Shown here: one piece after another, positions 1 to 64,000 of the stretch
Layout of the letters: the number at the start of each line of letters is the position of its first letter
How positions within the stretch are numbered: the first letter of the stretch is position 1
NCBI GenBank assembly: GCA_043818395.1
Contig: JBDRFZ010000030.1
Location: 10,704 to 74,703 of the forward strand
Reading direction: 5' to 3'
From: Patescibacteria group bacterium
GTDB taxonomy: Bacteria; Patescibacteriota; Patescibacteriia; 2-12-FULL-60-25
DNA: 64,000 nucleotides
The notes under the pieces: model-generated
Seen by the model: only the letters and a program-made list of their open reading frames with translations
What the model was told of the DNA's origin: nothing
The model's database searches: none
Made by a program: the position numbers and the translations under genes

Positions 1-684
1 AATTGGGATCAGGATGCATTTACGGATCTTGATCGAATTACGTATCTGAAATTAGCCGTTCCTGCCGCGTCAGGCAAGGATGTTTCGCTTGCATACAGCG
101 TAGGTAACGGTGAGGAAAATATTAAACTTGAAAATGGTTGGTCGAAAAATGTAGTACTGACCGCCGAAGAAGCCAAGAAATTTGTCATCACTAAAGTTGA
201 TGGTCCGGCCATGGCTGTATTCACAAGATCTGTTACATCTTTGCCAAAAATCAGTCCGGACATTTCCCTGAGACGATCTTTTTCCAGACTCGACGGATCT
301 AGTCTGGATAATTTAACAGAAGGCGATACGGTGCTTGTTAAGTTAAATATAAGTTGGGCCGAAACCGCCCAAGACGGTTGCTATCATGTCCGTGATTTTT
401 TACCGGCAGGATTAGCGCCTTCGGTTAGTGTGTATTTTAATCCATATAGTTGGTATGAAGGTGATTGGTATCCAAGCACCAGACAGGGCAATGAGGTCTC
501 GTTTATAATTTGCAAACCATACAATGCTAATAAGCAGGTTGAAAAAGAAATCACTTATCAGGCTCGCGTCGTAGCACGTGGAGTTTACACGACTGAACCA
601 GCCGTCATGCAAAGCGAAGAAGCGCCTTCGGTCGCAGCTCTAAGTTCCAAACCAGAAGAGAAGATTACTGTCACCATTAAATGA
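1..684 (+). CDS. alpha-2-macroglobulin-family protein, C-terminal fragment (5' end outside window)
   Basis: Frame 1 is open from base 1 into the listed 211..684 ORF. The C-terminal peptide (GCYHVRDFLPAGLAP ... YQARVVARGVYTTEPAV) resembles the C-terminal domain of bacterial alpha-2-macroglobulins (recalled, not searched). Confidence 0.45.
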   Translation, partial: NWDQDAFTDLDRITYLKLAVPAASGKDVSLAYSVGNGEENIKLENGWSKNVVLTAEEAKKFVITKVDGPAMAVFTRSVTSLPKISPDISLRRSFSRLDGSSLDNLTEGDTVLVKLNISWAETAQDGCYHVRDFLPAGLAPSVSVYFNPYSWYEGDWYPSTRQGNEVSFIICKPYNANKQVEKEITYQARVVARGVYTTEPAVMQSEEAPSVAALSSKPEEKITVTIK

Positions 685-1715
685 AAAGAAAAGATTTTAC
701 TATTCTCGTAAAAGCGGGGATGCTCATGACGGCGGCCATTTTGGTCGCCGTCTTGGGCTGGAAGCTGTTGTTTGTATTTCCACGTCAAACAAGGTTGAGC
801 GATGACCTTCGCTATTCTCGCGACTTGTTCCGATCGCAGTATCGGGAAAACGGGAACACGGTGTTGGATGCGTTTAATCCAGCTAGTAGCGATACTGCAA
901 TCGTGACAAGTTATACGAATGACGAAATAATCCAAACGCGGGATTTTTATGACGAGGTTAATTTTCAAAACGCTTTTCAAAAAAAATCCACGACAAAGAT
1001 AAAAGGCTTCGTCATCGCCGGTCTCGTCAATCATCATGCGCTGGCGCAGACTTTAATTGTCGAATTTTTTGCGTCATTAAAATCAATTAATCAAAAAATT
1101 GATCGTGTTGTGATAATTTCACCGGACCACAATAAAGCCGGCCGTGGTTCCATAACTACGCATTTACGTCCTTACGCTACGCCTGACGGCCCGGTTTACG
1201 TCGACACTTCGTTTGTCGAGCTGCTAGTCGAACGAAATCTCTTGGTTGTAGATAATGGGACCATGTTCGAAAAAGAGCACGGTGTAGGCGCGCTCGTGCC
1301 GTTTATTCATCATGAATTTCCGAGCGCTTTGATCGTACCGTTTGCCGTACGCGGGAATGCAATGAAAGACGAATTGCTTAATTTCGGCCGAGCGCTTTCC
1401 CGTCTTGTCGATCAAAACACGATCATTATTATTTCATCTGACATGAGCCACTATCTACCAACAGAACAAGCTTTAAAAAATGACAAAGTTACACTTGATT
1501 GGTTAAAGACCTTAAATTTTTCTGAACTCGCTAAAGCGGATGACGACTATTTGGATAACGGCGCGGCCATGGCTGTTCTGGACGGGGTATTTTTGGAGCA
1601 AAAAATTAAACCGACATTTCTGTCCATTGATCATTCGATTTCAACCAAATACGGCGCCGATCCGAGCAATACGACTTCATATATCACGGGGGTTTGGACG
1701 AGACCTGCTGAGTGA
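681..1715 (+). CDS. Memo-like protein (AmmeMemoRadiSam system protein B family) with N-terminal membrane anchor
   Basis: 344-aa ORF with an ATGA overlap onto the upstream stop. Motifs VIISPDH, EHGVGALVPFI and ISSDMSHY occur in the order expected for MEMO1-type metal-site residues. A hydrophobic helix lies near the N-terminus. Confidence 0.5.
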   Translation: MKRKDFTILVKAGMLMTAAILVAVLGWKLLFVFPRQTRLSDDLRYSRDLFRSQYRENGNTVLDAFNPASSDTAIVTSYTNDEIIQTRDFYDEVNFQNAFQKKSTTKIKGFVIAGLVNHHALAQTLIVEFFASLKSINQKIDRVVIISPDHNKAGRGSITTHLRPYATPDGPVYVDTSFVELLVERNLLVVDNGTMFEKEHGVGALVPFIHHEFPSALIVPFAVRGNAMKDELLNFGRALSRLVDQNTIIIISSDMSHYLPTEQALKNDKVTLDWLKTLNFSELAKADDDYLDNGAAMAVLDGVFLEQKIKPTFLSIDHSISTKYGADPSNTTSYITGVWTRPAE

Positions 1716-1719
1716 CGCT

Positions 1720-2157
1720 TCAATCGTTCAATATTCTCTCTAAAATCTTCACAGCATCCTCCTTCATGACATCGTGATGAATTTTCTTTCCGATTTTTTC
1801 TCCGGCCTGGTTGGATATTTCCTGGGAAAGTTTATGTTCAACTTCAGCCGGCATAATGAGATGGATTTTTTTTATGCCATGGTGCGCCACCAAATCCTCA
1901 ATTTGTTCCACAATTTTTTTAACGAATGTTTTTAACCTGGCCGTATCATCCGAATCAGCTGCCGGATCGCCATGACGTGATTCGTCAGCTGATGCGAAGT
2001 AGCCTTCGCTGTCCTGCTTATTTTCACGAGGCTCGGCTACGCTGTCTAGCTCCTCAAAGCTGTCACCGCCGGCTAAAAACAATTTAGCAATAATTGAATC
2101 GCTCGTGACGATTAAAGTAGGTTGTGGAAATTTTTGCAACGAAGATGGAATTTTCAT
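1720..2157 (-). CDS. hypothetical acidic protein
   Basis: 145-aa ORF packed tightly against gpsA, with backbone-like AT-rich codon usage. No motif recognised. Confidence 0.45.
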   Translation of the reverse strand: MKIPSSLQKFPQPTLIVTSDSIIAKLFLAGGDSFEELDSVAEPRENKQDSEGYFASADESRHGDPAADSDDTARLKTFVKKIVEQIEDLVAHHGIKKIHLIMPAEVEHKLSQEISNQAGEKIGKKIHHDVMKEDAVKILERILND

Positions 2158-2158
2158 A

Positions 2159-3151
2159 TTAGGAAAATTTAAGATTCTTTAAATAGTTTAAAAAAGGTTT
2201 TTCGAAGTGTTTTTTTGCCGATAGGCATCGGGCCACAGTTCGTAGTAGCGGCGCTTCTAGTTTTAGCTTTTTTACGAGTTTTATCCCCAAAAAGCAGCTA
2301 GGTATCCCCTCGACGGTCATTAAACCGAGTTTTTGCGGATCGCGCGTCTTGGCATAAACCAAGCGTTCGCCATAAGTCCTATTGCGGCCATGCGGTGACA
2401 AGCCTGTTACCAGAAGATCGCCCAGTCCGGCCAGAGAGAAAGTAGTTTTTTGTTCTGCACCGATTGCTTTTAATATTCGTGACATTTCATCCAAAGCAGC
2501 GGTTATTACCATAGCCTTGGTATTGGTCGGGTAATTGAGTCCGTCGCACAGGCCGAGTGGGACGGCGTAAATATTTTTTAGAGCCATGGCCATGCTTACA
2601 CCCATAAAATCCGATGATATGGCTATGCGAAGATTCTCATTTTCCAATAATTTTTTCAAGTGGATTTTAGGTTTCATTTCACCGGCTAAAATAAGTCCTG
2701 CTGGTTTCTTGATGGCTAACTCCATAGCTACCGCCGGACCGCCGATGACGCACAAGTTTTTTTTGAGATTCTTTGGAAGTAATGCGGTAACCGTATAAGC
2801 AATGGGTTTTAGTGTTATCGGATCCAATCCCTTAGTTATGCAACCGATAGTGGAATCTTGTTCGAAATGTGGCGCTGAAAGCTCCATGACTTTTTTGATG
2901 GCGTGGCTTGGCACGGCAATGATAACCGCTTCCGCATCTTTAAGCGCTTCGGATGGATGTGCGCAGGCGCTGATATTTTTGGGTAAATTAATCCCCTTCA
3001 AATACTTTGTATTTCGGTGTCGAAGGTTGATTTCCCTTGTCACGGCGTCTTCGATGCTATAGAGCCGGATGGGTATTTCGTGTTTGGCCAAAATTACGGC
3101 GAGCGCCGTGGCAATGTTTCCAGCCCCCAAAAAAGCGATTGATTTTGGCAT
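2159..3151 (-). CDS. gpsA: NAD(P)H-dependent glycerol-3-phosphate dehydrogenase
   Basis: N-terminal Rossmann motif IAFLGAGNIATALA and the signature GLGDLLVTGLSPHGRNRTYGERL. Start moved to MPKSIAFLG, so the first 7 codons of the listed ORF are dropped. Confidence 0.85.
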   Translation of the reverse strand: MPKSIAFLGAGNIATALAVILAKHEIPIRLYSIEDAVTREINLRHRNTKYLKGINLPKNISACAHPSEALKDAEAVIIAVPSHAIKKVMELSAPHFEQDSTIGCITKGLDPITLKPIAYTVTALLPKNLKKNLCVIGGPAVAMELAIKKPAGLILAGEMKPKIHLKKLLENENLRIAISSDFMGVSMAMALKNIYAVPLGLCDGLNYPTNTKAMVITAALDEMSRILKAIGAEQKTTFSLAGLGDLLVTGLSPHGRNRTYGERLVYAKTRDPQKLGLMTVEGIPSCFLGIKLVKKLKLEAPLLRTVARCLSAKKHFEKPFLNYLKNLKFS

Positions 3152-3198
3152 AATGATACCCAAGCATAGCACGCTGAAAAGCGCTTACAAAAATCGAT

Positions 3199-4797
3199 TT
3201 ATTTATCTCTTGTAAATACCTTGATGGTTCCGGATTCAAAAGGCTGGTGCCAATTTTCTGCGGAGAGGGATTTGTTTAAAATCGTATCTTGGTTCGTATC
3301 GGTAATTATAATATCTGTAATCGGAAGCGTGGCAAGTAATTCGCGTACTTCGTCTTCATCTTGGCTCGTGGTCAACCGTTTCCATTCTTCACGTTTTCTT
3401 AAATAATCCGGAGTTTCATGGTCATGCGCGACGTAAACCGTTTTGCTGGAATATGCCGGCGTCCACATATTAATCCACTTGTCGTCAGAGATGATGACGG
3501 AAGAATCATCGGCTCGCATGTTTAAAAAATTCCAGGCTGAAAATACGTCATACGGCTGGTAAAACCAGTGGCGATTTTCCGGGTTAGACGCCCAGGCTAG
3601 CTGTGTTGTAAGAAGGTGCAGGGGTGAAAGTGAAGCGCCCAAAATAAAAATACCGGACATCAGAATATTAATGGTTCTAGATGGCTTGTTCCAAATCCAG
3701 TCACGGATAGCCAGCCAGACCGGCAGAGTCAGCATGACGAGCGAAATATTCAAACCTTCAGTCAGTTTGCGTTTGAATGGTAACGGTAGAATTAAACAGA
3801 TGGCAACGGATGCGATCCAGGCCAAGAGCCAATGTTCCTTTGCAGTTAAACGTATCTTTTTTCTGATTCTCCAGATAATCGCCAAGATGAATGGCAATAT
3901 CGTGATTAGCCACATGCTCCAGGGTGCCAACGGCAGGATATTGACCACGGTATAATGGGTATAAAATATTTTATCGAAATAAAGCGGGATATAAACCGCT
4001 GCGGCTGGTAATAAGCTTACTAAAAGAGGAAGCAGAAGAAAGGCCGTTTGTTTAGGAGCTGACCAGGATCGCGAATGGATGATCGCTATAAACGAAAATA
4101 TTGCAAAAACAAAAATAAAATATGGATGAAAAAGTAGGAGTAGTGATAAAAATAATGAAGCGAGGGCCGATTTTTTTAATGACAATTCCGAAAATGCATC
4201 CCAGACCAAACGTAAAGCGGTAATAAGTAAAGCGAGTGAGAGAATGGCATGAGCTCCTCCTAGAACCAGCGGACCGAGCGAAAATTCGGTCATGAGATCC
4301 GGAGAGGAATACGTCGTGGGCGTCCAGAGACCGTAGATGGATAAGTAAATGGAATGGATCCAGCCCGTGCTGACGCCGGCAAAGCAGAGTATAGTTGCCA
4401 GTCTGGCATCCCGTTCGTTATCGACGGTTTTTTTCGCCATGAAATAAACAGCGAAAACCAAAATAATAGAAAAAAAGGTGCGAGCCGACTCGTGGATTAT
4501 TATCGGATGGATTTGAAGCATCGAAAGCGTTCCTAGAAGAGACCAGACAGCGTCAAAACGCTTCATGGTCGGTTCCACGGAAAAAAGATTGGAAAGCAAT
4601 AAATGCTCGTTTTCACCTTGTTTTAAATATGAAAAATAAACTGCGGTATCACTTGAATTTTGAATTGTACAACCAAGCCATCTGTAGCCCGTCGGTGCTG
4701 AATACCAAAGCAAAGCAGCTAGAAATGCTAGGGCAACCGCTAAGCTAAGACTAAACGCCAAGGGAAAGCGCAAACTTTTTATTTTATTTTTTAACAT
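3199..4797 (-). CDS. polytopic membrane protein (possibly a glycosyltransferase-39/ArnT-like fold)
   Basis: 532 aa with more than 10 hydrophobic helices followed by a soluble C-terminal domain. Its start overlaps the upstream stop (TAATG). The fold assignment is a guess. Confidence 0.55.
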   Translation of the reverse strand: MLKNKIKSLRFPLAFSLSLAVALAFLAALLWYSAPTGYRWLGCTIQNSSDTAVYFSYLKQGENEHLLLSNLFSVEPTMKRFDAVWSLLGTLSMLQIHPIIIHESARTFFSIILVFAVYFMAKKTVDNERDARLATILCFAGVSTGWIHSIYLSIYGLWTPTTYSSPDLMTEFSLGPLVLGGAHAILSLALLITALRLVWDAFSELSLKKSALASLFLSLLLLFHPYFIFVFAIFSFIAIIHSRSWSAPKQTAFLLLPLLVSLLPAAAVYIPLYFDKIFYTHYTVVNILPLAPWSMWLITILPFILAIIWRIRKKIRLTAKEHWLLAWIASVAICLILPLPFKRKLTEGLNISLVMLTLPVWLAIRDWIWNKPSRTINILMSGIFILGASLSPLHLLTTQLAWASNPENRHWFYQPYDVFSAWNFLNMRADDSSVIISDDKWINMWTPAYSSKTVYVAHDHETPDYLRKREEWKRLTTSQDEDEVRELLATLPITDIIITDTNQDTILNKSLSAENWHQPFESGTIKVFTRDK

Positions 4798-5909
4798 TAT
4801 TGACGCTCGATTAATGGTACCACGACCTTGTAATCTTCCGTTTCTCCATTTTCTTGTTTACGGATTCCACTGGCAACAAGCGATGGTATGAGTAGCGTTT
4901 TTCCAGAATCGTCTTTCGTATCTTCGTAAAGCAAATATTCGTAGTCGAATTTATTTAAATTTAATTCTCCAGAGGCGCCCGATAAGCCGCATTGGTTTAA
5001 AAGATCGTCGACCAGCGGCTTGGTCAATGCCGGGTAGTCCGATTTTTCCGGTTCTGACGGCAATTCTATTCTTCCTTCGGTGACAGCGCCGGTCGTCATA
5101 TCAACAGCTAACTCGATGCCGTAGACCGGATTTCCATTCTTTTTAATTATCATACGGCCATCAGTTTTTTTGGCATACCTGACAATTTGTTCGGCAGGAT
5201 ATTCGAAATCCACGCAACGAGAATTGTTTTTTGATGCTAGATCAGGCAAGTTAATTGTAAACGGCGTCAATTTTTTTAGAGCATCTTTAAGTACCGCTAA
5301 GCCGCGCGCGTCCAAGCATTTTTTTCCGGTCTCTGATTTCGCTTGCCATTCATTCCAATCTGGCACGACTTGGGCTTCGGCGAAATCAGTCAAGTCAAAA
5401 GCCATGTCGCGTAAAAAGTCTGAAGCGACTAAAGTAATTTTTTCGTTTTCAGGTAGCTTTGAGACTGTTATCGTTTTATTTACATTTTTTTCGGTCGTGA
5501 ACGTGAGCAGTTTTTTTGATGCAACATAAGTCCAGCTCACGCCTTTGGCATCTTTCCAGTTTAAAGTTAGATCGCGGTCCGCTTGCTGATCGCCGATAAC
5601 GCTTTGTGGGATGCTAATGGCTGCGGCGATATTTTGCAATTCCGTATCATTCGGCGAACCGCGTTTAACTTTTAATACGGTTATAGTATCCGGAAGTTTT
5701 GGAAAATCGCCGGACAGCGTAACTTTAGCTGTACAACGAGGATATTGAATCGTGGGTAGTTTACCGAAACCTTGCTTCGTGGCAGGTGGAGTTTCTTTGG
5801 CGATAAAAGGTTCAGCCGCCTTTAAAAGCGGCGGTTGTTCGACACAGCCACTTCCGAAAAGGCATAAAGCCAGTAAGAAAAATAGGTATTTAAAACCGGA
5901 TTTCTCCAT
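4797..5909 (-). CDS. secreted lipoprotein-like hypothetical protein
   Basis: Signal peptide with a lipobox-like LFGSGC. 370 aa, translationally coupled to the downstream membrane protein. Confidence 0.55.
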   Translation of the reverse strand: MEKSGFKYLFFLLALCLFGSGCVEQPPLLKAAEPFIAKETPPATKQGFGKLPTIQYPRCTAKVTLSGDFPKLPDTITVLKVKRGSPNDTELQNIAAAISIPQSVIGDQQADRDLTLNWKDAKGVSWTYVASKKLLTFTTEKNVNKTITVSKLPENEKITLVASDFLRDMAFDLTDFAEAQVVPDWNEWQAKSETGKKCLDARGLAVLKDALKKLTPFTINLPDLASKNNSRCVDFEYPAEQIVRYAKKTDGRMIIKKNGNPVYGIELAVDMTTGAVTEGRIELPSEPEKSDYPALTKPLVDDLLNQCGLSGASGELNLNKFDYEYLLYEDTKDDSGKTLLIPSLVASGIRKQENGETEDYKVVVPLIERQ

Positions 5910-5954
5910 AACGATCCAGATTGTTTATGCTAGATTAGCCAAATAACTTATAAA

Positions 5955-5986
5955 TTGACAACAGTATGATTTCATTAACATACTGT
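5955..5986 (+). promoter_or_regulatory. TTGACA hexamer followed by palindrome ACAGTATG-N10-CATACTGT upstream of the copper genes (candidate operator)
   Basis: TTGACA lies at 5955-5960. The perfect 8-bp inverted repeat arms lie at 5961-5968 and 5979-5986, about 65 nt upstream of the 6051 start. Confidence 0.35.
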
Positions 5987-6050
5987 CATTATAGGGCTTT
6001 TGGGTAATACTTCCGAGTACGAAATTAATCAATACTATAAATACAAAAAT

Positions 6051-7367
6051 ATGTCACGAGTAAAAGTCTGGAGAGTCAGCGGTATGCACTGCGTTTCGTG
6101 CGAATGCCTAATAAGCAATGCTCTAAACGATCTCCCCGGAGTTAGGGAGGTAGAGGTATCGCTTAAATCAGCTAAAGCCGCAGTACGTTTAAGCGATGAT
6201 GCCAAAGAACCTGATTTAAATTTGATTAATGATCAGCTTTCGGCTCATGGGTATATTTTATATCCTGATGGTTGTGAGATGCCCGGTAATTTATTGCCTT
6301 ACAAGAAGCGTTTGATTAGAGCCGTCGTGGCATTGCTTTGCGTTTTGTTGTTTGTCGCAGTTTTTGGATCTTTCAGAAATTCGCTTCCGTCAATATCGGT
6401 AGGAGCTTCGTTCGGAGCGGTGTTTCTTTTTGGGCTTTTAGCTTCGGTATCAAGTTGCTTAGCGACCACCGGAGGGTTCATGCTGGCTTATAGCGCGGAA
6501 ACAAAATCAAGACGGAAAACCGTACTGATGCATACCGGCAGACTGGTAACATTTGTTTTAGGTGGTGCGCTTTTGGGGGCAATTGGCAATTTACTGCCGA
6601 CTTATTCTCCGGCTTGGTATGGTCTGTTTGCTCTTGTTTTAGGTGTTGGTTTTGTAGTCGTTGCTTTGAATATGTTGGATTTAGCACCATCGCTTTCGAA
6701 GCTTGGTATCAGGTTTCCGTCCGGAGCTCATTCTTTAGCTGATAAATTACGTAAACGCCCGGGAAGTATCGTGCCGTTTGCGGTCGGTGCTCTGACTTTT
6801 ATTCTGCCATGCGGCTTCACGCAAACAGCACAGGCTTTAGCGTTGGCGTCTTCGTCATGGATTAGGGGTGCGTATATTATGTTAGCTTTCGCTCTGGGGA
6901 CGTTACCCGTTTTACTTGGTTTGACCTCGCTTGCGGCCAATGCAGTTTTAAAGAACAGGGCATTAAAATTAGCAGCCGGAGCGGTCATGTTCCTCTTTGC
7001 CTTGATGCAGATTAATTCCGGACTGACGATTTTTGGTGTAACTCTGCCTTCGATAAATTCAAAAATCAGTACGACGCAAACTACGTCTCAAGATTCTGAT
7101 TCAAATATTCAGGTCATTAAGATGGAAGTGACGAGTACTGGTTATTCACCTAGCGCCTTTACTCTTAAAAAAGGCATACCCGTCAGATGGGAGATTGATG
7201 CTAAGGATTTAAGCGGTTGCAATCAAACGTTGGTTTCGCGCGAACTTAATATTTCAAAAAATTTAACCAAAGGAGCGAATGTTATTAATTTTACTCCGGA
7301 AAAAATTGGAACCATCGCTTTTTCATGCAGTATGGGCATGATCCGTGGTAGTTTTAAAGTCATCTAG
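6051..7367 (+). CDS. HMA domain / TauE-SafE-like permease / cupredoxin-like C-terminal domain fusion protein
   Basis: N-terminal GMHCVSCE metal-binding motif, then multiple transmembrane helices of the sulfite-exporter TauE/SafE type, then a soluble beta-rich C-terminus. Sits directly upstream of copA. Start taken at [11 protein letters not shown]. Confidence 0.65.
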
Positions 7368-7368
7368 T

Positions 7369-9570
7369 ATGAAAACCATCACTATCCCTATCAAAGGAAT
7401 GCATTGTGCATCTTGTGCGATAACGAACGAACAGGCTTTGCGTGCCGTAGATGGGGTAGAGAAAGCCGCGGTTAATTATGCTACGGAAAGAGCCGTAGTT
7501 GATTATGATGAAAATATTGCTAAACCTGAATCATTGGCCGAAGCTATTCGTAAAAACGGTTATGAGCCGGTTTTATCATCTCTCGGAGATCAGGAGTCTC
7601 GTGGGATGAAAGAGATGAATCGTGGCGGTGATATTAAATCATCGGGTTTAGCATTAGCGTTTTTGTTTATAGCGCCGCTACTCGTAAGCATGTTTATCAC
7701 GCCTGGTCTGGGTTCAGTCGGTGGTTATTCTGTTTGGGGAGCAATGAATATGGTATCGGCTTGGTTTCTGGTGGTTTTTTTTGGCAGGAAATTTCACCAA
7801 GGCACATACAACGAGTTGAAACATTTTCGTGCCAACATGGACACGTTGGTCACGGTCGGTACCGGCTCAGCGCTCCTTTGGAGTACGTATGCATTTTTTG
7901 CAGGACGACCTAAAGAAATTTATTTTGAAGTCGCAGGTTTTATCGTGGTTTTGTTGCTTTTCGGCAAGTGGCTTGAATCGCGTCAGCGCATGAAGGCGGG
8001 CTCGGCTATCCAGTTGTTATTAAATTTAAATGCAAAATTAGCTCACAGACTTAAATCAGATAATTTGCAGGAAGACATTGATCCTAAAAATTTAAAACCA
8101 GGCGATTTATGTTTGGTTAAACCGGGCGAAAGTATTCCGATGGATGGCGAGGTCATATCCGGAGCAACAACGATTGATGAATCAATGCTGACCGGTGAAT
8201 CCATGCCGGTAGAAAAATTAACCGGAGATAAAGTTTACGGAGCAACCATAAATGGACGAGGAACTTTCACAATGCGGGTAACCGTCATGCCTGGTAAATC
8301 CGTACTTGATGCCATTGTGGCGACGGTTGAGCATGCGTTATCCAACAAATCACCGGTTGAAAAATTGGTAGACAGGATATCCGGTATTTTTGTACCAGCC
8401 GTTATTTTGTCTTCAGTAATTACAGCGATTGTTTGGTTTTTTTTGGGAGCCGCTCCTGGAGCTGTCGTAACTCACGCGGTCGCGGTTCTTATCGTAGCCT
8501 GTCCTTGCGCTTTAGGTCTGGCGACGCCGGCGGCTATCATGGTCGGTGCCGGAGCCGGAGCTAAAAATGGAGTTTTGATTAAGGATGGTGCTGCGCTTGA
8601 AGCGGCAAGAAATATTGAGGTTGTAGTTTTTGATAAAACCGGAACTTTAACCAAAGGTAGTCCACAGATAACTGATATCGTTCCGTTTGTCGGTGATGAG
8701 AGATCATTATTAGCTGCAGCCGCCTCACTGGAAAATGCTTCAGAGCACCCGCTCGCAAAAGCCGTGTTGCAAGCAAGCAAGGAGAAGAATATTTCTTTGC
8801 TGCAGACAGAAAGTGTTTTTGCGATTCCAGGCAAAGGAGTATCGGGATTGATCGATGGAAAAAGAGCTTTATTGGGAAAACCGGAATTTTTAAGCGAGCA
8901 AGGCATCTCGTTGTCAGAACAAGTGTCGCATCAAGTCGAAGCTATGTGCTTTGATGCCAAGACGGTGATTGCCGTTGCTCTGGAAGGAGTTTTGTTGGGG
9001 CTTATTGCGGCTCGTGATCCTGCCAGAGCAGGTGCCAAGGAGGCGGTACAGAGCTTAAAAGACATGGGACTTGAGACGATAATGATAACCGGTGACAATA
9101 AAGTTACTGCTGAGAGTATGGCGACTTCGCTTGGCATTGAAACGGTTTTTTCTAATGTCTCACCGCTGGAAAAAGCCGGACAGATTAAAATTTTGCGAGA
9201 AAACGGAAAAAAGGTCGCGTTCGTCGGCGATGGTTTGAATGATGCGCCTGCTTTAGCCGAATCCGATCTTGGTATCGCTGTCGGTACGGGTACTGATGTA
9301 GCTATTGCCACCGGGCAGATCGTGATTATGGGTGGTTCTCCGGAAAAAGCGGTTTATGCCATCAAGCTTTCGCGTTTAACCTTTCGGATCATCAAGCAGA
9401 ATTTATTTTGGGCCTTTATTTATAATACCATCGGAATTCCTTTGGCGGCCTTTGGGTTATTGAACCCAATGATTGCCGCTTTTGCTATGGCCATGTCGAG
9501 CGTTAGCGTATTAACCAATTCTCTGCGTATTTCAAAGAAATTAAAAATGTACAATGCTGTTCGGACTTGA
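7369..9570 (+). CDS. copA: copper-translocating P1B-type ATPase
   Basis: HMA motif GMHCASCA, transmembrane CPC motif ([11 protein letters not shown]), phosphorylation motif DKTGTLT and hinge [10 protein letters not shown]. Confidence 0.9.
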
Positions 9571-9766
9571 TTTTTTTTGCGGATTAACATTAATTTACAT
9601 CATTTGCTGTTCTTCTTACCTGGAGATTCGCACTAGTGTATGTGCAGAAAACTAGAGATTGGAGCAAGAGCGGGCAGGGTTTCAAGAATCATCTCGCTTC
9701 TAACCTCGTCTGACATCTTAAAAACTAAAGATGCTTTGGCGAGGTTTTGCGTTTTATCACGGAGCG

Positions 9767-9795
9767 TTGACTCGCTCCTGGTTCGCAATTATAGT
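9767..9795 (+). promoter_or_regulatory. sigma70-like promoter for nifS-nifU-fdx
   Basis: TTGACT (9767-9772), a 17-nt spacer, then TATAGT (9790-9795), 17 nt upstream of the 9812 start. Confidence 0.4.
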
Positions 9796-9811
9796 CATTG
9801 GTAAATCTCTC

Positions 9812-11008
9812 ATGAAAAATATTTATTTGGATAATGCGGCTACTACACTGCTCGACTCTCAGGTTGGTGAGGCTATGCAGCCGTATACTGACAGGATTTT
9901 TGCTAATCCCTCGTCATTCCATAGTCCAGGAGTTGAGGCTAAGCGTGCGTTAGATGTGGCGCGCGTTGAAATCGCCAAGATTTTAAACGCCCATTCAGAT
10001 GAGTTGATTTTTACGTCAGGTGGAACCGAGGCTAATAACCTGGCGCTTTTAGGTGCCGTCCATGCGAATCAAGGCCACGGAAAACATGTTATTACTTCCG
10101 CCATTGAACATCACTCGGTTTTAGAACCGCTAAAGCATCTGCAAAAGAAAGGAGAGATAGATCTTTCTATTTTACCGGTCGACAAATCAGGTTTGGTGTC
10201 GGTTAATGATTTTAAAAAAGCATTAAGACCTGACACGATACTCGTTTCGATCATGTATGCGAATAATGAAATCGGCACCATTGAGCCGATAGCGGATATC
10301 GGACGAATTATCTTGAAACATCGTAAGGAATTAAAAACTGTTTTTCCGATTTTTCATACCGACGCCTGTCAGGCGGCTGGCGTGCTCGATCAAGATGTTC
10401 AAAAGCTTCATGCGGATCTTTTGGTTTTGAACGGTTCAAAAATTTATGGCCCTAAAGGCGTGGGTCTTTTGTTTATCCGACGCGGTATCAAGATCGAGCC
10501 GCTCGTTTTTGGCGGCGGTCAGGAAAAAGGCTTGCGATCCGGAACAGAAAACATGCCCGGTATAGTCGGTTTGGCAAAAGCCCTGGAAATAGCCGAGCGT
10601 AAAAAGGAGAAAGAAAACGCGCGTCTAATTGCCTTGCGTGATCGTCTGATCCATGGGCTACTCAAGATTCCAAAAACGCGACTCAATGGTCATACTGAAA
10701 AGCGTTTGCCAAACAATGTTAACGTAACATTTTTGGATATCGAAGGTGAGGCCGCGGTTTTATATCTTGATGCGAAAGGTATTTATGCTTCGACAGGCTC
10801 TGCCTGCGCCTCCGGTTCGCTTGATCCGTCGCATGTAATATTAGCGACCGGCATGCCTTATGAGGCGGCACATGGCTCTTTGCGATTCACTCTGGGCCGG
10901 CAGACAACGGCGAGCGACGTGGAGCAAGTACTCAAAGTCATGCCGGAGATAATTGCAAAATTGCGTCATATGAGTCCACTGAATTTGGACATGAAGTATT
11001 TTTCTTGA
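9812..11008 (+). CDS. nifS: cysteine desulfurase (NifS/IscS class)
   Basis: IYLDNAATT N-terminus, the PLP region HTDACQAAG ... NGSKIYGPKG and the active-site loop SGSACASG. Start moved to MKNIYLDN. Confidence 0.9.
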   Translation: MKNIYLDNAATTLLDSQVGEAMQPYTDRIFANPSSFHSPGVEAKRALDVARVEIAKILNAHSDELIFTSGGTEANNLALLGAVHANQGHGKHVITSAIEHHSVLEPLKHLQKKGEIDLSILPVDKSGLVSVNDFKKALRPDTILVSIMYANNEIGTIEPIADIGRIILKHRKELKTVFPIFHTDACQAAGVLDQDVQKLHADLLVLNGSKIYGPKGVGLLFIRRGIKIEPLVFGGGQEKGLRSGTENMPGIVGLAKALEIAERKKEKENARLIALRDRLIHGLLKIPKTRLNGHTEKRLPNNVNVTFLDIEGEAAVLYLDAKGIYASTGSACASGSLDPSHVILATGMPYEAAHGSLRFTLGRQTTASDVEQVLKVMPEIIAKLRHMSPLNLDMKYFS

Positions 11009-11030
11009 TACGAAATACGCTATACGAACT

Positions 11031-11705
11031 ATGTCTGATTTAATATCCAAACCGTCAAAAAATGCTAGGCAGGGCGATGTCACGACTCCGCTAGGAGATG
11101 CTGGTTGGTTTTACAGCGACGCGGTCAAGGAACATTTTTTTAATCCGCAGAATTTTATGACCGATGAAGCGGACTACCAGGATGCAGCCATGGGTATGGT
11201 TGGTAGTCCAGCTTGCGGTGATGTCATGAAAATATGGATAAAAGTTGATCCCGAGTCGCATCGCATTAAAGATTTTAAATGGAAAACATTTGGCTGTGGT
11301 TCGGCTATTGCCTCGACATCAATGCTCTCAGTCATGGTTACAGAGAATGGTGGTATAACTTTGGATGAAGCGCGTGAGATACGGCCACAGGATATTTTAG
11401 AGCGCCTCGGTGGATTACCGGCTCGAAAAATTCACTGTTCGGTTTTAGGTGACAAAGCTTTACGTGCGGCAGTAAATGATTGGTATCGTCGAAACAATGA
11501 GCCTGATAAAATTGAAATCGAACATGGCCGGATTATCGATAAGGTTTTAAAAATTACAGACCAGGATATTGAAGATGCAGTGCTGGAAGGTGCGGATACG
11601 CTCGAAAAAGTGCAAGCCAGAACCAAGGTCGGAACCGGTGATCCGTCATGCCTGCCCGAAGTTGAACAATTAATTAGATTTTATCGTGAAAAATATTGCG
11701 AATAA
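11031..11705 (+). CDS. nifU: Fe-S cluster scaffold NifU (IscU-like N-domain plus BFD-like [2Fe-2S] middle domain)
   Basis: GSPACGDVMKIW, FGCGSAIASTS and KIHCSVLG scaffold cysteines, plus the C-terminal KVGTGDPSCLPEV motif. Confidence 0.85.
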   Translation: MSDLISKPSKNARQGDVTTPLGDAGWFYSDAVKEHFFNPQNFMTDEADYQDAAMGMVGSPACGDVMKIWIKVDPESHRIKDFKWKTFGCGSAIASTSMLSVMVTENGGITLDEAREIRPQDILERLGGLPARKIHCSVLGDKALRAAVNDWYRRNNEPDKIEIEHGRIIDKVLKITDQDIEDAVLEGADTLEKVQARTKVGTGDPSCLPEVEQLIRFYREKYCE

Positions 11706-11706
11706 T

Positions 11707-11949
11707 ATGCCAGAAAAAAAACCAATCAAAATTTCCAAAATCGTAGTTGATCGCGAGTTGTGTATCGGCGCCGGTCCGTGTGTAACGGTTGCGCCTGGCG
11801 TATTTCAGCTGGACGAAGATAATAAGGCCATAATAATTGATGCCAAAGGAGCGGATGATGATACAATTCTTTTAGCCGCGCAATCCTGCCCGGTTCAGGC
11901 GATTTCTTTATTCGACGAAGACGGCAATCAGATTTATCCGGAGGTGTAG
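11707..11949 (+). CDS. small [4Fe-4S]/[3Fe-4S] ferredoxin
   Basis: VDRELCIGAGPCV ... SCPVQAI cysteine pattern. 80 aa counted from MPEKKPIK. Confidence 0.7.
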   Translation: MPEKKPIKISKIVVDRELCIGAGPCVTVAPGVFQLDEDNKAIIIDAKGADDDTILLAAQSCPVQAISLFDEDGNQIYPEV

Positions 11950-11988
11950 CCGTAGGGGCGCGGTTTCCGTATTTTTTTTGTAAAAAAG

Positions 11989-12019
11989 AGCCCCGCTTCG
12001 GTTAAACCGTTACGGGGCT
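11989..12019. terminator. GC hairpin between convergent genes
   Basis: AGCCCCG (11989-11995) pairs with CGGGGCT (12013-12019). An A-run lies to the left, which is a T-run on the minus strand, so it best fits termination of the minus-strand 12071 gene. Confidence 0.5.
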
Positions 12020-12070
12020 TTGATGTAGGGGCGCGATTTATTGCGCCTGTCATAAAGTGCGCGAAAGGCG

Positions 12071-13525
12071 TTATCCCTTGTAAGGATTGGGAGGACGAGG
12101 TGGCGGTTTCACGGCCGGTTTTTGTGTGGTGGAATCGCTGTCCGCTTTGTGTAGCCTCTCCATCTCATCCTTCAATTGGCGTTTGATTTTTGGGTCCAGT
12201 TCCCATTTGGCCGTTTGGTTGAAAGGCGATTTCCTGCTTGAGTAGGAACGTCCGGATTGCGGACCAGGAGTCGTTTTTTTGACCAAAGGCATACTGACCG
12301 GAGCGGGCCTGTCCGGCTTGTCCACCGAATCGGGCAGAGCTCTCGTAAGCGGAACTGAATCTGTAGAAGGCGGAGCGCTGTCTAATGGCTGATGCGTTTG
12401 GACTTCGTCGAGCGGCGGAACGGTCGGTGCTTCACGAATATCTTCCGGCGGAACCGTATCACCGAGTTTGCCGTTTGTTCGCGGTTCTTCATTCCAAACA
12501 TCTTCGAAGGCGCTATCCAGATCATCGCCGAGGGGCATGGTTTCTCGCAGGATTTGCCGGTCCTGTTCCGTAATCCCGAGCCTGTCAAGCGTAATACCCA
12601 GAACGGCCAGACCTCCCTGGATATTCATGAACAGATCGCCTACTCGAGTGAAATAGTCGCTCGCCCTTTCACTGGCTTCTTGCATGATCGTCGCATGCTC
12701 TTCGAGCAACTCGTAATTATCCCTGGCCGCGCGTTTGGCTTGCGCGCGAGCGGCTTCGAGCTGTTCTTCCAACTCGGCGATTCGCCGGTCCTTTGATCCA
12801 TCCGTTTTTTCCTGGAGCTTCTCTGTTTCGCACGTTTTGGCTTGCAGTGCAGCCGTCAGGCTCTGGTTTTGAGCCTCATATTCCAGTATTCGCTTCTTAA
12901 GCTTAGGTAGCGCGGCGTAGGCTCGGGTCAGGGCTTCAAAGATTTTGTCCGGCGAAACGTCCAAGCCTTCTTGTTTCATGAGCTGAGCCGCGTATTTGAT
13001 GAAGGGCGACTGAATTTTGTACGCCAAACGCAGACTAACTAAAGATCGTTGAGCCTGGCGCCTGGCCTCGAAATGGATTTCCGCGATCAGACCATTCCGT
13101 TTGAGAAGCTGAATGTGCTCCTGCGTGGTGATCCAGACCACGGTTGCCTTGGCAGCTACGATCACCGTGACGTCAGCCGGATCATTGGCGTAGTTCGGGA
13201 ACAACGCCTGGACAAAGGCGACGCCGCCCGATCCGATGGTAGCGACCGTGTGCGTCTGATGACCCTCGGTCGTGGCGTAGTGCGTCTGGCGTTCATGAAG
13301 TTCGCCCTGTAGTACGAAGGCGGCGCATGGATTTTGCAGTCGCACGCCTTCTTGAATCAAGATTGTCCCCGTAGCGTAATCTTGTGGGGTCGGCAATCGA
13401 CCCTGGCTTGATTTCTGAAGTCGCCCATATTCCATCGCGACATTTAGATGGATGACCGCCCCGCCAGAAGCCTGGGCGACGGGTCGCGGAATAGCCGGAA
13501 AAGCAGATATTGGTTTATCGCTCAT
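12071..13525 (-). CDS. GC-rich hypothetical protein: cNMP-binding-like N-domain, coiled coil, Pro-rich tail
   Basis: Long ORF whose composition is clearly more GC-rich than its flanks. The GGAGA SD precedes MSDKPISAF. The N-terminal beta-roll-like segment (GTILIQEGV ... FVLQGEL) is only weakly reminiscent of cyclic-nucleotide-binding domains. The middle is heptad-rich. Confidence 0.55.
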   Translation of the reverse strand: MSDKPISAFPAIPRPVAQASGGAVIHLNVAMEYGRLQKSSQGRLPTPQDYATGTILIQEGVRLQNPCAAFVLQGELHERQTHYATTEGHQTHTVATIGSGGVAFVQALFPNYANDPADVTVIVAAKATVVWITTQEHIQLLKRNGLIAEIHFEARRQAQRSLVSLRLAYKIQSPFIKYAAQLMKQEGLDVSPDKIFEALTRAYAALPKLKKRILEYEAQNQSLTAALQAKTCETEKLQEKTDGSKDRRIAELEEQLEAARAQAKRAARDNYELLEEHATIMQEASERASDYFTRVGDLFMNIQGGLAVLGITLDRLGITEQDRQILRETMPLGDDLDSAFEDVWNEEPRTNGKLGDTVPPEDIREAPTVPPLDEVQTHQPLDSAPPSTDSVPLTRALPDSVDKPDRPAPVSMPLVKKTTPGPQSGRSYSSRKSPFNQTAKWELDPKIKRQLKDEMERLHKADSDSTTQKPAVKPPPRPPNPYKG

Positions 13526-13668
13526 GTTTCTTCTCCATTGGTTGGGTTGTAAAGACCGAACCAAATGTCTTACCCGTTTTTGGCGGGTTTGTCAACCCGG
13601 CGCACATTAAATAATACGAATTTTAGGCCGTTTCGTGACAGTTTTAGTCAAATTAGCACTAGAATAAG

Positions 13669-14865
13669 CTACTTTTTCTCTAAGATTACAATTCGTCGCA
13701 TTACGCGTTGTCCGAGACGGTGATAAAGGAGTGGGTCGTCTGAATCATCCCAACCCCGGAGTGGGTTTAATATTTTATATCGTTGTAATAATTTTTCGTC
13801 GCTGGATAGATCGACTCTAGCCGTACCATGCGAGGTCTTGAATGATGGCCAGATGCATACCAATCGTGCTTTTGGTTTTAGAATGGGGAGCAGGGCTTCG
13901 TAGGTTTCCCGCCAAAGATTTGAAATTTTTAAAACGTTATCTTTGAGTGTCTCTCGCGTTTCATCACCTGAAAGCGGGGGACCGAGATAGCCCTCGGTAA
14001 TCACGGCGTCAATTTTTTTATCTATGGTTTTTTGCAGCGTTCGCGCATCAGCTTTTTTTATCAAAAATTTATCCTGATCATTTGCGGTTAATATTTTTTT
14101 CTTTATTAACCACGAGATGTTGTTTTTGGAATATTGAATTTGTTTGTCATCAATATCTGTTCCTATGATTAAATCAGTATCAGTTGCCAAGGCGGCTTCC
14201 ATGAGGATCGTTCCACAGCCGCAAAATGGATCGATGATCGTATCGCCCGATTCTACTCGCGCTAGATTTACTATTATGCGCGCAAGTTTTGGTGGTAGCA
14301 TGCCCGAGACAGAATCACGTGCCGGCCGGCCGAAATCGCGCAAGCTCCAGGCATCCGCATCCTGCACCTGCGTGGTAACACCGATCGAAATAGTTTTGCT
14401 ATCAATGAAGAGACAAATATCCGTTCCCCGTTCGATCATATCGAGTTTAGCTACAGCCGCCGGTGCGATATTTGTTCCTTCTTTGCCACATACCCAGCGT
14501 GCGGGCAGACCCATGGCTTTGATTTCCTTTTTCACTTTAATTCCCAAATCCACGAACTTTTTTTTATTCGCGTCTTTACTTGCATAAACGGTTAAACCAA
14601 AATTTACAGCTTTGTTTTTTGTTCCGGCTGTTATGATTTCTGTTACGAGTTTTGTATTGAAATCAACTAAATCCACTTTCTTTATGATATCTCCCAGTTT
14701 AACCAGACCGCCAAGTTTATTATTTAAAAAGGCATCATCCCAGGATGGATCGTCAAAGATTGCAGTCGGACCAAATAGTTCCGGGGTTTGCAGATTCGGC
14801 TTAACGGCGCGAAGTTCCGCCAATGAAATACGCGGATGCGAGCCGAAAATAAAGAAATGTAACAT
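13669..14865 (-). CDS. THUMP/UPF0020-type RNA (or N6-adenine) methyltransferase
   Basis: SAM motif I (IIDPFCGCGTILMEAA) and a downstream VITEGYLGPP motif IV-like segment. Composition is AT-rich like the backbone. Confidence 0.6.
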   Translation of the reverse strand: MLHFFIFGSHPRISLAELRAVKPNLQTPELFGPTAIFDDPSWDDAFLNNKLGGLVKLGDIIKKVDLVDFNTKLVTEIITAGTKNKAVNFGLTVYASKDANKKKFVDLGIKVKKEIKAMGLPARWVCGKEGTNIAPAAVAKLDMIERGTDICLFIDSKTISIGVTTQVQDADAWSLRDFGRPARDSVSGMLPPKLARIIVNLARVESGDTIIDPFCGCGTILMEAALATDTDLIIGTDIDDKQIQYSKNNISWLIKKKILTANDQDKFLIKKADARTLQKTIDKKIDAVITEGYLGPPLSGDETRETLKDNVLKISNLWRETYEALLPILKPKARLVCIWPSFKTSHGTARVDLSSDEKLLQRYKILNPLRGWDDSDDPLLYHRLGQRVMRRIVILEKK

Positions 14866-15083
14866 GGGCGTATTTTACACCATTGACAGACCTGGGTAAC
14901 TTGACATTCGGCATAATGTATGATGGATTTAAGCATTCCCTTAAAATAGGGAATGCCGAGTCTCGAGGTTGTTATTTCAGCTGAAATCAAATAAGACCCG
15001 GGACAGGTCGATCCTTACAATTGAAGGCAGTGGTAAGCAAGTCCGCCGCTTAAAAGAGCGGACAGTCACTAGTGGAGGAAACC

Positions 15084-17687
15084 ATGGATAAGAGGAAACA
15101 CGGGAGATATCGTTTCTTCCGGCCGGCCATAGGGGCTATGCTGGTATTTTTGGCCTTGGCCTACGCGCGTCCTGCTTCGGCGGAGTATCCCGTGCCTTTA
15201 GAGGGGCGGGACTTCTTCATGAAGAAGGGGCCTAAATCCACCTCTCTCTATGTAGAGATCGGGATGAGGTGGATGTGGTCCCCGAATTTCGCACTTGTCA
15301 TAAGCAAAAAGATCGGGAAACCGGTCACGACTTATGACATTCGGCGCGACAACCCCGAGAAGACCATCGCCTTGTGCCAGAAGCCCGGGGACGGATTCTA
15401 TCTTGGTACAAGCAAAAATCATACCAGCAGATCCTCGGATGCTGTCTGGTCCGATTGCCCGGAAGATAAAAGGTATGTGTATCTTTTGCCCAAGATAGTG
15501 CTAGAGATAACAGGTTTCAAGCACGTGACCATCGAGACAAAGCTCGAGGTGGCCGAAGCACTCGAAAAATGTGCGGATGCCGCCTGCGTGCAGGAGGGTT
15601 TGAACAAGCTGGGCAACCAGCTCAAGCTCTCATCTGTATCGTCGGCCGCGTCAGCTTCTCCGGAGCCGGTAACGCCTTCGGCGTCGGATACGACGCCAAA
15701 GACTACCTCGATCACGCCGGCAAGCGTTCCATCAGCGAACGTTGCGGTTGATTCCGAAGCCGCGGGCAAGGAGGGGCAGGATGCCTCACAACCGATTCCA
15801 GCCGCCGCAGTTCAGACTCCGGCTCAGAAAGGCGTGGATTTTTCGGACTACAGGCTTTGGCTCTTTGGAGCGCTGACCATGGCCATCGGGCTAGTCGTCG
15901 GCAGGCGTCGCAAGAAGCCCGCCAAATCCGAGGCCAAAATTGCAACCGAGTCCGGGAGCAAGACTGCGACTAAGGGCACGGAAGATGGTTTTGATCCCAC
16001 GAAGACGCTCGTGCAGACTCTTCTCAAGGAAGAGAATCGACAGGATAGCAAAAAGGCGTCAAAGCAGAAGGCAATACTCCTGAAGCAGCTTTTGCGACTG
16101 GGTGTGAAGAGCGTGGATGAAAAGTCCTCGTTTCTTGCCCTGGTGGCGGCGTTGAGCGATCTTTCGGCTGTTTCGAAAAACACTGAGAAGCTTGCCAGGG
16201 AAGCTGGTGACCTTCGCGACCATCTGATTCGCCACGGTGCGAAGTCCGATGAGTCACTCGAGAGCATGTGGCTTTCCGCTACAGCGCAACACAAGGACGA
16301 GACAGCACAAAAGGTTGTGGTCATCAAAGCGCAGCTGGTTCGTGAAAAGGAAGAGGCGGTCGAGCTTGTTCGTTCCGCCAATCCTGATCAGTCGGCGAAG
16401 ATCTCCGAACTCGAAACGCAAATCCATGAGATCGAAGCCGAAAAGAACGATGCGCTTTCTGGTCTGCATGTACTGCTTCACGGTCTCTCCGATGATCCGG
16501 GAAATCCGGCTCTGTCTTCGGATAAACCGGCTGAGCTCGTGGAGGCCATCAGTGGCCTCATCGGGAGGCACGTAGCCGCGAAGGATGCGGAGATCGAAAA
16601 AATCCGCACCCCATTGGTCGAAGCGGCGCGAAGACCTTATATCTCGGTAGGACTTCAAGACACGGATGGCGAGCCCGTTTCGACCGTTGCCCTCGCGTTT
16701 CTTGTACTGAACAAGTACGAGGAAATCGCGGGTCAGGTTGTGCCGGACTTGTTGAGCTGGCTCGATGACCTATATCCGGAGGCGGATGAGCCGCCGCCGC
16801 AGATCTCTTCTGATCAACCGCGGGCGATCATCGAGGCCTTGAGATCCCGGGTATCCGGGAAGCTGGAAGCTCTGGAAGCTGAAATTGACGCTGTGATAGA
16901 GAATGGAGCGGTTGAGTGTCGTGATCTTTACGACCAGCTCAACGTCCTTAATCTTCGCATGCGGGAGATCGAAGCTCGGTTCCAGGAGCTTGACCCGGAA
17001 AGCGCTACTGACAATCAGGAGCTCGCTGACTTGCTTAAAGAGCAGAGCGATATCAGGGCTGATGCAGAGCTTCTTCTGGACCGGTTTGAGGGTGTTCACG
17101 AGCGCGTGGCTGGTTTCCGTGTCTTCGATACGGACTTACTACGGACCGCAATGGAACGGCTAACCAGGGACCTCGAAAAGTCTCACCAGAGCAGGATCGC
17201 TGTTCTGGAAGGGCACATTGAGGATCTCGAGAGCCGCTTGCAACTCTCTGAAGAAGAGCAACAGGTTGCCCTAAGGGCTACGAACAAGAGTCCTCGACCC
17301 ACGTATGCGTGGGGCTCGAATTCGCAGCAAACTGTTCAGATTGAGCCGACCATGAGCGGTGCACTCGACGTTCTAAACCAGTTGCTCTGTAACGGATCGT
17401 CTCTCACGCTTAAGGACTGGCCCACGCTCAGGGACTGGCTGGTGTTGCAGAGCACGCCGGTCAACATCGAGCCGGATGCGCTCCGAAACACGGAACTCGA
17501 CAGAGATACAGTCGACAGTGCGCTTGGCAAGGTGACAAACCTGTCCAGGCTTCAGGGATGCCGTCTGGAAACTTTGCGTGAAACCATCGGAGCAATCATT
17601 GGTAGCAAAGAGACGCTTCCCAAGTTTCGCGGCGGTACATTGAGGCCGCCCGCTTTCGTCCATATGACGGGTCTTTCTCCACGGTGA
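15084..17687 (+). CDS. GC-rich secreted/membrane-anchored coiled-coil protein
   Basis: GGAGGA SD then ATG at 15084. Signal peptide (LVFLALAYARPASA), an Ala/Pro/Ser-rich linker, the transmembrane helix LWLFGALTMAIGLVVG followed by RRRKK, then about 580 aa of heptad-rich sequence. Confidence 0.55.
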   Translation: MDKRKHGRYRFFRPAIGAMLVFLALAYARPASAEYPVPLEGRDFFMKKGPKSTSLYVEIGMRWMWSPNFALVISKKIGKPVTTYDIRRDNPEKTIALCQKPGDGFYLGTSKNHTSRSSDAVWSDCPEDKRYVYLLPKIVLEITGFKHVTIETKLEVAEALEKCADAACVQEGLNKLGNQLKLSSVSSAASASPEPVTPSASDTTPKTTSITPASVPSANVAVDSEAAGKEGQDASQPIPAAAVQTPAQKGVDFSDYRLWLFGALTMAIGLVVGRRRKKPAKSEAKIATESGSKTATKGTEDGFDPTKTLVQTLLKEENRQDSKKASKQKAILLKQLLRLGVKSVDEKSSFLALVAALSDLSAVSKNTEKLAREAGDLRDHLIRHGAKSDESLESMWLSATAQHKDETAQKVVVIKAQLVREKEEAVELVRSANPDQSAKISELETQIHEIEAEKNDALSGLHVLLHGLSDDPGNPALSSDKPAELVEAISGLIGRHVAAKDAEIEKIRTPLVEAARRPYISVGLQDTDGEPVSTVALAFLVLNKYEEIAGQVVPDLLSWLDDLYPEADEPPPQISSDQPRAIIEALRSRVSGKLEALEAEIDAVIENGAVECRDLYDQLNVLNLRMREIEARFQELDPESATDNQELADLLKEQSDIRADAELLLDRFEGVHERVAGFRVFDTDLLRTAMERLTRDLEKSHQSRIAVLEGHIEDLESRLQLSEEEQQVALRATNKSPRPTYAWGSNSQQTVQIEPTMSGALDVLNQLLCNGSSLTLKDWPTLRDWLVLQSTPVNIEPDALRNTELDRDTVDSALGKVTNLSRLQGCRLETLRETIGAIIGSKETLPKFRGGTLRPPAFVHMTGLSPR

Positions 17688-17728
17688 CAATCTCTTCCAC
17701 GGTGACAAACCGCCTTCCACGGTGACAA
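17679..17728 (+). repeat. three direct copies of CCACGGTGACAA (spacing 18 and 20 bp)
   Basis: Copies start at 17679, 17697 and 17717. The first contains the TGA stop of the upstream gene. Two GC hairpins follow at about 17741-17756 and 17763-17786. Confidence 0.85.
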
Positions 17729-17969
17729 TCTTTCTTAACTGCCGGAATCTTCCGGCTTCGCAAGGCGCCCCAGCTAGCTCGGGCGCCTTTTGCTTTTATT
17801 TATTCCAGATGGGCTTTAAATCTTGACTGGCTGGCAAAAAAGGAGTAAGGTTTTTTTACTTAAAATATTAATTTCACGCTTGTCCGCACCCCCTTTCGCT
17901 AAAGCTTCGGGAGGTGGTTCATCCGATTGATGCAAAGCGCATCTTCGGGGGATCCGATCGTGAAAAGTT

Positions 17970-18536
17970 ATGACAAAACAGTACGAACTGCTTTATATAA
18001 TTCCCGCGACTTTTACCGATGATGACGTGGGAGGTATCGAATCGAATGTCAAAGCGCTTCTCGAAAAATACGGCGCTACTATCGATTCGACCGAAAGACT
18101 GGGGAAGTTTAAATTTGCCTACCCTATAAAAAAAGTACGGCACGGGCACTATATTCAGGTGCGTTTTACGGCAGACGGCGACTCTTTAGCCAAGATAGAT
18201 GAAGCTCTGCGTATATCGCCGGAAGTTTTACGTCAATTGATTTTACGCGCCGATGAAGTCGGAAGCGAAAAATATGAGCTCATCCAGTTCACGGAAGTGA
18301 ATTTGGATAATAAAGAGTCCGATGACAGGCCCAGACGCCGTCGCGAAGACAGCGGAGATGCATCGTCGGAATCAAAAGACGATCGCAAGGCCGAAATATC
18401 ATCCGGCGTAGCCGTGCTCGAAGGTGAAAAAAAAGATGACGCGTCTAAAGATGAAGCGCCTGCGGTTAAAATTTCAGCCGAGGAATTGGATAAAAAAATT
18501 GACTCAGCTTTAAAAGATAACGCAGAAAAAATATGA
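17970..18536 (+). CDS. rpsF: 30S ribosomal protein bS6 with a long acidic C-terminal extension
   Basis: YELLYIIPATF ... GKFKFAYPIKKVRHGHYIQVRF is a classic S6 core. Sits in the rpsF-ssb-rpsR arrangement. Confidence 0.9.
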   Translation: MTKQYELLYIIPATFTDDDVGGIESNVKALLEKYGATIDSTERLGKFKFAYPIKKVRHGHYIQVRFTADGDSLAKIDEALRISPEVLRQLILRADEVGSEKYELIQFTEVNLDNKESDDRPRRRREDSGDASSESKDDRKAEISSGVAVLEGEKKDDASKDEAPAVKISAEELDKKIDSALKDNAEKI

Positions 18537-18973
18537 ATTTAAATCGCGCCATGATTATCGGTAATCTGACCCGGGATCCGGAGATGCGGACAACCACGAA
18601 CGGCCAAAATGTCTGCTCGTTTTCCGTCGCTACTTCGTCACAATGGGTAAATGCACAGGGAGTCAAACAGGAACGTACCGAGTATCATCCTATTGTTGCC
18701 TGGGGTAAGTTGGCGGAAATCTGTTCGCAGTATTTAGCCAAAGGCCGAAAAGTTTATATCGAAGGAAGGCTACAGACGCGTGAATGGGAGGGACAGGATG
18801 GCAACAAGCGCCAGCGCACCGAAATCGTAGCTGAAAATATGATCATGTTGGATCGCGCGCCGGCGGCCGGCTTGCAATCCGGCACGATCGGTTCCCAGGT
18901 ATCGGCGACAGAACCTACGATAGAAAAAGTACCGGCTGAAACAGAGATAAAGCTTGAAGACATTCCTTTTTAA
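18533..18973 (+). CDS. ssb: single-stranded DNA-binding protein
   Basis: MNLNRAMIIGNLTRDPEMR OB-fold start and an acidic C-terminal tip ending in DIPF. ATGA overlap with rpsF. Confidence 0.9.
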   Translation: MNLNRAMIIGNLTRDPEMRTTTNGQNVCSFSVATSSQWVNAQGVKQERTEYHPIVAWGKLAEICSQYLAKGRKVYIEGRLQTREWEGQDGNKRQRTEIVAENMIMLDRAPAAGLQSGTIGSQVSATEPTIEKVPAETEIKLEDIPF

Positions 18974-19002
18974 TCCAATAGTTGAAAGCAAAGATATTAA
19001 AT

Positions 19003-19224
19003 ATGCACCACAAGAAAGTAATCGACAGACAGTGCGCTTTTTGCCGCGCTAATTTGGAAGCCGTAAATTATAAAGACACCAATACCTTGCGCCGGTATCT
19101 TTCATCATTCGGTAAAATCGTTTCACGCAAGCGTTCCGGCGTATGTGTTTGGCATCAACGAAAACTATCCAGCGCGATAAAAAGGGCGAGATTCATGGCG
19201 CTTTTGCCGTACGTCGTCCAATAA
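19003..19224 (+). CDS. rpsR: 30S ribosomal protein bS18
   Basis: CAFC ... YKDTNTLRRYLSSFGKIVSRKRSG ... HQRKLSSAIKRARFMALLPY. Start taken at MHHKKV. Confidence 0.9.
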   Translation: MHHKKVIDRQCAFCRANLEAVNYKDTNTLRRYLSSFGKIVSRKRSGVCVWHQRKLSSAIKRARFMALLPYVVQ

Positions 19225-19234
19225 AAAATAAAAA

Positions 19235-19265
19235 ACGACCTGCTCTTGAGCGGGTCGTTTTTTAT
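19235..19265 (+). terminator. rho-independent terminator after rpsR
   Basis: A 9-bp stem (ACGACCTGC pairing with GCGGGTCGT), a 6-nt loop and a T-run. Confidence 0.7.
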
Positions 19266-19300
19266 TTGTATTCTTGCTTCGGTTGGCAGCGCGTGGTTCC

Positions 19301-20335
19301 ATGGGAGAGAAAATGAATATGGATTTGGAAAAAATTAAAACGCGATCAGTGATCGTTAAATTAATTCGCCGTTGGTTCGATGAGCGCGGATTTTTAGAAA
19401 TGCATACGCCTCGCTTGGTCGGTTTGCCCGGTCAGGAACCGCATCTCGACCCGTTCTGGACAGAGGTTTTCACCCCGTCGCTCACCGCTCATCGTTCATC
19501 GTTTCCCGCCGCCCTCATTACTTCCCCCGAATATATGATGAAGCGGCTGCTCGCCGAGGGTTTGGATAAAATTTATGACCTTGGTCCTTGTTTTCGCAAC
19601 AACGAACCATGGGACGGTACACATGATCCGGAATTTTTAATGCTTGAATGGTATAGGTGCGAAGCAGGTCTCGAGGATTTGATGTGTGATACCGAAGAAA
19701 TGATCCGTTTTGTTTTTCATGAGCTACGCGCTACGGGTTACACGCTACGCACTGAACCCTTCCGACGCTTGACCGTCGAAGAAGCCTGGCGCGAATATTC
19801 GAGAATTGAGTTAGCTCCTTTACTTGAGAATCGTGAAGCTATGGCAAAGGTTGTTAAAGAACATAATCAAACTGTGTTGCCTGGTGATTCTTGGGATGAT
19901 TTGTTTTTTAAGATTTTTTTATCTGAAATTGAACCGTGTCTTGGGAAAAAAGTCCCTACGTTTCTTTATTGCTACCCTGCTAATATGGCTGCCTTGGCAC
20001 GCAAATCGGTAGACGATCCGCGTTGGGCTGAAAGAGTTGAGCTTTATATTGGCGATTTTGAACTCGCGAACGGCTTTGCTGAATTGTCTGATTCGATCGA
20101 ACAACGCGCAAGATTCGAAGAAGAGCGCATTCTGCGTCATAAGCTTGGAAAGAAAATTTGGAATTTTGACGAACGCTTCCTCTCATCTCTTTCTAAAATG
20201 GGCAACGCTGCGGGCATGGCTTTTGGAGTAGACCGCTTGGTCATGCTTTTAACCGGTGCGAAATCAATCAACGAAATATTGCCGGAGAGCGCTCGAGAGA
20301 GGTTTGAGGAACAGCTTCTTGACGGAAGGCTTTAA
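19301..20335 (+). CDS. epmA: EF-P lysine-lysyltransferase (truncated class II LysRS paralog, GenX/PoxA)
   Basis: Class II aaRS motifs (FLEMHTP; DLGPCFRNNE; FELANGFAEL; GMAFGVDRLVM). Lacks an anticodon-binding domain and sits next to efp. The exact start among three nearby Met codons is uncertain. Confidence 0.8.
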   Translation: MGEKMNMDLEKIKTRSVIVKLIRRWFDERGFLEMHTPRLVGLPGQEPHLDPFWTEVFTPSLTAHRSSFPAALITSPEYMMKRLLAEGLDKIYDLGPCFRNNEPWDGTHDPEFLMLEWYRCEAGLEDLMCDTEEMIRFVFHELRATGYTLRTEPFRRLTVEEAWREYSRIELAPLLENREAMAKVVKEHNQTVLPGDSWDDLFFKIFLSEIEPCLGKKVPTFLYCYPANMAALARKSVDDPRWAERVELYIGDFELANGFAELSDSIEQRARFEEERILRHKLGKKIWNFDERFLSSLSKMGNAAGMAFGVDRLVMLLTGAKSINEILPESARERFEEQLLDGRL

Positions 20336-20411
20336 ATCGCTCAAACTCCGAATAAGTTGTAAAGCAAATAGAAAAGTTATTGCTTATTTTTTAAACTGAT
20401 AACGTCCAATT

Positions 20412-20972
20412 ATGTCTTCTCCATCGGAAATCAAAAAAGGCTGTGTGATCCGCGACAATAATGAATTGTGGGTTGTGACCGAGTTCCAGCATATTAATCC
20501 TGGCAAGGGCGCGGCTTTTGTGCGGACTCGAGTAAAAAATGCCAAAACCGGACGTTCATTGGAACGCACCTACAAAGTTTCTGAATCCGTGGATTTGGTT
20601 GATATGGAATATCGCAACATGCAATATTTGTATCATGATTCAACCGGTTATACTTTTATGGATAGTGCGAATTATGAGCAGGTGACTATGAGTGATGATG
20701 ATGTGGGAGATCAAGGAAAATATTTGAAAGAAAGTTTGGATGTTACACTTTCCATGTACGAAGGAAATCCGATCGCGCTTCAGATGCCGCGCAAGATGAA
20801 ATTTAAAATCATTGAAACCATGCCGGCCGTGAAAGGTGATACGGCTAGCGGCAATGTGACCAAGGAGGCTAAGGTCGATGCCGGCTCCACGGTCCGCGTA
20901 CCGATTTTTATGAAGGAAGGCGAGGAAATCATCGTCAACACCGATACCGGAGAATACGTGGAAAGAGCGTAA
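20412..20972 (+). CDS. efp: elongation factor P
   Basis: VVTEFQHINPGKGAAFVRTRVKN with the modifiable Lys in PGKG. 186 aa. Confidence 0.95.
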   Translation: MSSPSEIKKGCVIRDNNELWVVTEFQHINPGKGAAFVRTRVKNAKTGRSLERTYKVSESVDLVDMEYRNMQYLYHDSTGYTFMDSANYEQVTMSDDDVGDQGKYLKESLDVTLSMYEGNPIALQMPRKMKFKIIETMPAVKGDTASGNVTKEAKVDAGSTVRVPIFMKEGEEIIVNTDTGEYVERA

Positions 20973-20991
20973 GCCTGCAAAATGTAACACA

Positions 20992-21021
20992 ATCCCCGAC
21001 CTGCCAAGGCCGGGGATTTTC
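20992..21021 (+). terminator. terminator after efp
   Basis: ATCCCCG ... CGGGGAT hairpin followed by TTTT. Confidence 0.6.
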
Positions 21022-21072
21022 GTTGCTTATCGTTCACCGTTTATAGCTCACCGTTCATCGTTCACTATTATC

Positions 21073-22464
21073 TCACGGTGCCGCGTTCAGCGTATTTGAT
21101 TTTTCATACTTGCCGCCCACGTAGGTGAAAGCGGTTAAGTCTGTGGGTTTTGAAATTTGCAGGGTAAGCGAACAATCCGCTTCGCATATGGCTAAAGCAC
21201 TATCCTCGATCGTTGTACCTTCGACGAGTGAGGTTAATCCTATCATTTCACCAGTCGGTGGTTTAATCGAGATTTCAATCTGACTGGGTGTTGGTTTTGA
21301 GATTAGGGTGATTGTCGGTTTTGGTGTTTCACCGGTAGTCGTAATTTGAACCGGAACCGATTGATAGGTTTGTCCATTCGCATCTACTTGCGAGAATAAA
21401 TAAGTCTGCCTATAGAATGGAGTTTTGTCAGTGCAGGATGTTGATGCTCCGCAATCTTTCCAAAGCACCGGATATTTTTCACCTGGAATAAGTGCGTAAA
21501 TTCTGTGGCTCGTGATCGTTTGGATCATTGAAGCATCGGAGGTCATTTGAACAGAACTGCCTGTCACGACAGATGACAGCGTTATTTGCATTTGCACCAG
21601 ATTCGAAGATTGCGAAACTGTAAGCAGCGGTCTGTTTTCAACCGGTACGTTTAGAACGTTTCCTTGATCATCCATTGCTTCGGCGTAAAATTTTCTTTGC
21701 TGTGGAGAATTTTGAACCATGAATTGATATTCGCATGTTATAGTGTTCAGACAGGTAGCAAGCGCCGTTGATGTATCTTCTGAATAAATGGTAATTTTTG
21801 TTATCGGCGAAACATTATCAGTAACGCTAGCATAGACGTAAACGGTTTGGTTCATCACGGCTTGGTTTGAACTTAAAGAAACGGAAATTTTAGGTATGGC
21901 CGTAGTTTGGATTGGTTGAGGTAGTGATGATGGCGTAAAAGCAGCCGGCCGGATGTTATCACTCGGTTTTCCAGCTAAAGCCTTTTCTTCGTTTGCGTTG
22001 AATTGGTTAGCGGCTACTAAATCCGCGTCCACGATATAGTTCGTGAAAAATTCATCAGGGACATCCATTATTTTTTGATTCCATTTTTCTCCGTAAAATG
22101 ATTTCGCTAAATCCTCGTTCATTACCCAGTGTAGGACGCCGTATCGGGATATAGCATAAACTTTCGGGTCGGTCGTTATTTTTACGAGCGTTGAACCGGG
22201 ACGATAAGTGATGTTGCCGGCCAAGGGGAGCGAGGCGAGTTCGGCATCGCTGATTTGTTTAACATCGGAAAAATTATCGTACCAGTTGAAAAATATTTTT
22301 TCGCTCGGGAAGGCGTAGCGTTTATCTGAATTGACGTAATAAACCGCCGAGCTTGAAGCGTTTTTTACGAGCGTATTGTCGAGGGTGTAAGCGTTAGTGG
22401 ATAATGGCGCAATTCCGGCTAAGATGGAAAAGATTAGAGCTGAACAAATATTAAAATGTTTCAT
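21073..22464 (-). CDS. secreted hypothetical protein
   Basis: Signal peptide (ALIFSILAGIAPLSTNA). 463 aa, Thr/Ser/Val-rich with beta-type repeats. No motif recognised. Confidence 0.55.
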   Translation of the reverse strand: MKHFNICSALIFSILAGIAPLSTNAYTLDNTLVKNASSSAVYYVNSDKRYAFPSEKIFFNWYDNFSDVKQISDAELASLPLAGNITYRPGSTLVKITTDPKVYAISRYGVLHWVMNEDLAKSFYGEKWNQKIMDVPDEFFTNYIVDADLVAANQFNANEEKALAGKPSDNIRPAAFTPSSLPQPIQTTAIPKISVSLSSNQAVMNQTVYVYASVTDNVSPITKITIYSEDTSTALATCLNTITCEYQFMVQNSPQQRKFYAEAMDDQGNVLNVPVENRPLLTVSQSSNLVQMQITLSSVVTGSSVQMTSDASMIQTITSHRIYALIPGEKYPVLWKDCGASTSCTDKTPFYRQTYLFSQVDANGQTYQSVPVQITTTGETPKPTITLISKPTPSQIEISIKPPTGEMIGLTSLVEGTTIEDSALAICEADCSLTLQISKPTDLTAFTYVGGKYEKSNTLNAAP

Positions 22465-22556
22465 AGTTACTAAAATATACTCGTTTACCGTCTATAAGTG
22501 AAGTGCACTTCAGTAAAACACAAAGGCAGCCCAGAGAGGGCTGCCAAGAACATGAT

Positions 22557-23012
22557 TCAAGAAACGTTCCGTTTCTTTTTTTGTTTTGTCGGCTTGAGAT
22601 ATCTTATGAAACTTCGTGATTTACCGTCGTCCAAAGAACGATTGCATTTTGTTTGCAGATAACCGACCCGCTTTAAACCCATGTCCAGTCCTCGTTCCAT
22701 TAATTTTTGGATCAGGGACACGTCGATTTCATAGTCTGCGTACTGCGGGTCGATAAAAACATGTTCTATCAATCCGGTGCACCGCGTAAGTGTTTCGACG
22801 ATTGAAAGGCAGGCCAGACCCACGATCGGATGACGGCCGTTTACCGAGGCGTCTCGCGCGATGAGTACGCAATTACGGCGCGATACTCTTAAAAAAAAAT
22901 CTAACGGGAATTGATTCACTGCTTCTTCGGAAGTAGAAATCATATTTATGATTTCCGCCACGTCTTCCGAGGTTATGACCCCTTCATCCCATAGAAATGC
23001 GTATTCAATCAT
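22557..23012 (-). CDS. possible GNAT-fold acetyltransferase
   Basis: 151 aa. The segment IVGLACLSIVE ... GLIEHVFIDPQY ... GLDMGLKRV has the spacing of GNAT motifs A and B, but the match is weak. A hairpin terminator lies at about 22524-22546. Confidence 0.35.
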   Translation of the reverse strand: MIEYAFLWDEGVITSEDVAEIINMISTSEEAVNQFPLDFFLRVSRRNCVLIARDASVNGRHPIVGLACLSIVETLTRCTGLIEHVFIDPQYADYEIDVSLIQKLMERGLDMGLKRVGYLQTKCNRSLDDGKSRSFIRYLKPTKQKKKRNVS

Positions 23013-23109
23013 GGCCGCCTCCCCATTTACCAGAAGTTTATTAGTTAAAGTTCTAATACAATAGAGCTCCCGTTGTTAAGAAAATACAAGCGCGTCACTT
23101 GTTTTTATG

Positions 23110-24009
23110 TTAAATATGCTTTATTGCCTCGTCGATCATTGCTCCGGCGACATCGCGGCCGGTGACCTGCTCTAAAACTTCAAAACCGGGATTTGCATTT
23201 ACTTCGATGACCAAGGGGCCACGCTTGGAACGTAAAATATCGATGCCGATAACGTCCAATTCAAAAGCTTCGGCTGTTTTGATCGCTAATTCGGTTTCCT
23301 CTTTAGTTAATTCAACCAACCCACCGTTACCACCGAGCGCCGCATTTGATCGAATATCGTGTTCCCGCGATGTTCTTTCCATAGCCGCGACGATTTTGCC
23401 ACCGATTAAATAGACGCGCACATCTTTTTTGTCGGCTTCGGCAATAAATTCCTCGATGATGATCGGATTTTTATCGCGTACGTTTAGGTAGTCAACCAGG
23501 GGCATGAATGTTTCCAGGCTATTCGCAAAAAATGTTCCTATGCCGTGAGTACCGAAGGCGACTTTAATAATCACCGGGAATCCTAGGTTTAAAGCGGCTA
23601 TTGATGCGATTTTAGGATCATTTACCATGGCCCATTTCGGTGAAGGAATATTTTTTTCAATAAATTTGTGATGTTGCAGGAGTTTGTTTTTAGCCACGGA
23701 AACAGCCCGGTGATTGCCGTTTAAAATATAAACCCCCAAAGTCTTTAAAAGGTTAATAGTATGGGCATGGAGCCCTGGTTCGCAGATGAAGTTTGGGCGA
23801 TTAATAATAACTTCCAACTTGAACAGTGGTTCGCCGTCGTGTGAGATTTTTAAATTTTTGCCATCGTAAGAAAAATATAACAGCGGTTCGCAGATGCGGA
23901 TTATTTTATAACCGCGTTCTAAACCAGCTTGCTCCAATCTTTCTATATTGGTATAGGCTGAATTTTTTGAATTCGTTGCCATCAATACGCCGATATTCAG
24001 AGGTTCCAT
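23110..24009 (-). CDS. rimK: RimK-family ATP-grasp alpha-L-glutamate ligase
   Basis: FPVIIKVAFGTHGIG, DVRVYLIGGKIVAAMER and GIDILRSKRGPLVIEVNANPGF are typical of the RimK/ATP-grasp family. Confidence 0.75.
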   Translation of the reverse strand: MEPLNIGVLMATNSKNSAYTNIERLEQAGLERGYKIIRICEPLLYFSYDGKNLKISHDGEPLFKLEVIINRPNFICEPGLHAHTINLLKTLGVYILNGNHRAVSVAKNKLLQHHKFIEKNIPSPKWAMVNDPKIASIAALNLGFPVIIKVAFGTHGIGTFFANSLETFMPLVDYLNVRDKNPIIIEEFIAEADKKDVRVYLIGGKIVAAMERTSREHDIRSNAALGGNGGLVELTKEETELAIKTAEAFELDVIGIDILRSKRGPLVIEVNANPGFEVLEQVTGRDVAGAMIDEAIKHI

Positions 24010-24063
24010 AGTTTATAAATCCTCTTTGCATGTTTAAGATGAAAATTTAATATCCCGTACATT

Positions 24064-24150
24064 TGGTGCCGCGGGAGAGACTCGAACTCTCAACCTCTTG
24101 CGAGGACTGGCTTCTAAGGCCAGCGCGTATACCAGTTCCGCCACCGCGGC
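24064..24150 (-). tRNA. tRNA-Leu (anticodon UAG), type II with long variable arm, CCA encoded
   Basis: The reverse complement folds with a 7-bp acceptor stem (GCCGCGG/CCGCGGC), an anticodon arm CTGGC-CTTAGAA-GCCAG, a variable arm TCCTCGCAAGAGG, a T arm GAGAG-TTCGAGT-CTCTC and a terminal ACCA. Confidence 0.9.
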
Positions 24151-24194
24151 ATCAGTTATACGGGATAAGTATTACTACCTTATTTATCAAAATT

Positions 24195-25313
24195 TTAAAA
24201 GACGTCTGGTAATTTTACACCAACAATAGCGCCGTCGTCTTCCTGTTTGTATTTATTTCTGCGAAAACCGGCATGGATGCGTAGATTATTTAAACGTTCT
24301 GTAAGAGTATAGCCATCCGTCATGTCTTCGATGAATGTTTTGAGATCGAGCTGTTCGGTAGTCATGTCTTCAGGTGTGGGTATGTAATCGATTTCTTTTT
24401 CGTATTTATCAATTACACCGTCAGTACAAAAAATTATCAGATCACCCGGTTTGAGTTTGCGAATGGTTAATCGCGGGTCAAGTCTTGGTGCGAAGACCTC
24501 GGATTCCAAACCTAGCGGTCTGGACATGCTGTAACTTAGATCAAAATAACTGGCTTCTTTTTCTATTTTTGATAAATAATATCGTCTTGCCGGATCAAGC
24601 TTCATTTTATAGAGCATGGGCAGATCAATTATCTCTTTTTTTTAAGCATCGGCAAGTTCAGAATCATCCGAAGTAGCCTGCTCAAGATTTTCATCTGCAT
24701 GCAAGATAAATGCACCACTGTCACCGACATTTGCCGTTACTAAATAGCGGGTACCGTCCTTGGTTGTATGAATGAACCCGGCGCAAGCCGTGGTCATTCC
24801 CTGAACGTCGCTTGCGGCTTGATCAGCCCAATGGAATAAAGACAGAAGAGCGTTGGCCTTTATCGTCATCTCCTTTTCCGTAGCTAGGATTTTTTTGGCA
24901 TTCTTTTCTGAAAAAGTCGCATCTAAATGTTTAGCTACGTTTTCGTTGTCGTCCTCCACTGACGCACGTGCTATATCCCAATTAGCAGCTAACACACGAG
25001 CAGCGATATGGCTTGCTTCCGCTGGATTATTTCCTCCTCCTAAACCATCAAAAACGCCGAAGATGCCAGAAGCTGGATCAGCTATAACATTATCCTGATT
25101 TTTATTTTCTGTTTTTCTGTTTTCTCTTTTCTTCTCCAAAGTTACAGCAACTTTCATGTCGCCGAAGCCGTCAATTTCTATGGCGGTGACTATATCAGGT
25201 GATTGGTAGTCAATAGATGCTCGTCGGGTTTCTGGTTTAAATTCCGTTGCTTTAATTTCTGGCGTTGTGTCCTTTTTGACTATTTTTTCCGATTTAAATG
25301 GGTTGTTTTCCAT
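24195..25313 (-). pseudogene. PP2C-family Ser/Thr phosphatase interrupted by one in-frame TAA
   Basis: ORFs 24642..25313 (GVFDGLGGG, ANVGDSGA motifs) and 24195..24617 (LIIFCTDGVID motif) are in the same frame. They are separated only by the TAA at complement(24642..24644) plus 8 sense codons, so the PP2C domain is split across the stop. Confidence 0.6.
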
Positions 25314-25418
25314 ATATTCACTATATCATGCGATGTCTTGTTATCGGAGATCGTGAATAGTGACCAAAAAATTTAGATATAAGTGGATATCTGTGCTTTG
25401 ACAGCTTTGAGAGCGGAC

Positions 25419-25447
25419 TTGACAAGTATTTTTTAAGAGATTAATAT
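25419..25447 (+). promoter_or_regulatory. consensus-like promoter of the 23S-5S operon
   Basis: TTGACA (25419-25424), a 17-nt spacer, then TAATAT (25442-25447). Confidence 0.55.
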
Positions 25448-27134
25448 ACCGACACTTAAATACACCATGTCCCTAAATATTTTGGGACCTCTGGGGACCC
25501 TCCACGCTAAAGCATCATGTTAACCATTACACCCGGCTGAGCACAGGACCCTCCAGAGACAGGGAGTCGTCGCTTGGCCAAGAGCCAGGTTTTTTTGTCA
25601 AAAAAAGAGGTAGATGATGATGAGGATCTTAAATGGATTTTCATCAGCGTCTGTCTCACCTGACCCGCACCGAATGTACAGGGGAGTAGCAGACCGGACC
25701 TCGACAATAAAATTGTTACGATGATGATAGAAAGTCATACGTACAAGGCATAAGAACCATATTCGCGATCAACAAGAGTTCCGATCGCGAATGCAATTGA
25801 TAGTAAAGTACACCTTAAAAAAAAATTAAACGAACCGTCCGGTTTTACCCCGCGATTTCCTCATTCGAATCGTGGTTCCGGATGGTCGAAGCACGAAAGG
25901 GCGTACGGTGGATGGCTAGGCAGTAAGAAGCTGATGAAGGACGTGGCAGCCTGCGAAAAGTCTCGGGGAGGTGGCAAGCAACCTGTGATCCGGGAATGTC
26001 CGAATGGGGCAACCCAAGTCGATGAAGTCGACTTACCCGTAACTGAATACATAGGTTATGTGGAAGGCACCTGGGGAAGTGAAACATCTCAGTACCCAGA
26101 GGAAAAGAAAAAAAGGAAATTCCAGCCCTAATTTCTGGTCGAGTCTCCGATCTTTGATCGGATGTGCTCGCAGAAATTAGAGCTGGATAATATTCCGTGA
26201 GTAGTGGCGAACGAAAGCGGATCAGTCTAAATCGTTTATGTGAGCTTTTACACCGAGTTGGACGCAAGTTTGACCGCGGGTAGGAGTGAAGGGCTTGGGC
26301 CGTCGCATATTCGAAGTTGTGGGCGGAAGCGTCGATTCCCCAAGGGATCGGCGCGTAATCGGAAAAAGATAATCGAATTCGCTGGAAAGCGGAACCAAAG
26401 ACGGTGATAGTCCGGTAGGTGAAATTTTTTTCCATGCGCGTGTTTCCGCACCAAAGTACTATGGGGCTCGAGAAACCCTGTAGGAAGCAGCCGCGACGAT
26501 GCGGCAAGACTAAATACTTCTTCTGACCGATAGTGAACAAGTACAGTGATGGAAAGCTGAAAAGCAGCCCGGGAGGGCGATGAAATAGTATCTGAAACCG
26601 TACGCTTACAAGGAGGTGGAGCCGAGCTTTGCTCGGTCACACCGTTCCTATTGAAGAATGAGCCGACGAGTGAGCTCTACGTTGCTTTGGGTTAAGTTCT
26701 TGCGGGAACGGAGCCATAGTGAAAGCGAGCCTTAATAGGGCGTTTTTGTAGCGTAGACTCGACCCGAAACCCGGCGATCTAGCCATGACCAGGATGAAGT
26801 CCCGTTAGTTCGGGATGGAGGTCCGAACCCACGAGCCGTGCAACACTCGGGGATGAGTTGTGGCTAGCGGAGAAATTCCAATCGAGCTGGGTGATAGCTG
26901 GTTCTCCCTGAAATAGATTTTGGTCTAGCGTTGATTAATAGCGTTGCGGGGGTAGAGCACTGAATGGGGGGCGGGGCGCAAGCTTACGTCTCCTAACCAA
27001 ACTCCGAATACCGTAACGTGTTCCCAACAGTAAGACGATGGGGGCTAAGCTCCATCCGTCAAAAGGGAAACAGCCCTTGATCGCAGACTAAGGTCCCTAA
27101 TTATGTACTAAGTGTGAAAGGTGGTGGGTCGGCT

Positions 27135-27172
<38 letters not shown>

Positions 27173-28028
27173 TAAAGAAAGCGTAACAGCTCACTGGTCA
27201 AGCTGACCTGCACCGAAAACTTACCGGGGCTCAAGTACATAACCGAAGTCGCGAATGTTTTCCGGTTTTTAACCGGAGGGCGTGGTAAGGGAGCATTCGT
27301 AACTGCGCTGAAGCGAAAGGCGTGAGCCATCGTGGAGCGTTGCGAAGAGAGAATGTCGGCATAAGTAGCAAAAAGACAGGTTAAAATCCTGTCCACCGTA
27401 AACCCAAGGTTTCCAGGGCAACGAGAATCGTCCCTGGGTTAGCCGGTCCTAAGGCCAGGCCGAAAGGCGTAACCGATGGATAGCAGGTGAATATTCCTGC
27501 GCTGCCTATAGGTTTCAATGGAGTGACGTGTTCTTGCATTTTTCGAGAATCCCGGAATGATTCTTCGGGCACGAAGGGGCGTGGTATAGGCAAATCCGTA
27601 CCGCATAAACCTCGTTGTGTACGCTAGTCTGCCGCGAGGCGGGCAAGGAAAGAGAATGGGGCACCAAGAAAACCTTCTAGAGTTAACCTGTAGGCATCCG
27701 TACCGTAAACCGACACAGGTGGGTGGGCATAAGTGTGCCAAGGTGTACGAGAGAACCCGTGTGTAGGAACTCGGCAATACAACGGCCGTAACTTCGGGAT
27801 AAGGCCTGCCCAGCTCAGCTGGGCTACAACAAAAGACGCAAACCGACTGTTTACCAAAAACACAGCTCCCTGCTAAACCGTAAGGTGATGTATAGGGAGT
27901 GATGCCTGGCCAGTGTCAGAACGTTAAGAGGAGGGGTCATACCGCAAGGTGGCAGCCCTGAATCCAAGCGCTGATGAACGCCGGCGATAACTATAATCGT
28001 CCTAAGGTAGCGAAATTCCTTGTCGGGT

Positions 28029-28787
28029 GAACAAAGTGTTCCACAAGAAGTGGTCGGACCCTGTAAAAATTACAGGATTAACACTCGCCCGAATCCTGCC
28101 GCGAGGCGGGATAAGCAAACTGACTCATAACGGTGAATCCCACATTCCGACGGACATCGGAACGGGAAATACCGTGGGAACTCTGTATAATACAAAATAT
28201 TATGAAGAGACCCGTAACGACTGACCCGAAAGGGGAGAGCCGATGGACATCGGCTAACACGTCAGCTCTTGTAAGAAAAAAACAATCCAGGGAGACGGCA
28301 TCTTATATAACAGGATTCGTAGATGGCGAAGGAAGTTTCTTGGTTTCGTTTAATCGGCGATCTGGGCTCAAGACGGGCATCGAAGTCCGTCCGAGTTTCA
28401 GTCTAAGCCAACATAAACGCAATCTAAGTATCCTTCAGTCAATAAAAAATTTTTTCAGATGCGGAGGCATTCGTTTTGATCGGCATGATCAGACTTATAA
28501 ATACGAGGTCAGAAGCCTCGGTGATTTATGGAATAAGATCATACCGCATTTCAAGACGATTCCTCTTAAGACATCAAAAGCAAAGGATTTTGAACTTTTC
28601 AAAGAGGTCTGTTCACTCATGCGAGCGAACAGGCATCGTTCAAAAGCCGGTCTTGAAAAAATATTGCGAATTGCCTATTCAATGAATAATATAGGCGCCA
28701 GAAAATATAAGTTGTCAGATCTCCTAAAGATCGTTACAAGATGAAAGTATAGTCTGAACTCTGATGAAAATCAGAGATAACAAATGG
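28029..28787 (+). mobile_element. 23S intervening sequence 1 (intron-like, about 760 nt) carrying a LAGLIDADG ORF
   Basis: The conserved exon sequence CTTGTCGGGT stops at 28028 and resumes as AGTTCCGACCCGCACGAATGG at about 28788. By recalled E. coli numbering this is roughly position 1930. Junctions are accurate to about 2 nt. Confidence 0.75.
28202..28744 (+). CDS. single-motif LAGLIDADG homing endonuclease
   Basis: YITGFVDGEGSFLVSF motif. About 180 aa from MKRPVTTD, although the listed ORF allows an earlier start at 28133. Lies inside the 23S insertion. Confidence 0.85.
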   Translation: MKRPVTTDPKGESRWTSANTSALVRKKQSRETASYITGFVDGEGSFLVSFNRRSGLKTGIEVRPSFSLSQHKRNLSILQSIKNFFRCGGIRFDRHDQTYKYEVRSLGDLWNKIIPHFKTIPLKTSKAKDFELFKEVCSLMRANRHRSKAGLEKILRIAYSMNNIGARKYKLSDLLKIVTR

Positions 28788-29303
28788 AGTTCCGACCCGC
28801 ACGAATGGCATAACGAGTTTGCGACTGTCTCCACATGGGACTCGGTGAAATTGCAAGTGGGGTGAAGATGCCCTGTACGCGTAGTCAGACGAAAAGACCC
28901 CGTGAAGCTTTACTACAACTTGATATTGGGTCGCGGCTTTTCATGTTCAGAATAGGTGGGAGCCTTCGGGCAACAGTGAGATACCACCCTTGAACTGACG
29001 CGATTCTCGATCCCTATCCGTGAATCCGGATGGGGAGACAGTATCTGGTGGGTAGTTTAACTGGGGCGGTTGCCTCCTAAAAAGTAACGGAGGCGTTCAC
29101 AAAGGTCAGCTAGGCGCGGATGGAAATCGCGCTGATTCCGCAATGGGATAAGCTGGCTTAACTGCAAGACCAACAAGTCGAGCAGATGCGAAAGCAGGAC
29201 ATAGTGATCCGACCGTACGATATCGGACGGCGGAAGCTCAACGGATAAAAGCTACTCCGGGGATAACAGGCTGATCGCGCCCAAGCGTCCACAGCGACGG
29301 CGC

Positions 29304-29344
<41 letters not shown>

Positions 29345-29375
29345 TAGAAGCTCCCAAGGGTTTGGCTGTTCGCCA

Positions 29376-29419
<44 letters not shown>

Positions 29420-30186
29420 AAAGATCGTGCTGTCTATAAATTCGACTATATGCTGGAAACTCTGGTTTGACTTCCAATTAGGAGTTGGAGTCTAAAGAAT
29501 CTCATGCTACAGGTTATAATAAAAAAATTATGACACGTAAAAAAGCATTGAGTGCAGACAATCAGCAGGGAAGATTACATCATCGTCTTGAACCATGGTA
29601 TGTCAGTGGATTTATTGACGGCGAAGGCAGTTTTCATATCGCGATTTATCAAGATCAAATAATGAAAACTGGCTGGAAGGTTATTCCAGAATTTCATGTC
29701 TCGCAAAGAGTTTCGAGCCGGTGCGTCCTTGACGCACTTGTAAGATTCTTTAAATGCGGTTATGTGAAAATGAATCACCGATTGAATCCGAAAGATGTTA
29801 CCTATGTATATGTAGTAAGAGATCGAAAAGATTTAGCGACAAAAATCATGCCTTTTTTCCGCCGGTATAAGTTACAAACAGAGAAAAAAGAAGATTTTAA
29901 AAAGTTTTCTCAGATTATCGAGTTGATGTTAAATGAGCGTCATCGAACGTCTGTCGGACTAAAGCAGATCATAAAGATCGCATATTCTATGAATGGTTCC
30001 GGCCGTTATCGAAAACGACCAAAAAAGACGATTTTATAAAACCCTCAGAGACTATATGTCGAAAGCCGATATGCATCGGTTAAGATATAGTCCGAACTGC
30101 ATGGCGACATGCAGAGTCCGACGGAAACGTCGGATCGCCACGGAGCGAAATCAGATTATTGATGTGGTTTGCGAAGTAACAATGTG
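29420..30186 (+). mobile_element. 23S intervening sequence 2 (intron-like, 767 nt) carrying a LAGLIDADG ORF
   Basis: The exon GTCGTGAGACAGT ends at 29419 and resumes as TCGGTCTCCTGTCTAC at 30187. This lies within the peptidyl-transferase-centre strand, near E. coli position 2600 by recalled numbering. Confidence 0.8.
29530..30039 (+). CDS. single-motif LAGLIDADG homing endonuclease
   Basis: YVSGFIDGEGSFHIAI motif. About 169 aa from MTRKKALS. Lies inside the second 23S insertion. Confidence 0.85.
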   Translation: MTRKKALSADNQQGRLHHRLEPWYVSGFIDGEGSFHIAIYQDQIMKTGWKVIPEFHVSQRVSSRCVLDALVRFFKCGYVKMNHRLNPKDVTYVYVVRDRKDLATKIMPFFRRYKLQTEKKEDFKKFSQIIELMLNERHRTSVGLKQIIKIAYSMNGSGRYRKRPKKTIL

Positions 30187-30664
30187 TCGGTCTCCTGTCT
30201 ACTACGCGCGTGGAATATTGAGAGGGCAAATCTCTAGTACGAGAGGACCGAGATTTACGAACCTCTAGTGCACCAGCTGTCCCACCAGGGGCACCGTTGG
30301 GTAGCTACGTTCGGCGCGGATAAACGCTGAAAGCATATAAGCGTGAAGCCGTCCTCAAGATTAATATTCATTATGAGAGCCCTCCGAGACGAGGAGGTTG
30401 ATAGGCCGTATGTGTAAGACCTGCAAGGGTTTTAGCAGAGCGGTACTAATAGCTCCATGCTTCGACCATCCGGGATTACGATATCCAAAATCCGTAAAAT
30501 GATTTTGCGTATCACAATCCGGATATGGTTAGAAAAATTTTAAACGTGTACTTACATCAAGGTATGCCTTGTACGTACGACTTTCGATCATCAAAATGTG
30601 AAGCTTTTAACTTGCAGGTTACAGGCCTTATCCTTCGGCGATTATTCGTGATTTTTCATGGATA

Positions 30665-30785
30665 TCCGCCGGTGGCTTAAGCGGCAGTGTCACACCTGTT
30701 CCCTTTCCGAACACAGAAGTTAAGCCTGCTAGCAGCGATGGTACTTGGACCCAACCCGGTCCTGGAAGAGTAGCCCGTCGCCGGA
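30665..30785 (+). rRNA. rrf: 5S rRNA
   Basis: CCGAACACAGAAGTTAAGC and GATGGTACTTGG...CCTGGAAGAGTAG blocks. The terminal helix is TCCGCCGG pairing with TCGCCGGA. Confidence 0.9.
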
Positions 30786-30795
30786 CTAAACAGAT

Positions 30796-30825
30796 GCACA
30801 CCTTTAACGGGTGTGTTTTTGTTTT
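30796..30825 (+). terminator. rRNA operon terminator
   Basis: CACACC/GGTGTG hairpin followed by TTTTTGTTTT. Confidence 0.7.
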
Positions 30826-30917
30826 AATCAAAATTTGTTTTGATATTAGTTCGAATGTGTATATTTTTTTAAAAACTAAATCCCCGATGAGTATCGGGGA
30901 TAGGCGGAGATATTTTG

Positions 30918-31781
30918 TCACGGCTTTTCCGTATCTTCTGTTTCAAGTGTTGGGAAACGAAGTGTGAATGATGAACCCGAGCCGGGTTTTGAGATTACGG
31001 AGATTCGACCTCCTGCACATTCGACCAGGTTTTTAACAAAAGCTAGTCCAAGTCCATGACCATGTTCTTTGGTTGTGAAATAAGCATCGAAAATTTGAGG
31101 AAGATTTTCTGGCGTGATACCGCATCCGCTGTCAGAAATTAAGATTTCGATGAAACGCTGTGCATTTTCATATCTGCTGGATTTTGTGTCAATTTTCAGA
31201 CTGCCCTGATAGTTCATTGCCCAGAGGGCATTGTTTATCAGATTTTGTATGATGCGTGCGAACTGCTCTGGATCGATCTTTATATATACCGAGCTCTCTA
31301 TTGTAAGCTGCAGATCGATATCATGACCCGTGATACAGCTCATGGCAGTTGTTATCAGTATCTCGGAAATATCTATCCAAGTACTATGTTCTCCGATGGG
31401 TTTGCGCGCAAGTCGGTATAATTCAGTAGTTAATTCTTTGATTTTATCGCTAGCTCTCTCACATGTACGACGGCATCGTTCCCTATCTTCACTTTCGTTC
31501 AAAATATTTAACGGCATCAGCGCGTTATTAATATCATGCGCTATGCCCATAACCCTGGCCATTCTTTCTCGTAGTTCCGTTAGGATATTCGGTGGACATG
31601 TATCAGGGGTCACGACAACCGGGAATTTATTCTCCGGGACCGTAAGGTTTCCTGACTCAGGCATGGGTTTTGGCCTGATGCCGCTTAATGGTTTTAGCGT
31701 GCCGTCGCTTCGGGTTTGGCTGATAGGTCCGGTTACGTATTTTTTGGACATCTCCCTACCCCTCAATTCTTCAGGGTTCAT
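30918..31781 (-). CDS. soluble sensor histidine kinase (orphan, no adjacent response regulator)
   Basis: H-box IAHDINNAL, N-box NLINNALWAM, G1 DSGCGI and G2 GHGLGLAFV. No transmembrane segments. Confidence 0.8.
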   Translation of the reverse strand: MNPEELRGREMSKKYVTGPISQTRSDGTLKPLSGIRPKPMPESGNLTVPENKFPVVVTPDTCPPNILTELRERMARVMGIAHDINNALMPLNILNESEDRERCRRTCERASDKIKELTTELYRLARKPIGEHSTWIDISEILITTAMSCITGHDIDLQLTIESSVYIKIDPEQFARIIQNLINNALWAMNYQGSLKIDTKSSRYENAQRFIEILISDSGCGITPENLPQIFDAYFTTKEHGHGLGLAFVKNLVECAGGRISVISKPGSGSSFTLRFPTLETEDTEKP

Positions 31782-31984
31782 TTTTTAAGGTACAAGATTT
31801 CTATATGATAGCTTAGCGTTATTTTTAGGTCGAGTGGTTAAGTTGTTGAATATATCGTTTTTATCAAGTTTAGGTTATAAGCGATTTTTTTAGTCTTTAC
31901 ATACACATACATCAAAATATTAATAATTTTTATCTAATTTTAGCTTAATAGCTTAAATTTAGCTTAAAAATGTATATGTTACAC

Positions 31985-32013
31985 TTGACAAAAATTGAAA
32001 AGCATGCTATAGT
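31985..32013 (+). promoter_or_regulatory. near-consensus promoter pointing into the ORF-free left end of the GC-rich island
   Basis: TTGACA (31985-31990), a 17-nt spacer, then TATAGT (32008-32013). Confidence 0.5.
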
Positions 32014-32019
32014 GTTTGC

Positions 32020-32182
32020 GTAAAAATAAAGAAGGGTTGTAAAGGCAGTCTAGGCACCTTACAAATAAACTCAAAGGCTTGAAGGAGAGAGCAAGTCCGC
32101 GAATCCAATTTTATACACCAAGGGGTGATGGATTCGGGCGCTTTTTCCTAAAAGCTACCGAGTTCCATCACCCTTTTTGGTT
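32020..32182 (+). ncRNA. candidate ~160-nt terminated leader or sRNA
   Basis: Starts just downstream of the promoter. Hairpins TTGTAAAGG/CCTTACAA and GGCTTG/CAAGTCC are followed by a long terminator hairpin (32122-32132 pairing with 32164-32174, then TTTTT). There is no ORF. Confidence 0.35.
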
Positions 32183-32184
32183 GT

Positions 32185-32900
32185 CAGCTGGAACTTGAAA
32201 GGCAGACCCTACATTCTGCAAAACGGGCTTCGGCCCAAGCGCGGATACTCGAGGTACATAAAAAGCGGCTAGGGCAATAGTCAACAAAGTTTCGTTCGCT
32301 ACTCGCGAACACCGCCCAAAATACCGCTTCTCAATTCTGCCTTTCATATTCCAGCTCGCAAGAGCTTGAACCTTATAACTACCGCGATACTGATTGTTTT
32401 GGAGAATGAAATAGGAGAGAGATCCTGCTCCAAGATAATGAGTCGCATCTCTATTTGGTCCCGAACTAAAACGGGACAGTTGATTCGGAGTAATACCAAA
32501 ACCACCCGCCGAGAGAAGGGTGGCACGGCAAACAACCGGAGATCGACCTCGAAGTCCCTTAGAGAGACTTCGTAGTAACGAGTGCGTCCTGCCCTCTCCG
32601 ACCGTCGGAGGGGACCGGGACAGTCGCTACTACCATGGTTATGTAATAGACGACGGTCAGGACGCGACGAACTTTGACAACAAAATTCTGCTCAAGCGGA
32701 CGAACACCAATAACAATCATCTTGGGTTTCGTTTCGTCCTCTTAAGCAGAGCGCGGTTCTACTGAAGGAGTAACGCACTGGTGCGAAACTCTGGATGATA
32801 AACGGCGCTTGAAGAACGGAGGCCGGTGGCTAGATAAACCGCCGGTTAGAAAAATGGCAAAGTAGAACAAAAAAAATATCAAAATTAATTCGTTCGCGTC
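32185..32900 (+). ncRNA. candidate large structured RNA region (class unknown)
   Basis: No ORF of 60 aa or more has a ribosome-binding site. A 21-position helix with 19 pairs joins 32186-32206 to 32336-32356. A UUCG tetraloop hairpin lies at 32225-32236 and a GCAA tetraloop hairpin at 32353-32366. At least six further clean hairpins were noted, including 32458-32477, 32502-32523, 32550-32572 and 32584-32591/32658-32665. Confidence 0.35.
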
Positions 32901-33424
32901 AATTTTTTCCAAACAGTATTCAATAATAAGTTCGAGGCTCGCAATGAGCCAGAACAGAAAGGAGATCGAGAAAATAGCGGCACAGTTGAGTGCCGATCTC
33001 GCCGATCCGGAGCAGTTCCGGACGGTCATGGAGCTTGCGACCAACCGCTAGCTCCAAACCTCTCCCGCTGTTACGAGGTACAGCGGGAACAAAGAGGAAC
33101 CAACCTCAAAACGCACTCGGAGAGAAGCGCACACTTCTCATCCGATCCGAATTTTGGAAGCCCATAATTACTAAACTTGGGACTAAATCCAGACTTCAGA
33201 TCGGAGCAATCCGAAAATTACTCATGGATTCTCATTTGGCATCATAATCAAAGCGGCGGTAAAAAAGCCACCCACTGAGTTATGGAACCAAACGAGAAGC
33301 TATGAAGCCGGCACGGATAAATTCTGCACGTTGCAGGATCACGTGCGCGGTTGACGCGACTCAAACACGCACAAAACAAATATCGTGGAACGCCACGAGA
33401 ATACGTTTTGTGCAAAGGAGGCAG

Positions 33425-33610
33425 ATGGCCCATTGGCCAGCTTCCGGCCCCCACGGCCAGTGCCCGTGGTGTGGCGCGTCTGAAGACATCGGGGACTGCT
33501 GTCCCGATGCCCAGGCCGCCACCCGCGAGCCCGAGGCCGAGGGTTACCTCTGTGAGGGCGATGAAAACCGCTCTCACGGAGCCGACTCCACCCATCGGGT
33601 GGAGAATTAA
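33425..33610 (+). CDS. possible small Cys-rich protein (61 aa)
   Basis: AAAGGAGG lies 3 nt upstream of the ATG. The peptide MAHWPASGPHGQCPWCGAS...DCCPD has a zinc-ribbon-like Cys pattern. It could also be non-coding GC-rich sequence. Confidence 0.3.
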   Translation: MAHWPASGPHGQCPWCGASEDIGDCCPDAQAATREPEAEGYLCEGDENRSHGADSTHRVEN

Positions 33611-33826
33611 CCCCGGTGGGGAAACAAACGCACCGGCGTGAACCGGGACAGCTCGAACAGGGCGTCATGTGACGTCGTATCGAGTTGCGGGAGATGAGCG
33701 CCGCTTGAGGAGGGAGTGCAAGCGATCTTGCACGAGACTCCATGGCTCAAGCGCCGGAAATGACTGCCGGCGCCTAATCGCGGATTAGTCACCGCGTTTC
33801 GTACATTTCCCGGGTCTATCACCTGG

Positions 33827-34038
33827 GTTTGAGCAAAATCCTTGCTCTCTAAAACGACAGGTCGCGGCGCTTGATCACATGATCTAACATCGCGGGTTTC
33901 ACAGACCATGAATCACTCTTGAGTAATCAAGATCAATTCAAAACTGTGAGCTTGAGACGCCGTCTCCGTTTAGTAGAACGTAAAACTACAGCTACTCGCA
34001 TGCTCTCTTACGCTACTGCACAAGGCAATAGAGAGCAT
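33827..34038 (+). repeat. non-coding module A (paralog of module B)
   Basis: Shares these blocks with 35374-35603: GTTTGAGC(A/G)AAATCC, ATCGCGGGT(T/A)TCACAGACCATG, CAAAACTGTGAG(C/A)TTGAGACGC(C/A)GTCTCCGT and GAACGTAAA. It also shares a terminal hairpin whose loop contains CTGCACAAG. Confidence 0.75.
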
Positions 34039-34106
34039 CCGATCCTATTTCCGCACACTCCCATAAAGAAATCATTCTGGGTTCGTGGTTCGGAAATGAG
34101 ATCGGA

Positions 34107-34676
34107 TTATGGTCGGGCGTTTTCTTCCAATGCCGTTATTCGTTCTTCGTGGCGAAGACTGGCGTTCCGAAGGGAGGAAATCTCGATATCAACAGTCCGA
34201 TGATGCGTGGCGAACCAGTCAACATGCGTCAGAATCTCCTGCTTGAATTCTTGTAGATCATCCTTAGTCGCGAATCCAAGCAGATCATCCTTGGTGGCGA
34301 AACGCTCATCAAGGCGCCGGAATTGATCGTCTGTATGGGAAGATAGGTCGTGAACAGCCTCGAGTATGTCTTGAATTGAGGTTGTGTGTTCCTGGGAAAC
34401 AGATTTTAACCCTGCAACGTCCGTCTTCAGCTCGGTTACATCTGATTTTAACCCTGCAACGTCCGTCTTCAGCTCGGTTACATCCTTTGCAAGGATATTA
34501 ACCGTAGATTTGAGATCGGTCATGTCCTTCGTAAGACCGGCTACGCCTTTAGAAAGACCGGCCATGTCTTTAGAAAGGCCTTGGACTACATCTAAAATCT
34601 TTTCGTTGGCTGAATCAGCGGTCATATGGAGAGCATTAGTGAATGAAGAATAGCATCCTCTAAATACCGCTGCCAT
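34107..34676 (-). CDS. coiled-coil repeat protein (14-aa tandem repeats, ATKDDL motifs)
   Basis: 189-aa ORF. The repeat DVTELKTDVAGLKS occurs twice and FATKDDL occurs twice. The architecture parallels 45083..45478. The start (34676 or 34625) is uncertain. Confidence 0.55.
   Translation of the reverse strand: MAAVFRGCYSSFTNALHMTADSANEKILDVVQGLSKDMAGLSKGVAGLTKDMTDLKSTVNILAKDVTELKTDVAGLKSDVTELKTDVAGLKSVSQEHTTSIQDILEAVHDLSSHTDDQFRRLDERFATKDDLLGFATKDDLQEFKQEILTHVDWFATHHRTVDIEISSLRNASLRHEERITALEENARP
34402..34485. repeat. near-perfect 2 x 42-bp tandem duplication inside the coiled-coil gene
   Basis: GATTTTAACCCTGCAACGTCCGTCTTCAGCTCGGTTACATC(T/C) at 34402-34443 and 34444-34485. The two copies differ only at the last base. 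Confidence 0.9.
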
Positions 34677-34995
34677 AAATCGAGGGAGAGGTCAAGATGT
34701 GGATATTCGGAAACAGCGTTTTCTCGGTAGAAATCGTGATTCGAAAAAGTTCGAAGCACGATTTCTCTCGAGGAGAGAGAAAATTTTGATCGGATGATCT
34801 GAAGCGACGTCTCATACGTGAGCGAATCAAATCAGGCTCGGATCGAACGGCCGCGCGTAACGGTCGATAGCTCCATCGAGAGGTGAAGAAGAAACGTAAG
34901 CGCGGCTCCGACGCATTCGGGCAAGCGAACTCGGCGGATATTGAAACCCGCCTTTCAGAATGGAGCCCGCGGCTAGATAAACCGCGGGAGAGAAC

Positions 34996-35337
34996 ATGGC
35001 CGGCACCTACACCGTCACCGCCACCTCCGTCACCGCCACCTCCACCCCCGCCACCCTGCTCCGGTTGAGCTTCGGCTCGCCGGCGCAGAACGACGTCATC
35101 GTCCGCGACGCCGTCGTCGCCCTCGAGGCCCACAAGCTCGAGGGGGGGAAGCTGGTCCTACTGAATGGGCCCGCTTCCCTGCCAGTGGCTTGCGCCCTCG
35201 CGCACGGCCTCGGGCACATCTTCGGCGCCATCGGGGTCTTCGACCCCAAGATGGCGGGGTACGTAGTCGCGGTCAGTCATGACCCGACGTTCCCCGTGGG
35301 GATGACCATCCCAGCGTCGGAGGTGAAAGAGGGCTGA
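34996..35337 (+). CDS. Csx3-like protein (CARF-related cyclic-oligoadenylate ring nuclease family, Crn3)
   Basis: The segment GKLVLLNGPASLPVACALAHGLGHIFGAIGVFDPKMAGYVVAVSHDP matches my recollection of A. fulgidus Csx3 (G.VISGRGPIWLHCFLAHKYHH...AVYDPRLGAVVVQSH), including the His/Asp positions. Not verified by search. Confidence 0.5.
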   Translation: MAGTYTVTATSVTATSTPATLLRLSFGSPAQNDVIVRDAVVALEAHKLEGGKLVLLNGPASLPVACALAHGLGHIFGAIGVFDPKMAGYVVAVSHDPTFPVGMTIPASEVKEG

Positions 35338-35373
35338 TCACCCTCTCGAAACATATCTCGGATTGATCTCCGA

Positions 35374-35603
35374 GTTTGAGCGAAATCCCAGCTCTAGAAA
35401 ATGATGGGTCGTGATACGAGATCGAGAGATTAAGTATCGCGGGTATCACAGACCATGGAATTAGAAAAAAGTATCGTGTACTGAGTACCGGGTACTATCT
35501 CTCTAAACTCCAAAACTGTGAGATTGAGACGCAGTCTCCGTCCGTGGAACGTAAATTCACTAACACTCGAAACCCACCTAAGCCCTGCACAAGCTGCGGT
35601 GGG
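35374..35603 (+). repeat. non-coding module B (paralog of module A; its terminal hairpin is a paralog of 45023-45068)
   Basis: See module A for the shared blocks. The hairpin ACCCACC/GGTGGGT carries a loop containing CTGCACAAG. Confidence 0.75.
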
Positions 35604-35800
35604 TTCCTCGAACTGAATGTTTAAAAAAATGTCGTCTCGACTAAAACGGAGAGACCTTCAATTTGAAGATCCATTCGACTCGGCCACGGTTCTATTTTTT
35701 GGATAGGCCTTCGCTCAGGATGACAATTTTTAAACGCTCGATTCGAGGAAATGGTTCCTCCAAAACTTTCCCGCAGAACGCGGGAGAAAGGAGACGGCTA

Positions 35801-36385
35801 GTGAAAGTCGTACTCTGTGGACCCCCGCGTTCGGGGAAGTCCTGCCTAAGGCAGGGCTTAAAGGACGCGGTACGGAGCATTCCTGGGGCTCCGTACCCCT
35901 ACGTCATCACCGCGTGCCCCGACGGGGAGGGCTCGTGGTTCCAGGAGACGGTGAACTCCGACCCCGAGGCTGCTGCGAAGTTCAAGGCGGCCTACAAGAG
36001 CAAGTTCACCCCCGAGTTCGTGCGCAGGGTCGCGGACTCGGTGAAAAACTGCACCCTGTCTCTTACGCTGGTGGATATAGGCGGTATCCCCAGCGCAGAG
36101 AATAAAGAAATTTGCGCCGCCGCCACGCACGCCGTTCTTCTCGCAGGGGATACCTCGCGGTTCCCCGAGTGGCGTGAGTTTTGCGAGAAACTCGGAATCT
36201 CTGTCCTGGCCGAGATTGCGAGTAACTACCAAGGCCAGGAAGACTCCCCGCCGTATCTCGACGGCGACGAGGGAGTCTTCGTCGGTTCGGTTCACCACCT
36301 CGAACGCGGTGAACCGGTCGCAGAGCGCCCGACTGTCAAGGCGCTCGCCGAGATTCTGGTCGCGTTGGTCGGCGATCAGGAGTAG
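35801..36385 (+). CDS. P-loop NTPase (kinase/ATPase-like), function unknown
   Basis: AAAGGAGA SD and a GTG start. Walker A (VVLCGPPRSGKSC), an ACPDGEGSW segment and a Walker-B-like LSLTLVDIGG. Confidence 0.6.
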   Translation: MKVVLCGPPRSGKSCLRQGLKDAVRSIPGAPYPYVITACPDGEGSWFQETVNSDPEAAAKFKAAYKSKFTPEFVRRVADSVKNCTLSLTLVDIGGIPSAENKEICAAATHAVLLAGDTSRFPEWREFCEKLGISVLAEIASNYQGQEDSPPYLDGDEGVFVGSVHHLERGEPVAERPTVKALAEILVALVGDQE

Positions 36386-36405
36386 TTAGACCAACCGGGC
36401 GAAGA

Positions 36406-36737
36406 GATCCCTCGACTTCGCTCGGGACGACAGAGGGCAGGAGATATAGCGACTCCTCTTTTAAACAATTCGCTTATCACTCGAAGCTCGGTTGCACATC
36501 CGGGCTCTTCGAATGGAAGTTTGATTGAATTCGTCATTCCCGGGAAAATGGGAATCCAGGTAGCTTGCTGATGGATCCCCGCTTTCGCGAGGATGACGTA
36601 GATCGAAAATCCGTTCGAGGAAGAGTTCCTTGTGTTTTTCTTTCCGCACAGGTCCGGAACAGATGCCTATTTTGACGGATGAGTCAGATGACTCTCTCCG
36701 TCAGGCTACCTGTTATCTTAGGGGGAAGTTCCGGATC
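36406..36737. repeat. left copy of a ~300-bp imperfect direct repeat (E and D modules)
   Basis: E1 (36406-36459) and D1 (36653-36737) are colinear with E2 (43904-43956) and D2 (44123-44207). Shared strings include ACAGAGGGCAGGAGATA, ACTCTCTCCG and GGAAGTTCCGGATC. Confidence 0.6.
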
Positions 36738-36759
36738 GGTGCGGGAATAAAAAACAAAA

Positions 36760-36984
36760 TCAAATTAGTTTTATAAAGTCTTCCGGTGACAGATCGATAT
36801 CGCGCAAAATGCCTCTGAGCGTACCGCGCGGCAAGTCTTGATTGCCATGCATGGGGATGGTTGCCAACCGACCATCACGATGGCGTAATTGAACATGGCT
36901 GCCGCGTTGTCGCGTAATCATAAACCCTGCTTTTTGCAGGGTTGCGATCAATATTTTACCGGAGATAACCGGAAGCGGCGGCAT
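36760..36984 (-). CDS. hicA: HicA-family mRNA interferase toxin
   Basis: 74 aa. GKILIATLQKAGF ... RQRGSHVQLRH is a typical HicA/YcfA core. Confidence 0.85.
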   Translation of the reverse strand: MPPLPVISGKILIATLQKAGFMITRQRGSHVQLRHRDGRLATIPMHGNQDLPRGTLRGILRDIDLSPEDFIKLI

Positions 36985-36989
36985 AACGA

Positions 36990-37223
36990 TCAGATTTGCG
37001 GTTCAGCTACTGTCTCGAAAGTCTCAAAGCTTCTGTCTTCCGGAAGTGACTCGCGATTGGCTGCCATATCTTCCAAATAAAGCTGGATGGCTTCGCGGAT
37101 ATTTTGTTTGGTTTCTTCCAAGGATTTGCCCCAGGTATGACAACCGGGCAACGAAGGTACGAAAGCATGAAAAGACTGACCCTCATCCGGCTCGATGATT
37201 ACTCGATAAGTCAATGCTCTCAT
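36990..37223 (-). CDS. hicB: HicB-family antitoxin (N-terminal UPF0150 fold only)
   Basis: YRVIIEPDEGQSFHAFVPSLPGCHTWGKSLEETKQNIREAIQLYLE. Sits directly upstream of hicA. Start taken at MRALTYR. Confidence 0.8.
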   Translation of the reverse strand: MRALTYRVIIEPDEGQSFHAFVPSLPGCHTWGKSLEETKQNIREAIQLYLEDMAANRESLPEDRSFETFETVAEPQI

Positions 37224-37253
37224 ATGTCTGAAGCCTAACATCGGACGGACGGC

Positions 37254-37305
37254 CTGTCAAAGGCCAAACCTTCCCTTGTCAAACCTTCCCTTGTCAAACC
37301 TTCCC
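37254..37305. repeat. tandem 15-bp repeats TTGTCAAACCTTCCC (2 perfect, 1-2 degenerate)
   Basis: Perfect copies lie at 37276-37290 and 37291-37305, with degenerate copies at 37254-37275. Lies between divergent hicB and the 37404 gene. On the minus strand each unit contains TTGACA. Confidence 0.85.
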
Positions 37306-37403
37306 ATGCTTAAAAAAGGTTCTAAAATTATTTGGAATCTTTTTTGAGGATGAGTATCCTCTGGCGCGCCGGACGAATTCCGGATTTGGCCAACGGAGGA
37401 AAC

Positions 37404-37754
37404 ATGGCCAAAAAAATTCTCTGGATGTCGCGCCATCGACCGACGGCGCGGCAGATCCAGTCGCTCCGCGTCATGTATGGCGCGGATACGGTCGTCGAAG
37501 TGGAGCCGCGGCCCTTCGACGACGCGCGACAGATCGCGCGGCGATTCAAGGAAGGCGGATTCCACGATCTCGTGGTCGTGGCGCCGCTTTCGGTCCTGGC
37601 TGTCTTGTGCGATCAGGGGCTTAAACCTCTGTGGTCACAGGCGGCCGAGGAAAACGATCCCGCGAAGATCGAATTTCGCGGGGCACGTGGGCAGGGCTAC
37701 CGCTTCGTCCGGTTTCGCCGAGTGAAGCGAGTGGCAGTCGAGTTTGAGGACTAA
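37404..37754 (+). CDS. hypothetical protein (116 aa)
   Basis: GGAGGA SD 4 nt upstream of the ATG. GC-rich codon usage consistent with the neighbouring genes. No motif recognised. Confidence 0.5.
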   Translation: MAKKILWMSRHRPTARQIQSLRVMYGADTVVEVEPRPFDDARQIARRFKEGGFHDLVVVAPLSVLAVLCDQGLKPLWSQAAEENDPAKIEFRGARGQGYRFVRFRRVKRVAVEFED

Positions 37755-37778
37755 CAAAAACAAAAAGGAAAGGAAAAA

Positions 37779-38051
37779 ATGGTCCAGAAAGTCTGGACCC
37801 TGGCTTCGGGTCAGGAGGTCGTGGATCGCGACGTCTCGCATATCCATGCGGGCGTCACGGACGAACTCTTATCCGAGGCACTCTCGTCGCTAAGCGTAGG
37901 TGACGGAGAGCGGGTCAAATATACGCATTTCTTCAGACGCACGGTCGGTGTCTCCCATTGCGTGAAAACGCAGGACGGGGAAGCTCCGAAGCGTCATGGG
38001 CAAGCGGTCATCTGCCTTTTTGTGGACAAGATAAACGGGTGCGGGAGTTGA
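37779..38051 (+). CDS. hypothetical protein (90 aa)
   Basis: AGGAAAGGA SD-like stretch before the ATG, 24 nt after the previous stop. Confidence 0.4.
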   Translation: MVQKVWTLASGQEVVDRDVSHIHAGVTDELLSEALSSLSVGDGERVKYTHFFRRTVGVSHCVKTQDGEAPKRHGQAVICLFVDKINGCGS

Positions 38052-38098
38052 TTGGTTCTCTCGCAAGTCCACCCCAAAACTCCGGAAAGGAGAAAACC

Positions 38099-38452
38099 AT
38101 GAACAAGGAAGAATGGAAAGAAGAAAAAGCGCGTCGTCAGGACGCGCTGAAAGAATTTGAAACAAAAAACGCGGCCGAGCTCGAGGCCGCCCGCCACTTG
38201 TTGGCGGAGAACGAGCGCCTGCGCCGGTTGGCGTGGGCTGGCGCCCCCGAAGGGCACGCCCGTTGTTACGGCTACGACGAAGAGTCGGACGTCGACTGCG
38301 ATAAGGTCGTGCCTTTGCGGGAACATGAAAGTGTTCCCGTGGGGTGGTGTATTCGCACCTATGGCTGCGGGTGCAGTGAGCCAGAGACAATGTTTTGTCC
38401 GGCACATGCGCACCAGGCACGCGAAGACCGTTGTGCCGAATGCAGTCGTTAG
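38099..38452 (+). CDS. hypothetical Cys-rich protein (117 aa)
   Basis: GGAAAGGAGA SD before the ATG at 38099. N-terminal helix, then a C-terminal cysteine cluster (CYGY...DC...CIRTYGCGC...CPAH...CAEC). Confidence 0.45.
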   Translation: MNKEEWKEEKARRQDALKEFETKNAAELEAARHLLAENERLRRLAWAGAPEGHARCYGYDEESDVDCDKVVPLREHESVPVGWCIRTYGCGCSEPETMFCPAHAHQAREDRCAECSR

Positions 38453-38605
38453 TTCTTTCTCGCGGTGCGCTCACGTTTTGTGATGCGCACCGCCCGTTTT
38501 TTTCGTACATATTGGATGGTCCGATGTGCACGGAAAGTTCGGTCGGCGATGACGTAATCGTCGCTACAAAAAAAAGGCCGCCAAGGGCGGCAGAAAGAGA
38601 ATCAC

Positions 38606-39820
38606 GTGAGTGATCTCAAAACGGCCGTTGCCCTGGCGGCCAAGATCCAGGGCATTTCAAAGGACGTCCTCGCGCGCCACATTGGGCGCGGGGACGTGGT
38701 GCGAGCCACCTGGCTCGCACTCGTGAGCGGCCGTCCGGCCTTCTTCCTCGGGCCTCCCGGGGTGGACAAGACCGGGACGGTTCAGGATTTGGCGCGTAGG
38801 GTCGACGGAGCCGTCTTTTTTGACGCGCTCATGCCGACCCTCGTCTCGGTCGAGCAGCTCCTCGTGGAGAGTACCTCCATCGAGGAGTCGTCGACGGCGG
38901 ATGGCGGAAAGTCCATCCGTACGCGCGACACGCTCGGCCGCGCTGCCGGCGCGCATCTCCTCTTCGCCGATGAGATCTGGAAAGCAGAACCCCGTGTTCT
39001 GCAGACGGTTCTCGACCTGGCGAAAGGGGACGGCGTGCGCCACGAGGGAACGCAGGTCAAGACGCCTCTCAAGGCGTTCTTGGCCGCGTCCAACGAGCTC
39101 CCTGACTCCGAGGGAAACCTCGGCGCGGTTTGGTCTCGTATGACCATCCGCGTCGTAGTCAAGGAGCTCGATCGCAAAGGCAAAACCGCGTTGGTCAAGG
39201 CGCGGTTGGCCAAAGTACGTGGCATGTCTGCCAAGGCCAGCGGGAGCGACAAGCTCACGCTCGCCGAAGTGGACGATCTGCGCGCTGCGCGCAGCCGGAT
39301 CGAAATCTCGGATGAAATCGTGGAGATCGTGCTCGACATCGTCGAGCAGCTCCGCGATGAAAACTCCGGAACGTTCGACTGGGCCTGGGCCGACGACCGG
39401 CGTTTCGGTCGCGTGTTCGACGTCATGCAGGCTAACGCCTTGCTCGATGGCCGAACGCGGGTCGGAAAACAGGACCTCGCGGTTCTGGAGTGGCTACTCT
39501 GGGATTCACCCGAGCAGATTCCGACGGTCAAGGCCAAGATCGCGCCGTTTTGCCGCACTCCGCTCATGGATGCACAGGAGATGCTCGACGCACTCCTGGC
39601 TCCCGGAGGGGTTGTGGCAGATGTGCTCGGCGGCAACCGGACCAAAGGCGTGGCGGCTCTGACGCAGTGTGAAAGCTGCGCCGGTGAGCTTGCTACGCTC
39701 AAGGCCAGCGCTGACGCGAGTATGGCGCAGGGCATCGACCAGCTGGTCCGGCAGCTGGAGTCCGTGAAAGCGGACGTGATCGCAGTGATCACCGGAACGC
39801 GGACGTCCGCCGCGAAATAG
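38606..39820 (+). CDS. MoxR-like AAA+ ATPase
   Basis: Walker A (FFLGPPGVDKTG), Walker B (LLFADEIWKAEP) and the following VLQTVLDL...G segment are typical of MoxR/AAA_5 ATPases. GTG start. Confidence 0.75.
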   Translation: MSDLKTAVALAAKIQGISKDVLARHIGRGDVVRATWLALVSGRPAFFLGPPGVDKTGTVQDLARRVDGAVFFDALMPTLVSVEQLLVESTSIEESSTADGGKSIRTRDTLGRAAGAHLLFADEIWKAEPRVLQTVLDLAKGDGVRHEGTQVKTPLKAFLAASNELPDSEGNLGAVWSRMTIRVVVKELDRKGKTALVKARLAKVRGMSAKASGSDKLTLAEVDDLRAARSRIEISDEIVEIVLDIVEQLRDENSGTFDWAWADDRRFGRVFDVMQANALLDGRTRVGKQDLAVLEWLLWDSPEQIPTVKAKIAPFCRTPLMDAQEMLDALLAPGGVVADVLGGNRTKGVAALTQCESCAGELATLKASADASMAQGIDQLVRQLESVKADVIAVITGTRTSAAK

Positions 39821-39861
39821 CGGACCCGTAGGGGCGGGGTCTCCCCGCCCAAGGAGGATAC

Positions 39862-41652
39862 GTGGAAGAAACTCGAAAGGGCGGACCCGCGTGTCCGCCC
39901 ATCGCGCGACAGGAGCTGCAAAAGCTCCTGGTGACGGACGCGGACGCCTTTACGGCGCTCCGCTACCTCCGTCACCGCGAGAACGTTCCCTCGCTCCCGG
40001 ATCTGGAAGAGCAGGGCCGCAAGGCTCTGCCCGGGATTGAGGGTAGTCTCTGCGACCTCTACCACACGCTTTGGGCGCCAGAGCCCAGCGTGAAGGAAGA
40101 GGTTGCGTCGGACCGCCGTTACTGGCGTGAGTTGCTCGGTGAGGCTGTGAAATCCACGGCATACGCCGAGCTGCATGCCAGTACGCAGCTCTCGGAGCTA
40201 AAGTCCGTACTGGGCACCGTGGCCATGGGTGAAACCGTGGTCAAGACGGTGTCCAAGGAGGACGCTGAGAAGCTGCAAGAGACGGCAACTGCGCAACGTG
40301 AGGCCGACGATGCGCAGCAAGAAGCAGACCAGGCGCAAGCCGCGGCAGACATGGCGCAAGCCATGTTCGAATCCGCGAATGCGCAAGCTGGTCAGGGCCA
40401 GGGGAGCGGAGGATCTCAAAAAGATCCTTCGACTACGCTTCGCTCCGCTCAGGACGACAGTTCTGGCGGACAGCTGCAGCCCGGCCAGGGCAAACCCGGA
40501 AAAAGATCCCTCGACTCCGCTCGGGACGACAATTCGTCATCGACCGGTGGGCGAGGGACACTGACCCCGGAGCAAGCCAAGGCGTTGGCTGACGCACTGG
40601 CTGATGAGTGGCTCAAAGCGCAGGAATGCGCCGAGGCCGCGAATCAGTTAGCCGCCGAAGCCAAAGCCAAGGCCGAAGCCCTGGCTAATGAACTTCTGGG
40701 CCAACCCGGCAAGCAGCAAGCGGAGCAAAAGCTTCGCGAACTGGCGCGCGCCGGGCAAGCGGCAATCAAGGCCGCACAAGCCAAGGTGGAGGAGGTTTCC
40801 GAAACCATCGAGGCTTGGGGACTTGAGGAAGCCGAGCTCACGCGCCAGAGCATTCCCGAAGCATTGGGTTTGCTCGAGCGCATGAAGCGAAGTGCGGCAC
40901 TCAAGAAGTTCGCGGCTCTGCTCGGTCGCTTGCGCAAGATCGCGGCTCGCAAAGCGCGATCCAAAACGCAGGCCAGAGGCGTACGCATTGCTATCCCGGA
41001 AACGGGACGCGACATGCGCCGCGCCTACCCGAGCGAGCTGGTGGCTCTCGCACATCCGGCGACCCGCACCCAAGCGCTCAAGCGCTGGGCACGCGGCGAG
41101 CTGCGATTGCGCGGCGAGCAAGCTAAGCAAAAGCTTGGCCATGGCCCGGTCATCGTCTGCGAAGACGCGTCCGGGTCCATGGATGGAGCCAAGCAACAGT
41201 GGGCCAAGGGAGTAGTTCTTTCCCTGGCGCACTTTGCAAAACTCCAGAAGCGGTCGTTCGGTTGGATCATGTTCGATTCCCGAGTTCATCGGGCGGAAGA
41301 ATATCCTGCCGGGCGCATCGCGGCCAAGCAGATGCTTGATATCGTGGAGTCCCACGCCGGTGGCGGCACGGACTTCGAACGCCCACTGCGCAAAGCGCTG
41401 GAAATGGTGAAACAAACCGGCCTCAAAAAGGCCGACATCTGCTTCATCACCGACGGCGAATGCGCAGTGAGCGAAACTTTCCTGCGGGAATTTAAAGCGG
41501 CTAAACGCGAACTTGAAATCAATGTCTTCACGATTCTGTGCGACGTTGGTTCGAGCGCGGACAGCACCGTCAGCGAATTCTCTGACAGGATCGAAACGGT
41601 TTCCAGCTTCTCGGCAGAAGAAGCGGAGACCAAGGTGTTTGGTTCTTTGTAG
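39862..41652 (+). CDS. vWA-domain protein with an acidic, low-complexity linker (CoxE/CobT-like architecture)
   Basis: AAGGAGGA SD and a GTG start. The C-terminal vWA domain has the MIDAS motif (VCEDASGSMDG) plus GGGTDFERPL and FITDGE. The central linker is Ala/Gln/Asp-rich. Confidence 0.8.
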   Translation: MEETRKGGPACPPIARQELQKLLVTDADAFTALRYLRHRENVPSLPDLEEQGRKALPGIEGSLCDLYHTLWAPEPSVKEEVASDRRYWRELLGEAVKSTAYAELHASTQLSELKSVLGTVAMGETVVKTVSKEDAEKLQETATAQREADDAQQEADQAQAAADMAQAMFESANAQAGQGQGSGGSQKDPSTTLRSAQDDSSGGQLQPGQGKPGKRSLDSARDDNSSSTGGRGTLTPEQAKALADALADEWLKAQECAEAANQLAAEAKAKAEALANELLGQPGKQQAEQKLRELARAGQAAIKAAQAKVEEVSETIEAWGLEEAELTRQSIPEALGLLERMKRSAALKKFAALLGRLRKIAARKARSKTQARGVRIAIPETGRDMRRAYPSELVALAHPATRTQALKRWARGELRLRGEQAKQKLGHGPVIVCEDASGSMDGAKQQWAKGVVLSLAHFAKLQKRSFGWIMFDSRVHRAEEYPAGRIAAKQMLDIVESHAGGGTDFERPLRKALEMVKQTGLKKADICFITDGECAVSETFLREFKAAKRELEINVFTILCDVGSSADSTVSEFSDRIETVSSFSAEEAETKVFGSL

Positions 41653-41822
41653 GGGCACAGCGTGCTGTGCCCCTACGCTCGGACGACGTTTGCCGCATCG
41701 TCTTTTGCTCTCGGGAAGCGCAGCACTTGCGCTTCCCCTGATTTTTTCCGTCTGGAGCATGGTGCTCGAGATGGGAAATTTCAGTTTTTCGGCCGTGCAT
41801 GGCCAAGTAAAAGGAGGCCGCC

Positions 41823-43886
41823 ATGGCCGAGAAAAGAATTGAAACAGTCCTGGCCAAGGCCGGGAATAACCCGGCCGAAGCGGTGGCCACCATTGGCCGC
41901 CGCAGCATCTGTTTCCTGCCGCGCGGCGTTACGCCCGGGCAGGAGGTCCGTGTCGAGCTCGTTGAGCTCGGCAAAAATGACAGCCGCGGAAATCCAATGT
42001 TCCGCGGCGTGGCCGCTCCCACGGAGACCGTGGTCGAGTGGCGTGAACTCGACGGCAGGTTCGAGAGCGTTGAGTTCTCGGTCGACTGGAAGCTCCAGAA
42101 GACCGAGAAACGCGTGCTCGAGAGCCGCGTGCCAGTCAAGCGCGACGGCGTACCGAGTCGCAACGCGAGCTTCAAGGTCGACTGGGCTCAGTCGTTCACC
42201 GACGCCCGGATCAAGGTCGAAATCAAGACTGAGATCCCGGAGCTCGAGGAACAACTCGGCTCTAACGGGCCGGCGATGATCGAGAAGACTCGCCGTGACG
42301 GCGGCACCACGGTCGAAGAGTTTGCGCTCAAGACCCTGGAGCCCTGCCGCTCGGGCTACGTCGACTCCAATGACTGGCACGGTAAGCGTCTGCGTGCCAG
42401 TTATGAGGGAGAGCCGAAGCTGTTCGTTAGCTTCATACTTTCCTACGGCGAGAAGTCGTTCGAGACCAACTCGCAAGAGTGGTCTTCACTGCCGACGTGG
42501 CTCAAGGAGCAACTCTCGGCCCCGTATCCGCTCTGCGGATGCGGGCAGTCTCGTTTCGATTCTGCGGGGCATCATGCCTGCGCAGACTGCGAGACGATCG
42601 AGCGCGTTCTCCCGGCCGAAAAGCGGCAGGAGATCGCGGCGCTTGCCGAGAAGCTCCTTGCCGTGGAGCCTCTGCCTCGCGAAGCCGGCGAGATCGTGCT
42701 CAAGTCAACGCTTGGGCATGTGACGTCGGAATACACGCGCGACAGTATTCTCCGCCAGTGGTCCGGGTTCGCCTGGTACTACTTTGCGGGTGATGGCGTG
42801 TACGGGAGCAAGTTCCCGCGATCCGCGCTCCAGGTTCTGCGTTTCATTGCGCAGGCCGAAGGCGATGGATTGTTGGAGCTCGCGGCCTGGCTCTGCGGTC
42901 GCGACAAGGCGGACGACTGCGAGCGCTACGGAGATTACTTCGTGGCGACGCAAGTCAAAGGCGAGAGCCGGTCGCGCACGCTCCAGAGCAACCGCGACGC
43001 CACGGCCGCAATTCGCCTGCGCGGCTCTGAAGCCGACCGTTTGGCTGCGCTCGAAGCGTATGCCGAAATGGTCGAGGTTTGGGGTAAGGATTCGAGCCAG
43101 GCGGAATCGCTTAACACGATTCTGCAGGGTGAGAGTCAGGACTATAGCCAGGCCATGGCCAAGGCGCAGGACGCGCTGCGACTCCATGAAGCACGGACGC
43201 GCGCCATCCAAGCCGGAGAAATTTGGCAGGATGTCCGTGTGAATTGGGAAGAAAGTAGTAATGGCCGAGCCCGTGGCAAAGGCTGGGCCATTGCGCCGGA
43301 TGGAGAGTTCTACCCGGAATTAGATGGCGATGCTCACGCCTTCGGTGACCTGCCAACCAACACGCTTGTGCTTTCGCACAGCACCTCGGATTATGGCTAC
43401 CGCTATACCGAATGCTGGACGGTTCACAAGCTGCCCAAGCAGGTCACGGGTGAGCAGCACGTGGCGCTTACAGGACTCCTTCAAGGGGAACGGCAGTTTT
43501 TCTGCGGTGATCGGGCGACGTGGAATCTAACCCGCGAGGGGACTGTTCGCATCGCCACCGCTTACCACAGAGACTTCGTCGGGACCGATGCCGAAGCGCA
43601 TCGGGCCATGCGTGGCACCTTGCCCATGGATTTGTCCAGATGGTTCCTGTATGAAGTCATGCAGGACGAACATGGATATGATCTGCAGGAAGCGATGCTG
43701 GAAGTCTGGCATCGCGAGGTGCGCGACGCGCATGGCATGCGCCTGCGGTATCGCCCGGCGGCTGCTGCAAAGCAGTTCAAGAAGGTCGCTCCCGCCAACG
43801 TCAAGCCCGCAAGCGCTGAGCAGGTCACAACTTCGCTCGGCGCTCTCAAGGCCAAGTTCGGCGGCCGTCGCGAAAAGCGCCGCTAA
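41823..43886 (+). CDS. large hypothetical protein (687 aa), third member of the MoxR-vWA cassette
   Basis: AAGGAGG SD. Long GC-rich ORF with an internal CGCG...C..C cysteine cluster. No domain recognised by eye. Confidence 0.65.
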   Translation: MAEKRIETVLAKAGNNPAEAVATIGRRSICFLPRGVTPGQEVRVELVELGKNDSRGNPMFRGVAAPTETVVEWRELDGRFESVEFSVDWKLQKTEKRVLESRVPVKRDGVPSRNASFKVDWAQSFTDARIKVEIKTEIPELEEQLGSNGPAMIEKTRRDGGTTVEEFALKTLEPCRSGYVDSNDWHGKRLRASYEGEPKLFVSFILSYGEKSFETNSQEWSSLPTWLKEQLSAPYPLCGCGQSRFDSAGHHACADCETIERVLPAEKRQEIAALAEKLLAVEPLPREAGEIVLKSTLGHVTSEYTRDSILRQWSGFAWYYFAGDGVYGSKFPRSALQVLRFIAQAEGDGLLELAAWLCGRDKADDCERYGDYFVATQVKGESRSRTLQSNRDATAAIRLRGSEADRLAALEAYAEMVEVWGKDSSQAESLNTILQGESQDYSQAMAKAQDALRLHEARTRAIQAGEIWQDVRVNWEESSNGRARGKGWAIAPDGEFYPELDGDAHAFGDLPTNTLVLSHSTSDYGYRYTECWTVHKLPKQVTGEQHVALTGLLQGERQFFCGDRATWNLTREGTVRIATAYHRDFVGTDAEAHRAMRGTLPMDLSRWFLYEVMQDEHGYDLQEAMLEVWHREVRDAHGMRLRYRPAAAAKQFKKVAPANVKPASAEQVTTSLGALKAKFGGRREKRR

Positions 43887-43903
43887 AAAAACCCGAATAA
43901 AAT

Positions 43904-44207
43904 ATCCCTCAACTTTATTCGGGACAACAGAGGGCAGGAGATATGACAGCTCCTCTCATCGCAAGATGAAAAACAATCTGTCTGCACCTTGGGCGCGGCA
44001 ACCGTGCCCCTACGGGGAAGGATGAGATTGCACATCTCATCTTTCCCTCCTGAATTTTCTGACGTTTTTTAAAAAAGGTCGGAATGACAGGTTTCTCACA
44101 CGAGGTGGGTTTTCAGCACAGATTCGGAACAAGGCCTATATTGATTGGTTAGCCTAGCGAACTCTCTCCGCCGGGTCGCCCGTAATCATAGGAGGAAGTT
44201 CCGGATC
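43904..44207. repeat. right copy of the E and D direct repeat
   Basis: See the entry for 36406-36737. Confidence 0.6.
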
Positions 44208-44385
44208 TATGCGGAAAAAATGTAAAAAACACTCATGGTCATGAGTCTGATTAAAGTTAGACTCATGCCTATGATTGGGCAGATGGTTCAAATCCACACG
44301 AATAAGACGCGAAGCAATTATGTCGGACGTTTGAATGATCCAAGACTGGATCGATCGTGTGGAGGAGAGCAAGAAGGAAATAGAA

Positions 44386-44964
44386 ATGATCAAGTTCGAA
44401 ATCGCCAACATCGTAACTTCCTTTTCTTTTTTTGCGATCGGCACCAAGGTGCTCGATCGCGAGGGTCTGCTCACGGCGGCCGCGAAAGCGGTCGAGGCGC
44501 ACGACCCGTCGGGCGACCGGCAGCCAGGGCAGCACTTCGTGCTCGTCCCGGACGGCGTGCGGCTCGTCTCCGCCGGAGTTGGTCGCCGGACCGATAACCC
44601 CGACGACTATGTCGTACGGAAGGGTCGGTTCGCCGTTGACTGCTATCTTCGGCGTGAGAAGGCGGCGAAGGTCGAAGGCTTGGCTCTCGTGGTCTACACC
44701 AGGGACGCCTACCTCGCCGACCCCGACCTCCAGAAGCCGGAGGAGGCCGAGGAGCGCGCGCGGATCGAACAGAGCGACTGCACCCACGTCATCGTGGCCG
44801 TGCTCGCCTTTGCTGGCCCGCAGTCGCCACTGCCGCCCTCGACTTTCATCCACAACTTGGCCGGGGGAAACCTCGAGGTCGAGAAGTGGTCGAAGGAGGA
44901 GATCTGTGAGAAGGCCGCGCAGATCGAGGCGTACTGGAACGACTGGTGCATCGTGGCGGATTAG
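44386..44964 (+). CDS. hypothetical protein (192 aa)
   Basis: AAGGAA SD-like stretch before the ATG. The opposite-strand 260-aa ORF is Arg/Leu-rich, as expected for antisense of GC-rich coding DNA. No motif confidently recognised. Confidence 0.55.
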   Translation: MIKFEIANIVTSFSFFAIGTKVLDREGLLTAAAKAVEAHDPSGDRQPGQHFVLVPDGVRLVSAGVGRRTDNPDDYVVRKGRFAVDCYLRREKAAKVEGLALVVYTRDAYLADPDLQKPEEAEERARIEQSDCTHVIVAVLAFAGPQSPLPPSTFIHNLAGGNLEVEKWSKEEICEKAAQIEAYWNDWCIVAD

Positions 44965-45031
44965 TCGTTCCACCCTCTCCTGACATCCGGGGTTGTCAGG
45001 AAAAAAGAGGTTCGTAACCCTAAAACTCGAA

Positions 45032-45063
45032 ATCCACCGAAGCGTGCACATGCTGCGGTGGAT
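45032..45063. terminator. bidirectional terminator hairpin at the right edge of the island (paralog of the module B hairpin)
   Basis: ATCCACC/GGTGGAT stem with a loop containing TGCACA. A T-run lies to the right and an A-rich stretch to the left. Sits between convergent genes. Confidence 0.6.
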
Positions 45064-45082
45064 TTTTATTTTTAGATGAATT

Positions 45083-45478
45083 TCAATTCCTTGCGAACGG
45101 ATCTATGGCCAGGATATGTTTAGCATCCTTTTCTTTGATAGCTTTATTGGATAAAGCGGCATCTATAAGCGCATTCACTTTATTATCTTCTTTTCTGATA
45201 AGAGAGACTAGGTCGCCCTTTAAATCACCAAGTTTGTCGTCCAGATAGTCTTTGGTGACCATAGTCGCTTCTATTTTATTAAATCGCTTATCAATTTGTT
45301 CAAACCGCCCGTCAATCTGCTCGAATCGCTTATCAATTTGTTCAAACCGCCCATCAATCTGTTCGAATTTACGATCGATTAAAGAGAAACGATTATCAAC
45401 ACTACCGGCAAAATCGTTTATAGCATCGAGCAGATCATGGTTCGTCGGTTCCTGATTCATATATAACAGAGCTATCAC
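45083..45478 (-). CDS. coiled-coil repeat protein (IDGRFEQIDKRFEQ tandem repeats, VTKDYL motif)
   Basis: 131 aa. The 42-bp repeat unit is duplicated at about 45283-45370. Composition is AT-rich. Same architecture as 34107..34676. Confidence 0.6.
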   Translation of the reverse strand: MIALLYMNQEPTNHDLLDAINDFAGSVDNRFSLIDRKFEQIDGRFEQIDKRFEQIDGRFEQIDKRFNKIEATMVTKDYLDDKLGDLKGDLVSLIRKEDNKVNALIDAALSNKAIKEKDAKHILAIDPFARN

Positions 45479-45499
45479 GGTTAAATAATATAAGCAAGA

Positions 45500-45862
45500 T
45501 GTGGATAGATGTGGATAAGAAAATAATACATGTTATGTTATAATTTGCTCAATGAAGCGAGGAAAAATAAAAAAACGTCGTATATCCGTAGCTCGGATAA
45601 TAGAAAACGAATTCGGCAATGTGAATCAGGATTTAAATTTTTGGCTGCATCATGTTTTGCATTGGCATTTATTATTGGCGGTTTTGATTATCTTCCTCTC
45701 ATATAACTATTTTAAATAGGGGCTACGTATCTAAATGATTATCCGTCGAAAGATCCTTCATTTCGTCGAACTTCATTCAGGACGACGAACCAGTAGAAAT
45801 TATGTTAATCCGTAGAGATTCGATTATGTAGGTTATCCACAGGTTATGAAAGGTTATCCACA
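45500..45862. promoter_or_regulatory. DnaA-box cluster (candidate oriC or DnaA-regulated region)
   Basis: TGTGGATAG at 45500-45508 (1 mismatch), TGTGGATAA at 45510-45518 (exact), and TTATCCACA at 45833-45841 and 45854-45862 (both exact). Degenerate boxes such as TTATCCGTC lie at about 45739. The surrounding intergenic DNA is AT-rich. Confidence 0.5.
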
Positions 45863-46160
45863 TTGCACCCAGCGATGTTTTTTATTTATGTTGAGCCAAT
45901 AATTTGGGTTTTTGTTATTTGTACTACAATGTATTTACGAAGTTCGCCATCGTTCTTTAATACCCACTTTCAAAAAGCGGCGAGCCTCAAAACCCGAAAA
46001 AAAATACGGGTAAAAACAAAAACACAAAAACCAGATCGTTCTTGCCGCAGCCCAGACAAAAATTCTGGGACGCGGAAATGATACGGTCTGGCAAATACGA
46101 TTTTCTGTTGACTTGATTTTTAAGGTCGTTTTTAGAACGAGGGTGTATAATATTCGATAT

Positions 46161-46955
46161 ATGAGACGTACAAAATCAACTTCTTCAACAAATTCGCGCA
46201 CCGAAAATGTCGAACCCATCCCAGGTACTGTAAAAGGAAGTACGAAAAATTCACCACTTGTCGTAGTCATTATAGCCGTAGTACTTGTCACGGCTGTTAT
46301 ATTAGGCGTAAAGAGTCTTTGGCTATCGAATACCGGGAAAAGTTCATTTACCCAGGATCAGACCCAGGCTTCCACGTCAGAAGGAATTCAGGCATTGATC
46401 AGTATGGTGGCAAAACACATAAGCGTTAAAACTGACGAAGATCCGACCGTGGCTACAATTCAAGATCCGGATCTTTTAAGAACTCAGAATCCTGTTTTTT
46501 ATAAAGAAGCGGAAAATGGCGATAGACTATTGGTTTGGTCCGATAAAGCTGTTTTATATTCCGTGACCAAAGATCGTTTACTTTATGTTTTGCCGATAAA
46601 TTTACCGCCAGCACCGGAAAGCGACACGCAGGTTTCTACGACAACCGGGAATTCTTCCGATAATGAGCAGGAATCGGCAACCATAGAAGTCAGGAATGGA
46701 ACATTAACAGCCGGTTTAGCTAAAACCGTAACCGATAAGCTTAAAAAAGCAGGTTTAAACGTTTTACAGCCTGGAGACGCCAAGTTAAAAAATTATACAT
46801 CTACGATTATCGTGAAGAATTCTGATAATGTTTTTTCGCAAACTGTTTCAACTCTAACATCCTTAACTGGAGGAAAATTAGAAGCCTTACCTGAAGGCGA
46901 AAAAGTCAGCACGGCCGATATTTTGGTTATCGTCGGAAGTGATTTTAAGGATTAA
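46161..46955 (+). CDS. LytR_C (LytR/CpsA/Psr C-terminal) domain protein with a transmembrane anchor
   Basis: Transmembrane helix (LVVVIIAVVLVTAVILGV) and a C-terminal IEVRNGTLTAGLAKTVTDKLKKAGLNV...TIIV typical of LytR_C domains. Confidence 0.65.
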   Translation: MRRTKSTSSTNSRTENVEPIPGTVKGSTKNSPLVVVIIAVVLVTAVILGVKSLWLSNTGKSSFTQDQTQASTSEGIQALISMVAKHISVKTDEDPTVATIQDPDLLRTQNPVFYKEAENGDRLLVWSDKAVLYSVTKDRLLYVLPINLPPAPESDTQVSTTTGNSSDNEQESATIEVRNGTLTAGLAKTVTDKLKKAGLNVLQPGDAKLKNYTSTIIVKNSDNVFSQTVSTLTSLTGGKLEALPEGEKVSTADILVIVGSDFKD

Positions 46956-46981
46956 GTATAAATATTTCGAAAATTTAAACC

Positions 46982-47363
46982 ATCGTTGCAGGTGTTTTAT
47001 TTGTTTAGTGGTTTTAGTTTTAGCGTAAGTAATTTTTAGTTTCATTTCAGCAAAAAATAATTTTTTTGATAAGAAAATCGATGTTTATCACGCGGTATTT
47101 TTAGATAACGGCCAGGTATATTTTGGGAAAATCAATCAGGAGGACGAAAAAACCATCTCGCTTAAGGAATTTTTTATGTCCAGGTACAGAGTGCGGCGCA
47201 AGATGGGGCTGCAAATCAATCCGATATATCTCTTCTCAAACTCGGCAATGAATTACATGGACCCGAAGACTGGATGAAGATCAATAAAGAGCACGTTTTG
47301 TTTATTGAACAATTAAAGCCAGATAGTAAAGTATCAAAGGCCATTGCGGATTATAAAAAGTAA
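46982..47363 (+). pseudogene. decayed small membrane-anchored protein gene (frameshift plus in-frame stop)
   Basis: The frame reading VIFSFISAKNNFFDKKIDVYHAVFLDNGQVYFGKINQEDEKTISLKEFF continues sensibly as YVQVQSAAQDGAANQSDISLLKLGNELHGPEDWMKINKEHVLFIEQLKPDSKVSKAIADYKK only if one T is added to the T6 run at 47170-47175. An in-frame TAA at 47026-47028 separates it from an upstream hydrophobic segment, and there is no in-frame ATG. Confidence 0.4.
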
Positions 47364-47444
47364 TTTAACTTAAAGATCGTCCGGGTTGAGGAGGTCAAGG
47401 TTTTAATCGTGGCCGAGCTTTTGCGCAGGGTGTAAGGTTTGCGT

Positions 47445-48689
47445 ATGAAAATAATCGCAGACCTGCATTTACATTCTAAATGGTCCAGATCCTGTTCGAA
47501 AGAATTAACACTGCCAAATATCGCTAAAAAATGCGAAAAAAAAGGAATAAATTTGGTTGGGACAGCTGATGCTTTGCACCCGGCTTGGAATAGTGATATT
47601 AAAAATCTTCTTGAAGACAGGGGAGAGGGTGCGTTTTATTTGAAAGATAATTCTTCGCGAACAGCTTTTGTTCTTTCTACTGAGATTTCTTGTATTTATA
47701 AACGCCACGACAAGGTCAGGCGCGTACACCATGTTTTATTTTTTTCATCAATAGAATCTTTAGAAAAATTTAGAACCTCTTTAGAAAATAAAGGATGTAA
47801 TTTAAAAAGCGACGGTCGGCCGATCGTGGGTTTGGATTCGGAGGAATTGATAAAGATTCTACTTGAAGCGGATGAAAATAATATTTTAATTCCAGCTCAC
47901 GCTTGGACGCCGTGGTTTTCTATTTTTGGCTCCAAATCAGGTTTTAATTCCATTGAAGAATGTTTTGGCGGAATGTCCGGGCATATTTATGCTATCGAAA
48001 CAGGTTTATCGTCCGATCCAGCCATGAATTGGCGAATATCCGCATTAGATAGCCTTTTTTTAGTTTCAAATTCTGATGCTCATTCGTTGGATAATTTGGG
48101 ACGCGAAGCGAATGTTTTTGAAATGGCTGCGCCTTCATATAATGAATTTAGAAGAATTTTAGTTGAACACGATAAAAAGAAATTTATAGAAACTCTGGAA
48201 TTTTTTCCGGAAGAAGGAAAATATCATGCTGATGGACATCGTGATTGTAAATTTTGGTGTAACCCCGAAGAGACCAAACGATTAAAAAATATATGTCCCA
48301 AATGCGGTAAACCGCTCACGGTCGGTGTGTTAAATCGTATAGATGAACTCGCTGATCGATCGGTGCCGGCGAAAAAACCGGAGAACGCCGTTCCTTTTCG
48401 TTCGTTGGTACCCTTAAAGGAAGTAATCGCGGATATACAGGGGACGTCTAAATCATCAAAAAAAGTTTTGAAAATTTTTACCGAAATGATGAATAGTGAT
48501 AAGAGTGAATTTGAGATATTGATGGATTTATCAGAAGAGGATATTTCGGCTATTTCTAGCCAAGAAATAGCTTCATCTATAATAAAAATAAGAAACGGTC
48601 AAATAGAAATCAGGCCTGGATATGATGGTGAATACGGAGTGATTAAAGTTAAAGACGTTAAAAGAAAACGCCAGGATTCTTTGCTCTGA
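47445..48689 (+). CDS. endonuclease Q (PHP-fold, deaminated-base endonuclease) family protein
   Basis: ADLHLHSKWSR, VRRVHHVLFF, IPAHAWTPW, SNSDAHS..LGRE, the zinc ribbon CPKCGKPLTVGVLNRIDELAD and the C-terminal PGYDGEYGVIKV align block by block with my recollection of Pyrococcus EndoQ. Confidence 0.8.
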   Translation: MKIIADLHLHSKWSRSCSKELTLPNIAKKCEKKGINLVGTADALHPAWNSDIKNLLEDRGEGAFYLKDNSSRTAFVLSTEISCIYKRHDKVRRVHHVLFFSSIESLEKFRTSLENKGCNLKSDGRPIVGLDSEELIKILLEADENNILIPAHAWTPWFSIFGSKSGFNSIEECFGGMSGHIYAIETGLSSDPAMNWRISALDSLFLVSNSDAHSLDNLGREANVFEMAAPSYNEFRRILVEHDKKKFIETLEFFPEEGKYHADGHRDCKFWCNPEETKRLKNICPKCGKPLTVGVLNRIDELADRSVPAKKPENAVPFRSLVPLKEVIADIQGTSKSSKKVLKIFTEMMNSDKSEFEILMDLSEEDISAISSQEIASSIIKIRNGQIEIRPGYDGEYGVIKVKDVKRKRQDSLL

Positions 48690-48709
48690 AAAAAAATTTT
48701 CATAAAATG

Positions 48710-48739
48710 AAAACATCCCATAATACAATGGGATGTTTT
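48710..48739. terminator. bidirectional hairpin between endoQ and the micro-ORF
   Basis: AAAACATCCCA (48710-48720) pairs with TGGGATGTTTT (48729-48739). Confidence 0.6.
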
Positions 48740-48770
48740 CCTCCTTAGATCCAAGGAGAAGAAAATAGCT

Positions 48771-48839
48771 TTACAGCTTCTTCTTCTTTGTGGCCTTCTT
48801 TGTGGCCTTCTTGGCTTTGGCTTTCTTCTTGGCTGGCAT
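48771..48839 (-). CDS. 22-aa Lys/Ala-rich micro-protein MPAKKKAKAKKATKKATKKKKL
   Basis: Not in the ORF track because it is under 60 aa. The strong SD AAGGAGGG lies 8 nt upstream of the ATG. An extended -10 (TGTTATAAT) lies about 100 nt upstream on the minus strand, and two hairpins follow the TAA. Confidence 0.5.
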   Translation of the reverse strand: MPAKKKAKAKKATKKATKKKKL

Positions 48840-49125
48840 GATTATCACCCTCCTTTCTTACTTTCGTCCCGACGAAATGTCGTGATCGATGTTCGCGAGG
48901 ACGTCTAGAACGTCTCTACGATCATGACGTTATTATAACATATTTTTTTGATGTCAAATATTGTCAAGCCCCTACCCTTTACAAAAAAGTAATTTTATGA
49001 TACGTTGATAGCGGATAAAACGTGCGAAGGTCAGTTCGTTACTCGTAAAAATTACGAGTGGGTCGAGGATTGTGTCCATGCGCAAACGGGATCCGTGTTA
49101 ATTCACATTATTTTTTTGAATCAGC

Positions 49126-49392
49126 ATGTCCACAAAGTTGTTTGTCGGCGGCATCCCTTATCGCACAAGCGATGAAGAGCTGCGACAGACCTTTTCGCAG
49201 GCCGGTGAAGTCGTCTCGGTATTCATTCCGATCGATCGCGCCAGCCAACGCCCACGCGGTTTCGCCTTCGTAGAGATGGCGGATGAAGCGCAGGCAGAAA
49301 AGGCAATCTCGATGTTTGACGGAACTGATCTCGGAGGTCGCAAAATCGCTGTAAGCATTGCGCGCCCGACCGAAGAGAGACCGCAACATTAA
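49126..49392 (+). CDS. RRM-type RNA-binding protein
   Basis: RNP2 (KLFVGGI) and RNP1 (RGFAFVEM). 88 aa. Confidence 0.9.
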   Translation: MSTKLFVGGIPYRTSDEELRQTFSQAGEVVSVFIPIDRASQRPRGFAFVEMADEAQAEKAISMFDGTDLGGRKIAVSIARPTEERPQH

Positions 49393-49403
49393 AAAATCAA
49401 AAA

Positions 49404-49430
49404 ACACCCTGGAAACCGGGGTGTTTTTTG
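49404..49430 (+). terminator. terminator after the RRM gene
   Basis: ACACCCT/GGGGTGT hairpin followed by TTTTTT. Confidence 0.7.
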
Positions 49431-49525
49431 ATTTTTTAGGTTATTTTCGAGCACCTTCTCCTACAGCTGATTTTCATCTGTGCAGTTACAGCCTGAAGTC
49501 TGACAGAGTAATCTTTTTTTAAAGA

Positions 49526-50251
49526 TTATTTTGCAAAAGTTAAAGTGGCTAAAGCTTTTTGCAGCGTTGTAAAATTATGGGATCTGTCTATTTCGCGCAT
49601 CCAGATAAGATGTGTTTTTTGACCGTTGTATTGCACATGAAAGACCAGGTGGCTGTCCGCGGAGCCGGCAGTTGTTCCACTATAACCTATAAGCAAATGA
49701 CCGCCGACGTTATACGAGAGTGGTGTGGAGCTGACAAACATTCCCATTAATTCGTTTTCAAGTCTTTCCTCGTACGTTGTTATCGACAACCATCTGTTAT
49801 CTGCAGTTAAAGTAAAATCATTTTTATCATTTTGATTTTTAGCAATAGTAAGTGCGTTTTTATCATTCGCTTCCAGATTGTCGCTACCGGGATATTTTAT
49901 ACTGACAGCAAGCGGAAGATTTATTGCCTCCTTCCATCCTTTGATATCAAGTCCGCTTGGTGCACGGAGAGACGTGGCGTTTGTAAGCATGTCTCGTTCC
50001 TCCTGTAATGATTTAATTATATCCTGTGCTTTACTGATTTCATTGTTGGCTGTATCTAGTTTTTGGTTGGCTTGTTTTATCGCATTTTCTTTAGCAAGAA
50101 CCGCATCTTTTGATTCTCGTTCGGCTTTTAAGGCTATTTCTGTCAGACGTTCCCTGTCAGTATTGGCCTTTTTTAAGAAAAAACCCATGCCTATAGCAAC
50201 GGCCAATGCACCCAAGCAGATTGATATGATTACAGGATAAAAGCGCTTCAT
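49526..50251 (-). CDS. membrane-anchored hypothetical protein with a coiled coil
   Basis: N-terminal transmembrane helix (VIISICLGALAVAIGMGFF), then a heptad region, then a beta-rich C-terminus. Confidence 0.55.
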   Translation of the reverse strand: MKRFYPVIISICLGALAVAIGMGFFLKKANTDRERLTEIALKAERESKDAVLAKENAIKQANQKLDTANNEISKAQDIIKSLQEERDMLTNATSLRAPSGLDIKGWKEAINLPLAVSIKYPGSDNLEANDKNALTIAKNQNDKNDFTLTADNRWLSITTYEERLENELMGMFVSSTPLSYNVGGHLLIGYSGTTAGSADSHLVFHVQYNGQKTHLIWMREIDRSHNFTTLQKALATLTFAK

Positions 50252-50309
50252 ATATGCGGTTCTAATTTTAGCCAGCCCGCAAATACTTAGGTAGTGTTTT
50301 TATCAAGGG

Positions 50310-51836
50310 TCAAGGACGTTCCAGAATCTCCCGCGCTCGATCTATAGCTTCATTTTTAGATTTAATTGCGCCCTTGTCTCTCAGTTCTTCAATTTTTCTG
50401 ACGATTTTTCCCATCAACGGTCCTGGTTTTACGCCGAGTGTGATCAGGTCGCGACCCTGCAATAAAGGTTTCATGGGTTCTTCGTCAAGTTTTTTATTCT
50501 CTACAGTCGCTTCAAGTAAAAGTCCGGGAAGGTAAGGTTCTGTTTTTGCGCCTTCTGTATTCTTTCCACGCGAATCAGTTTCGGATCCTGCTATCAAAAC
50601 ACGCCACGAAACCGGATGTATTCGCTTTATAAGCCTTCTTATGGCATTTGCGTACTGCTCATCATCCAATTCATGACGCTGCTTTTTTTTATATAACTCT
50701 CCAGGCTCCAGATGCAGGGTAGTTATGACCAGGACACCGGCCTTGACCGCTTCCGAAAACGCCAGGCGATCGCAAAAGTCGCGAGCTGGTTTTTCGCCGG
50801 CCGTTTCGTGTCCAAGTGAGCGGATCCGTCTATCAATTGTTTTAGTGGTCGCGGGTTTGCCTAAATCATGACAGAGAGATCCGAGCATGACTTGCAGTTT
50901 TTCGGTTTCGTTAAAATTTCTTTCCGGTTCTCGTATCAATTTTGCGGCCTGATCAACGGTTTGCATGGTATGCGTCCAGACGTCACCTTCCGGATGCCAC
51001 TTCGGATCTTGTTCCGTACCGATCAGGGCATTTAATTCGGGGAAGTATTTTTCTATTATTCCCAGCTCGCGTGCCAGTTCAAAACCAATAGACGGTTTTT
51101 TTGCCTTTAAAAGAAGTTTCTTGAACTCATCGGCAACTCTTTCTTTAGCCAACTCTTCCAGATCGCCTCGCTTAACCATTTCCTGCATTAGTCGTTTGCT
51201 TTCAGGTTCAACTGTTAATTCCATGCGCGCGGCGAATTGCAAGGCACGGTAAACACGCAGGGGATCATCCTGAAAACGTTCCGGGTCAGTCACTCGTAAG
51301 CTATGAGTCCGTAGATCTTCCAAGCCATGGAAAGGATCTATGATTTCTCCTGTCAGCGGATCAGCGGCCATGGCATTGATCGTAAAATCACGGCGTCTGG
51401 CCGCATCGGTGATGCTTATGCCGGGATCGCCCGTGACCGAGAACCCACGATGACCTTTTCCGGTTTTAGATTCGTGGCGGGGGATGGAGATATCGAATTC
51501 AACATCATCAGCCAAATGAATTTTTAAAATACCGAAAGCCCGACCCACGGCGTTAACCTTGCCCGGAAATAATTGGTTTAAAAGATCTTCCAGCCTGTCC
51601 GCGGATATTCCGTAGACTTCGGTATCAATATCTTTCGGATGCAGGCCGAGAATCGCGTCACGCACGAAACCGCCTACGATTAAAGCTCGCGGTTCAGTTT
51701 CCGGGTATTTTGGATCAAGCGGTACGGAGCGAATGATGGTTGCGAGCCGATTAGCGGCTTCTATAAGCCGCTTGTCCTGAGAAAAAAGCTTATCTTTTAA
51801 TTCATCTTTCGTTTCTGCTTCGAACTTGTTTTTCAT
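50310..51836 (-). CDS. cca: CCA-adding enzyme / poly(A) polymerase-family nucleotidyltransferase with HD domain
   Basis: GGFVRDAILG...DIDTEV nucleotidyltransferase motif, RRDFTINA, and the HD region LCHDLGKP. Confidence 0.8.
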   Translation of the reverse strand: MKNKFEAETKDELKDKLFSQDKRLIEAANRLATIIRSVPLDPKYPETEPRALIVGGFVRDAILGLHPKDIDTEVYGISADRLEDLLNQLFPGKVNAVGRAFGILKIHLADDVEFDISIPRHESKTGKGHRGFSVTGDPGISITDAARRRDFTINAMAADPLTGEIIDPFHGLEDLRTHSLRVTDPERFQDDPLRVYRALQFAARMELTVEPESKRLMQEMVKRGDLEELAKERVADEFKKLLLKAKKPSIGFELARELGIIEKYFPELNALIGTEQDPKWHPEGDVWTHTMQTVDQAAKLIREPERNFNETEKLQVMLGSLCHDLGKPATTKTIDRRIRSLGHETAGEKPARDFCDRLAFSEAVKAGVLVITTLHLEPGELYKKKQRHELDDEQYANAIRRLIKRIHPVSWRVLIAGSETDSRGKNTEGAKTEPYLPGLLLEATVENKKLDEEPMKPLLQGRDLITLGVKPGPLMGKIVRKIEELRDKGAIKSKNEAIDRAREILERP

Positions 51837-52099
51837 TGTTAAAGACTATCAAGAAATTAGCCTACTGTCATGGCGGATGTTTGGACAAGCATGTCAAACA
51901 TCCGAATATTTTTAAAAAGCTATCAGAAGTTCTTATTAAGAAAGCATAGTACAAGAAATATGTCAAGCCGTGTATTAACAGATAAGATATTTTTTACTTA
52001 ATTAAGTAATTTTTTTAGATAAATTGATTTAACTAAAAAAAATTTATTTTTTTGAAAAGTAAAGCAATACTTGACAAAATATATATAATATAGTACGGT

Positions 52100-52406
52100 G
52101 TTATCACTTCCAGTATGTTCTGGAAAACAAACAGTGGGTTAACCCGCTGTGTATTGTCCGAATAAAGGCTTAGTGCCCCTTTGGGCAAGCGAAAGAGCGA
52201 ATAAGCTCGCGACTAATGGAGAAATCCAAAAAGAAGCGAGTTAAAAGAGCTTTATCCGCACACACGGCGAGTTTATCCCACGACTTCTCACGAGGAGACG
52301 TGGATCATGATCAGCTAAACAGGAACAGCTGGATCACTCATCAACTCGGCCCGGGAATGTGTGCAGTGAAAACCGCCCCCATACTCGGGCTTTTTTCGTA
52401 TATGGA
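52100..52406 (+). ncRNA. candidate stand-alone structured sRNA (class unknown)
   Basis: Promoter-like TTGACA (52071) followed by an AT-rich block full of -10-like hexamers. Clean hairpins include TTCCAG/CTGGAA, CAGTGGG-TTAA-CCCGCTG, GCCC-CTTT-GGGC, GAGC/GCTC and CCACG/CGTGG. A plus-strand terminator (CCCGGGAATG...CATACTCGGGC then TTTTTT) lies at about 52348-52406. The overlapping 69-aa ORF has no SD. Confidence 0.3.
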
Positions 52407-52427
52407 AATCAAAAATATTTCTTGATT

Positions 52428-53171
52428 TTATTTTTCTACAAATGAACTATGCCACGCGAGTTCAAACATGCCTCTCATAGTATCTGCGATTACCTGACTT
52501 TCGATGATGATGGTGATAAGTTTTCCGTGGAATGTAGAAAGCGCGGTTTTATTGCGATATAAAATAATGTCACCGTTGAAAGTTGATTTGTCCGGATGTA
52601 CGTGGCGCGCTTCCACGCCTTTTCTGGGGCTATAAGCCATGTTGCCAGCGTAAAGAAAACGCCCGCTGATTTTCATGCGCGCTAATTCTTCTCTGAATGG
52701 TTGGAGATCTTCGCGTGTAAAAATTGCGGATACTGTATCAATATTCGCAAATTCATCGGTATGTTTCGGTGATACTTTTAAAATGTCATCCTGCAAGGCT
52801 TTTAAACCTTCAACACCTTCGAACATTTTAACTACCGGTTTTTCGCCGCGCTGTAAAAGTCTTAAATCACCCAGTGATACTTCTATCTCACGCAAAGTCG
52901 CTTCCATTGTCTTCATTCGTGAATGCACGAATGATAATAATCTTTCCGGCGATTCAGCCACGTAAAGATTTTTTTTGCCTTTTTGCACCGTGCTCATCAG
53001 TCCGTCGCCCATGAGAGATTCAATAACCGCGTATGTGGTTACGCGTGAGACGCGGGCTTTTTTCGCCAGATCCTGGACCGCGGATGGCCCGCTTTCCAAA
53101 GAGATAAGATATATTTTTGCTTCACTGTCGGTAAAGCCGAGTGAGTGTAAAAGTTTTTCCCAATTAGCCAT
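52428..53171 (-). CDS. TrmB-family transcriptional regulator
   Basis: LGFTDSEAKIYLISLESGPSAVQDLAKKARVSRVTTYAVIESL winged-helix N-terminus. Start taken at MANWEKLL. Confidence 0.7.
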   Translation of the reverse strand: MANWEKLLHSLGFTDSEAKIYLISLESGPSAVQDLAKKARVSRVTTYAVIESLMGDGLMSTVQKGKKNLYVAESPERLLSFVHSRMKTMEATLREIEVSLGDLRLLQRGEKPVVKMFEGVEGLKALQDDILKVSPKHTDEFANIDTVSAIFTREDLQPFREELARMKISGRFLYAGNMAYSPRKGVEARHVHPDKSTFNGDIILYRNKTALSTFHGKLITIIIESQVIADTMRGMFELAWHSSFVEK

Positions 53172-53587
53172 ATGCCGACATTGTACATGTAAATCCCCGA
53201 AAGGCGAAGGGTTTACAGAAGAATCATACAGGATGTGCTTTGTACCACGGATTATACGATTCAGGAACGATTTAGCGTGTTTTATAAAAACCACCGGTAT
53301 GGTGGTTTTTATGTTGGTGGGGGCTCATTGTCGCGATTCGAACCGGAAACCAAAGGGTTGGTAAAGAAAAGGATGACTGTCGATGAATATTTAGCACATC
53401 AGACGGAGGAAGAAACAGCTGATTCTAAGCGAGTTTCAAGCATTTTGGATTCGGAGATGGAAGTGTGGCTTAGGGTGCATTGGCGACTTTCTGAGGAATT
53501 ATTCTTGTTTTGGTATATTTGGCTGAAGGACAATACAGCTATGGTGGAGAGGTTTGTGGAGGAATTGAAAAGCGCCGTCGCCAAAAA

Positions 53588-54589
53588 TCAAACCTGATCG
53601 TTCTTTTTTACTTTCTTCCCGACTTTTTTCTCCAAAACCTTAAGATTATCCAAATACGCTACTTCCACTGGTGACAGTGTCTTGGCTTGATATTTGCGAT
53701 ACTCGTCAGTTGCTTTTTCCAGCGCCTGCTGATGACTCACACTGCCCGCATCTTTAAGCATCCCTCTGCCAAAGTTCTCAGCGAATTTATCAAGCTCAGC
53801 AACCCAATCGGCCATCGCCATGTTTGTGTGCTCTTTAGCGCGAATTTCAGCCAGATCAAAAAATGCGGACACAAGCCGGTTCAGTCTAAACAGTTCATCT
53901 TCGGTTAAATAATTTTTCGCTATCCCAACTTCGGAGAGCACAGGCAACGCACTCGCAAAAGTCGTGAGACCCATAAAATCTTTCTCAGCATCTGCACGTT
54001 CATAAATTGTTTCTGCTGCCGTATGTTTGTTCGTAGCGTAATGTAGCTTATTTTGTACGACTTTGAAAAATTCAATCGATGTCTTGTTATTCGGGTCATA
54101 ATCGATACTTGTCGCATAGAGATCGAGCACTTGTCGATAAAGCGCCTTTTCACTGCTTCGAATATCGCGAATGCGATCCAATAATTCCTTCCAATAATTT
54201 CCACCACCATTCCCTTTTAGTCGTTCGTCATCCAAAGAAAATCCCTTAACGATGTATTCGCGAAGTCTTTGCGTTGCCCAAATACGAAATTGAGTACCTC
54301 GTTGTGATTTTACACGATATCCAACTGAAATAATGACGTCTAAATTATAACAATTTGTAGGTTTCGTAGAAAATTCGGAATTTCCGAATTTTCTCATGGT
54401 CTCAGCTTCAATCAGCTCTTTTTCGGCATAAATATTCTGGATATGTTCGTTTATGGTCGATTTGGACTTTTCAAACAGTTCCGCCATCTGGTCTTGAGTT
54501 AGCCAGACGGTTTCGCCGTCCATTTTTACCTCTACCTTGGTTTTACCGTCAGCGGTTTGGTAGAGGATGATTTGAGAGTTGTTTTCCAT
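53588..54589 (-). CDS. RhuM-family (virulence protein RhuM-like) protein
   Basis: ILYQTADGKTKVEV...ETVWLTQDQMAELF...STINEHI...NLDVIISVGYRVKSQRGTQFRIWAT is highly characteristic of the family. Confidence 0.85.
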   Translation of the reverse strand: MENNSQIILYQTADGKTKVEVKMDGETVWLTQDQMAELFEKSKSTINEHIQNIYAEKELIEAETMRKFGNSEFSTKPTNCYNLDVIISVGYRVKSQRGTQFRIWATQRLREYIVKGFSLDDERLKGNGGGNYWKELLDRIRDIRSSEKALYRQVLDLYATSIDYDPNNKTSIEFFKVVQNKLHYATNKHTAAETIYERADAEKDFMGLTTFASALPVLSEVGIAKNYLTEDELFRLNRLVSAFFDLAEIRAKEHTNMAMADWVAELDKFAENFGRGMLKDAGSVSHQQALEKATDEYRKYQAKTLSPVEVAYLDNLKVLEKKVGKKVKKNDQV

Positions 54590-54598
54590 AAACCTTAA

Positions 54599-55321
54599 TT
54601 AAATTATCCGCCTCCATCGCTTGAAAGCTTTAATATCCGCCGAATTCAAATCAAACCATTCACCATTCATCCGTTTAGGTTCAAAACGTCTGTGCCAGTA
54701 TGCTTCGATACCGCTCGGATCATCAGTTTTTATTGAGTGAATTAAATCCAGGTTTTCTGGCAATTGTATACGTAATTCTTGACCACGCCGCACAGAATCA
54801 TTTGTTTTGCCAATTTTGTAATATCTTCCTGATTTGAAGAGATAAACTTCTCCAATTTTTGAATCTGAATCCAAACTCTTTTCTGATTCATTTTTTTTCG
54901 CCAAGGCTGGTCTACAAAGCTCAATTACGTCTTCACAATTCCTAATTTGCTGACAAAAATCAATTACCTGCTGAGCAAATTTCTCTTTAGTACCATATCT
55001 ACGATATGTAGTTCCCCAAGGGAATTCTGGATCATTACGTCTTCTTTCAAGATCAATATCTCGATAAGTGGGGAATCTTTTAATTTTTCGTGCTAATACA
55101 ACTATTTTATTAAGCAAAAACTCGTTAGTATATGATTCTTGCAAAGTATTGCTTGTAAGGCCAGCCTCTTTTTGTGCATCACTAAATCGTGCCCAGTACT
55201 TATTCCAATCATATGGCTTTATTCCAGTTTCTTTCTCAAACTTCCCCATTCCAAGAGGTTTCCCACCATTTTGCTCAGCAGTTTTTCGTATTGCATTTAA
55301 GATGTCTTGTTTATTGAGCAT
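54599..55321 (-). CDS. GIY-YIG/T5orf172 (MUG113)-domain protein
   Basis: The C-terminal GEVYLFKSGRYYKIGKTNDSVRRGQEL...EAYWHRRFEPKRMNGEWFDL matches the T5orf172 pattern. N-terminal helical repeats. Confidence 0.7.
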   Translation of the reverse strand: MLNKQDILNAIRKTAEQNGGKPLGMGKFEKETGIKPYDWNKYWARFSDAQKEAGLTSNTLQESYTNEFLLNKIVVLARKIKRFPTYRDIDLERRRNDPEFPWGTTYRRYGTKEKFAQQVIDFCQQIRNCEDVIELCRPALAKKNESEKSLDSDSKIGEVYLFKSGRYYKIGKTNDSVRRGQELRIQLPENLDLIHSIKTDDPSGIEAYWHRRFEPKRMNGEWFDLNSADIKAFKRWRRII

Positions 55322-55324
55322 AGT

Positions 55325-55531
55325 TTATTGTATTAAGTCATCAATGCCGATTCCCAACCCAGACGCAATCTTCGTCACCGTATCAATCGACGGATTTTGA
55401 ACAGCGTCCGATTCTATTTTAACAAGCGTTGGATACGGCAAATCTGCTTTCTTCGCTAATTCATCTTGGGTTAAATCCTTTATCGCTCTCCACGCTTTAA
55501 TTTTGGCTCCGATTGTTTTTTTAGTTGTCAT
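55325..55531 (-). CDS. XRE-family helix-turn-helix regulator
   Basis: IGAKIKAWRAIKDLTQDELAKKADLPYPTLVKIES. 68 aa. Confidence 0.8.
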   Translation of the reverse strand: MTTKKTIGAKIKAWRAIKDLTQDELAKKADLPYPTLVKIESDAVQNPSIDTVTKIASGLGIGIDDLIQ

Positions 55532-55802
55532 AATTGGCTGGTAAAACTTGGTTATATTATATCGCTTCCACGAGCTTTTACAAGAACCCTTTTCAACAAT
55601 TATTTACCCAACGTTCGAACCGCAAGCCAAAAGGTATTTCATCTTTATTTTAAGCCACATTATCGTTACGACTTCCTTAAGCAAGCCAAATGGTCTCCCC
55701 AAAGTTCGAACCACATCCCCATCAACAAAACCGCTAACAAATACAGTAAACAAGCACATTCCGCGCAAAACAAAAATTCCACCTCTTCGGTGGAACTAAT
55801 GA

Positions 55803-55878
55803 TGGTGGACCGTGCCGGATTCGAACCGGCGACCTCCGCCTTGCAAAGGCGGCGCTCTACCAACTAAGCTAACGGCCC
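55803..55878 (-). tRNA. tRNA-Ala (anticodon UGC), CCA encoded
   Basis: The reverse complement is GGGCCGT...ACGGTCCACCA with a G3:U70 pair, an anticodon arm CCGCC-TTTGCAA-GGCGG and a T loop GGTTCGAATCC. Confidence 0.9.
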
Positions 55879-55938
55879 AAAATAATTGTACGAGAAAGCA
55901 TAGCCTCGCCAGTTATTTGAGTCAACAAATAAGATTTA

Positions 55939-56349
55939 TCAACTCGGCGGAGAAATGTTACTGTCTCTGCCGCGCAGTTTTTTTAAACTTTCTTGCAGTC
56001 TCTCACCAAGTCTTTTTTTGACAACCATTTTCTGCTCCAGCTCTCGTGCATAGGCCTGTAAATCTTTTGATGCTTTCGGTGTAAATTCAACGCGCGTTCC
56101 TTTTGGGTATTCTCTATGCAATCCTGCTTCCCCGATACCTATTATATGACTTCTTATTTCATCCACTCTTGATTGACTCTCCGCTTCTTCCTCTTGGGCT
56201 AATTTTTTTATATCCCGCGTGGGTTTTAGTTGTGCGATTTCTCCGACCTCGAGATTTTCAAAAGCCGCATCAAATTCTTCTGGAGTTATACGTTGAAGTT
56301 CCTGCTTGCTTTTTTGGGGATTGATTGGCGCTTCAAAATTCGGGGGCAT
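55939..56349 (-). CDS. hypothetical protein
   Basis: 136-aa ORF with charged, helical sequence and backbone composition. Confidence 0.45.
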   Translation of the reverse strand: MPPNFEAPINPQKSKQELQRITPEEFDAAFENLEVGEIAQLKPTRDIKKLAQEEEAESQSRVDEIRSHIIGIGEAGLHREYPKGTRVEFTPKASKDLQAYARELEQKMVVKKRLGERLQESLKKLRGRDSNISPPS

Positions 56350-56368
56350 AGCTTCTGAAAGAAAATAA

Positions 56369-57364
56369 TTATTTCGCCGGGTTTAACGGCGGTTTGCCAG
56401 AGAGAACAGCTATGATATTTTCAGCTGCCACCATGCTCATGGCTTCACGCGCTTCGATTGTGGCGCTGGCGATATGCGGCGTTAGAATGACATTGGGGAA
56501 TGCTTTGAGTTCCAAATTATCCGTTATATCGCAATCGATGGCTGGTTCACATTCAAACACATCCAGGCCGGCTCCGGCAATACGCTTGGTTTTTAAAGCT
56601 CTAAGCAGGGCCTTTTCATCCACTACCGGACCGCGCGCCGTATTTATCAAAAATGCGGTTTTTTTCATGAGCGAGAATTCAGCAGTTGAAATTAAATGCT
56701 TGGTAGATGGAAGTAGCGGCACGTGAAGCGAAACGAAATCAGCTGTTTGCAGGAGTTTTTCCATGGTCATTTCTACGGCGCCCAGTTCTTTTTCTAATTC
56801 CGGATTCGGACGCATATCTGAATAAACGAGCTTCATACCAAAACCTTTGACCGCACGTCTGGCGGCAGCTGAACCAATACGCCCTGCGCCGATTATGCCC
56901 ATGGTTTTACCGTACAAGTCAGTACCCGTGAAAAGGTTGGGAGACCAACCTGTATATTTCTTAGCCTTAGAAAATGCATCAGCCTCCGGTATTCGCCGCG
57001 CGAGCGATATCATGAGCGCAAAAGTGTGTTCGGCCACGGCCTCGTTCACTTTATCGGATGGTGTATTGGTTACGATTACGTTGCGTTTTTTGGCAGCCGC
57101 TAAATCAACGTTATCAAAACCTACGGCGTAATTGGCTACGATTTTTAGTGACGGTCCGGCAGCTTTGAGGACTCCATCATCAATTTTATCCGTCAAAAGC
57201 GATAAAAGAGCATCGCATCCTTTTACCTTCTGAAGAAGGATTTTTCTGTGGATCACCTGGTCTTCGGAATAGACCTCGACCCTGTACCCCCGGGCTTTCA
57301 AGGCCTTAATCCCCGAATCAGCGAACTTTCGTGTTACAAAAATGGATGATTTTTTGTCTGGCAT
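56369..57364 (-). CDS. D-isomer-specific 2-hydroxyacid dehydrogenase (glyoxylate/hydroxypyruvate reductase-like)
   Basis: NAD motif GIIGAGRIGSAAARR. Catalytic-region motifs INTARG, LDVFE.EP and TPHIASAT. Confidence 0.85.
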   Translation of the reverse strand: MPDKKSSIFVTRKFADSGIKALKARGYRVEVYSEDQVIHRKILLQKVKGCDALLSLLTDKIDDGVLKAAGPSLKIVANYAVGFDNVDLAAAKKRNVIVTNTPSDKVNEAVAEHTFALMISLARRIPEADAFSKAKKYTGWSPNLFTGTDLYGKTMGIIGAGRIGSAAARRAVKGFGMKLVYSDMRPNPELEKELGAVEMTMEKLLQTADFVSLHVPLLPSTKHLISTAEFSLMKKTAFLINTARGPVVDEKALLRALKTKRIAGAGLDVFECEPAIDCDITDNLELKAFPNVILTPHIASATIEAREAMSMVAAENIIAVLSGKPPLNPAK

Positions 57365-57446
57365 ATATTTTCAATTTATATATTATGCTATTCCCATGAA
57401 AACGGGAATCCAGGATCTTGAGGTCTGGATTTTAATTAATGGAAGG

Positions 57447-58445
57447 TTAAGGCAAGCTAAAGGGCTGTAAAACTTTTAATTTTTTACTTTTCTTTCCTTT
57501 ATCATTTGCGGCGCGTTTGGCGACCATCCGGAGTGGGGGCAGCAGCAGATTTACGATCATAAGAATTATTACCAGCCGCGGTACCGTTACACCATCGTTA
57601 AAATATTTATTCCCAATAAAAAGCGCGAGCGTATTGTTCATATAAACCATGCAGAGGGCGATGGTCGCTTTTTCCGAAGCAGCGCGCCACCAGGTTATGA
57701 CATAACCGAGCCAGGTTATGCCTCCGAGGTAGATAAGCATGACGACTAGGATGCCGACCTCATCCCAACCGATGGTTACGATCGAACCTCCGGTGGTATC
57801 TGCCACGATGCCGGCGATCAGGAGCCCGAAAGCGATAACCGAAATCTGCGCCCACCATTTATCGTGATCTTTGACGAATTTTTTTGCGCGACGCTGGACG
57901 AACATGGCTACGATAAACGGCACAACGATCGTCAGTAGAAGATCTGTAAAAAGTTTAAAAGTCGGAATCGGGATGCTTTGTCCGATCATGAACTGGAAAA
58001 CCAAGGGTACGGTAAAAGGTGCGATAAGCGACGTTGTGGCCGTAATTACAAGCGCGAGCGTTGTTTTACCTCCAAAAAATTCGGCGATGAGAGCAATGGT
58101 CATACCGGTCGGCATAGCGCCGACAATGAGGAAGGGCAGCGCCCAATCCGGAGCAAAAAGGCTCGGCGGAAACCACATGGCAATAGGCATGAAAACCAAC
58201 ATGAAAAAAGTTGTGAGCAAAACCATTTTCCAGTCTTTGGCGTATTCTTTGAGTTCATCAAATGAGAGGCGCAGGCTGGAGGTAAAAAAAATCAGGATCA
58301 GAAGAAAGGTGCCGTAAGGGGCGATGGGTCTAAAAATATCAGGCCATAAAAGTCCGACCACTAGGGCCAGGAAAACGACCATTATTTGGTTTTCAGTCAG
58401 TAAATGCCTGAGCCGGTCGATAAGGTTCATACTAAATACGTTCAA
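57447..58445 (-). CDS. bile acid:Na+ symporter (BASS/SBF-like) family transporter
   Basis: About 10 transmembrane helices with a size and hydrophobic pattern like SBF-type transporters. The family assignment is tentative. Confidence 0.5.
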   Translation of the reverse strand: MNVFSMNLIDRLRHLLTENQIMVVFLALVVGLLWPDIFRPIAPYGTFLLILIFFTSSLRLSFDELKEYAKDWKMVLLTTFFMLVFMPIAMWFPPSLFAPDWALPFLIVGAMPTGMTIALIAEFFGGKTTLALVITATTSLIAPFTVPLVFQFMIGQSIPIPTFKLFTDLLLTIVVPFIVAMFVQRRAKKFVKDHDKWWAQISVIAFGLLIAGIVADTTGGSIVTIGWDEVGILVVMLIYLGGITWLGYVITWWRAASEKATIALCMVYMNNTLALFIGNKYFNDGVTVPRLVIILMIVNLLLPPLRMVAKRAANDKGKKSKKLKVLQPFSLP

Positions 58446-59442
58446 TTATTTTTACTTTAGTGATTTGGTTGGTTCCAGGGTAAGCTTTCAAAATTCCCGC
58501 CTTGGCACCCATATGCGTAACCACGCCAAAGGCGTTTAAGGATCCGACTTTCAACGCTTTTTTCAGGTCACCGTCTTTAATTATTGCAGCTGTAAATGCG
58601 CTACCAAAGGCATCGCCAGCGCCAGTCGTATTGATAGCTTTTCCTTTCAGAGCCGATGCACGCCAAGTATAACCGCGTGAGTAGACGTGTGCTCCATGAC
58701 TGCCATCGGTAATAATAAGCGCGGTTCTAGGCAGGGGGGATAATGTTTTAACGATCAGATCTTCATGACGCGGAGTCGTGTTGGTGAGTGCGGCGGCTTC
58801 TTCCAGATTTAAGAATAATAAATCGGTTTGCATGATAAATGGCAATAGTTTTTTAAGACCTAATTCGATTTCTTTGTTTCCGGGATTCCAGGCAATCTGC
58901 GTTAAATTGCTTTTTGCATGTTCAAATATTTTTTTTATAAAATCCATTTTACCGGCCACACTGGTCAAATAAATCCAATTCGATTTTACTCTCTTCCAGT
59001 CAGTTGCTTTTACGTCCAGGTTACTTGATGCTCCGCGGTAGACCAGGATGGCGCGATGTCCTGTTCCTGAAAGCAAAATAATCGAATAAGCGGTACGGTG
59101 TATTTTGTCTTTTTGGATGCTCGAGGTGTCTATTTTTTCGGTTTTTAGTTTTTCTAGAATTTCACGTCCGCCTATGTCGTACCCGACACGTGAGATGCAC
59201 CCGGTTTTCAGCCCAAAACGCGCAAATGTCACAGCTGCGTTTGTAGCGCCTCCGCCGGTTTCAAAAACCAGTTCGTCGATGGGTATTTTTGCACCCAGCG
59301 GCAAACAGGCGTTAAAACCGTCAGGTGCCGTGTCTGACGGTATGTTTTCAAATTTTTTACTCCTGACAAATACATCGCGCGTAGCTGCGCCGATGGTGAT
59401 GACATCCAGGCCGTTTTTATTAGTCTTTGTTTTTGATTGCAT
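58432..59442 (-). CDS. PfkB-family carbohydrate kinase
   Basis: GGGATNAA N-terminal motif and a C-terminal NTTGAGDAFGSAF. Overlaps the downstream gene by 14 nt. Confidence 0.8.
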   Translation of the reverse strand: MQSKTKTNKNGLDVITIGAATRDVFVRSKKFENIPSDTAPDGFNACLPLGAKIPIDELVFETGGGATNAAVTFARFGLKTGCISRVGYDIGGREILEKLKTEKIDTSSIQKDKIHRTAYSIILLSGTGHRAILVYRGASSNLDVKATDWKRVKSNWIYLTSVAGKMDFIKKIFEHAKSNLTQIAWNPGNKEIELGLKKLLPFIMQTDLLFLNLEEAAALTNTTPRHEDLIVKTLSPLPRTALIITDGSHGAHVYSRGYTWRASALKGKAINTTGAGDAFGSAFTAAIIKDGDLKKALKVGSLNAFGVVTHMGAKAGILKAYPGTNQITKVKIIERI

Positions 59443-59602
59443 GGGTATATTGTAGCACTGATTAGCCTCTCCATCTTCCCCTCACAAAAAGGACGCTTAC
59501 ATCTTGACTTTTTACCGAAAAACGGCTAGTTTTTTATTGTCCGTATGGTCTACTGACCATTTGACTGACGGGCGTGAGGCGCTCCTTAAAAGGAACTAAG
59601 AC

Positions 59603-60292
59603 ATGGAAGATGATTTTACAAATCCGGAAGAGTGGCAACTAACGGCTTTGCATTGCTTTATCGACTCCGATCGATTGACCGCGAAAGATGTTCAAAAGGC
59701 GTTGGAACTACTCGCGCCCAAGATCATCAAAGCCGAAGGTTTGAGCGATGTCGGGACAGATCCGTTGGACGCTCTGAATTTGAGGACATGCAAATACTGG
59801 GAAGATGAAATTGGCGTTCCCGGGTGTGGCGTAAGAGTCGCGGCCATGCTTCGTTTCATGTACGTTTCCAGGTTCGAGCTCAAACCGCCTATGCCGGATT
59901 TGCTGGATCGTCTGCATGATCTGGAGTGCGGAGAAGAAATAGGCGTGGTTTTGACGGTCGGACCGGGTAAAGCAGAGTCCGTGATTCATGATTTTGGGCA
60001 CGGTTTTATTCTCGGTATGAATCGCGCTAAGAAAATGCGGTTCCCGCTTCCGTCCATTGACGCAAAAAAACTTGACCAAAAATTCATGGCCATGGCTGAT
60101 AACGTACTTCCAGCATATCTTTCACCGAAATTGAAGTCAGCTTTCGCCAGGGTTCTGATTTCCCTGGTTAGTGAAATATGCGCGACAAATATCCAGGTTG
60201 GCAGTTTTCAATCAATCCAGGATATCTGGTCTTATGGCAATCTGATACTTGGACTGAATCAGGGCACGGTTTTGATCCTGGCTGACTGCTGA
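59603..60292 (+). CDS. hypothetical protein
   Basis: 229-aa ORF followed by a clean terminator at 60314-60352. Confidence 0.5.
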   Translation: MEDDFTNPEEWQLTALHCFIDSDRLTAKDVQKALELLAPKIIKAEGLSDVGTDPLDALNLRTCKYWEDEIGVPGCGVRVAAMLRFMYVSRFELKPPMPDLLDRLHDLECGEEIGVVLTVGPGKAESVIHDFGHGFILGMNRAKKMRFPLPSIDAKKLDQKFMAMADNVLPAYLSPKLKSAFARVLISLVSEICATNIQVGSFQSIQDIWSYGNLILGLNQGTVLILADC

Positions 60293-60313
60293 AGTCGAAT
60301 ACAACCGTTCTAA

Positions 60314-60352
60314 AAACGCCGCGCTTGAGCGCAAAGCCCGCCGGCGTTTTTT
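60314..60352 (+). terminator. rho-independent terminator
   Basis: AAACGCCG...CGGCGTTT stem enclosing a GCGC...GCGC inner stem, followed by a T-run. Confidence 0.7.
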
Positions 60353-60415
60353 CTTATTTTTTACGAGGCATCTTTTCAATAGCTACTTAAGTCATGTAGC
60401 ATTAAGGTAAATCAT

Positions 60416-62119
60416 ATGAAAGCTAAATATCTATTTTTATCCGCAATAGCGATCCTGGGTTTTGTTTTGCCCGGTACAGCAAAAGCCGAGGAGGTCATTA
60501 AAAATTTTGACGTGACAGCTACGGTACAGACTGACCGCAATGTAATTTTCGAAGAAAAAATCACTTATGATTTCGGTGACGAGGAAAGACATGGGATATT
60601 CCGTTATATTCCGGAGAAGTACTACATTAAAGGGGTTACTTACAGATTACGCTATAAGGTTTTGGATATTTTACGAGACGGAGCTGAGGAGCCTTATATA
60701 GAGTCAAGTGATGCCGGAGATTTGTATTTAAAAATCGGAGATGCGGATGTAACGATTACGGGTCCGCATGAATACGTCATCAGGTATTCCACGGATCGAG
60801 TTTTAAATTCTTTTGATGATCACGATGAGTTGTACTGGAATGTAACCGGTAATGAATGGCAGGTGCCTATCGAGCAGTCTTCCATGACCATTATTTTACC
60901 GGCGGCAGCATCGGCCTCACAAATACAAATGGCTTGCTATACGGGTTTCGTGGATTCAACCGAAAATGCGTGCGACAGCTCGGTTATGGCCGCGGGCATG
61001 CAAATAAAGACTAAGCGTGTTTTATTGCCATATGAGGGCCTGACGGCGGTATTCGGTCTGCCTAAAGGTATAGTAAAAGAGCTGACCTGGATGGATAAAA
61101 TTTGGAGGGTTTTGGCGGATAACGGCGTGATATTTTTCCCGATTTTTGCATTTATAATTATGTTTTCTTTATGGCGAAAATCAGGCAAAGACCCGTCAAA
61201 GGGAACTGTTATTCCTGAATATGAACCACCGCAAAAACTGTCTCCGGCCATGATAGGAGCGGCTATGACAGAAGGCAGGGTTCCAAGCAGTGCCGTCTCG
61301 GCGACTATTGTTGACTTGGCGCGTCGCGGTTATCTGAAAATAAAAATTGATGATGAAAAAGGAGTCTTCGGGGCAACTCAGAAATTCACTTTCTCAAGAT
61401 TGGAAGAAAATTATTCGGGGCTGGCAGATTACGAACAGGAGATTATGCGCGGAATATTCAAGGATAGTGGAGAAACTACATTGGATGATTTGCGCAAAGA
61501 GGGGAAGTTTTATTCCACGGTTACGACTTTCAAGAGCGACATTCAAAAATCCATAGACGCCTTAAAACTTTTCGACGCGAATCCAAGCAGGACTCGTTCG
61601 GCTTATATAACAGTCGCCGGTCTCTTGGGATTTTTCTTGTTCTTTTTTCTCGTAGCCTTTCCATTGGGAGTATTTTCGGCAATTTCCACGGCATTTATAA
61701 TCGGCATTTTTGGATTCTTTATGCCACGCCGTACGTCGGTCGGAATAAAATTATTGACGGATATCGAAGGTTTCAAATGGTTTTTATCGGTTACCGAAAA
61801 AGACAGGATGGCTTTCCATAACGCACCGGAACGCAAACCCGAACAATTCCAAGCGTTACTGCCGTATGCCATCGTGTTCGGTGTCGAAGAACAGTGGGCG
61901 AAACAGTTTGAATCCATGCAACTGCCTCCGCCGGAATGGGCTGAAGGCACAGCCATGTCTCATATGACGACCTTTGCTCTTATTTCACATCTAAGCAGTA
62001 TGGAAAGAAGTTTTTCCGGTATATCATCTCCGCCTAGTCATTCTTCATCCGGCGGATCCGGTTTTTCCGGTGGTTCATCCGGCGGCGGAGGAGGAGGGGG
62101 GGGAGGGGGAAGTTGGTAG
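60416..62119 (+). CDS. DUF2207-family membrane protein
   Basis: Signal peptide. N-terminal IKNFDVTATVQTDRNVIFEEKITYDFGDEERHGIFRYIP, several transmembrane helices, and a C-terminal Gly run ending in SW. All are typical of DUF2207 proteins. Confidence 0.7.
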   Translation: MKAKYLFLSAIAILGFVLPGTAKAEEVIKNFDVTATVQTDRNVIFEEKITYDFGDEERHGIFRYIPEKYYIKGVTYRLRYKVLDILRDGAEEPYIESSDAGDLYLKIGDADVTITGPHEYVIRYSTDRVLNSFDDHDELYWNVTGNEWQVPIEQSSMTIILPAAASASQIQMACYTGFVDSTENACDSSVMAAGMQIKTKRVLLPYEGLTAVFGLPKGIVKELTWMDKIWRVLADNGVIFFPIFAFIIMFSLWRKSGKDPSKGTVIPEYEPPQKLSPAMIGAAMTEGRVPSSAVSATIVDLARRGYLKIKIDDEKGVFGATQKFTFSRLEENYSGLADYEQEIMRGIFKDSGETTLDDLRKEGKFYSTVTTFKSDIQKSIDALKLFDANPSRTRSAYITVAGLLGFFLFFFLVAFPLGVFSAISTAFIIGIFGFFMPRRTSVGIKLLTDIEGFKWFLSVTEKDRMAFHNAPERKPEQFQALLPYAIVFGVEEQWAKQFESMQLPPPEWAEGTAMSHMTTFALISHLSSMERSFSGISSPPSHSSSGGSGFSGGSSGGGGGGGGGGSW

Positions 62120-62145
62120 GGGTGGGATTTCCCCGCTTTAAAAAA

Positions 62146-62178
62146 AGACCCCGGGACAAAGATTTGTCTCGGGGTCTT
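62146..62178. terminator. bidirectional hairpin between convergent genes
   Basis: AAGACCCCGGGACA (62146-62159) pairs with TGTCTCGGGGTCTT (62165-62178), flanked by A- and T-runs. Confidence 0.65.
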
Positions 62179-62196
62179 GTTGAGTTTTTTTGGCCG

Positions 62197-62760
62197 TCAA
62201 TCGCGGCTTTTGAGAAGGCCGTCGAGCTTGTGTTGGTTCAGCTCTCCGGTTCCATCTGTGGGCTTGGCGTAGAACAGCTCCTCTCGGGTGATTTCGACGC
62301 CCGGGATCACAGAAGCTCCATCCGGATTTTTGTTCATGGCCTGCTTATCAAGCTGCGGTTCAACCCGGAAGAAGTCGGTCAGCTTGAGCTCCTGTACTGC
62401 GGCGAGAACGGCGGCTTCATTTTGCACTGAGACCCTGGGCGGCGTGTTCCGCCAGAAGACTTTGCCGGTCCCGAGGTCCACGGTCTTCTTTTTACCGTCC
62501 TGGGTGAGTTCCCTCCGTCGTACGTCCGCAAAAGCCTTGAGTGCATCGAAGGCCGCTCCCATGTCTCCATAGATCGGAGTCAGCTCGGCGTTGGCTTCTT
62601 CCTGGAGCTTGGAAATGGCGGCGTCGGTCTTGTCCGAAACGGTTTTGGCTTGGCGCTGCATTGCACCGAGCCTGGCCAGGAGTTCGCCGGCTTCTTTGAT
62701 GTCTTGAGGAATCGGTATCTTAGGCAATGTGACAACTGAACCAGATTTTTTTCCTGCCAT
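62197..62760 (-). CDS. gam: phage Mu Gam-like host-nuclease inhibitor (Ku-like DNA-end-binding) protein
   Basis: Aligns along its length with my recollection of Mu Gam: LGAMQRQAKTV... coiled coil, RRRELTQDGKKKTVDLGTGKVFWRNTPPRVSV and FFRVEPQLDKQAM. GC-rich. Confidence 0.8.
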   Translation of the reverse strand: MAGKKSGSVVTLPKIPIPQDIKEAGELLARLGAMQRQAKTVSDKTDAAISKLQEEANAELTPIYGDMGAAFDALKAFADVRRRELTQDGKKKTVDLGTGKVFWRNTPPRVSVQNEAAVLAAVQELKLTDFFRVEPQLDKQAMNKNPDGASVIPGVEITREELFYAKPTDGTGELNQHKLDGLLKSRD

Positions 62761-63107
62761 GATTTACACCTCTGAAAACGAAAAATGAACGCACGGTCAG
62801 CCGACCGTGCGCGCAATTTGGCAGATTTTTAACTTTTGGTCAAGATTCACCGCTCACTGCTGACCCAACTTCCTTATGTGCTCGAATAGTTCTCAGCTGG
62901 AAATACATCATCTACTTCTTCGCGACTGTGTTACGGATGGGATGTAGAATGTGATTGTCGTCTTGAGCTTGTCGACCTGTCCCGACCGTAGCGTCGGGAA
63001 GGACCTTTTTTGGTTCGATGAAATCTCAAAAGATCCTTCGACTCCGCTCCGTAGAGTTTACCCTGAGCAGAGCCGAAGGGCTCAGGACGACAACTCTCAA
63101 CTCCGCA

Positions 63108-64000
63108 TTATCCTCTCCCCGCACTGCCAAATAGTTTCATTTTCCTCTTTGCCACTTCGCACATGAGCAGATTGGCCGGTTCCAAGAGTTTTCGCGGATC
63201 AATTACTCTTGGCAGATCATGAACCGCTTCGCGAATCCCGGCGGTAAAAGCCAGGCGCAAATCTGTATCGATATTAATTTTAGCCACGCCGTGCTTTGTA
63301 GCCTGTTTGATATCCGTATCCAATACACCGCGCGCTTCGCCGAGCTTGGCGCCGTATTTTTCAGCCAGCGCTTTTACGTCTTCCAACACGCCGGACGCGC
63401 CATGAAGAACGATGGGTAACTTTACAAGTTTAGCGATATGTTTCAGTCTTTCAATGTCCAGATGTGTTTTACCTTTGAACTTAAAAGCTCCGTGGCTTGT
63501 GCCGATGGCAACGGCGAGTGAATCACAGCCGGTCTCTTTGGCAAAACGCGCAGCTTCTTTCGGATCTGTCAGCTTGGCATCTTTTTCTTCGACGCTGACC
63601 AAGTCTTCGATGCCGGCCAAAGCACCGATCTCGGCTTCTACTGAAACTCCTTTTTTCTTTGCCCAGGCTACAACTTGTTTGGTATTTTTAACATTTTTAG
63701 CATAAGGCAATGCAGATCCGTCGTACATAACCGAGGTGTAGCCGCTTTGAATTGCCTGGCGAACAATTTTCAAGTCTTTTCCATGGTCTAAGTGCATAAC
63801 TACCGGAACCGGAGCTTTGGCCGCGACGTGAACCATGGCAATTAAATAATCCATACCTGCGTATTCAATGGCTCCTTCCGAGGTCTGAACGATAACCGGC
63901 GATTTCATCTTTTGAGCCGCACTGATTACAGCTTTTAGAAATTCCAAGTCATTAACATTGAAGGCCGGAACAGCGTAGCGTTTGGCGCGCGCCGGAACTA
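63108..64000 (-). CDS. fba: class II fructose-bisphosphate aldolase (N-terminus beyond the window end)
   Basis: HLDHGKD, GTSHGAFKF and VLHGASG motifs. The reading frame stays open through AVPAFNVNDLEFLKAV to base 64000. Confidence 0.85.
   Translation of the reverse strand, partial: VPARAKRYAVPAFNVNDLEFLKAVISAAQKMKSPVIVQTSEGAIEYAGMDYLIAMVHVAAKAPVPVVMHLDHGKDLKIVRQAIQSGYTSVMYDGSALPYAKNVKNTKQVVAWAKKKGVSVEAEIGALAGIEDLVSVEEKDAKLTDPKEAARFAKETGCDSLAVAIGTSHGAFKFKGKTHLDIERLKHIAKLVKLPIVLHGASGVLEDVKALAEKYGAKLGEARGVLDTDIKQATKHGVAKINIDTDLRLAFTAGIREAVHDLPRVIDPRKLLEPANLLMCEVAKRKMKLFGSAGRG

Follow-up and report, generated by a model that had tools for sequence, protein, structure and literature searches.

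Pairs of a MoxR ATPase and a vWA protein are known from several settings. RavA-ViaA, CoxD-CoxE, NorQ-NorD and CbbQ-CbbO are MoxR-vWA pairs that act as maturation factors, and such pairs also have housekeeping functions, among them the activation of enzymes and the insertion of metal cofactors. Csx3 is the ring nuclease Crn3. In addition, MoxR-vWA-centric ternary conflict systems have been described, in which Csx3 is recorded as an effector domain and which are abundant in Actinobacteria (Kaur, Burroughs, Iyer and Aravind, 2020, eLife; PMC7159879). Genomic islands of Patescibacteria have also been surveyed, with transfer occurring mostly between Patescibacteria (PMC12455944, mSystems 2025); that study treats islands in general, including one with a type I R-M system, does not describe a recurrent GC-rich cassette family lacking integration machinery, and does not contain the term 'MoxR' in its text.

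The locus described here shares with those islands that it is an accessory block of deviant composition in a CPR (Patescibacteria) genome. It lies in a window of 64,000 nucleotides, the whole stretch of DNA analysed. We consider it probable that it is a genuine CPR island, a member of a GC-rich mosaic family circulating within CPR that carries a conflict- or defence-type, ternary-like MoxR-vWA module. Its conserved core consists of p116, a MoxR AAA+ ATPase, a vWA protein and an OB-fold protein, X. The island resembles the ternary systems (PMC7159879) in its adjacent bpMoxR (PF20030) ATPase and vWA protein, its large conserved third protein, its variable accessory or C-terminal parts and the toxin-antitoxin genes nearby. 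It differs from them in that X is not a VMAP, iSTAND, FtsH or beta-propeller protein, in a vWA protein without a fused effector array, in the addition of the conserved p116 and of a separate Csx3 and P-loop pair, and in its hosts, which are ultra-small CPR bacteria as opposed to multicellular actinobacteria or cyanobacteria. The features are as follows.

31985..32013, plus strand: left-edge promoter, near the sigma-70-type consensus (TTGACA, 17-nt spacer, TG-n-TATAGT)
32018..32943, plus: structured non-coding sequence of ~900 nt downstream of the promoter (MFE -316 kcal/mol, z = -7.1)
32944..33051, plus: 35-aa ORF, uncertain gene
33426..33610, plus: p61, 60-aa Cys-rich ORF (GC3 0.70; AAGGAGG upstream)
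33744..34106, plus: non-coding module B, copy 1 (repeat families D3 and D8; E 6e-20 to copy 2)
34107..34676, minus: coiled-coil protein, 189 aa (42-bp tandem repeat; GC3 0.46)
34965..34994, plus: hairpin in the 5'-UTR, immediately before csx3, its loop GGCTAGATAAACC conserved (repeat family D10)
34996..35337, plus: Csx3-family protein, 113 aa (PF09620 1.9e-7, above gathering cut-off; GC3 0.90)
35338..35800, plus: second copy of non-coding module B, separating csx3 from the AAA gene
35801..36385, plus: P-loop NTPase ('AAA'), 194 aa, GTG start (PDLC01045 Csx3-AAA 8.8e-58, profile positions 108-285)
36386..36759, plus: non-coding module A, copy 1 (z = -7.5; repeat families D5 and D6)
36760-36984, minus: hicA (PF07927 5.7e-19; GC3 0.49)
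36990-37241, minus: hicB (PF15919 1.4e-13; GC3 0.46)
37404..37754, plus: p116, small conserved core protein (45-82% identical in L006, L007, L089 and L098)
37779-38051, plus: p90, small ORF, variable
38099-38452, plus: p117, Cys-rich small ORF, variable
38606..39820, plus: MoxR-type AAA+ ATPase, 404 aa, GTG start (PF20030 bpMoxR 3.1e-18, PF17868, PF07728)
39862..41652, plus: vWA protein, 596 aa, GTG start (PF05762, PF13519; phrog_24053 3.3e-59)
41823..43886, plus: X687 (protein X), 687 aa (N-terminal OB-fold; AF2 pLDDT 74)
43887..44334, plus: non-coding module A, copy 2 (z = -7.0; E 4e-22 to copy 1)
44335..44964, plus: p209 (start possibly 44386; GC3 0.82)
45010..45070, plus: partial module-B hairpin (loop TGCACA); its end coincides with the abrupt change of composition on the right

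The MoxR and vWA proteins are homologous to the RavA-ViaA pair of Enterobacteria (NCBIfam RavA-like match 1.9e-31, ViaA match 1.3e-12), but they score far under the equivalog cut-offs (110 versus 681 bits), and there is no LARA/LdcI context. In the vWA protein, the vWA domain is C-terminal and follows a long, helical, low-complexity N-terminal part; the gene carries two in-frame insertions of REP-like 31-mers (40419-40449 and 40501-40531), and no recognisable effector domain is present in the protein. Behind the OB-fold, X687 continues with a region of beta-sheet, a zinc-ribbon-like motif of the Cys4 type, one helical and one beta domain, and a basic tail that is disordered. Only the OB-fold, of ~65 residues, matched anything in structure comparison, and searches of Pfam, PADLOC, PHROG and PDB returned no relative for a family that comprises 482 representative clusters. 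For p116, no family was found in Pfam, PADLOC, NCBIfam or PHROG, and no relative in PDB.

A MoxR-vWA pair could also be the cargo of a phage, and the island would then be the remnant of a prophage, a phage satellite or an integrative conjugative element. The pair is homologous to gp66 and gp63 of the jumbo Bacillus phage 0305phi8-36 (29% and 35-37% identity, respectively), the vWA protein has the PHROG match given above, small Cys-rich ORFs are numerous, and the window includes, at 62-64 kb, a Mu Gam-like gene as well as a PHROG protein. Nothing equivalent to X, p116 or Csx3 is present at the phage locus, however; the island and the six other contexts described below are devoid of capsid, terminase, portal, tail, replication, integrase and conjugation genes; and X and close MoxR relatives are absent from 2.9 million IMG/VR contigs (a single MoxR match, at 30%), X being absent also from 50,697 phage records. 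We regard this origin as quite improbable.

The sequence-only reading had proposed a GC-rich block at about 32.0-45.07 kb, and GC, GC3 and tetranucleotide statistics, none of them flat, bear it out. GC is 0.567 at 31985-45075 versus 0.449 in the remaining window, and plus-strand island genes have a GC3 of 0.64-0.90 (0.78 in the MoxR gene, with csx3 and p209 higher still) versus 0.27-0.55 in 36 backbone-composition genes outside the island. GC1 is raised as well (0.63-0.71 versus 0.42-0.60, the majority of backbone genes being at or below 0.56), and the GC-rich imprint is therefore carried by the island proteins themselves. Tetranucleotide z-scores of the island core correlate with those of its own backbone at 0.14-0.22, compared with 0.59 between the two backbone halves. 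Three GC-rich genes also occur outside the island (u497, GC3 0.57; u871, 0.62; Gam, 0.64). The block is not homogeneous as first supposed: GC3 in the minus-strand genes (coiled-coil gene, hicA, hicB) resembles that of the backbone (0.46-0.49), and the composition of the non-coding modules is intermediate, making the island a mosaic of GC-rich cassettes and backbone-like genes. Its long antisense ORFs are real (464 aa at 38782-40176; 370 aa at 40648-41760), and GTG starts were read directly for the AAA, MoxR and vWA genes. The strong ribosome-binding sites hold for AAA, p116, p117, vWA and X (GGAG/AGGAGG), while MoxR has only a weak AAAGAG.

In this lineage the island sits between the 23S-5S/kinase block and the DnaA-box/LytR_C/EndoQ block, in a backbone with CPR hallmarks, namely a 23S gene containing a LAGLIDADG insertion, plus EndoQ. 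Its X687 and MoxR proteins have 100% identity to those of a MAG recorded at NCBI as 'Patescibacteria group bacterium'. Profiled in 200-nt windows, GC breaks off sharply at the right edge (~45,070), where values of 0.62-0.67 give way to 0.36-0.38 within 44.9-45.1 kb, and the left edge is gradual, with an AT-rich spacer (GC 0.235 at 31.8-32.0 kb) and values of 0.43-0.52 beyond it until 33.3 kb. Three TAGCTTAA repeats (31941-31967) lie upstream of the left-edge promoter, which has 11/12 hexamer matches plus an extended -10 and is the top-ranking site in 31.5-46.2 kb. The DnaA-box cluster noted to the right is real, containing all three perfect boxes of the window (45510-45862); GC skew gives no support to an origin there. 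As had been claimed, an ORF scan, tRNA positions and an edge-repeat test revealed no integrase, tRNA or att site at the edges: there is no recombinase among the scanned island ORFs, the nearest tRNAs are at 24.1 and 55.8 kb, and direct or inverted edge-to-edge repeats are not above chance (longest exact match 11 nt, shuffled null 9-14 nt).

The only close relative found, L006 (GCA_040961345.1), is an independent assembly. The right junction is common to both (window 45079 aligns with L006 18583) and L006 contains the p116-MoxR-vWA-X core at 71-85% protein identity; an assembly chimera is thereby excluded for this junction, in agreement with the earlier view that a trivial chimera is not involved. 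An assembly or binning chimera, that is, GC-rich DNA of another organism joined to a CPR contig, is extremely improbable also in view of the same-composition backbone on both sides of the island in one contig, equivalent two-flank islands in the independently assembled pairs L007/L008, L089/L090 and L091/L092, the backbone-like hicAB and coiled-coil genes interleaved with GC-rich cassettes, and the CPR origin of all close homologues that have a taxon-specific source name. Such a chimera would fit the very sharp composition break at the right and the fact that the source is a MAG, with independent assembly support covering the right junction only. The argument against a chimera that the sequence-only reading had drawn from REP-like elements shared with the backbone carries little weight, since these repeats are chiefly a feature of the island itself: nearly all motif copies are internal (35710, 36417, 40444, 40516 and 43899), and those outside, at 45772 and 63028, are degenerate.

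Synteny with more distant relatives showed that the block is missing at this site at EndoQ identities of 67% or less. L094 and L095 (67%) retain LytR_C-EndoQ without a cassette, L029 has 2.6 kb between 23S-5S and EndoQ with no island there, and 80 metagenome loci are without the cassette, with flat GC in the 16 that were profiled. Between the island and its L006 counterpart the silent-site distance is 0.52, which is large and half that of the flanks. Given this distance and the same location in L006, the island is not a recent arrival, yet GC4 is still 0.71-0.81 in both genomes.

The core is present at differing chromosomal sites in differing CPR lineages, with six other contexts in which its GC is above that of the host DNA each time: 0.56-0.68 versus 0.42-0.46 in L007/L008, 0.54-0.60 versus 0.40-0.45 in L089, where the cassette lies between murG and murC with perfect direct repeats of 68 nt at both ends, 0.60-0.67 versus 0.47-0.52 in L091/L092, 0.50-0.60 versus 0.38-0.45 in L097 and 0.52-0.60 versus 0.38-0.46 in L098. 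A lone tyrosine recombinase, which could be Xer, is found near L098. The Csx3 and P-loop pair and toxin-antitoxin genes usually accompany the core, the latter adjoining the cassette in five of seven contexts (window, L006, L091/L092, L097 and L098), and accessory genes turn over between the near-identical contigs L091 and L092. The AAA protein of the window shares 70-72% identity with its L098 and L089 counterparts but only 33% with that of L006, and its Csx3 is 65% identical to the L098 copy; judged by these protein identities, cassettes appear to have been exchanged between distant CPR lineages.

These distributions bear on the possibility of an ancient, vertically inherited and housekeeping-like CPR locus, for instance a MoxR-vWA chaperone maturing X, whose GC is kept high through selection or some biased process (constraints on codons or RNA structure, for example) and not through transfer. 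The MoxR family is indeed found widely in CPR and is strongly conserved there (>228 clusters, with 61-85% identity for the best 120), the L006 island is in the same position and has held its GC4 in spite of the silent-site distance, and the known MoxR-vWA pairs are maturation factors. We nevertheless find vertical inheritance unlikely: the neighbourhood is different in each lineage, including an insertion within the conserved murG-murC block, the syntenic site has no cassette in relatives at 67% identity, the AAA and Csx3 identities contradict the species relationship, accessory genes turn over alongside toxin-antitoxin genes and repeats, and the island is half as distant at silent sites as its flanks.

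With respect to the donor, the homologue check that had been suggested pointed to no outside lineage, close homologues being Patescibacteria wherever taxon-specifically named. Among the best 120 MoxR matches listed, each taxon-specific source name is Patescibacteria, two say 'bacterium' and most are nameless; of the X687 relatives (n=18), the three with a source name are Patescibacteria (two) and 'bacterium' (one). A GC-rich non-CPR donor, e.g. an episymbiont's host such as an actinobacterium, is very unlikely on these grounds, since no nearer non-CPR relative appears among the matches listed (MoxR 61-100%) and GC-rich CPR relatives (L094, GC 0.63; L015, 0.60) suffice as donors, even though many potential hosts typically have a GC like that of the island (0.57-0.64) and Actinobacteria abound in ternary systems (PMC7159879). 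Because GC1 and GC3 are both raised and such relatives exist, we infer that GC-rich CPR lineages were the source of the island or its cassettes; the donor is conjectural, as no cassette was found inside any GC-rich CPR genome.

The cargo calls made at the outset (HicAB, Csx3-like, P-loop NTPase, MoxR and vWA) were confirmed by Pfam and PADLOC, PADLOC matching no model beyond Csx3. The Csx3 protein matches the PADLOC model (1.5e-15) and, weakly, AF1864 Csx3. The P-loop NTPase, with its Walker A motif GPPRSGKS and invariant ACPDGEG, is more precisely the AAA portion of Csx3-AAA, a known pair. Both domains thus match the type III CRISPR-Cas accessories Csx3-AAA and AAA-Csx3 (PDLC01045, PDLC01059); unlike these, the window has two genes with a 460-bp structured repeat between them, linked to MoxR-vWA, and no cas genes or CRISPR array in its 64 kb. 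Fused versions of the two occur in some related islands (L006, 405 aa; L097, 421 aa). In the place of the 35-aa ORF, L006 has a 349-aa gene with the same conserved non-coding blocks on either side, in that of p90 and p117 a different 250-aa gene, and p209 is a distant positional counterpart (25% identity) of the L006 DUF3228 protein with an upstream UTR 82% identical; the coiled-coil protein is 36% identical to a 119-aa L006 protein, and p61 has no family match. A 15-mer is repeated 2.7 times upstream of hicAB (37265-37305).

Strongly structured, repeated non-coding modules make up ~32% of the island. The sequence at 32018..32943, which has no Rfam match, is a candidate long leader or ncRNA; the L006 island has a conserved counterpart of positions 32520-32944 (E 6e-14), located elsewhere within it. 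The GGCTAGATAAACC-loop hairpin has a second copy at 32822-32851 with compensatory stem changes. Module A, of which copy 1 consists of a REP-like terminator hairpin and two long hairpins, has copies in L006 too, and in both genomes the modular repeats border non-homologous genes. Because of this arrangement, the modules may aid spread.

Composition, the L006 junction and absence in the wider clade support the initial view of a foreign, accessory, conflict-type island without visible integration machinery. Since it has no recombinase, tRNA target or att repeat, we infer mobility from its distribution only; with no recombinase encoded on it, the island may spread through uptake of DNA and homologous or illegitimate recombination. 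Transcription would run rightwards from the consensus promoter at 31985. As to function, which would be that of a conflict or defence-type module, a MoxR ring and vWA adaptor would remodel the third protein, X, in an NTP-dependent 'ternary' system. The OB-fold and zinc-ribbon suggest that X binds nucleic acid, probably RNA, and Csx3, with its RNase or ring-nuclease fold, could form with the kinase-like P-loop protein an RNA-directed effector or regulator. Its MoxR-vWA gene set, conserved and uncharacterised, recurs with elevated GC across many related bacteria.

The block between positions 31985 and 45075 deviates from its surroundings in GC, GC3, GC1 and tetranucleotide usage, which bears out the claim of the sequence-only reading that a GC-rich island lies in an AT-rich backbone. 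Its GC content is 0.567 against 0.449 in the rest of the window, and in sliding windows the backbone lies mostly at 0.37-0.49, except for the rRNA operon and three patches of GC-rich genes, while the region from about 32.0 to 45.07 kb is raised. Plus-strand island genes reach a GC3 of 0.64-0.90, compared with 0.27-0.55 in backbone genes, and exceed them in GC1 as well. Tetranucleotide z-scores of the island core correlate with those of its own backbone at 0.14-0.22, whereas the two halves of the backbone correlate at 0.59. GTG starts, GGAG-type ribosome-binding sites and long antisense ORFs, all expected from that reading (strong ribosome-binding sites in the second case), were likewise found in the island, as was the cargo it had named (HicAB, a Csx3-like protein, a P-loop NTPase, MoxR and vWA). 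The contrast is thus real, but the island is not homogeneous, since its minus-strand coiled-coil gene and hicAB have a backbone-like GC3 of 0.46-0.49. The right edge is sharp: over about 150 nt at 45.0-45.1 kb, GC drops from 0.62-0.67 to 0.36-0.38. On the left the change is gradual, with an AT-rich spacer (GC 0.235) followed by values of 0.43-0.52 up to 33.3 kb. The elements of the island are, from left to right:

31985-32013: near-consensus promoter at the left end of the island
directly after the promoter: structured non-coding region of about 900 nt (z = -7.1)
then: small ORFs, followed by non-coding module B
34107-34676, minus strand: coiled-coil gene
then: csx3, followed by the second copy of module B
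35801-36385: P-loop gene (AAA)
3' of AAA: non-coding module A (z = -7.5), followed by hicAB on the minus strand
37404-37754, plus strand: p116, followed by two small variable ORFs
38606-39820, plus strand: MoxR
39862-41652, plus strand: vWA
41823-43886, plus strand: X687 (X), which with p116, MoxR and vWA makes up the core
then: second copy of module A (z = -7.0)
44335-44964: p209
ending exactly at the right boundary: partial module-B hairpin

Non-coding DNA, as computed from gene coordinates, makes up about 32% of the island, and none of its structured regions matched an Rfam family, either at gathering level or at E values up to 5. Module A begins with a REP-like 31-mer, AAAAGATCCCTCGACTCCGCTCGGGACGACA, two in-frame copies of which (40419-40449 and 40501-40531) lie in the low-complexity linker of the vWA gene and encode ...KDPSTTLRSAQDD... 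and ...KRSLDSARDD..., indicating that a repeat element was absorbed into coding sequence. Modules A and B, a 5'-UTR hairpin and the REP-like motif are present in both the window and its sister genome L006 (GCA_040961345.1) and undetectable in more distant islands; being lineage-specific, they led us to abandon the idea of a cassette-wide family of non-coding RNAs. Short repeats also occur beside promoters, namely three TAGCTTAA units (31941-31967) just upstream of the -35 element of the left promoter and 2.7 copies of the 15-mer CAAACCTTCCCTTGT (37265-37305) upstream of hicB, and these are possible operator sites. Two coiled-coil genes bracket the GC-rich block, at 34107-34676 and, on the right border, at 45083-45478. 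Each contains two copies of a 42-bp tandem repeat (34402-34484 and 45282-45368; copies 100% and 95% identical, respectively) that yield 14-AA repeats, and their L006 counterparts are 36% (island gene) and 48% (border gene) identical. Duplication of a target gene was considered and rejected, as the two genes have no significant similarity to each other.

L006 is the only close relative found (79% identity in EndoQ) and carries the island at the same site, its p116, MoxR, vWA and X proteins being 71-85% identical to those of the window. It also shares the right junction, with the coiled-coil gene, DnaA boxes, LytR_C and EndoQ in place, and as this assembly is independent, a chimera at the right junction is ruled out. 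The accessory content differs: L006 has additional genes of 232, 349, 648 and 250 AA and a different AAA-Csx3 fusion, the AAA part of which is 33% identical to the AAA protein of the window. The non-coding modules conserved between the two genomes flank genes that are non-homologous or barely homologous, as exemplified by p209, which is 25% identical to a DUF3228 protein of L006 and preceded by a UTR that is 82% identical. At four-fold sites (F81 distances), window and L006 differ by 0.52 in island genes (n = 754 sites) and by 1.13 in flanking backbone genes (n = 206); the explanation is either an exchange of the island later than the split of the two lineages or a slower evolution of its silent sites. 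Beyond L006, the cassette is missing from the site in L094, L095, L029 and 80 metagenome loci, all at or below 67% EndoQ identity. L094 and L095 retain LytR_C-EndoQ and the right-hand synteny, L029 has 23S-5S just 2.6 kb upstream of EndoQ, and no GC step was seen in the 16 metagenome loci profiled for GC. The histidine kinase of the left flank, used as a query against genome contigs, retrieved only distant proteins from other phyla.

To our knowledge, little is known about gene exchange among Patescibacteria. Besides the window, the cassette was found in six contexts, with different neighbours, and it is GC-elevated in seven out of seven (window, L006 and the five loci tabulated here).

Cassette loci outside the window and L006, with neighbourhood and GC content
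L007/L008: next to TrmB and SPP; cassette 0.56-0.68, flanks 0.42-0.46
L089/L090: between murG and murC in a cell-wall cluster; cassette 0.54-0.60, flanks 0.40-0.45
L091/L092: next to ruvA; cassette 0.60-0.67, flanks 0.47-0.52
L097: MoxR cluster named candidate division WWE3 by one source; cassette 0.50-0.60, flanks 0.38-0.45
L098: MoxR cluster named Candidatus Jacksonbacteria by one source; cassette 0.52-0.60, flanks 0.38-0.46

The AAA protein of the window is 70-72% identical to the copies in L098 and L089, compared with 33% for that of L006, and its Csx3 is 65% identical to Csx3 of L098. This incongruence with host relationships, judged from pairwise identities, constitutes direct evidence that cassettes are exchanged among CPR lineages. 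As to the source, GC content differs very widely among closely related Patescibacteria: L094 (a 14.3-kb Logan contig from SRR26196968 with 67% EndoQ identity and the right-flank synteny kept) has a GC of 0.63 throughout, compared with 0.37-0.45 in the backbone of the window and in L010 and L011. L094 being GC-rich genome-wide, GC-rich CPR lineages suffice as the source of the island, and no close homologue from outside CPR appeared.

The sequence-only reading had seen no integrase, tRNA or edge repeat, and our scans agree: no recombinase domain was detected in the island ORFs scanned, the nearest tRNAs lie at 24.1 and 55.8 kb of the window, and att-like edge repeats do not exceed chance. Recombinases are also absent in five of the six other contexts, the remaining one having a tyrosine recombinase near the L098 cassette that could be Xer. 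Neither structural, packaging, replication nor conjugation genes of a prophage or ICE were found, PHROGs matching vWA alone; X has no match in phage records, and in IMG/VR viral contigs, scans for X and MoxR turned up nothing but a single 30% MoxR match. In L089, perfect 68-nt direct repeats (3028-3095 and 13004-13070), each made up of a hairpin and, after it, an RBS module, flank the cassette of about 10 kb between murG and murC, and a 48-nt module recurs with 94% identity at 3102 and 12059; the repeats could be att-like or simply repeated 5'-UTR units. A cassette with no visible recombinase that has yet moved and been reshuffled points to transformation and recombination, and we infer that the island may spread by DNA uptake followed by recombination, with the repeated intergenic modules helping.

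MoxR and vWA proteins form a known type of chaperone-adaptor pair. In Pfam, the island MoxR matches PF20030 (bpMoxR; 3.1e-18), a model derived from MoxR-vWA ternary conflict systems (Kaur et al., 2020; PMC7159879), together with PF07728 and PF17868, and the vWA protein, whose gene follows after a gap of 41 nt, matches PF05762 and PF13519. The island thus has the MoxR-clade AAA+ ATPase next to a vWA protein by which such ternary systems are recognized. The nearest annotated relatives of the pair are gp66/gp63 of a Bacillus jumbo phage (29-37% identity); RavA-ViaA is more distant, the island proteins scoring far below the NCBIfam equivalog cut-offs (110 vs 681 bits and 48 vs 500).

The neighbouring X is without a match in Pfam, NCBIfam or PADLOC and is none of the described third components (VMAP, iSTAND, FtsH, beta-propeller), its AF2 model (pLDDT 74) containing neither a propeller nor an NTPase. 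The model comprises an N-terminal OB-fold, a helical domain and a small beta domain, alongside a Cys4 motif. In Foldseek searches against PDB and BFVD no whole-chain match was obtained; only the small OB-fold was matched, with a probability of 0.98-1.0 to the OB insert of SPOUT1 and, more weakly (0.47-0.75), to IF1/eIF1A-type folds. A word index returned 18 relatives of X, of which the three with a source name are from Patescibacteria (two) and a 'bacterium' (one), and in a profile search the family grew to 482 representative clusters, of which 118 fall below 1e-30. X varies in its C-terminal region, the beta domain of which (profile positions 488-630, approximately residues 467-560 of X687) recurs in other architectures, matching on its own dozens of proteins of other lengths; it therefore appears, from these matches, to be a mobile domain. 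No recognizable effector domain is fused to vWA or X. For p116, a single-sequence AF2 model (pLDDT 45) was unusable, and PDB sequence and profile searches with p116, AAA and Csx3 gave nothing useful.

Csx3, an effector domain in MoxR-vWA ternary systems (PMC7159879), is here encoded by a separate gene. The assignment is supported by PADLOC (1.5e-15) and Pfam (PF09620, 1.9e-7, 31.3 bits against a cut-off of 21), while the NCBIfam Crn3/Csx3 equivalog scores 23 bits against a cut-off of 55. The AAA gene corresponds to the AAA half of the PADLOC 'Csx3-AAA' model (8.8e-58), so that the Csx3 domain and its P-loop partner are both present, as in the Csx3-AAA accessory module of type III CRISPR systems. 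A type III cas gene or a CRISPR array would be expected near such a module; the 64-kb window contains no CRISPR array, and no cas family was found among the window ORFs scanned or in the related loci listed. HicAB is identified by PF07927 (5.7e-19) and PF15919 (1.4e-13), its genes lying 5 nt apart.

The backbone fits a CPR genome, with a LAGLIDADG ORF in the 23S gene and an EndoQ whose nearest homologues are from Patescibacteria or Uhrbacteria. In the region 25885-30786, the 23S gene spans 3,589 nt compared with a 2,925-nt model and contains the endonuclease ORF at 28133-28744; its 3' end is separated from 5S by an unusually long spacer of 1.2 kb, which houses a second LAGLIDADG ORF (29485-30039), and no 16S gene adjoins the 23S. 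Another GC-rich patch, at 12071-17687, carries ORFs of 497 AA (GC3 0.57) and 871 AA (GC3 0.62) without a family match, separated by a methyltransferase gene of backbone composition (13669-14865; PADLOC 'mad2', 1.4e-17), and may be a further acquired block of defence type. The right end of the window (62197-63947) may hold a phage-derived remnant: next to the gene of a phrog_32062 protein (7e-55) lies one resembling Mu Gam (GC3 0.64; PF07352, 6.8e-29; phrog_491), and a degenerate REP-like copy at 63028 separates the two. The window contains three perfect DnaA boxes (TTATCCACA), all of which cluster, together with a box with one mismatch, at 45500-45862; the cluster is partly kept in L006 (19086 and 19326). 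A replication origin at this position is doubtful, as cumulative GC skew has no minimum there but keeps rising across 45.5 kb to a peak at about 49.5 kb, where genes converge, and Pfam scans of 33 window ORFs yielded no dnaA, some 15 backbone ORFs of at least 150 AA lying outside this set.

As a working model, we envisage an NTP-driven ternary system in which MoxR-vWA would remodel X, a putative nucleic-acid-binding protein, while RNA or a cyclic-oligonucleotide signal would be the target of Csx3 and the kinase-like P-loop protein. A role in conflict fits the neighbouring toxin-antitoxin genes, the turnover of accessory genes and the variable C-termini; that MoxR-vWA instead matures X is a tenable alternative. 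Extending the conflict model, one may speculate, with a low expectation of being right, that p116-MoxR-vWA-X, with or without Csx3/AAA, is a CPR-wide RNA-directed immune or conflict system, with X as sensor or target, MoxR-vWA as trigger and the Csx3/kinase-like pair as effector, borne on a mobile module of a new type that lacks a recombinase, retains its GC-rich make-up in AT-rich hosts and swaps cassettes by recombination at structured intergenic repeats. Such a module would loosely resemble an integron, but one without an integrase. Genomic islands and transfer within the phylum have already been reported for Patescibacteria (PMC12455944). What appears undescribed so far is the recurrent, always GC-elevated cassette family, its modular architecture lacking a recombinase, and X, the third component, along with p116.

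The genomes of Patescibacteria are tiny, and few defence systems have been recognized in them. Here, a conserved multi-gene module, about 1% of such a genome in size, recurs over distant CPR lineages, with a central protein that has no known relative. Mobile DNA is usually AT-biased, and a GC-rich signature kept in AT-rich hosts is the reverse of this pattern. The GC3 contrast and the MoxR family may serve as practical markers to trace gene flow within CPR. If the module is an immune system, X would represent a new class of third component for MoxR-vWA ternary systems and provide a handle on the conflict between phage and host in CPR; if it turns out to mature X, a CPR-specific cellular function would thereby be defined.

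Follow-up and report, generated by a model that had tools for sequence, protein, structure and literature searches.

The interval 31985-32182 of the window, by which we mean the whole 64,000-nucleotide stretch of DNA analysed here, from a Patescibacteria (CPR) MAG, consists of a promoter, a conserved hairpin and a built-in terminator that together open a large structured non-coding CPR RNA, and probably switches this RNA and the genes behind it on or off. The RNA is a new, CPR-specific family of structured non-coding leaders. More than 30 homologous loci were recovered from CPR genomes and metagenomes, and these share a common layout on one strand, in which a promoter is followed by a hairpin, a hairpin with a T-run and a structured 3′ domain. 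The sequence of the window locus itself is present in data from CPR-rich groundwater (JGI 3300014656, ENA ERZ27247128). The RNA is ~0.6-1.4 kb long across the family, and in the window it starts at ~32020 and ends no earlier than 32860, probably at ~33235 (Table 1).

When the whole window was compared with Rfam 15 (which includes riboswitches, T-box, r-protein leaders and Y RNA) at the gathering threshold only rRNA and tRNA passed, permissive Rfam scans of 31700-33500 and 33400-46000 returned chance-level matches only (a group-II D1-D4 match at 33021-33114 was dismissed, E = 4.1), and nine homologous loci yielded rRNA and tRNA alone. The Rfam comparison, which had been suggested in an earlier note on this DNA made from the sequence alone, thus found no known cis-element that explains the region. 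A blastn comparison of 31950-33000 with phage and plasmid collections gave no match. The sequence GGCTAGATAAACCGC was matched 17 times in viral contigs, never in a hairpin context, and these matches are therefore attributed to chance. The papers searched on Csx3 with CPR/Patescibacteria and on MoxR/vWA contained no description of such an RNA, and none of them connected Csx3 with CPR RNAs.

Table 1. Positions of the sequence features in the window
Feature	Position	Strand	Basis or remark
Three AGCTTAA units as inverted repeats upstream of the -35	31940-31968		read from sequence
Sigma-70-type promoter TTGACA-17-TATAGT (TGCTATAGT)	31985-32013	+	11/12 score, TG extended -10
Conserved motif CACCUUACAA, 3′ arm of hairpin 1	32056-32065	+	12-13 loci
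P2 hairpin (hairpin 2), stem 32076-81/32092-97	32076-32097	+	covaries
GGAGAGAG, 5′ partner of loop-terminator pairing	32084-32091	+	pairs with 32141-32148
CGAAUCCA, antiterminator arm of the earlier note	32100-32107	+	pairs with 32129-32136
Intrinsic terminator: ~24-bp hairpin with internal loops, apex GCUUUUUCCUAAAAGC, then UUUUU	32120-32179	+	-35.1 kcal/mol
CUUUUUCC, 5′ side of terminator apex, 3′ partner of GGAGAGAG	32141-32148	+	complementarity
Variable long-range hairpin domain CAGCUGGAACUUGAAAGGCAG ... CUGCCUUUCAUAUUCCAGCU	32186-32362	+	MFE fold
Second GGAGAGAG motif (32414-32421, AUAGGAGAGAGAUCC) and partner GCAUCUCU	32411-32480	+	conserved nhmmer blocks
Conserved 3′ core	32537-32635	+	covariation
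Conserved blocks GACGAACUUUGACAA ... CUGCUCAAGCGGACGAA ... UUCGUCCUCUUAAGCAG	32660-32770	+	nhmmer and blastn
Hairpin with loop CUAGAUAAA	32822-32845	+	~10 nt before vestigial ATG GCA AAG TAG
Non-coding element 'E3'	33050-33235	+	blastn conservation profile, nhmmer
csx3 (34996-35337) and P-loop 'AAA' gene (35801-36385)	34996-36385	+	Pfam Cas_csx3, PADLOC
bpMoxR ATPase (38606-39820) and vWA protein (39862-41652)	38606-41652	+	Pfam; high-GC3 island

Promoter, purine-loop hairpin and terminator

The -35 element TTGACA (31985-31990) is separated by 17 nt from the -10 element TATAGT (32008-32013), which is preceded by TG, and the site is the sole promoter of such score in 31500-33600. The near-consensus match on which the earlier note had built was upheld by the comparison of alleles and homologs: allele L020/L021, although diverged elsewhere, keeps the -35 and TGCTATAGT unchanged, and a TTGACA-16/18-TAnnnT arrangement is found at the equivalent position in all homologs. 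Transcription is predicted to start near 32019-32021. Inverted repeats of the GGCTAA..TTAGCC or TAGCTAA type occur at the same place as the AGCTTAA units in most homologous loci, and TAGC[TA]/[TA]GCTA was matched 64 times in 30 loci compared to 14.7 expected, some of these matches being supplied by the TGCTATA box of the divergent promoter; the AGCTTAA repeats are a candidate operator or upstream promoter element.

Two hairpins had been proposed to follow the promoter. In the case of hairpin 1, TTGTAAAGG (32038-46) does pair with CCTTACAA (32058-65) in the window, only via a bulged A, but the helix is not conserved: in the nearest allele the outer pairs cannot form, and in the 13 loci with CACCUUACAA the best upstream complement measured 4.46 nt compared to 4.53 nt in shuffles, so hairpin 1 was rejected as a conserved helix. 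The CACCUUACAA motif itself is found in 12-13 loci at a similar distance from the promoter, with an upstream partner that is not conserved. A related sequence, ACCUUAUAAC, is present at 32368-32379.

Hairpin 2 (henceforth referred to as P2) was confirmed, although one nucleotide to the left of its proposed position, and covaries across homologs. Its arms, GGCTTG and CAAGTC, include a G32077·U32096 pair that has become A-U in L020, and they enclose an invariant 10-nt purine loop, AAGGAGAGAG (32082-32091), the family-wide invariant form of which is (A)AGGAGAGAG. The P2 stems differ in all 31 sequences while the loop is unchanged, and the covariation score was 0.613 compared to 0.203 for shuffles (0/500 reached the observed value) and at most 0.285 for slid controls.

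The terminator begins with an 11-bp basal stem (32122-32132/32164-32174) that includes G32122·U32174; its nominal loop pairs further (32133-37/58-62 and 32140-45/50-55), and the UUUUU run is at 32174-78. The hairpin (32120-32176) is retained in the 883-nt fold of the larger RNA, and the 168-nt leader folds with z = -3.45 (none of 200 shuffles was as good). A hairpin with a T-run is found at the same place in ~27 of the 31 loci, with sequences that are unrelated between loci. The median best hairpin with a T-run had -17.4 kcal/mol compared to 0.0 for shuffles and -4.7 for the opposite strand, and -10 kcal/mol or better was reached in 67% of cases; the figure was 5% for shuffles and 37% for the opposite strand. 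The long intrinsic terminator described in the earlier note, with its 11-bp stem and TTTTT, is therefore confirmed as a sequence feature and its equivalents are enriched in the homologs, whose G·U pairs also bear out the plus-strand transcription that had been read from a single G-U pair. A simple terminator scan, which allows loops of at most 8 nt, missed the window terminator because of this limit alone.

The P2 loop is complementary to the terminator. In most loci the 8-nt complement of the loop is CUCUCUCC, on the 5′ side of the terminator, and in 18/30 loci the terminator hairpin contains a complement over all 8 nt, the null mean being ~4.2 nt. The GGAGAGAG:CUUUUUCC pairing of the window uses two G·U pairs and occurs in the MFE structure of the leader. 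One locus (L110) has a compensatory pair, GGAGAGAC with GUCUCUCC, and C/U variants elsewhere (CUCUCUCC, UUCUUUCC, CUUUCUCU and others) all retain the pairing by G·U, which means that it works in plus-strand RNA only. Judging from these sequences, the conserved competing or tertiary pairing is that of the GGAGAGAG loop with the CUCUCUCC-like stretch in the terminator; the invariance of the loop exceeds the needs of base pairing alone. In at least 14 loci the loop pairs with what is otherwise the 5′ arm of the terminator, an arrangement seen in loci with short terminators, and loop pairing and terminator are mutually exclusive there. The pyrimidine stretch of the window, like that of its closest relatives (L113, L125, L129, L132 and L063), lies towards the apex of a long terminator; in this apical class the 11-15-bp basal stem could form and terminate despite a paired loop, and the loop contact may be purely architectural.

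The antiterminator of the earlier note is a different pairing, between CGAATCCA (32100-07) and TGGATTCG (32129-36). The complement is perfect over 8 bp, and the pairing forms part of the MFE structure of 32018-32185, where it lies within a ~30-bp composite helix (32068-32107 with 32129-32164) that displaces the terminator; this alternative fold has -53.3 kcal/mol compared to -49.7 kcal/mol for the terminator fold. A pairing that excludes the terminator, as expected of an attenuator, is therefore found both in the window, as the composite helix, and in the loci with short terminators. In most homologs the terminator fold is the MFE, and forced alternatives were 3-30 kcal/mol worse in nested folding. 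Inspection by eye of four relatives (L030, L113, L129 and L132) revealed no equivalent of 32100-07/32129-36, and this antiterminator was accordingly rejected as a feature of the family. Overall, the earlier interpretation is partly supported: the sequence elements that it listed are present, but hairpin 1 proved not to be conserved, and the antiterminator that it specified was not recovered in the relatives inspected.

The downstream RNA and its gene context

The region 32018-32900 folds with z = -7.7 (z = -6.7 for the minus strand). No ORF with coding-like GC3 or a Pfam match was found in 32020-32940; over 32020-33600 coding potential (ORFs, GC3, Pfam) was unsupported, the 35-aa and 61-aa ORFs present there having no homologs in the genome loci, and no protein similarity to the region was found. 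The RNA thus has the attributes of a large structured non-coding RNA, with no coding signal, covariation in both P2 and a 22-pair core, and a stable fold, and the 'further hairpins' of the earlier note are indeed structured non-coding RNA. Its statement that no gene lies behind the terminator holds locally, there being no credible ORF for ~0.9 kb, but in relatives the RNA leads into AAA/csx3 and MoxR-vWA genes.

A hairpin of 56 to 303 nt directly follows the terminator in most homologs; the hairpin domain in this position in the window is an optional expansion outside the conserved core. The 3′ core comprises a hairpin whose loop reads ..AGAGA, followed by GUAGUA-ACGA-GUGCG, a variable hairpin and CAG-UCGC-UACUAC. 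For its 22 pairs in 24 sequences, the paired fraction of cells is 93.7% compared to 75.6% in shuffles, and the covariation score is 0.537 compared to 0.178 (0/500 shuffles), with compensatory changes in 13 pairs and frequent U·G pairs. The window scores 75.8 bits with a covariance model of the core (R1), which retrieved extra members solely on the plus strand, upstream of AAA. Further downstream, a second hairpin with the CUAGAUAAA loop, its stem differing by compensatory changes, is found at 34965-34988 before csx3, and hairpins of this kind precede real ORFs in L063 and L132; similarity between the RNA 3′ end and the csx3 5′ UTR is confined to this hairpin. Element E3 was matched by nhmmer in L132 (twice), L125, L102, L129, L063 and L113, and in L125 it directly follows the RNA. 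Module X had no homolog in the other loci searched.

The csx3 and AAA genes constitute a split Csx3-AAA (PADLOC Csx3-AAA match, 8.8e-58) and keep synteny with the RNA in CPR loci. High-GC3 islands with csx3/AAA and/or bpMoxR-vWA are headed by the RNA, which is always on the gene strand. It reaches the AAA start codon in L061, L030, L118 and L040, and the bpMoxR-vWA pair comes directly after it in L116 and L128. In three loci (L033, L027 and L110) the RNA and AAA are set apart by an oppositely oriented tRNA gene, and there the RNA is not just a 5′ UTR. The island proteins share 70-80% identity across CPR classes and their genes have high GC3 in hosts of ~40% GC, and they appear to move between CPR lineages. 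Csx3-AAA and bpMoxR-vWA are commonly classed with defence or conflict systems. The AAA protein folds as a P-loop NTPase of the SIMIBI type (GPN-loop, MinD or SRP-like), and this fold gives no clue to RNA binding; Pfam and PADLOC annotation of the downstream genes offered no metabolic or ligand clue, and the neighbouring histidine kinase has no exact protein match on record.

A proposed conditional terminator and competing interpretations

The best reading of the locus, and a reasonably probable one, is in our view that synthesis of a giant structured leader is controlled by a conditional terminator, either a pseudoknot or an antiterminator attenuator; the leader would head a horizontally spread, high-GC3 island. 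The analysis established the promoter, hairpin, terminator, complementarity, conservation, strand and gene context; we infer the actual termination or read-through, the direction of the switch and its trigger, as follows. The strong sigma-70 promoter would fire and, ~60 nt into the RNA, P2 would form and present its invariant loop; ~100-160 nt in, a strong intrinsic terminator would arise, with the CUCUCUCC-like complement of the loop on its 5′ side. By default the terminator would form and a short RNA of ~155 nt would result. Capture of the emerging pyrimidine stretch by the P2 loop, as an H-type pseudoknot, would block or delay the terminator and allow read-through into the large domain and the genes; in the window this capture could be extended to the ~30-bp antiterminator helix that includes 32100-07/32129-36. 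The balance would be set by a factor that recognises the purine loop, candidates being an island or host protein, a small ligand, or the 30S subunit, the last because the loop mimics a Shine-Dalgarno sequence. Points against this reading are the apical contact in the window's class, the terminator fold as the MFE of most homologs, a loop more invariant than base pairing requires, and the three loci with an intervening tRNA gene.

A partly overlapping interpretation, possible but in our view doubtful, is that of one large architectural or functional RNA, made constitutively to serve the Csx3/AAA or MoxR-vWA proteins, for instance as scaffold, sensor or cofactor, in which the hairpin with its U-run is a structural helix only and GGAGAGAG:CUCUCUCC is a tertiary pseudoknot. 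The strongly structured and covarying 3′ domain is what such an RNA would have, as are the loop contact at the terminator apex in the window's class, which is compatible with the stem, the GAGAG-type motifs that recur in hairpin loops, the ACCUU..GGAGAGAG unit that occurs twice, the additional conserved non-coding elements downstream and the co-occurrence of the RNA with the island genes. However, a purely structural helix would not need the T-run that lies behind the hairpin in nearly every locus; moreover, in many loci the pyrimidine stretch is the terminator 5′ arm, where both pairings cannot coexist, and the domain between terminator and core varies from 56 to 303 nt. More unlikely is a stand-alone sRNA of ~155 nt, with the downstream RNA as a separate entity, whose GGAGAGAG loop would act in trans on CUCUCUCC-like targets or titrate a protein in the manner of CsrB/RsmZ. 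A promoter, stable hairpins and a terminator are typical of an sRNA gene, the invariant hairpin loop contains A(A)GGA, and the 5′ module was found without a detected 3′ core in L024, L034, L052, L054, L064 and L081. Nevertheless, the plus strand shows no promoter between the terminator and the 3′ domain, from which it follows that the 3′ domain is made by read-through only; the complement of the loop is in cis, in the same module, and there are only 2-4 copies of the motif.

The literal model of the earlier note, a metabolite riboswitch with hairpins 1 and 2 as aptamer and 32100-07/32129-36 as antiterminator, has in its favour the 8-bp complement and the near-isoenergetic folds in the window; given that hairpin 1 is not conserved, that the antiterminator has no counterpart in the relatives inspected, and that no Rfam aptamer match and no evident ligand, pocket or metabolic gene context was found, we regard this model as quite improbable. 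Least credible of all, to the point of being nearly negligible, is that the region has no RNA function and represents DNA-level inverted repeats, a mobile-element end or a decayed coding sequence at the island edge. The site does lie at the left edge of a repeat-rich high-GC island, the left flank differs in L020/L021, and the minus strand folds well too, but the compensatory changes and the many G·U/U·G pairs make sense on the plus strand only, homologs are on the gene strand only, the promoter and T-run are conserved, and protein similarity is lacking.

Relation to known RNAs and significance

As with attenuators and pseudoknot riboswitch platforms (preQ1-I, SAM-II H-type), a promoter-proximal hairpin has a loop that can pair with terminator sequence, and exclusive or near-isoenergetic folds, a conserved layout and covarying stems are shared; the HMP-PP 'thiS' element, a known sensor that overlaps its terminator, was also compared as an expression platform. 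In contrast to these platforms, the CPR RNA matches no known aptamer in Rfam and has an invariant 10-nt purine loop without a known ligand, its gated product is a long non-coding RNA with conflict-system genes and not a metabolic operon, and one subclass has an apical contact that need not block the stem. OLE, GOLLD, ROOL, raiA and HEARO/omega RNA likewise extend over hundreds of nucleotides without an ORF, have several covarying helices and are lineage-restricted, with functions that are not known. The large RNAs OLE, GOLLD, ROOL, raiA and HEARO had no sequence or structure match to the CPR RNA at E-values up to 10, and the CPR RNA differs from them in its 5′-proximal internal terminator, its strongly length-variable parts and its tie to csx3/AAA and MoxR-vWA. 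CsrB/RsmZ-type RNAs share the repeated GGA purine motif in hairpin loops and a Rho-independent terminator, whereas the CPR RNA has GAGAG-type copies in the small number given above, a longer motif (GGAGAGAG) and a complement in cis. CRISPR-associated RNAs (leader, crRNA, tracrRNA) were considered because csx3 adjoins; however, a repeat search of 31700-46000 found no CRISPR array, the window has neither a repeat-spacer array nor cas genes, and csx3/AAA travels with MoxR-vWA instead of CRISPR.

The genomes of CPR/Patescibacteria are tiny and tightly packed, yet this locus spends 1-2 kb on conserved, covarying non-coding RNA under a consensus promoter; in genomes so compact, conserved non-coding RNA on this scale is unlikely to lack a function. 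This RNA is linked to Csx3-AAA/bpMoxR-vWA, genes without known function outside CRISPR loci. We tentatively suggest, as a possibility and not as the expected outcome, that it is a new large functional class and an integral part of a conflict or quality-control system, specific to CPR, of Csx3/AAA and MoxR-vWA, with example roles as scaffold, sensor or substrate for the island proteins; its synthesis would be under a pseudoknot-controlled terminator that senses the invariant AAGGAGAGAG loop. The defined cis-module, with its invariant loop and complementary terminator, provides a directly testable handle. Importantly, if the large domain is a functional partner of the proteins, the family would represent a new large RNA class and the first mechanistic entry to these CPR islands.

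Promoter, P2 hairpin and terminator

Homologs of the RNA came from GTDB genomes, where the surroundings of AAA homologs were searched with nhmmer, and from metagenomes, which were scanned with a conserved two-block pattern and the hits checked by nhmmer. The former gave 12 to 18 species-level genomes, according to the number of modules demanded, and the latter more than 20 contigs (loci are designated by L numbers), every homolog having the same orientation as the island genes. A search for the promoter followed by GGAGAGAG returned 17 loci, 17/17 on the plus strand. Distant relatives share a layout of eight parts in fixed order, from upstream repeats through the core. The single 11/12 promoter match in 31500-33600 is the TTGACA-17-TATAGT at 31985-32013 and, as TTGACA-17-TAnnnT also belongs to the common layout of the relatives, the near-consensus promoter proposed in the earlier note is upheld. 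From 32078 to ~33455, two metagenome contigs (L020 and L021) match the window at 100% identity. In 31939-32077 they depart from it at 38 positions, and farther left they bear no relation to it. Neither the -35 box nor TGCTATAGT is altered within this patch of differences, indicating that the promoter moves with the RNA and not with the host flank.

All differences from otherwise 100%-identical metagenome contigs form four dense patches (31939-32077, 33456-33511, 35617-35655 and 35764-35860), which take in the promoter with the initial 60 nt of the RNA, a portion of the 61-aa ORF, and the AAA start region; such patchiness in the sequences points to mosaic recombination among island alleles. The DNA 5' of the promoter is AT-rich in the relatives, with GGCTAA..TTAGCC-type inverted repeats; repeats of this or the AGCTTAA type lie 5' of the -35 box at 31840-31968 in the window and at equivalent positions in ~17/30 loci. 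Most relatives also have a divergent TTGACA-17-TGCTATA promoter ~95 nt upstream; the window has a degenerate version of it (TTGATA), pointing towards the histidine-kinase gene.

Features of the RNA and of the adjoining genes (window positions unless a locus is named)
Feature	Position	Strand	Description
Promoter	TTGACA 31985-90, TATAGT 32008-13	+	17-nt spacer; TG extended -10
Hairpin 1			TTGTAAAGG/CCTTACAA; pairing requires bulge
Hairpin 2 (P2)	GGCTTG 32076-81 with CAAGTC 32092-97	+	one G·U pair, 10-nt loop AAGGAGAGAG
Terminator	32120-32176, then UUUUU	+	~24 bp, -35.1 kcal/mol; base is the 11-bp stem 32122-32 with 32164-74
E3	33050-33235		conserved, non-coding: ACUCGGAG-hairpin-CAUCCGAUCCGAAUU...CUUCAGAUCGGAGC
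CUAGAnAAA-type hairpin	32822-32845, 34965-34988; L063 ~8497-8520; L132		loop CUAGAUAAA; relatives CUAGAGAAA or CUAUAUAAA
Histidine-kinase-like gene	ends 31781	-	
csx3	34996-35337	+	island gene
P-loop 'AAA' gene	35801-36385	+	with csx3, split Csx3-AAA; PADLOC 8.8e-58
Three small genes	between AAA and bpMoxR		island; no assigned function
bpMoxR	38606-39820	+	island gene
vWA protein	39862-41652	+	island gene
687-aa protein	after vWA gene		island; function unassigned

The 31 sequences of P2 have 31 distinct stems around an identical loop, and its covariation score of 0.613 compares with 0.203 for shuffled data (0/500 shuffles as high) and at most 0.285 for slid registers. The second hairpin of the earlier note is thus a conserved, covarying stem; in L020/L021 its G·U pair has become A-U. 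The first hairpin did not hold up: its two outer pairs are gone in L020/L021, and the CACCUUACAA motif has no conserved pairing partner (best complement 4.46 vs 4.53 nt). In the layout of the relatives the P2 loop is (A)AGGAGAGAG, and the CACCUUACAA motif lies 5' of P2 in a subset only. The AAGGAG of the loop resembles a Shine-Dalgarno sequence as well as a CsrA site. The RNA has two copies of the motif pair ACCUU(A)NAA(C) and GGAGAGAG, in this order, one lying in the 5' module (32056-32091) and the other 3' of the variable hairpin domain (32368-32421). This repetition suggests an internal duplication or two binding sites for one factor.

The proposed terminator, with its 11-bp stem and UUUUU, was likewise recovered, and a hairpin ending at a T-run lies ~150-290 nt past the -35 box in ~27/31 loci. 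In a uniform scan, a hairpin plus T-run of -10 kcal/mol or below was present in 67% of loci, the corresponding figures being 5% for shuffles and 37% for the opposite strand, and the fold of the 168-nt leader (z = -3.45) beats 200/200 shuffles. The terminator hairpins have no common sequence (GGGGUGAUGGAUUCGG in the window; ACGCGCUCUCUCC, AGCGGCAAAGAUCG, AAGCCGAGGCUUGC and others elsewhere). Overall, our confidence is high that the RNA is genuine and conserved, and that a promoter, the P2 hairpin and a terminator belong to it.

Predicted pairing between the P2 loop and the terminator

The earlier note had envisaged an antiterminator formed by CGAATCCA (32100-07) and TGGATTCG (32129-36). The two are exactly complementary, but no counterpart was seen by eye in the sequences of the relatives; what stands is an alternative pairing in principle, and not this specific one. 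Judged from sequence comparison, the conserved pairing is that of the P2 loop with a stretch of the terminator: a full 8-nt complement of GGAGAGAG lies within the terminator hairpin, mostly on its 5' side, in 18/30 loci (shuffle mean ~4.2 nt). C/U variants of the complement continue to pair via G·U (CUCUCUCC; CUUUUUCC in the window, 32141-48; UUCUUUCC; CUUUCUCU), and in L110 the contact contains a compensatory pair, GGAGAGAC with GUCUCUCC. In the window the contact extends to a ~30-bp composite helix (32068-32107 with 32129-32164) that includes the 8-bp pairing of the earlier note and is the minimum free energy (MFE) structure, at -53.3 kcal/mol compared to -49.7 for the terminator fold. In most homologs the nested MFE is the terminator fold, so that the conserved loop contact would be a pseudoknot, a class of structure to which the programs used give no score.

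In short terminators (for example L107, L026, L126, L106, L027 and L061) the 5' arm of the terminator is formed by the CUCUCUCC stretch, and P2-loop pairing and terminator are therefore mutually exclusive; the two helices are of comparable strength in this class. In long terminators (the window, L113, L125, L129, L132 and L063) the pyrimidine stretch is apical, and the basal 11-15 bp stem could still form despite the loop contact. We lean, by a little, towards the 5' module acting as a conditional terminator. In the mechanism we infer, as regards both the direction of the switch and its trigger, the terminator would form by default and yield an RNA of ~155 nt; if the P2 loop captured the pyrimidine stretch, read-through would become possible, and something recognising the invariant purine loop might modulate this capture. 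The 5' module is in this respect like terminator-based attenuators and pseudoknot riboswitches, although no described family matches it.

The downstream RNA

In line with the earlier note, no gene follows locally: 32018-32900 contains no ORF with coding-like composition and no Pfam match. This region folds with z = -7.7 and its minus strand with z = -6.7, so fold energy alone is insufficient to assign the strand; G·U pairs in P2, the terminator, the loop contact and the core place the RNA on the plus strand, in agreement with the note. In the interval from the terminator to the 3' domain the plus-strand scan found no further promoter. After the terminator come a variable hairpin domain (56-303 nt), a second GGAGAGAG(A)UYCC motif paired with GCAUCUCU, the core, with the pattern GUAGUA-NCGA-GUGCG, hairpin, CAG-UCGN-UACUAC, and further blocks 3' of it. 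Across the 22 pairs and 24 sequences of the 3' core, 93.7% of cells are paired compared to 75.6% when shuffled, the covariation score is 0.537 compared to 0.178, and 13 pairs have compensatory changes, with many U·G pairs. The core covariance model found extra members only on the plus strand, upstream of AAA, in CPR loci, and no members in cyanobacterial csx3-AAA loci. No Rfam 15 family matched the window RNA, even at E up to 10, and described families were not matched in the homologous loci; hence no known cis-element accounts for the region. In size and covariation the whole RNA is like the large orphan RNAs OLE, GOLLD, ROOL and raiA, none of which it matches.

Conserved non-coding sequence in the window reaches ~33235 as E3, which is also found in L125, L102, L129, L113 and L063 and in two copies in L132. 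An adjoining match to group-II-intron D1-D4 was not significant (E = 4.1). Just two ORFs, of 35 and 61 aa, lie in between, and neither has a homolog in the genome loci. The two CUAGAnAAA-type hairpins of the window have stems that differ through compensatory changes; the loop-CUAGAUAAA hairpin lies ~10 nt 5' of a start codon lacking a Shine-Dalgarno sequence (csx3 or small ORFs) and is a candidate translation-control element. The csx3 5' UTR (34800-34950) has a conserved block, GGUCGAUAGCUCCAUCGAGAGGUG...GGCUCCGACG.AUCGGGC, in common with L063 and L038.

The gene islands behind the RNA

The window has ~40% GC and carries host genes for 5S rRNA and, accompanied by LAGLIDADG ORFs, for 23S rRNA. 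In the island, from ~32020 to ~45060, the GC content climbs to 50-65%, with plus-strand genes of GC3 0.7-0.9. The 23S match (25885-30786 region) exceeds the model by ~660 nt and has a LAGLIDADG endonuclease ORF (28133-28744) within it; another LAGLIDADG ORF (29485-30039) sits in the interval from the end of the match to the 5S gene, and upstream the 16S gene is absent. L063 has the same order of 23S, 5S and RNA. Minus-strand insertions of host-like composition (34107-34676 and 36760-37241) break the plus-strand island, one being a coiled-coil gene with a perfect 42-nt tandem duplication (34402-34484) and the other a hicA/hicB toxin-antitoxin pair.

The island also contains repeats. Module X, a ~200-nt non-coding repeat (33827-34010 and 35374-35625; L021 1-215) for which no homologs were found in other loci, has conserved blocks CGCGGGUNUCACAGACCA and AACUGUGAGNUUGAG and a small hairpin with a compensatory change (GAGACGCCGUCUC vs GAGGCGCAGCCUC). 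One copy lies between csx3 and AAA, and that of L021 has a strong terminator at its end, just 5' of the RNA promoter. The AAA gene and the 687-aa gene each have a non-coding stretch of ~350 nt behind them (36393-36759 and 43890-44229); the two stretches are paralogous, with 75-78% identity. The 31-nt unit AAGAGATCCCTCGACTTCGCTCGGGACGACA occurs four times (36402, 40419, 40501 and 43899); two copies are inside the vWA ORF, within a segment unaligned to homologs, which suggests in-frame insertion of a repeat element.

A protein identical to the AAA protein is on record from the metagenome-assembled genome of a 'Patescibacteria group bacterium'. The AAA protein has more than 1000 homologs at 70-80% identity, mainly in CPR metagenome-assembled genomes, and its SIMIBI-type P-loop fold is uninformative on the RNA. 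No CRISPR array is present in the window. In the literature library searched, no paper connects Csx3 to CPR bacteria or to an RNA of this kind, and the only one to treat Csx3 alongside MoxR-vWA systems concerns protein architectures. Among L116, L128, L133, L132 and L142, other islands lie behind the RNA; they have bpMoxR and vWA without csx3/AAA, and also encode high-GC3 proteins of ~295-305 aa that share an 'F/LDHH' motif and lack a Pfam match.

The RNA reaches the AAA start codon in L061, L030, L118 and L040; in L063 and L132 it extends to a small ORF that has the CUAGAnAAA hairpin in front of it. Among contigs found by the RNA pattern alone, csx3/AAA follow in L102 and L132, bpMoxR and vWA without csx3 in L116 and L128, and uncharacterised high-GC3 genes in others; in L033, L027 and L110 an opposite-strand tRNA gene intervenes. 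Because the genes behind it vary and a tRNA gene intervenes in some loci, the RNA heads a variable island family and is not the 5' UTR of one gene. The feature at 31985-32182 is the 5' end, and probably the gate, of a new, CPR-restricted family of conserved structured RNAs tied to Csx3/AAA and MoxR-vWA islands.

Follow-up and report, generated by a model that had tools for sequence, protein, structure and literature searches.

A conserved folded RNA domain among cassette remnants in the putative long 5' leader of a patescibacterial Csx3/P-loop NTPase gene pair

The gene-poor, hairpin-dense stretch at positions 32185-34100 of the DNA analysed here (a 64-kb piece of a Patescibacteria contig, hereafter the window) reads, on balance, as the middle of a long composite 5' leader on the + strand that would serve a Csx3/P-loop NTPase gene pair, a module that has spread horizontally among Patescibacteria (CPR, ultrasmall bacteria). 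The first-pass annotation had left a choice between large ornate RNA and a graveyard of miniature elements; the stretch is neither one ornate RNA of about 2 kb nor mere junk, and combines conserved RNA with cassette debris. A conserved folded RNA domain makes up about one third of it; the remainder consists of lineage-specific hairpins and leftovers of small-gene cassettes. It is bordered upstream by a promoter and a terminator-ending leader (31985-32180) and downstream by the Csx3 gene (from 34996) and the P-loop NTPase gene (from 35801), and co-linear, same-strand homologues lie upstream of the Csx3/P-loop genes in loci L048, L023, L005, L015, L012, L046 and others. Homology, co-linearity, covariation, conservation of promoter and terminator, and the duplications are established observations; the strand and extent of the RNA are deduced from context, namely the promoter, the terminator, the gene orientation and covariance-model matches on the + strand.

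Dense hairpins and a scarcity of ORFs had been described for 32185-34100 from the letters alone, and every feature of that description lies where it was placed. Hairpins are denser than expected by chance: with 150-nt windows slid along the DNA, fold z-scores against shuffled sequences lie between -2 and -7.4 everywhere in 32050-34150, and the neighbouring coding gene (34150-34650) scores about 0. Like rRNA, the + strand has a high A content, and the spread of GC over codon positions is 0.06-0.12 in the stretch vs 0.2-0.45 in the island genes, with no codon periodicity. A real protein gene hidden by a frameshift or an unusual genetic code, an outcome that the annotation had allowed for, could draw on a 35-aa ORF with a partial homologue in L013 and on a Zn-ribbon ORF in the equivalent slot of L048, but is very improbable: six-frame translation of 32001-34200 with stops masked contains no Pfam domain, the codon-position GC signal is absent, the sole database homologue of the 102-aa/61-aa ORF comes from a near-identical strain, and indel lengths in the alignments of block B (see below) are not multiples of three.

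Equally important is how the stretch divides by conservation. In nhmmer comparisons, about 460 nt of 32185-34100 (blocks B and C, the latter in L048 only) are conserved in other lineages, while about 950 nt, the largest part, have no homologue whatsoever, which is at odds with a single ornate RNA of about 2 kb. Among 4227 Rfam families, gathering-level matches in the window are to rRNA and tRNA only; at E <= 10, positions 31700-34300 yield three chance matches, far below cutoffs, and the homologous leaders of L048 and L025 behave alike. GOLLD, ROOL, HEARO, OLE and raiA, which the annotation had named for such a search, are among the families without a match. A group II intron was considered and rejected (group-II-D1D4-2 at 15 bits vs a gathering threshold of 36, E = 6; no reverse-transcriptase domain in six frames). 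Furthermore, neither PLSDB plasmids nor INPHARED phages gave a match to 31980-34110 in blastn (distant mode), and the pattern GTAAAGGCAG-N-GCACCTTACAAA had 0 matches in genome contigs and was met among metagenome contigs on the L001 contig only. Exact-protein look-up found none of four window ORFs on record, probably because start codons differ, and our literature search found no account of this leader RNA.

The putative transcript would begin at a near-consensus sigma-70 promoter (31985-32013, +; TTGACA, 17 nt, TG-n-TATAGT; 11 of 12 consensus positions), whose -35 and -10 hexamers are conserved in six diverged homologues with differing flanks. Just upstream of the -35 hexamer stand three TAGCTTAA-type direct repeats (31940-31970, +), possibly an operator or activator site, and similar GCT(T)AA repeats are retained in L001, L023 and L005. 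Leader A follows (32020-32180, +; fold z = -3.45), displaying a GGAGAGAG box in a hairpin (32076-32098) and ending in an intrinsic terminator (32120-32176 plus U-run). The same promoter followed by the box was found by regex in 15 loci; L048 and L023, which have AGAGAGAG instead of GGAGAGAG, were added to this set by hand. The box is enriched about 15-34-fold in leaders, and the 64-kb window holds only three + strand copies, heading A, block B (32414) and block E (34772).

The terminator stems of the window, L048, L023, L015 and L005 are fully different in sequence yet complementary, each followed by a U-run. Additionally, the box is complementary to a pyrimidine tract that lies within the terminator or beside it, a pairing with GC/GU exchanges in 5 sequences, and a pyrimidine tract and then a T-run come after the box in 10 of 17 loci vs 4% in controls. 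Depending on the locus, the tract falls within the loop or the stem of the terminator, and display of the box in a hairpin is only partly true of the set, with no fixed register over all loci. Pairing of box and tract would provide an alternative, anti-terminating fold that is mutually exclusive with the terminator. Promoter, leader and a G+C-rich hairpin with a U-run, all upstream of the genes and conserved in homologues, make up the arrangement by which a cis-regulatory attenuator is recognised.

Leader A is followed by a lineage-specific long hairpin domain (32181-32366, +), in which the annotated 21-bp helix, UUCG hairpin (32225-32236) and, at the 3' edge, GCAA hairpin (32353-32366) are all in place. 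The arms of its inverted repeat (32181-32206 and 32336-32361; arm sequence TTGTCAGCTGGAACTTGAAAGGCAGA) are 26 nt long and 85% complementary, with one partner only in the 64-kb window vs 0.01 expected; a fold of -68.7 kcal/mol (z = -5.5) is computed for the 190-nt domain, and formation of the GCAA hairpin would be at the expense of outer pairs in the long helix. The domain had been suggested to be a MITE-like insertion, of which further copies might be expected in the genome. Searches for a further copy of the inverted-repeat unit drew a blank in the window, in 84 other loci (1.26 Mb) and in IMG/VR; a spurious ORF running across it gave, against 1.84 billion representative proteins, low-complexity matches to giant repeat proteins only; and no target-site duplication is visible at its flanks. 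L048 and L023 lack the domain (empty sites), the junction being conserved in other respects; in L005 and L032 the site is taken by long hairpins unrelated to it, with closing pairs of the UUGU...GCAA type, and L019 and L012 also carry long hairpins there. The single copy in the data searched, together with unrelated hairpins at the same site elsewhere, argues against a MITE.

Block B (32368-32700, +) is the conserved structured RNA domain proper, about 330 nt long, with nhmmer matches in L048 (3e-85) and L023 (6e-57). In an alignment with 90.6% of cells paired, 27 of 82 consensus pairs differ at both positions; shuffles give 12.7 +/- 2.6 such pairs (27 being reached in 0 of 500) and slid controls 1-6. 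Its core is a hairpin (32524-32653, +) with a P0 stem, a near-invariant P1 (GUAGUAACGAGUGCG ... CAGUCGCUACUAC), a variable P2 and a near-invariant internal loop (CGAGUGCG / CAGUCG). A covariance model recovers this core in 13 loci, each time on the + strand with the P-loop gene or the gene pair lying downstream. Covariation extends to 16 of the 23 core pairs; double-change cells number 60, where shuffles give 18 +/- 3.7 and slid controls 6-21, an excess somewhat inflated because the alignment was fitted to the model. The homology and covariation that the annotation had proposed to look for are present, and B and its core both have homologues with compensatory changes above controls, the mark of a conserved structured RNA. 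Three of the annotated stems (32502-32523, 32550-32572 and 32594-32611) fall inside this covarying domain; the long-range pair between 32584-32591 and 32658-32665, on the other hand, is not conserved in homologues, and the conserved fold pairs 32584-32591 locally. Of the 80 related loci that the scan returned, only 13 yielded the core, and 0 of the cyanobacterial ones did, an observation that counts against the leader reading, as does the position of B behind a terminator, where it would be made by read-through only.

The proposal that a structured RNA is read on the plus strand holds in part. Blocks B and C covary and are co-oriented with the conserved + strand promoter, but the thermodynamics of full B are symmetric, its consensus folding equally well on the two strands (-50 vs -58 kcal/mol), and GU vs AC counts of the full B alignment are likewise symmetric and were discarded as a strand indicator; the B core has a GU excess (24 vs 7), in an alignment fitted to the + model.

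An unlikely reading of A and/or B is that they are stand-alone trans-acting ncRNAs, acting as partners, scaffolds or substrates of the Csx3/P-loop proteins in a small RNP module, much as Y RNA does alongside Rsr/Ro and RtcB. A very strong promoter and a terminator both belong to leader A itself, so an abundant RNA of about 160 nt would be the default product; the near-invariant internal loop of the B core is of the kind recognised by proteins; the repeated GGAGAGAG boxes resemble multi-site protein-sponge RNAs; and B stands at 37 to 2300 nt from the genes (its core at 37-200 nt ahead of the start codon in the simplest loci), keeping its place whichever gene comes first. However, no separate promoter before B was noticed by eye in the junctions of the window, L048 and L023, nor were processing sites evident. 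Moreover, B invariably shares the strand of the genes and precedes them, as a 5' UTR would, and hairpins that cover ribosome-binding sites, together with conserved blocks abutting start codons, point to cis control.

The region behind B retains the frame of a gene cassette. At 32813-32866 (+) lies a leftover cassette 5' signal, a hairpin copy that partly sequesters a Shine-Dalgarno site, with the loop CUAGAUAAA, followed by a 3-codon ORF (MAK*); it is homologous to 34957-34994 before Csx3, with one compensatory pair change and one C-G -> U-G, and in L048 the same motif precedes the Zn-ribbon ORF. Both ORFs that the annotation considered plausible are present, with different prospects. The 35-aa ORF (32944-33051, +), possibly a small protein or a truncated remnant, shares 28 residues at 46% identity with the C-terminus of a 75-aa ORF in L013, which has a strong Shine-Dalgarno site and lies just upstream of the P-loop gene, whereas the 61-aa Cys-rich ORF (33425-33610) has no homologue bar the near-identical L001, where it bears 5 amino-acid changes including Cys -> Trp, and is probably spurious. 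Between the two lies block C (33095-33225, +), a conserved structured element matched by nhmmer in L048 at 8902-9029 (7e-33), with 5 compensatory changes among 32 predicted pairs in these two sequences. The 61-aa ORF belongs to GC-rich lineage-specific filler (33226-33777, +), for which L001 is again the only homologue, although the piece 33626-33705 recurs in L048, downstream of the P-loop gene. Six clustered substitutions set the filler apart from L001 and are not compensatory; DGR-type hypermutation was rejected as their source, the window having no template copy, and neither its scanned ORFs nor the six frames of 32001-34200 having a reverse-transcriptase domain.

The frame closes with D1 (33778-34035, +), a duplicate of the element normally found after the Csx3 stop codon, which matches 35329-35593 at 1.5e-67 (nhmmer) and ends in an ACUCG-hairpin (GCACA loop) module; a pattern made for module D had 0 matches in IMG/VR. 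An antisense coiled-coil gene with 42-nt tandem repeats (34107-34676, -), also present in L001, is an insertion that splits the leader in the window's lineage. The leader is stretched here to about 3 kb by this gene and by the duplicated cassette frame (32813-34035), whose gene slot is now occupied by the truncated small ORF and filler. The antisense gene interrupts the putative transcript, which counts against the leader reading.

Much of this material is what a graveyard would contain, that is, a MITE-like insertion (32181-32366), decayed cassette junctions and dead genes in a recombining island, with hairpins that have no function beyond the history of the pieces. The long hairpin domain has imperfect terminal inverted repeats of 26 nt and is absent from L048 and L023; the signals flanking Csx3 are duplicated at 32813-32866 and 33778-34035, with the 3-codon and truncated ORFs in the slot between; 33226-33777 varies among near-identical strains; 33626-33705 and the ACUCG hairpin modules occur in shuffled positions; and in L001 the unit has a different left-hand context. 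As an account of the whole stretch, this is nonetheless quite doubtful. Blocks B and C, conserved over CPR lineages with significant covariation and in fixed position and orientation, are left unexplained, and the inverted-repeat unit is single-copy in all the searches above, without a visible target-site duplication, at a site that elsewhere holds unrelated long hairpins with similar closing pairs. For 32813-32866 and 33778-34035, the annotation's alternative (decayed copies of leader sequences from the island) is borne out.

The genes themselves are flanked by further conserved elements. Block E (34762-34995, +), the conserved Csx3 5' UTR, carries the third GGAGAGAG box and is matched by nhmmer in L023 (8e-21) and in L048; within it, a hairpin (34963-34990) with compensatory changes partly sequesters the Csx3 Shine-Dalgarno site. 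The Csx3 (Crn3-like) gene (34996-35337, +) has a strong codon-position GC signal and matches Pfam Cas_csx3 at 1.9e-7 and TIGR02579 at 6.5e-5, the latter below the cutoff of that model. It is followed by D2 (35329-35605, +), a conserved structured spacer that separates it from the P-loop gene and forms a family alignment with D1 in which 3 of 10 predicted pairs are compensatory. The P-loop NTPase (35801-36385, +) is the 'AAA' half of PADLOC Csx3-AAA (1.9e-58) and is 100% identical to a protein of a Patescibacteria MAG; it has 1053 homologues, the best 120 of the 1053 being 69-81% identical and mostly from CPR where the source is named. It has no PDB sequence relative and no NCBIfam match, and its AF2 model (pLDDT 89) weakly resembles SIMIBI GTPases/ATPases as nearest folds. 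The module has a GC content foreign to its hosts and adjoins a MoxR-vWA system. Two other contexts were considered and rejected: a type III CRISPR-Cas locus or CRISPR array (no regularly spaced repeats in the window; PADLOC finds Csx3-AAA only) and a tmRNA/tRNA attachment site at the island edge, where none was found.

The clear mobility of the module (foreign GC; proteins 69-81% identical among the closest homologues, over several CPR lineages) and the roughly equal stability of the structures on both strands would also suit hairpins that act as DNA, serving a mobile element as a single-strand origin, as protein operators or as sites for recombination or of an attC-like kind. We regard such a role as highly unlikely, since no integrase, relaxase or Rep gene adjoins, the stems, unlike operators, vary in length and spacing and carry inserted sub-hairpins, reading of the sequence shows no attC R''/R' cores, and the fixed order of promoter, terminator, B, ribosome-binding site and gene follows an RNA-level logic. 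Integron attC sites were likewise rejected, with neither core sites nor an integrase found.

Taken as a whole, the stretch is somewhat more readily understood as part of a cis-acting attenuator and leader RNA of the Csx3 and P-loop NTPase module than in any other way, and from its sequence we infer transcription, attenuation and protein binding for that leader as follows. Transcription would start at the promoter at 31985-32013, and the leader of about 160 nt would display the GGAGAGAG box for pairing with the pyrimidine tract in or next to the terminator (32120-32180), so that the leader would decide whether RNA polymerase reads on. A read-through RNA would then comprise the variable long hairpin (the 21-bp helix domain), the domain B of about 330 nt and modules C, D and E before reaching genes placed behind hairpins that would cover their ribosome-binding sites wholly or partly. 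B and the repeated boxes would serve as cis-acting control and stability elements, probably bound by the module's own factor, for which Csx3 is the obvious candidate because it is a known RNA/oligoadenylate-binding protein. A bolder and decidedly speculative extension is that A and B could be the RNA part of an unrecognised mobile RNA-protein system specific to CPR, whose protein partners, away from any CRISPR locus, would be a protein with the Csx3 fold and a P-loop NTPase resembling the SIMIBI class. If so, such a system could be a sensor or buffer for an oligoadenylate or RNA signal, or A and B could act as RNA antitoxin or scaffold in a horizontally spreading conflict or addiction module of ultrasmall episymbiotic bacteria.

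CPR/Patescibacteria genomes are tiny and gene-dense, and the retention of 0.6-3 kb of non-coding sequence in them is notable in itself; to our knowledge, almost nothing has been established on gene regulation and non-coding RNAs in this group. A near-consensus promoter, a covarying putative attenuator and a covarying domain of about 330 nt are kept over several CPR lineages before a CRISPR-less Csx3/P-loop pair of foreign GC, and the covariance models R1 and R2 (R2 being the B core) define a candidate RNA family outside Rfam with 13 members. The role of free-standing Csx3-"AAA" modules is, as far as we know, an open question, cyanobacteria included, and the leader RNA offers a handle on their function. 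The stretch also serves as a worked example of a "hairpin-dense gene desert" that turns out to be conserved RNA plus cassette debris. Should the leader RNA be merely a regulatory leader, it would add modestly to the known cis-regulatory RNAs.

Comparison with known systems places the stretch at varying distances from several of them. GOLLD, ROOL, OLE, raiA and HEARO/omega RNA likewise have covarying multi-helix structures of several hundred nt, an association with mobile or foreign DNA and no coding capacity, but the conserved part here is about 330 nt and not 2 kb, their covariance models all fail even at E <= 10, and the element lies strictly 5' of one gene pair without IscB/TnpB, phage tail or tRNA context. 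The domain at 32181-32366 resembles MITEs in its size (about 186 bp), its 26-nt imperfect terminal inverted repeats and its presence or absence between loci, and differs in being single-copy in the searched data, in having no target-site duplication, in its highly structured interior with a UUCG loop and in the unrelated hairpins at its site elsewhere. With CsrB/RsmZ sponges the boxes share a short GGA-containing purine motif, repeated and partly in hairpin loops; here, however, each leader has only 1-3 boxes, of the form GGAGAGAG and not A(N)GGA, and these also pair with pyrimidine tracts. Operons of the Rsr(Ro)-Y RNA-RtcB type have ncRNA genes embedded in RNA-repair/conflict operons. Compared through Rfam only, they are alike in a structured ncRNA within an RNA-acting or conflict operon, with a MoxR-vWA system next door, but here no Y RNA/YrlA model matches and no Ro/TROVE or RtcB gene is present. 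Finally, attenuation leaders and riboswitch platforms (T-box, PyrR-type, protein-dependent) differ from the Csx3-module leader, which is 0.6-3 kb long, has its largest conserved domain (B) after the terminator and not before it, has no Rfam leader or riboswitch match and has no identified ligand or aptamer, but are alike in combining a strong promoter and structured 5' leader with a covarying-stem intrinsic terminator and an upstream GGAGAGAG box complementary to the terminator tract, which would give mutually exclusive folds.

The gene-poor, hairpin-dense stretch at 32185-34100, upstream of the Csx3 and P-loop NTPase genes, is a real feature, beyond chance and composite in nature. In a 150-nt sliding fold scan, z values ranged from -2 to -7.4 throughout 32050-34150 and were about 0 within the adjacent coding gene (34150-34650), so the hairpin density reported by the first-pass annotation is genuine; re-reading of the window sequence also recovered the individual hairpins and sequence features at their reported places. 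The scarcity of credible ORFs was borne out by a codon-position GC spread of 0.06-0.12, against 0.2-0.45 in downstream genes, and Pfam matched no family in the six-frame translations with stops masked. The proposal of one or more large ornate RNAs stands in part: about a third of 32185-34100 appears to be conserved and structured RNA from the leader of a mobile Csx3/P-loop module in CPR bacteria. The remainder is a mixture of one hairpin that varies, cassette signals present as duplicates, an ORF that is either small or truncated, and GC-rich filler that is not conserved.

Conservation was assessed by fetching 80 related loci (L-numbers) from genome contigs via P-loop protein alignment, followed by nhmmer, which revealed, in further CPR lineages, co-linear, same-strand homologues of the non-coding parts ahead of Csx3/P-loop genes. 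These comprise the promoter-proximal leader A (31985-32181; L048, L023, L015, L005) and blocks B (32368-32700; L048 at 3e-85, L023 at 6e-57, L005, L012, L046), C (33095-33225; L048, 7e-33), D (33778-34035 and 35329-35593; L048, L023, L005, L024) and E (34784-34995; L023 at 8e-21, L048). Within 2.1 kb, L048 carries A, B, a small Zn-ribbon ORF, C, E, Csx3, D and the P-loop gene, in that order. Among the related loci, 32701-33080 and 33226-33777 have no homologue beyond L001, except for a short piece, 33626-33705, that recurs in L048 at a different position. In the simplest loci (L025, L046, L024, L014) the core hairpin of B lies only 37-200 nt ahead of the start codon, which marks the window's 3-kb leader as an expanded version.

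Covariation is most extensive in block B, for which RNAalifold on three full-length sequences gave 82 consensus pairs, with 90.6% of cells paired. Both sides had changed in 27 pairs, compared with 12.7 +/- 2.6 in column shuffles (0/500) and 1-6 when partners were slid as a control. Three of the stems from the first-pass annotation, 32502-32523, 32550-32572 and 32594-32611, reappear in this fold as helices 7, 9 and 12/13, with four compensatory changes in helix 7 and four in helix 9; the stem at 32458-32477 is not part of the consensus fold, although on visual inspection it covaries with L048, and the long-range pairing of 32584-32591 with 32658-32665 is not conserved. In the B core (32524-32653), a P0 stem is accompanied by P1 (GUAGUAACGAGUGCG ... 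CAGUCGCUACUAC), which is near-invariant and has a conserved internal loop, and by P2, which varies and into whose loop a VIPAKAG-type hairpin is inserted in L012. Its covariance model matched 13 distinct loci, always on the + strand and upstream of the P-loop gene, and 16 of 23 pairs covary in the alignment fitted to that model. Block C shows 5 compensatory pairs, from two sequences, and the hairpins of block D are mostly conserved, with few compensatory changes. A hairpin with the loop CUAGAUAAA precedes the Csx3 ATG and also the Zn-ribbon ORF of L048; a further occurrence, at 32820-32848, shows a compensatory change in one pair and a single C-G to U-G change.

Folding energies and GU/AC counts in the full B alignment are symmetric between strands, and the core's excess of GU (24 cells vs 7 AC cells) comes from an alignment that the + strand model itself had shaped. 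Assignment to the + strand is accordingly based on context, namely the promoter, terminator, ribosome-binding-site hairpins, gene orientation, the + orientation of all model matches and A-rich skew.

Between leader A and B, the reported 21-position helix was recovered as an inverted repeat (32181-32206 / 32336-32361) with arms of 26 nt that are 85% complementary; the window has only this one pair, where chance would give 0.01. The folding energy of the 190-nt domain is -68.7 kcal/mol (z = -5.5 vs dinucleotide shuffles), the opposite strand being about equally stable. The terminator U-run and the conserved start of B are separated by 186 nt in the window (32181-32366) and by 6-13 nt in L048 and L023, while L005, L032, L019 and L012 carry unrelated long hairpins of 75-125 nt at the equivalent site, those of L005 and L032 opening with UUGU and closing with GCAA, like the window domain. 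The alternative of a MITE-like insertion predicted further copies of the inverted-repeat unit, yet it is single in the window and absent from 1.26 Mb of related loci and from IMG/VR; no target-site duplication is visible around 32181-32366, and no homologous translated ORF was found among 1.84 billion proteins. Given the single copy in the sequences searched, the lack of target-site duplication and the unrelated hairpins elsewhere, 32181-32366 is more probably an expansion hairpin of the leader, variable by lineage, than a MITE.

The companion suggestion of decayed leader copies holds for two segments. At 32813-32866, a Csx3-type 5' hairpin and ribosome-binding site are retained, followed only by ATG-GCA-AAG-TAG, and 33778-34035 duplicates an element normally found after the Csx3 stop codon; together they frame a slot where Csx3 would sit, occupied in the window by a 35-aa ORF, block C and filler. 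In L048 (about 8530-8845), a ~105-aa Zn-ribbon-like ORF (CxC ... CxxC), behind the same CUAGAGAAA hairpin and ribosome-binding site, fills the slot that is empty in the window. The 35-aa ORF resembles the last 28 residues of a 75-aa ORF in L013 (46% identity, E = 1e-4); the L013 ORF is preceded by a strong Shine-Dalgarno site and is situated directly before the P-loop gene. The 35-aa ORF is accordingly a small gene or a remnant of one. The 61-aa Cys-rich ORF is unlikely to be a gene, as substitutions in L001 alter 5 of its 61 residues, including one Cys to Trp.

L001 (contig JGI 3300014656, 2751 nt), which is 98% identical to window 31939-34484, also holds the one database relative of a 102-aa ORF spanning 33302-33607. 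From 32078 onwards it differs from the window only by six non-compensatory substitutions within 33456-33511, a 56-nt cluster (L001 1716-1771) amid ~2.4 kb at 100% identity; no template copy was found in the window, and the cluster could be a recombination patch or local hypermutation. Across the promoter and the leader's initial ~57 nt (window 31939-32077, L001 198-337), identity is ~70%, with both hexamers conserved, and rises sharply to 100% downstream. This break, together with the closer likeness of the L001 version to L048 and L005, suggests allele swapping of the leader 5' end. The sequence that precedes the promoter also differs in L001, where another copy of the module-D terminator is present; the unit evidently recombines between locations.

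The module lies in a region of 50-65% GC, from about 32000 to 45065, in a window of ~42% GC overall. To the right of the stretch lie an antisense coiled-coil gene (34107-34676, -), Csx3 (34996-35337, +; Pfam, 1.9e-7) and the P-loop NTPase, the "AAA" half of Csx3-AAA (35801-36385; PADLOC, 1.9e-58), followed by HicAB, several small ORFs, and then MoxR, a vWA protein and a 687-aa protein. A 157-aa ORF (34660-35133, -) was rejected as spurious, as it overlaps Csx3 (+) and conserved non-coding block E. The P-loop protein is 100% identical to that of a "Patescibacteria group bacterium" MAG and has 1053 homologues, the closest 120 listed being 69-81% identical and mostly from CPR where the source is named. 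No sequence relative was found in the PDB, and the AF2 model (pLDDT 89) resembles SIMIBI GTPases/ATPases too weakly to offer a mechanistic lead. Csx3 and P-loop genes (34996-36385; L005, L023, L048) are 56-69% GC regardless of host GC (about 42-45% in the window, L005 and L023), which, with 69-81% protein identity of the closest P-loop homologues across several CPR lineages, implies recent horizontal spread or unusual constraint.

MoxR (bpMoxR domain), vWA and the 687-aa protein, which lacks a Pfam domain, form a conflict system of the MoxR-vWA ternary type (38606-43886), linked to the Csx3/P-loop pair also in L015 and L003. The coiled-coil gene and a second one (45083-45478, -), which marks the island's right edge at about 45065, each contain 42-nt tandem repeats and directly follow an ACUCG-hairpin (GCACA loop) terminator module. 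Two copies of a ~370-nt non-coding trailer, 75-78% identical, follow the P-loop gene (36393-36759) and the 687-aa gene (43890-44229), respectively. A REP-like short hairpin repeat, GATCCCTCGACTYCGCTCGGGACGAC, occurs at 36402, 40419, 40501, 43899 and 63028, with a variant near 45745; two copies lie in frame within the vWA gene, encoding ...DPSTTLRSAQDD... and ...SLDSARDD..., and related VIPAKAG-type hairpins lie at 36535-36600.

Elsewhere in the window, the 23S rRNA gene (unit 25885-30786) exceeds the Rfam model by ~660 nt and is interrupted by a LAGLIDADG ORF (28133-28744); a second such ORF (29485-30039) follows the 23S 3' end and precedes the 5S gene (30668-30786), with the arms of a 31-nt inverted repeat (25722-25752 / 30563-30593) on either side of the unit. 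No 16S gene lies within the window; such an arrangement is typical of CPR rRNA loci.

An Rfam scan of the whole window returned rRNA and tRNA only, and the idea of a known RNA family fell away, 31700-34300 giving nothing credible even at E <= 10; the leaders of L048 and L025, like that of the window, matched no Rfam family. Literature searches turned up no account of an RNA associated with Csx3-AAA or with CPR, and the leader RNA is apparently undescribed so far.

Leader A begins at a near-perfect sigma-70 promoter (31985-32013) and continues for 160 nt to a terminator hairpin and U-run (32120-32180). The AT-rich stretch ahead of the -35 hexamer contains three TAGCTTAA direct repeats at ~10-nt spacing (31940-31970), and repeats of like kind are kept in L001, L023 and L005; the divergent neighbour encodes a HATPase_c protein in the window and a TrmB-family regulator in L003 and L005. 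Six diverged sequences conserve the -35 and extended -10 elements, and their terminator stems, wholly different in sequence, retain complementarity, each followed by a U-run. Upstream of the terminator lies a GGAGAGAG box, which a small covarying hairpin often presents; the box can pair, with GC/GU exchanges, to a pyrimidine tract located in the loop of the terminator or in its 5' arm. Box, tract and T-run follow one another in that order in 10 of 17 loci, compared with 4% of control segments; a regex for promoter and box matches 15 loci, to which L048 and L023, bearing AGAGAGAG, are added. The box is enriched 15-34-fold in leaders, and its only three + strand copies in the 64-kb window head A, B and E. 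The main rival to cis-regulation, that the leader RNA acts in trans as an RNP, seems to us improbable; cis-regulation by attenuation plus leader structure is the likeliest function, favoured by a modest balance of probability, and the organisation of leader A is that of an attenuator in anatomy and, putatively, in function.
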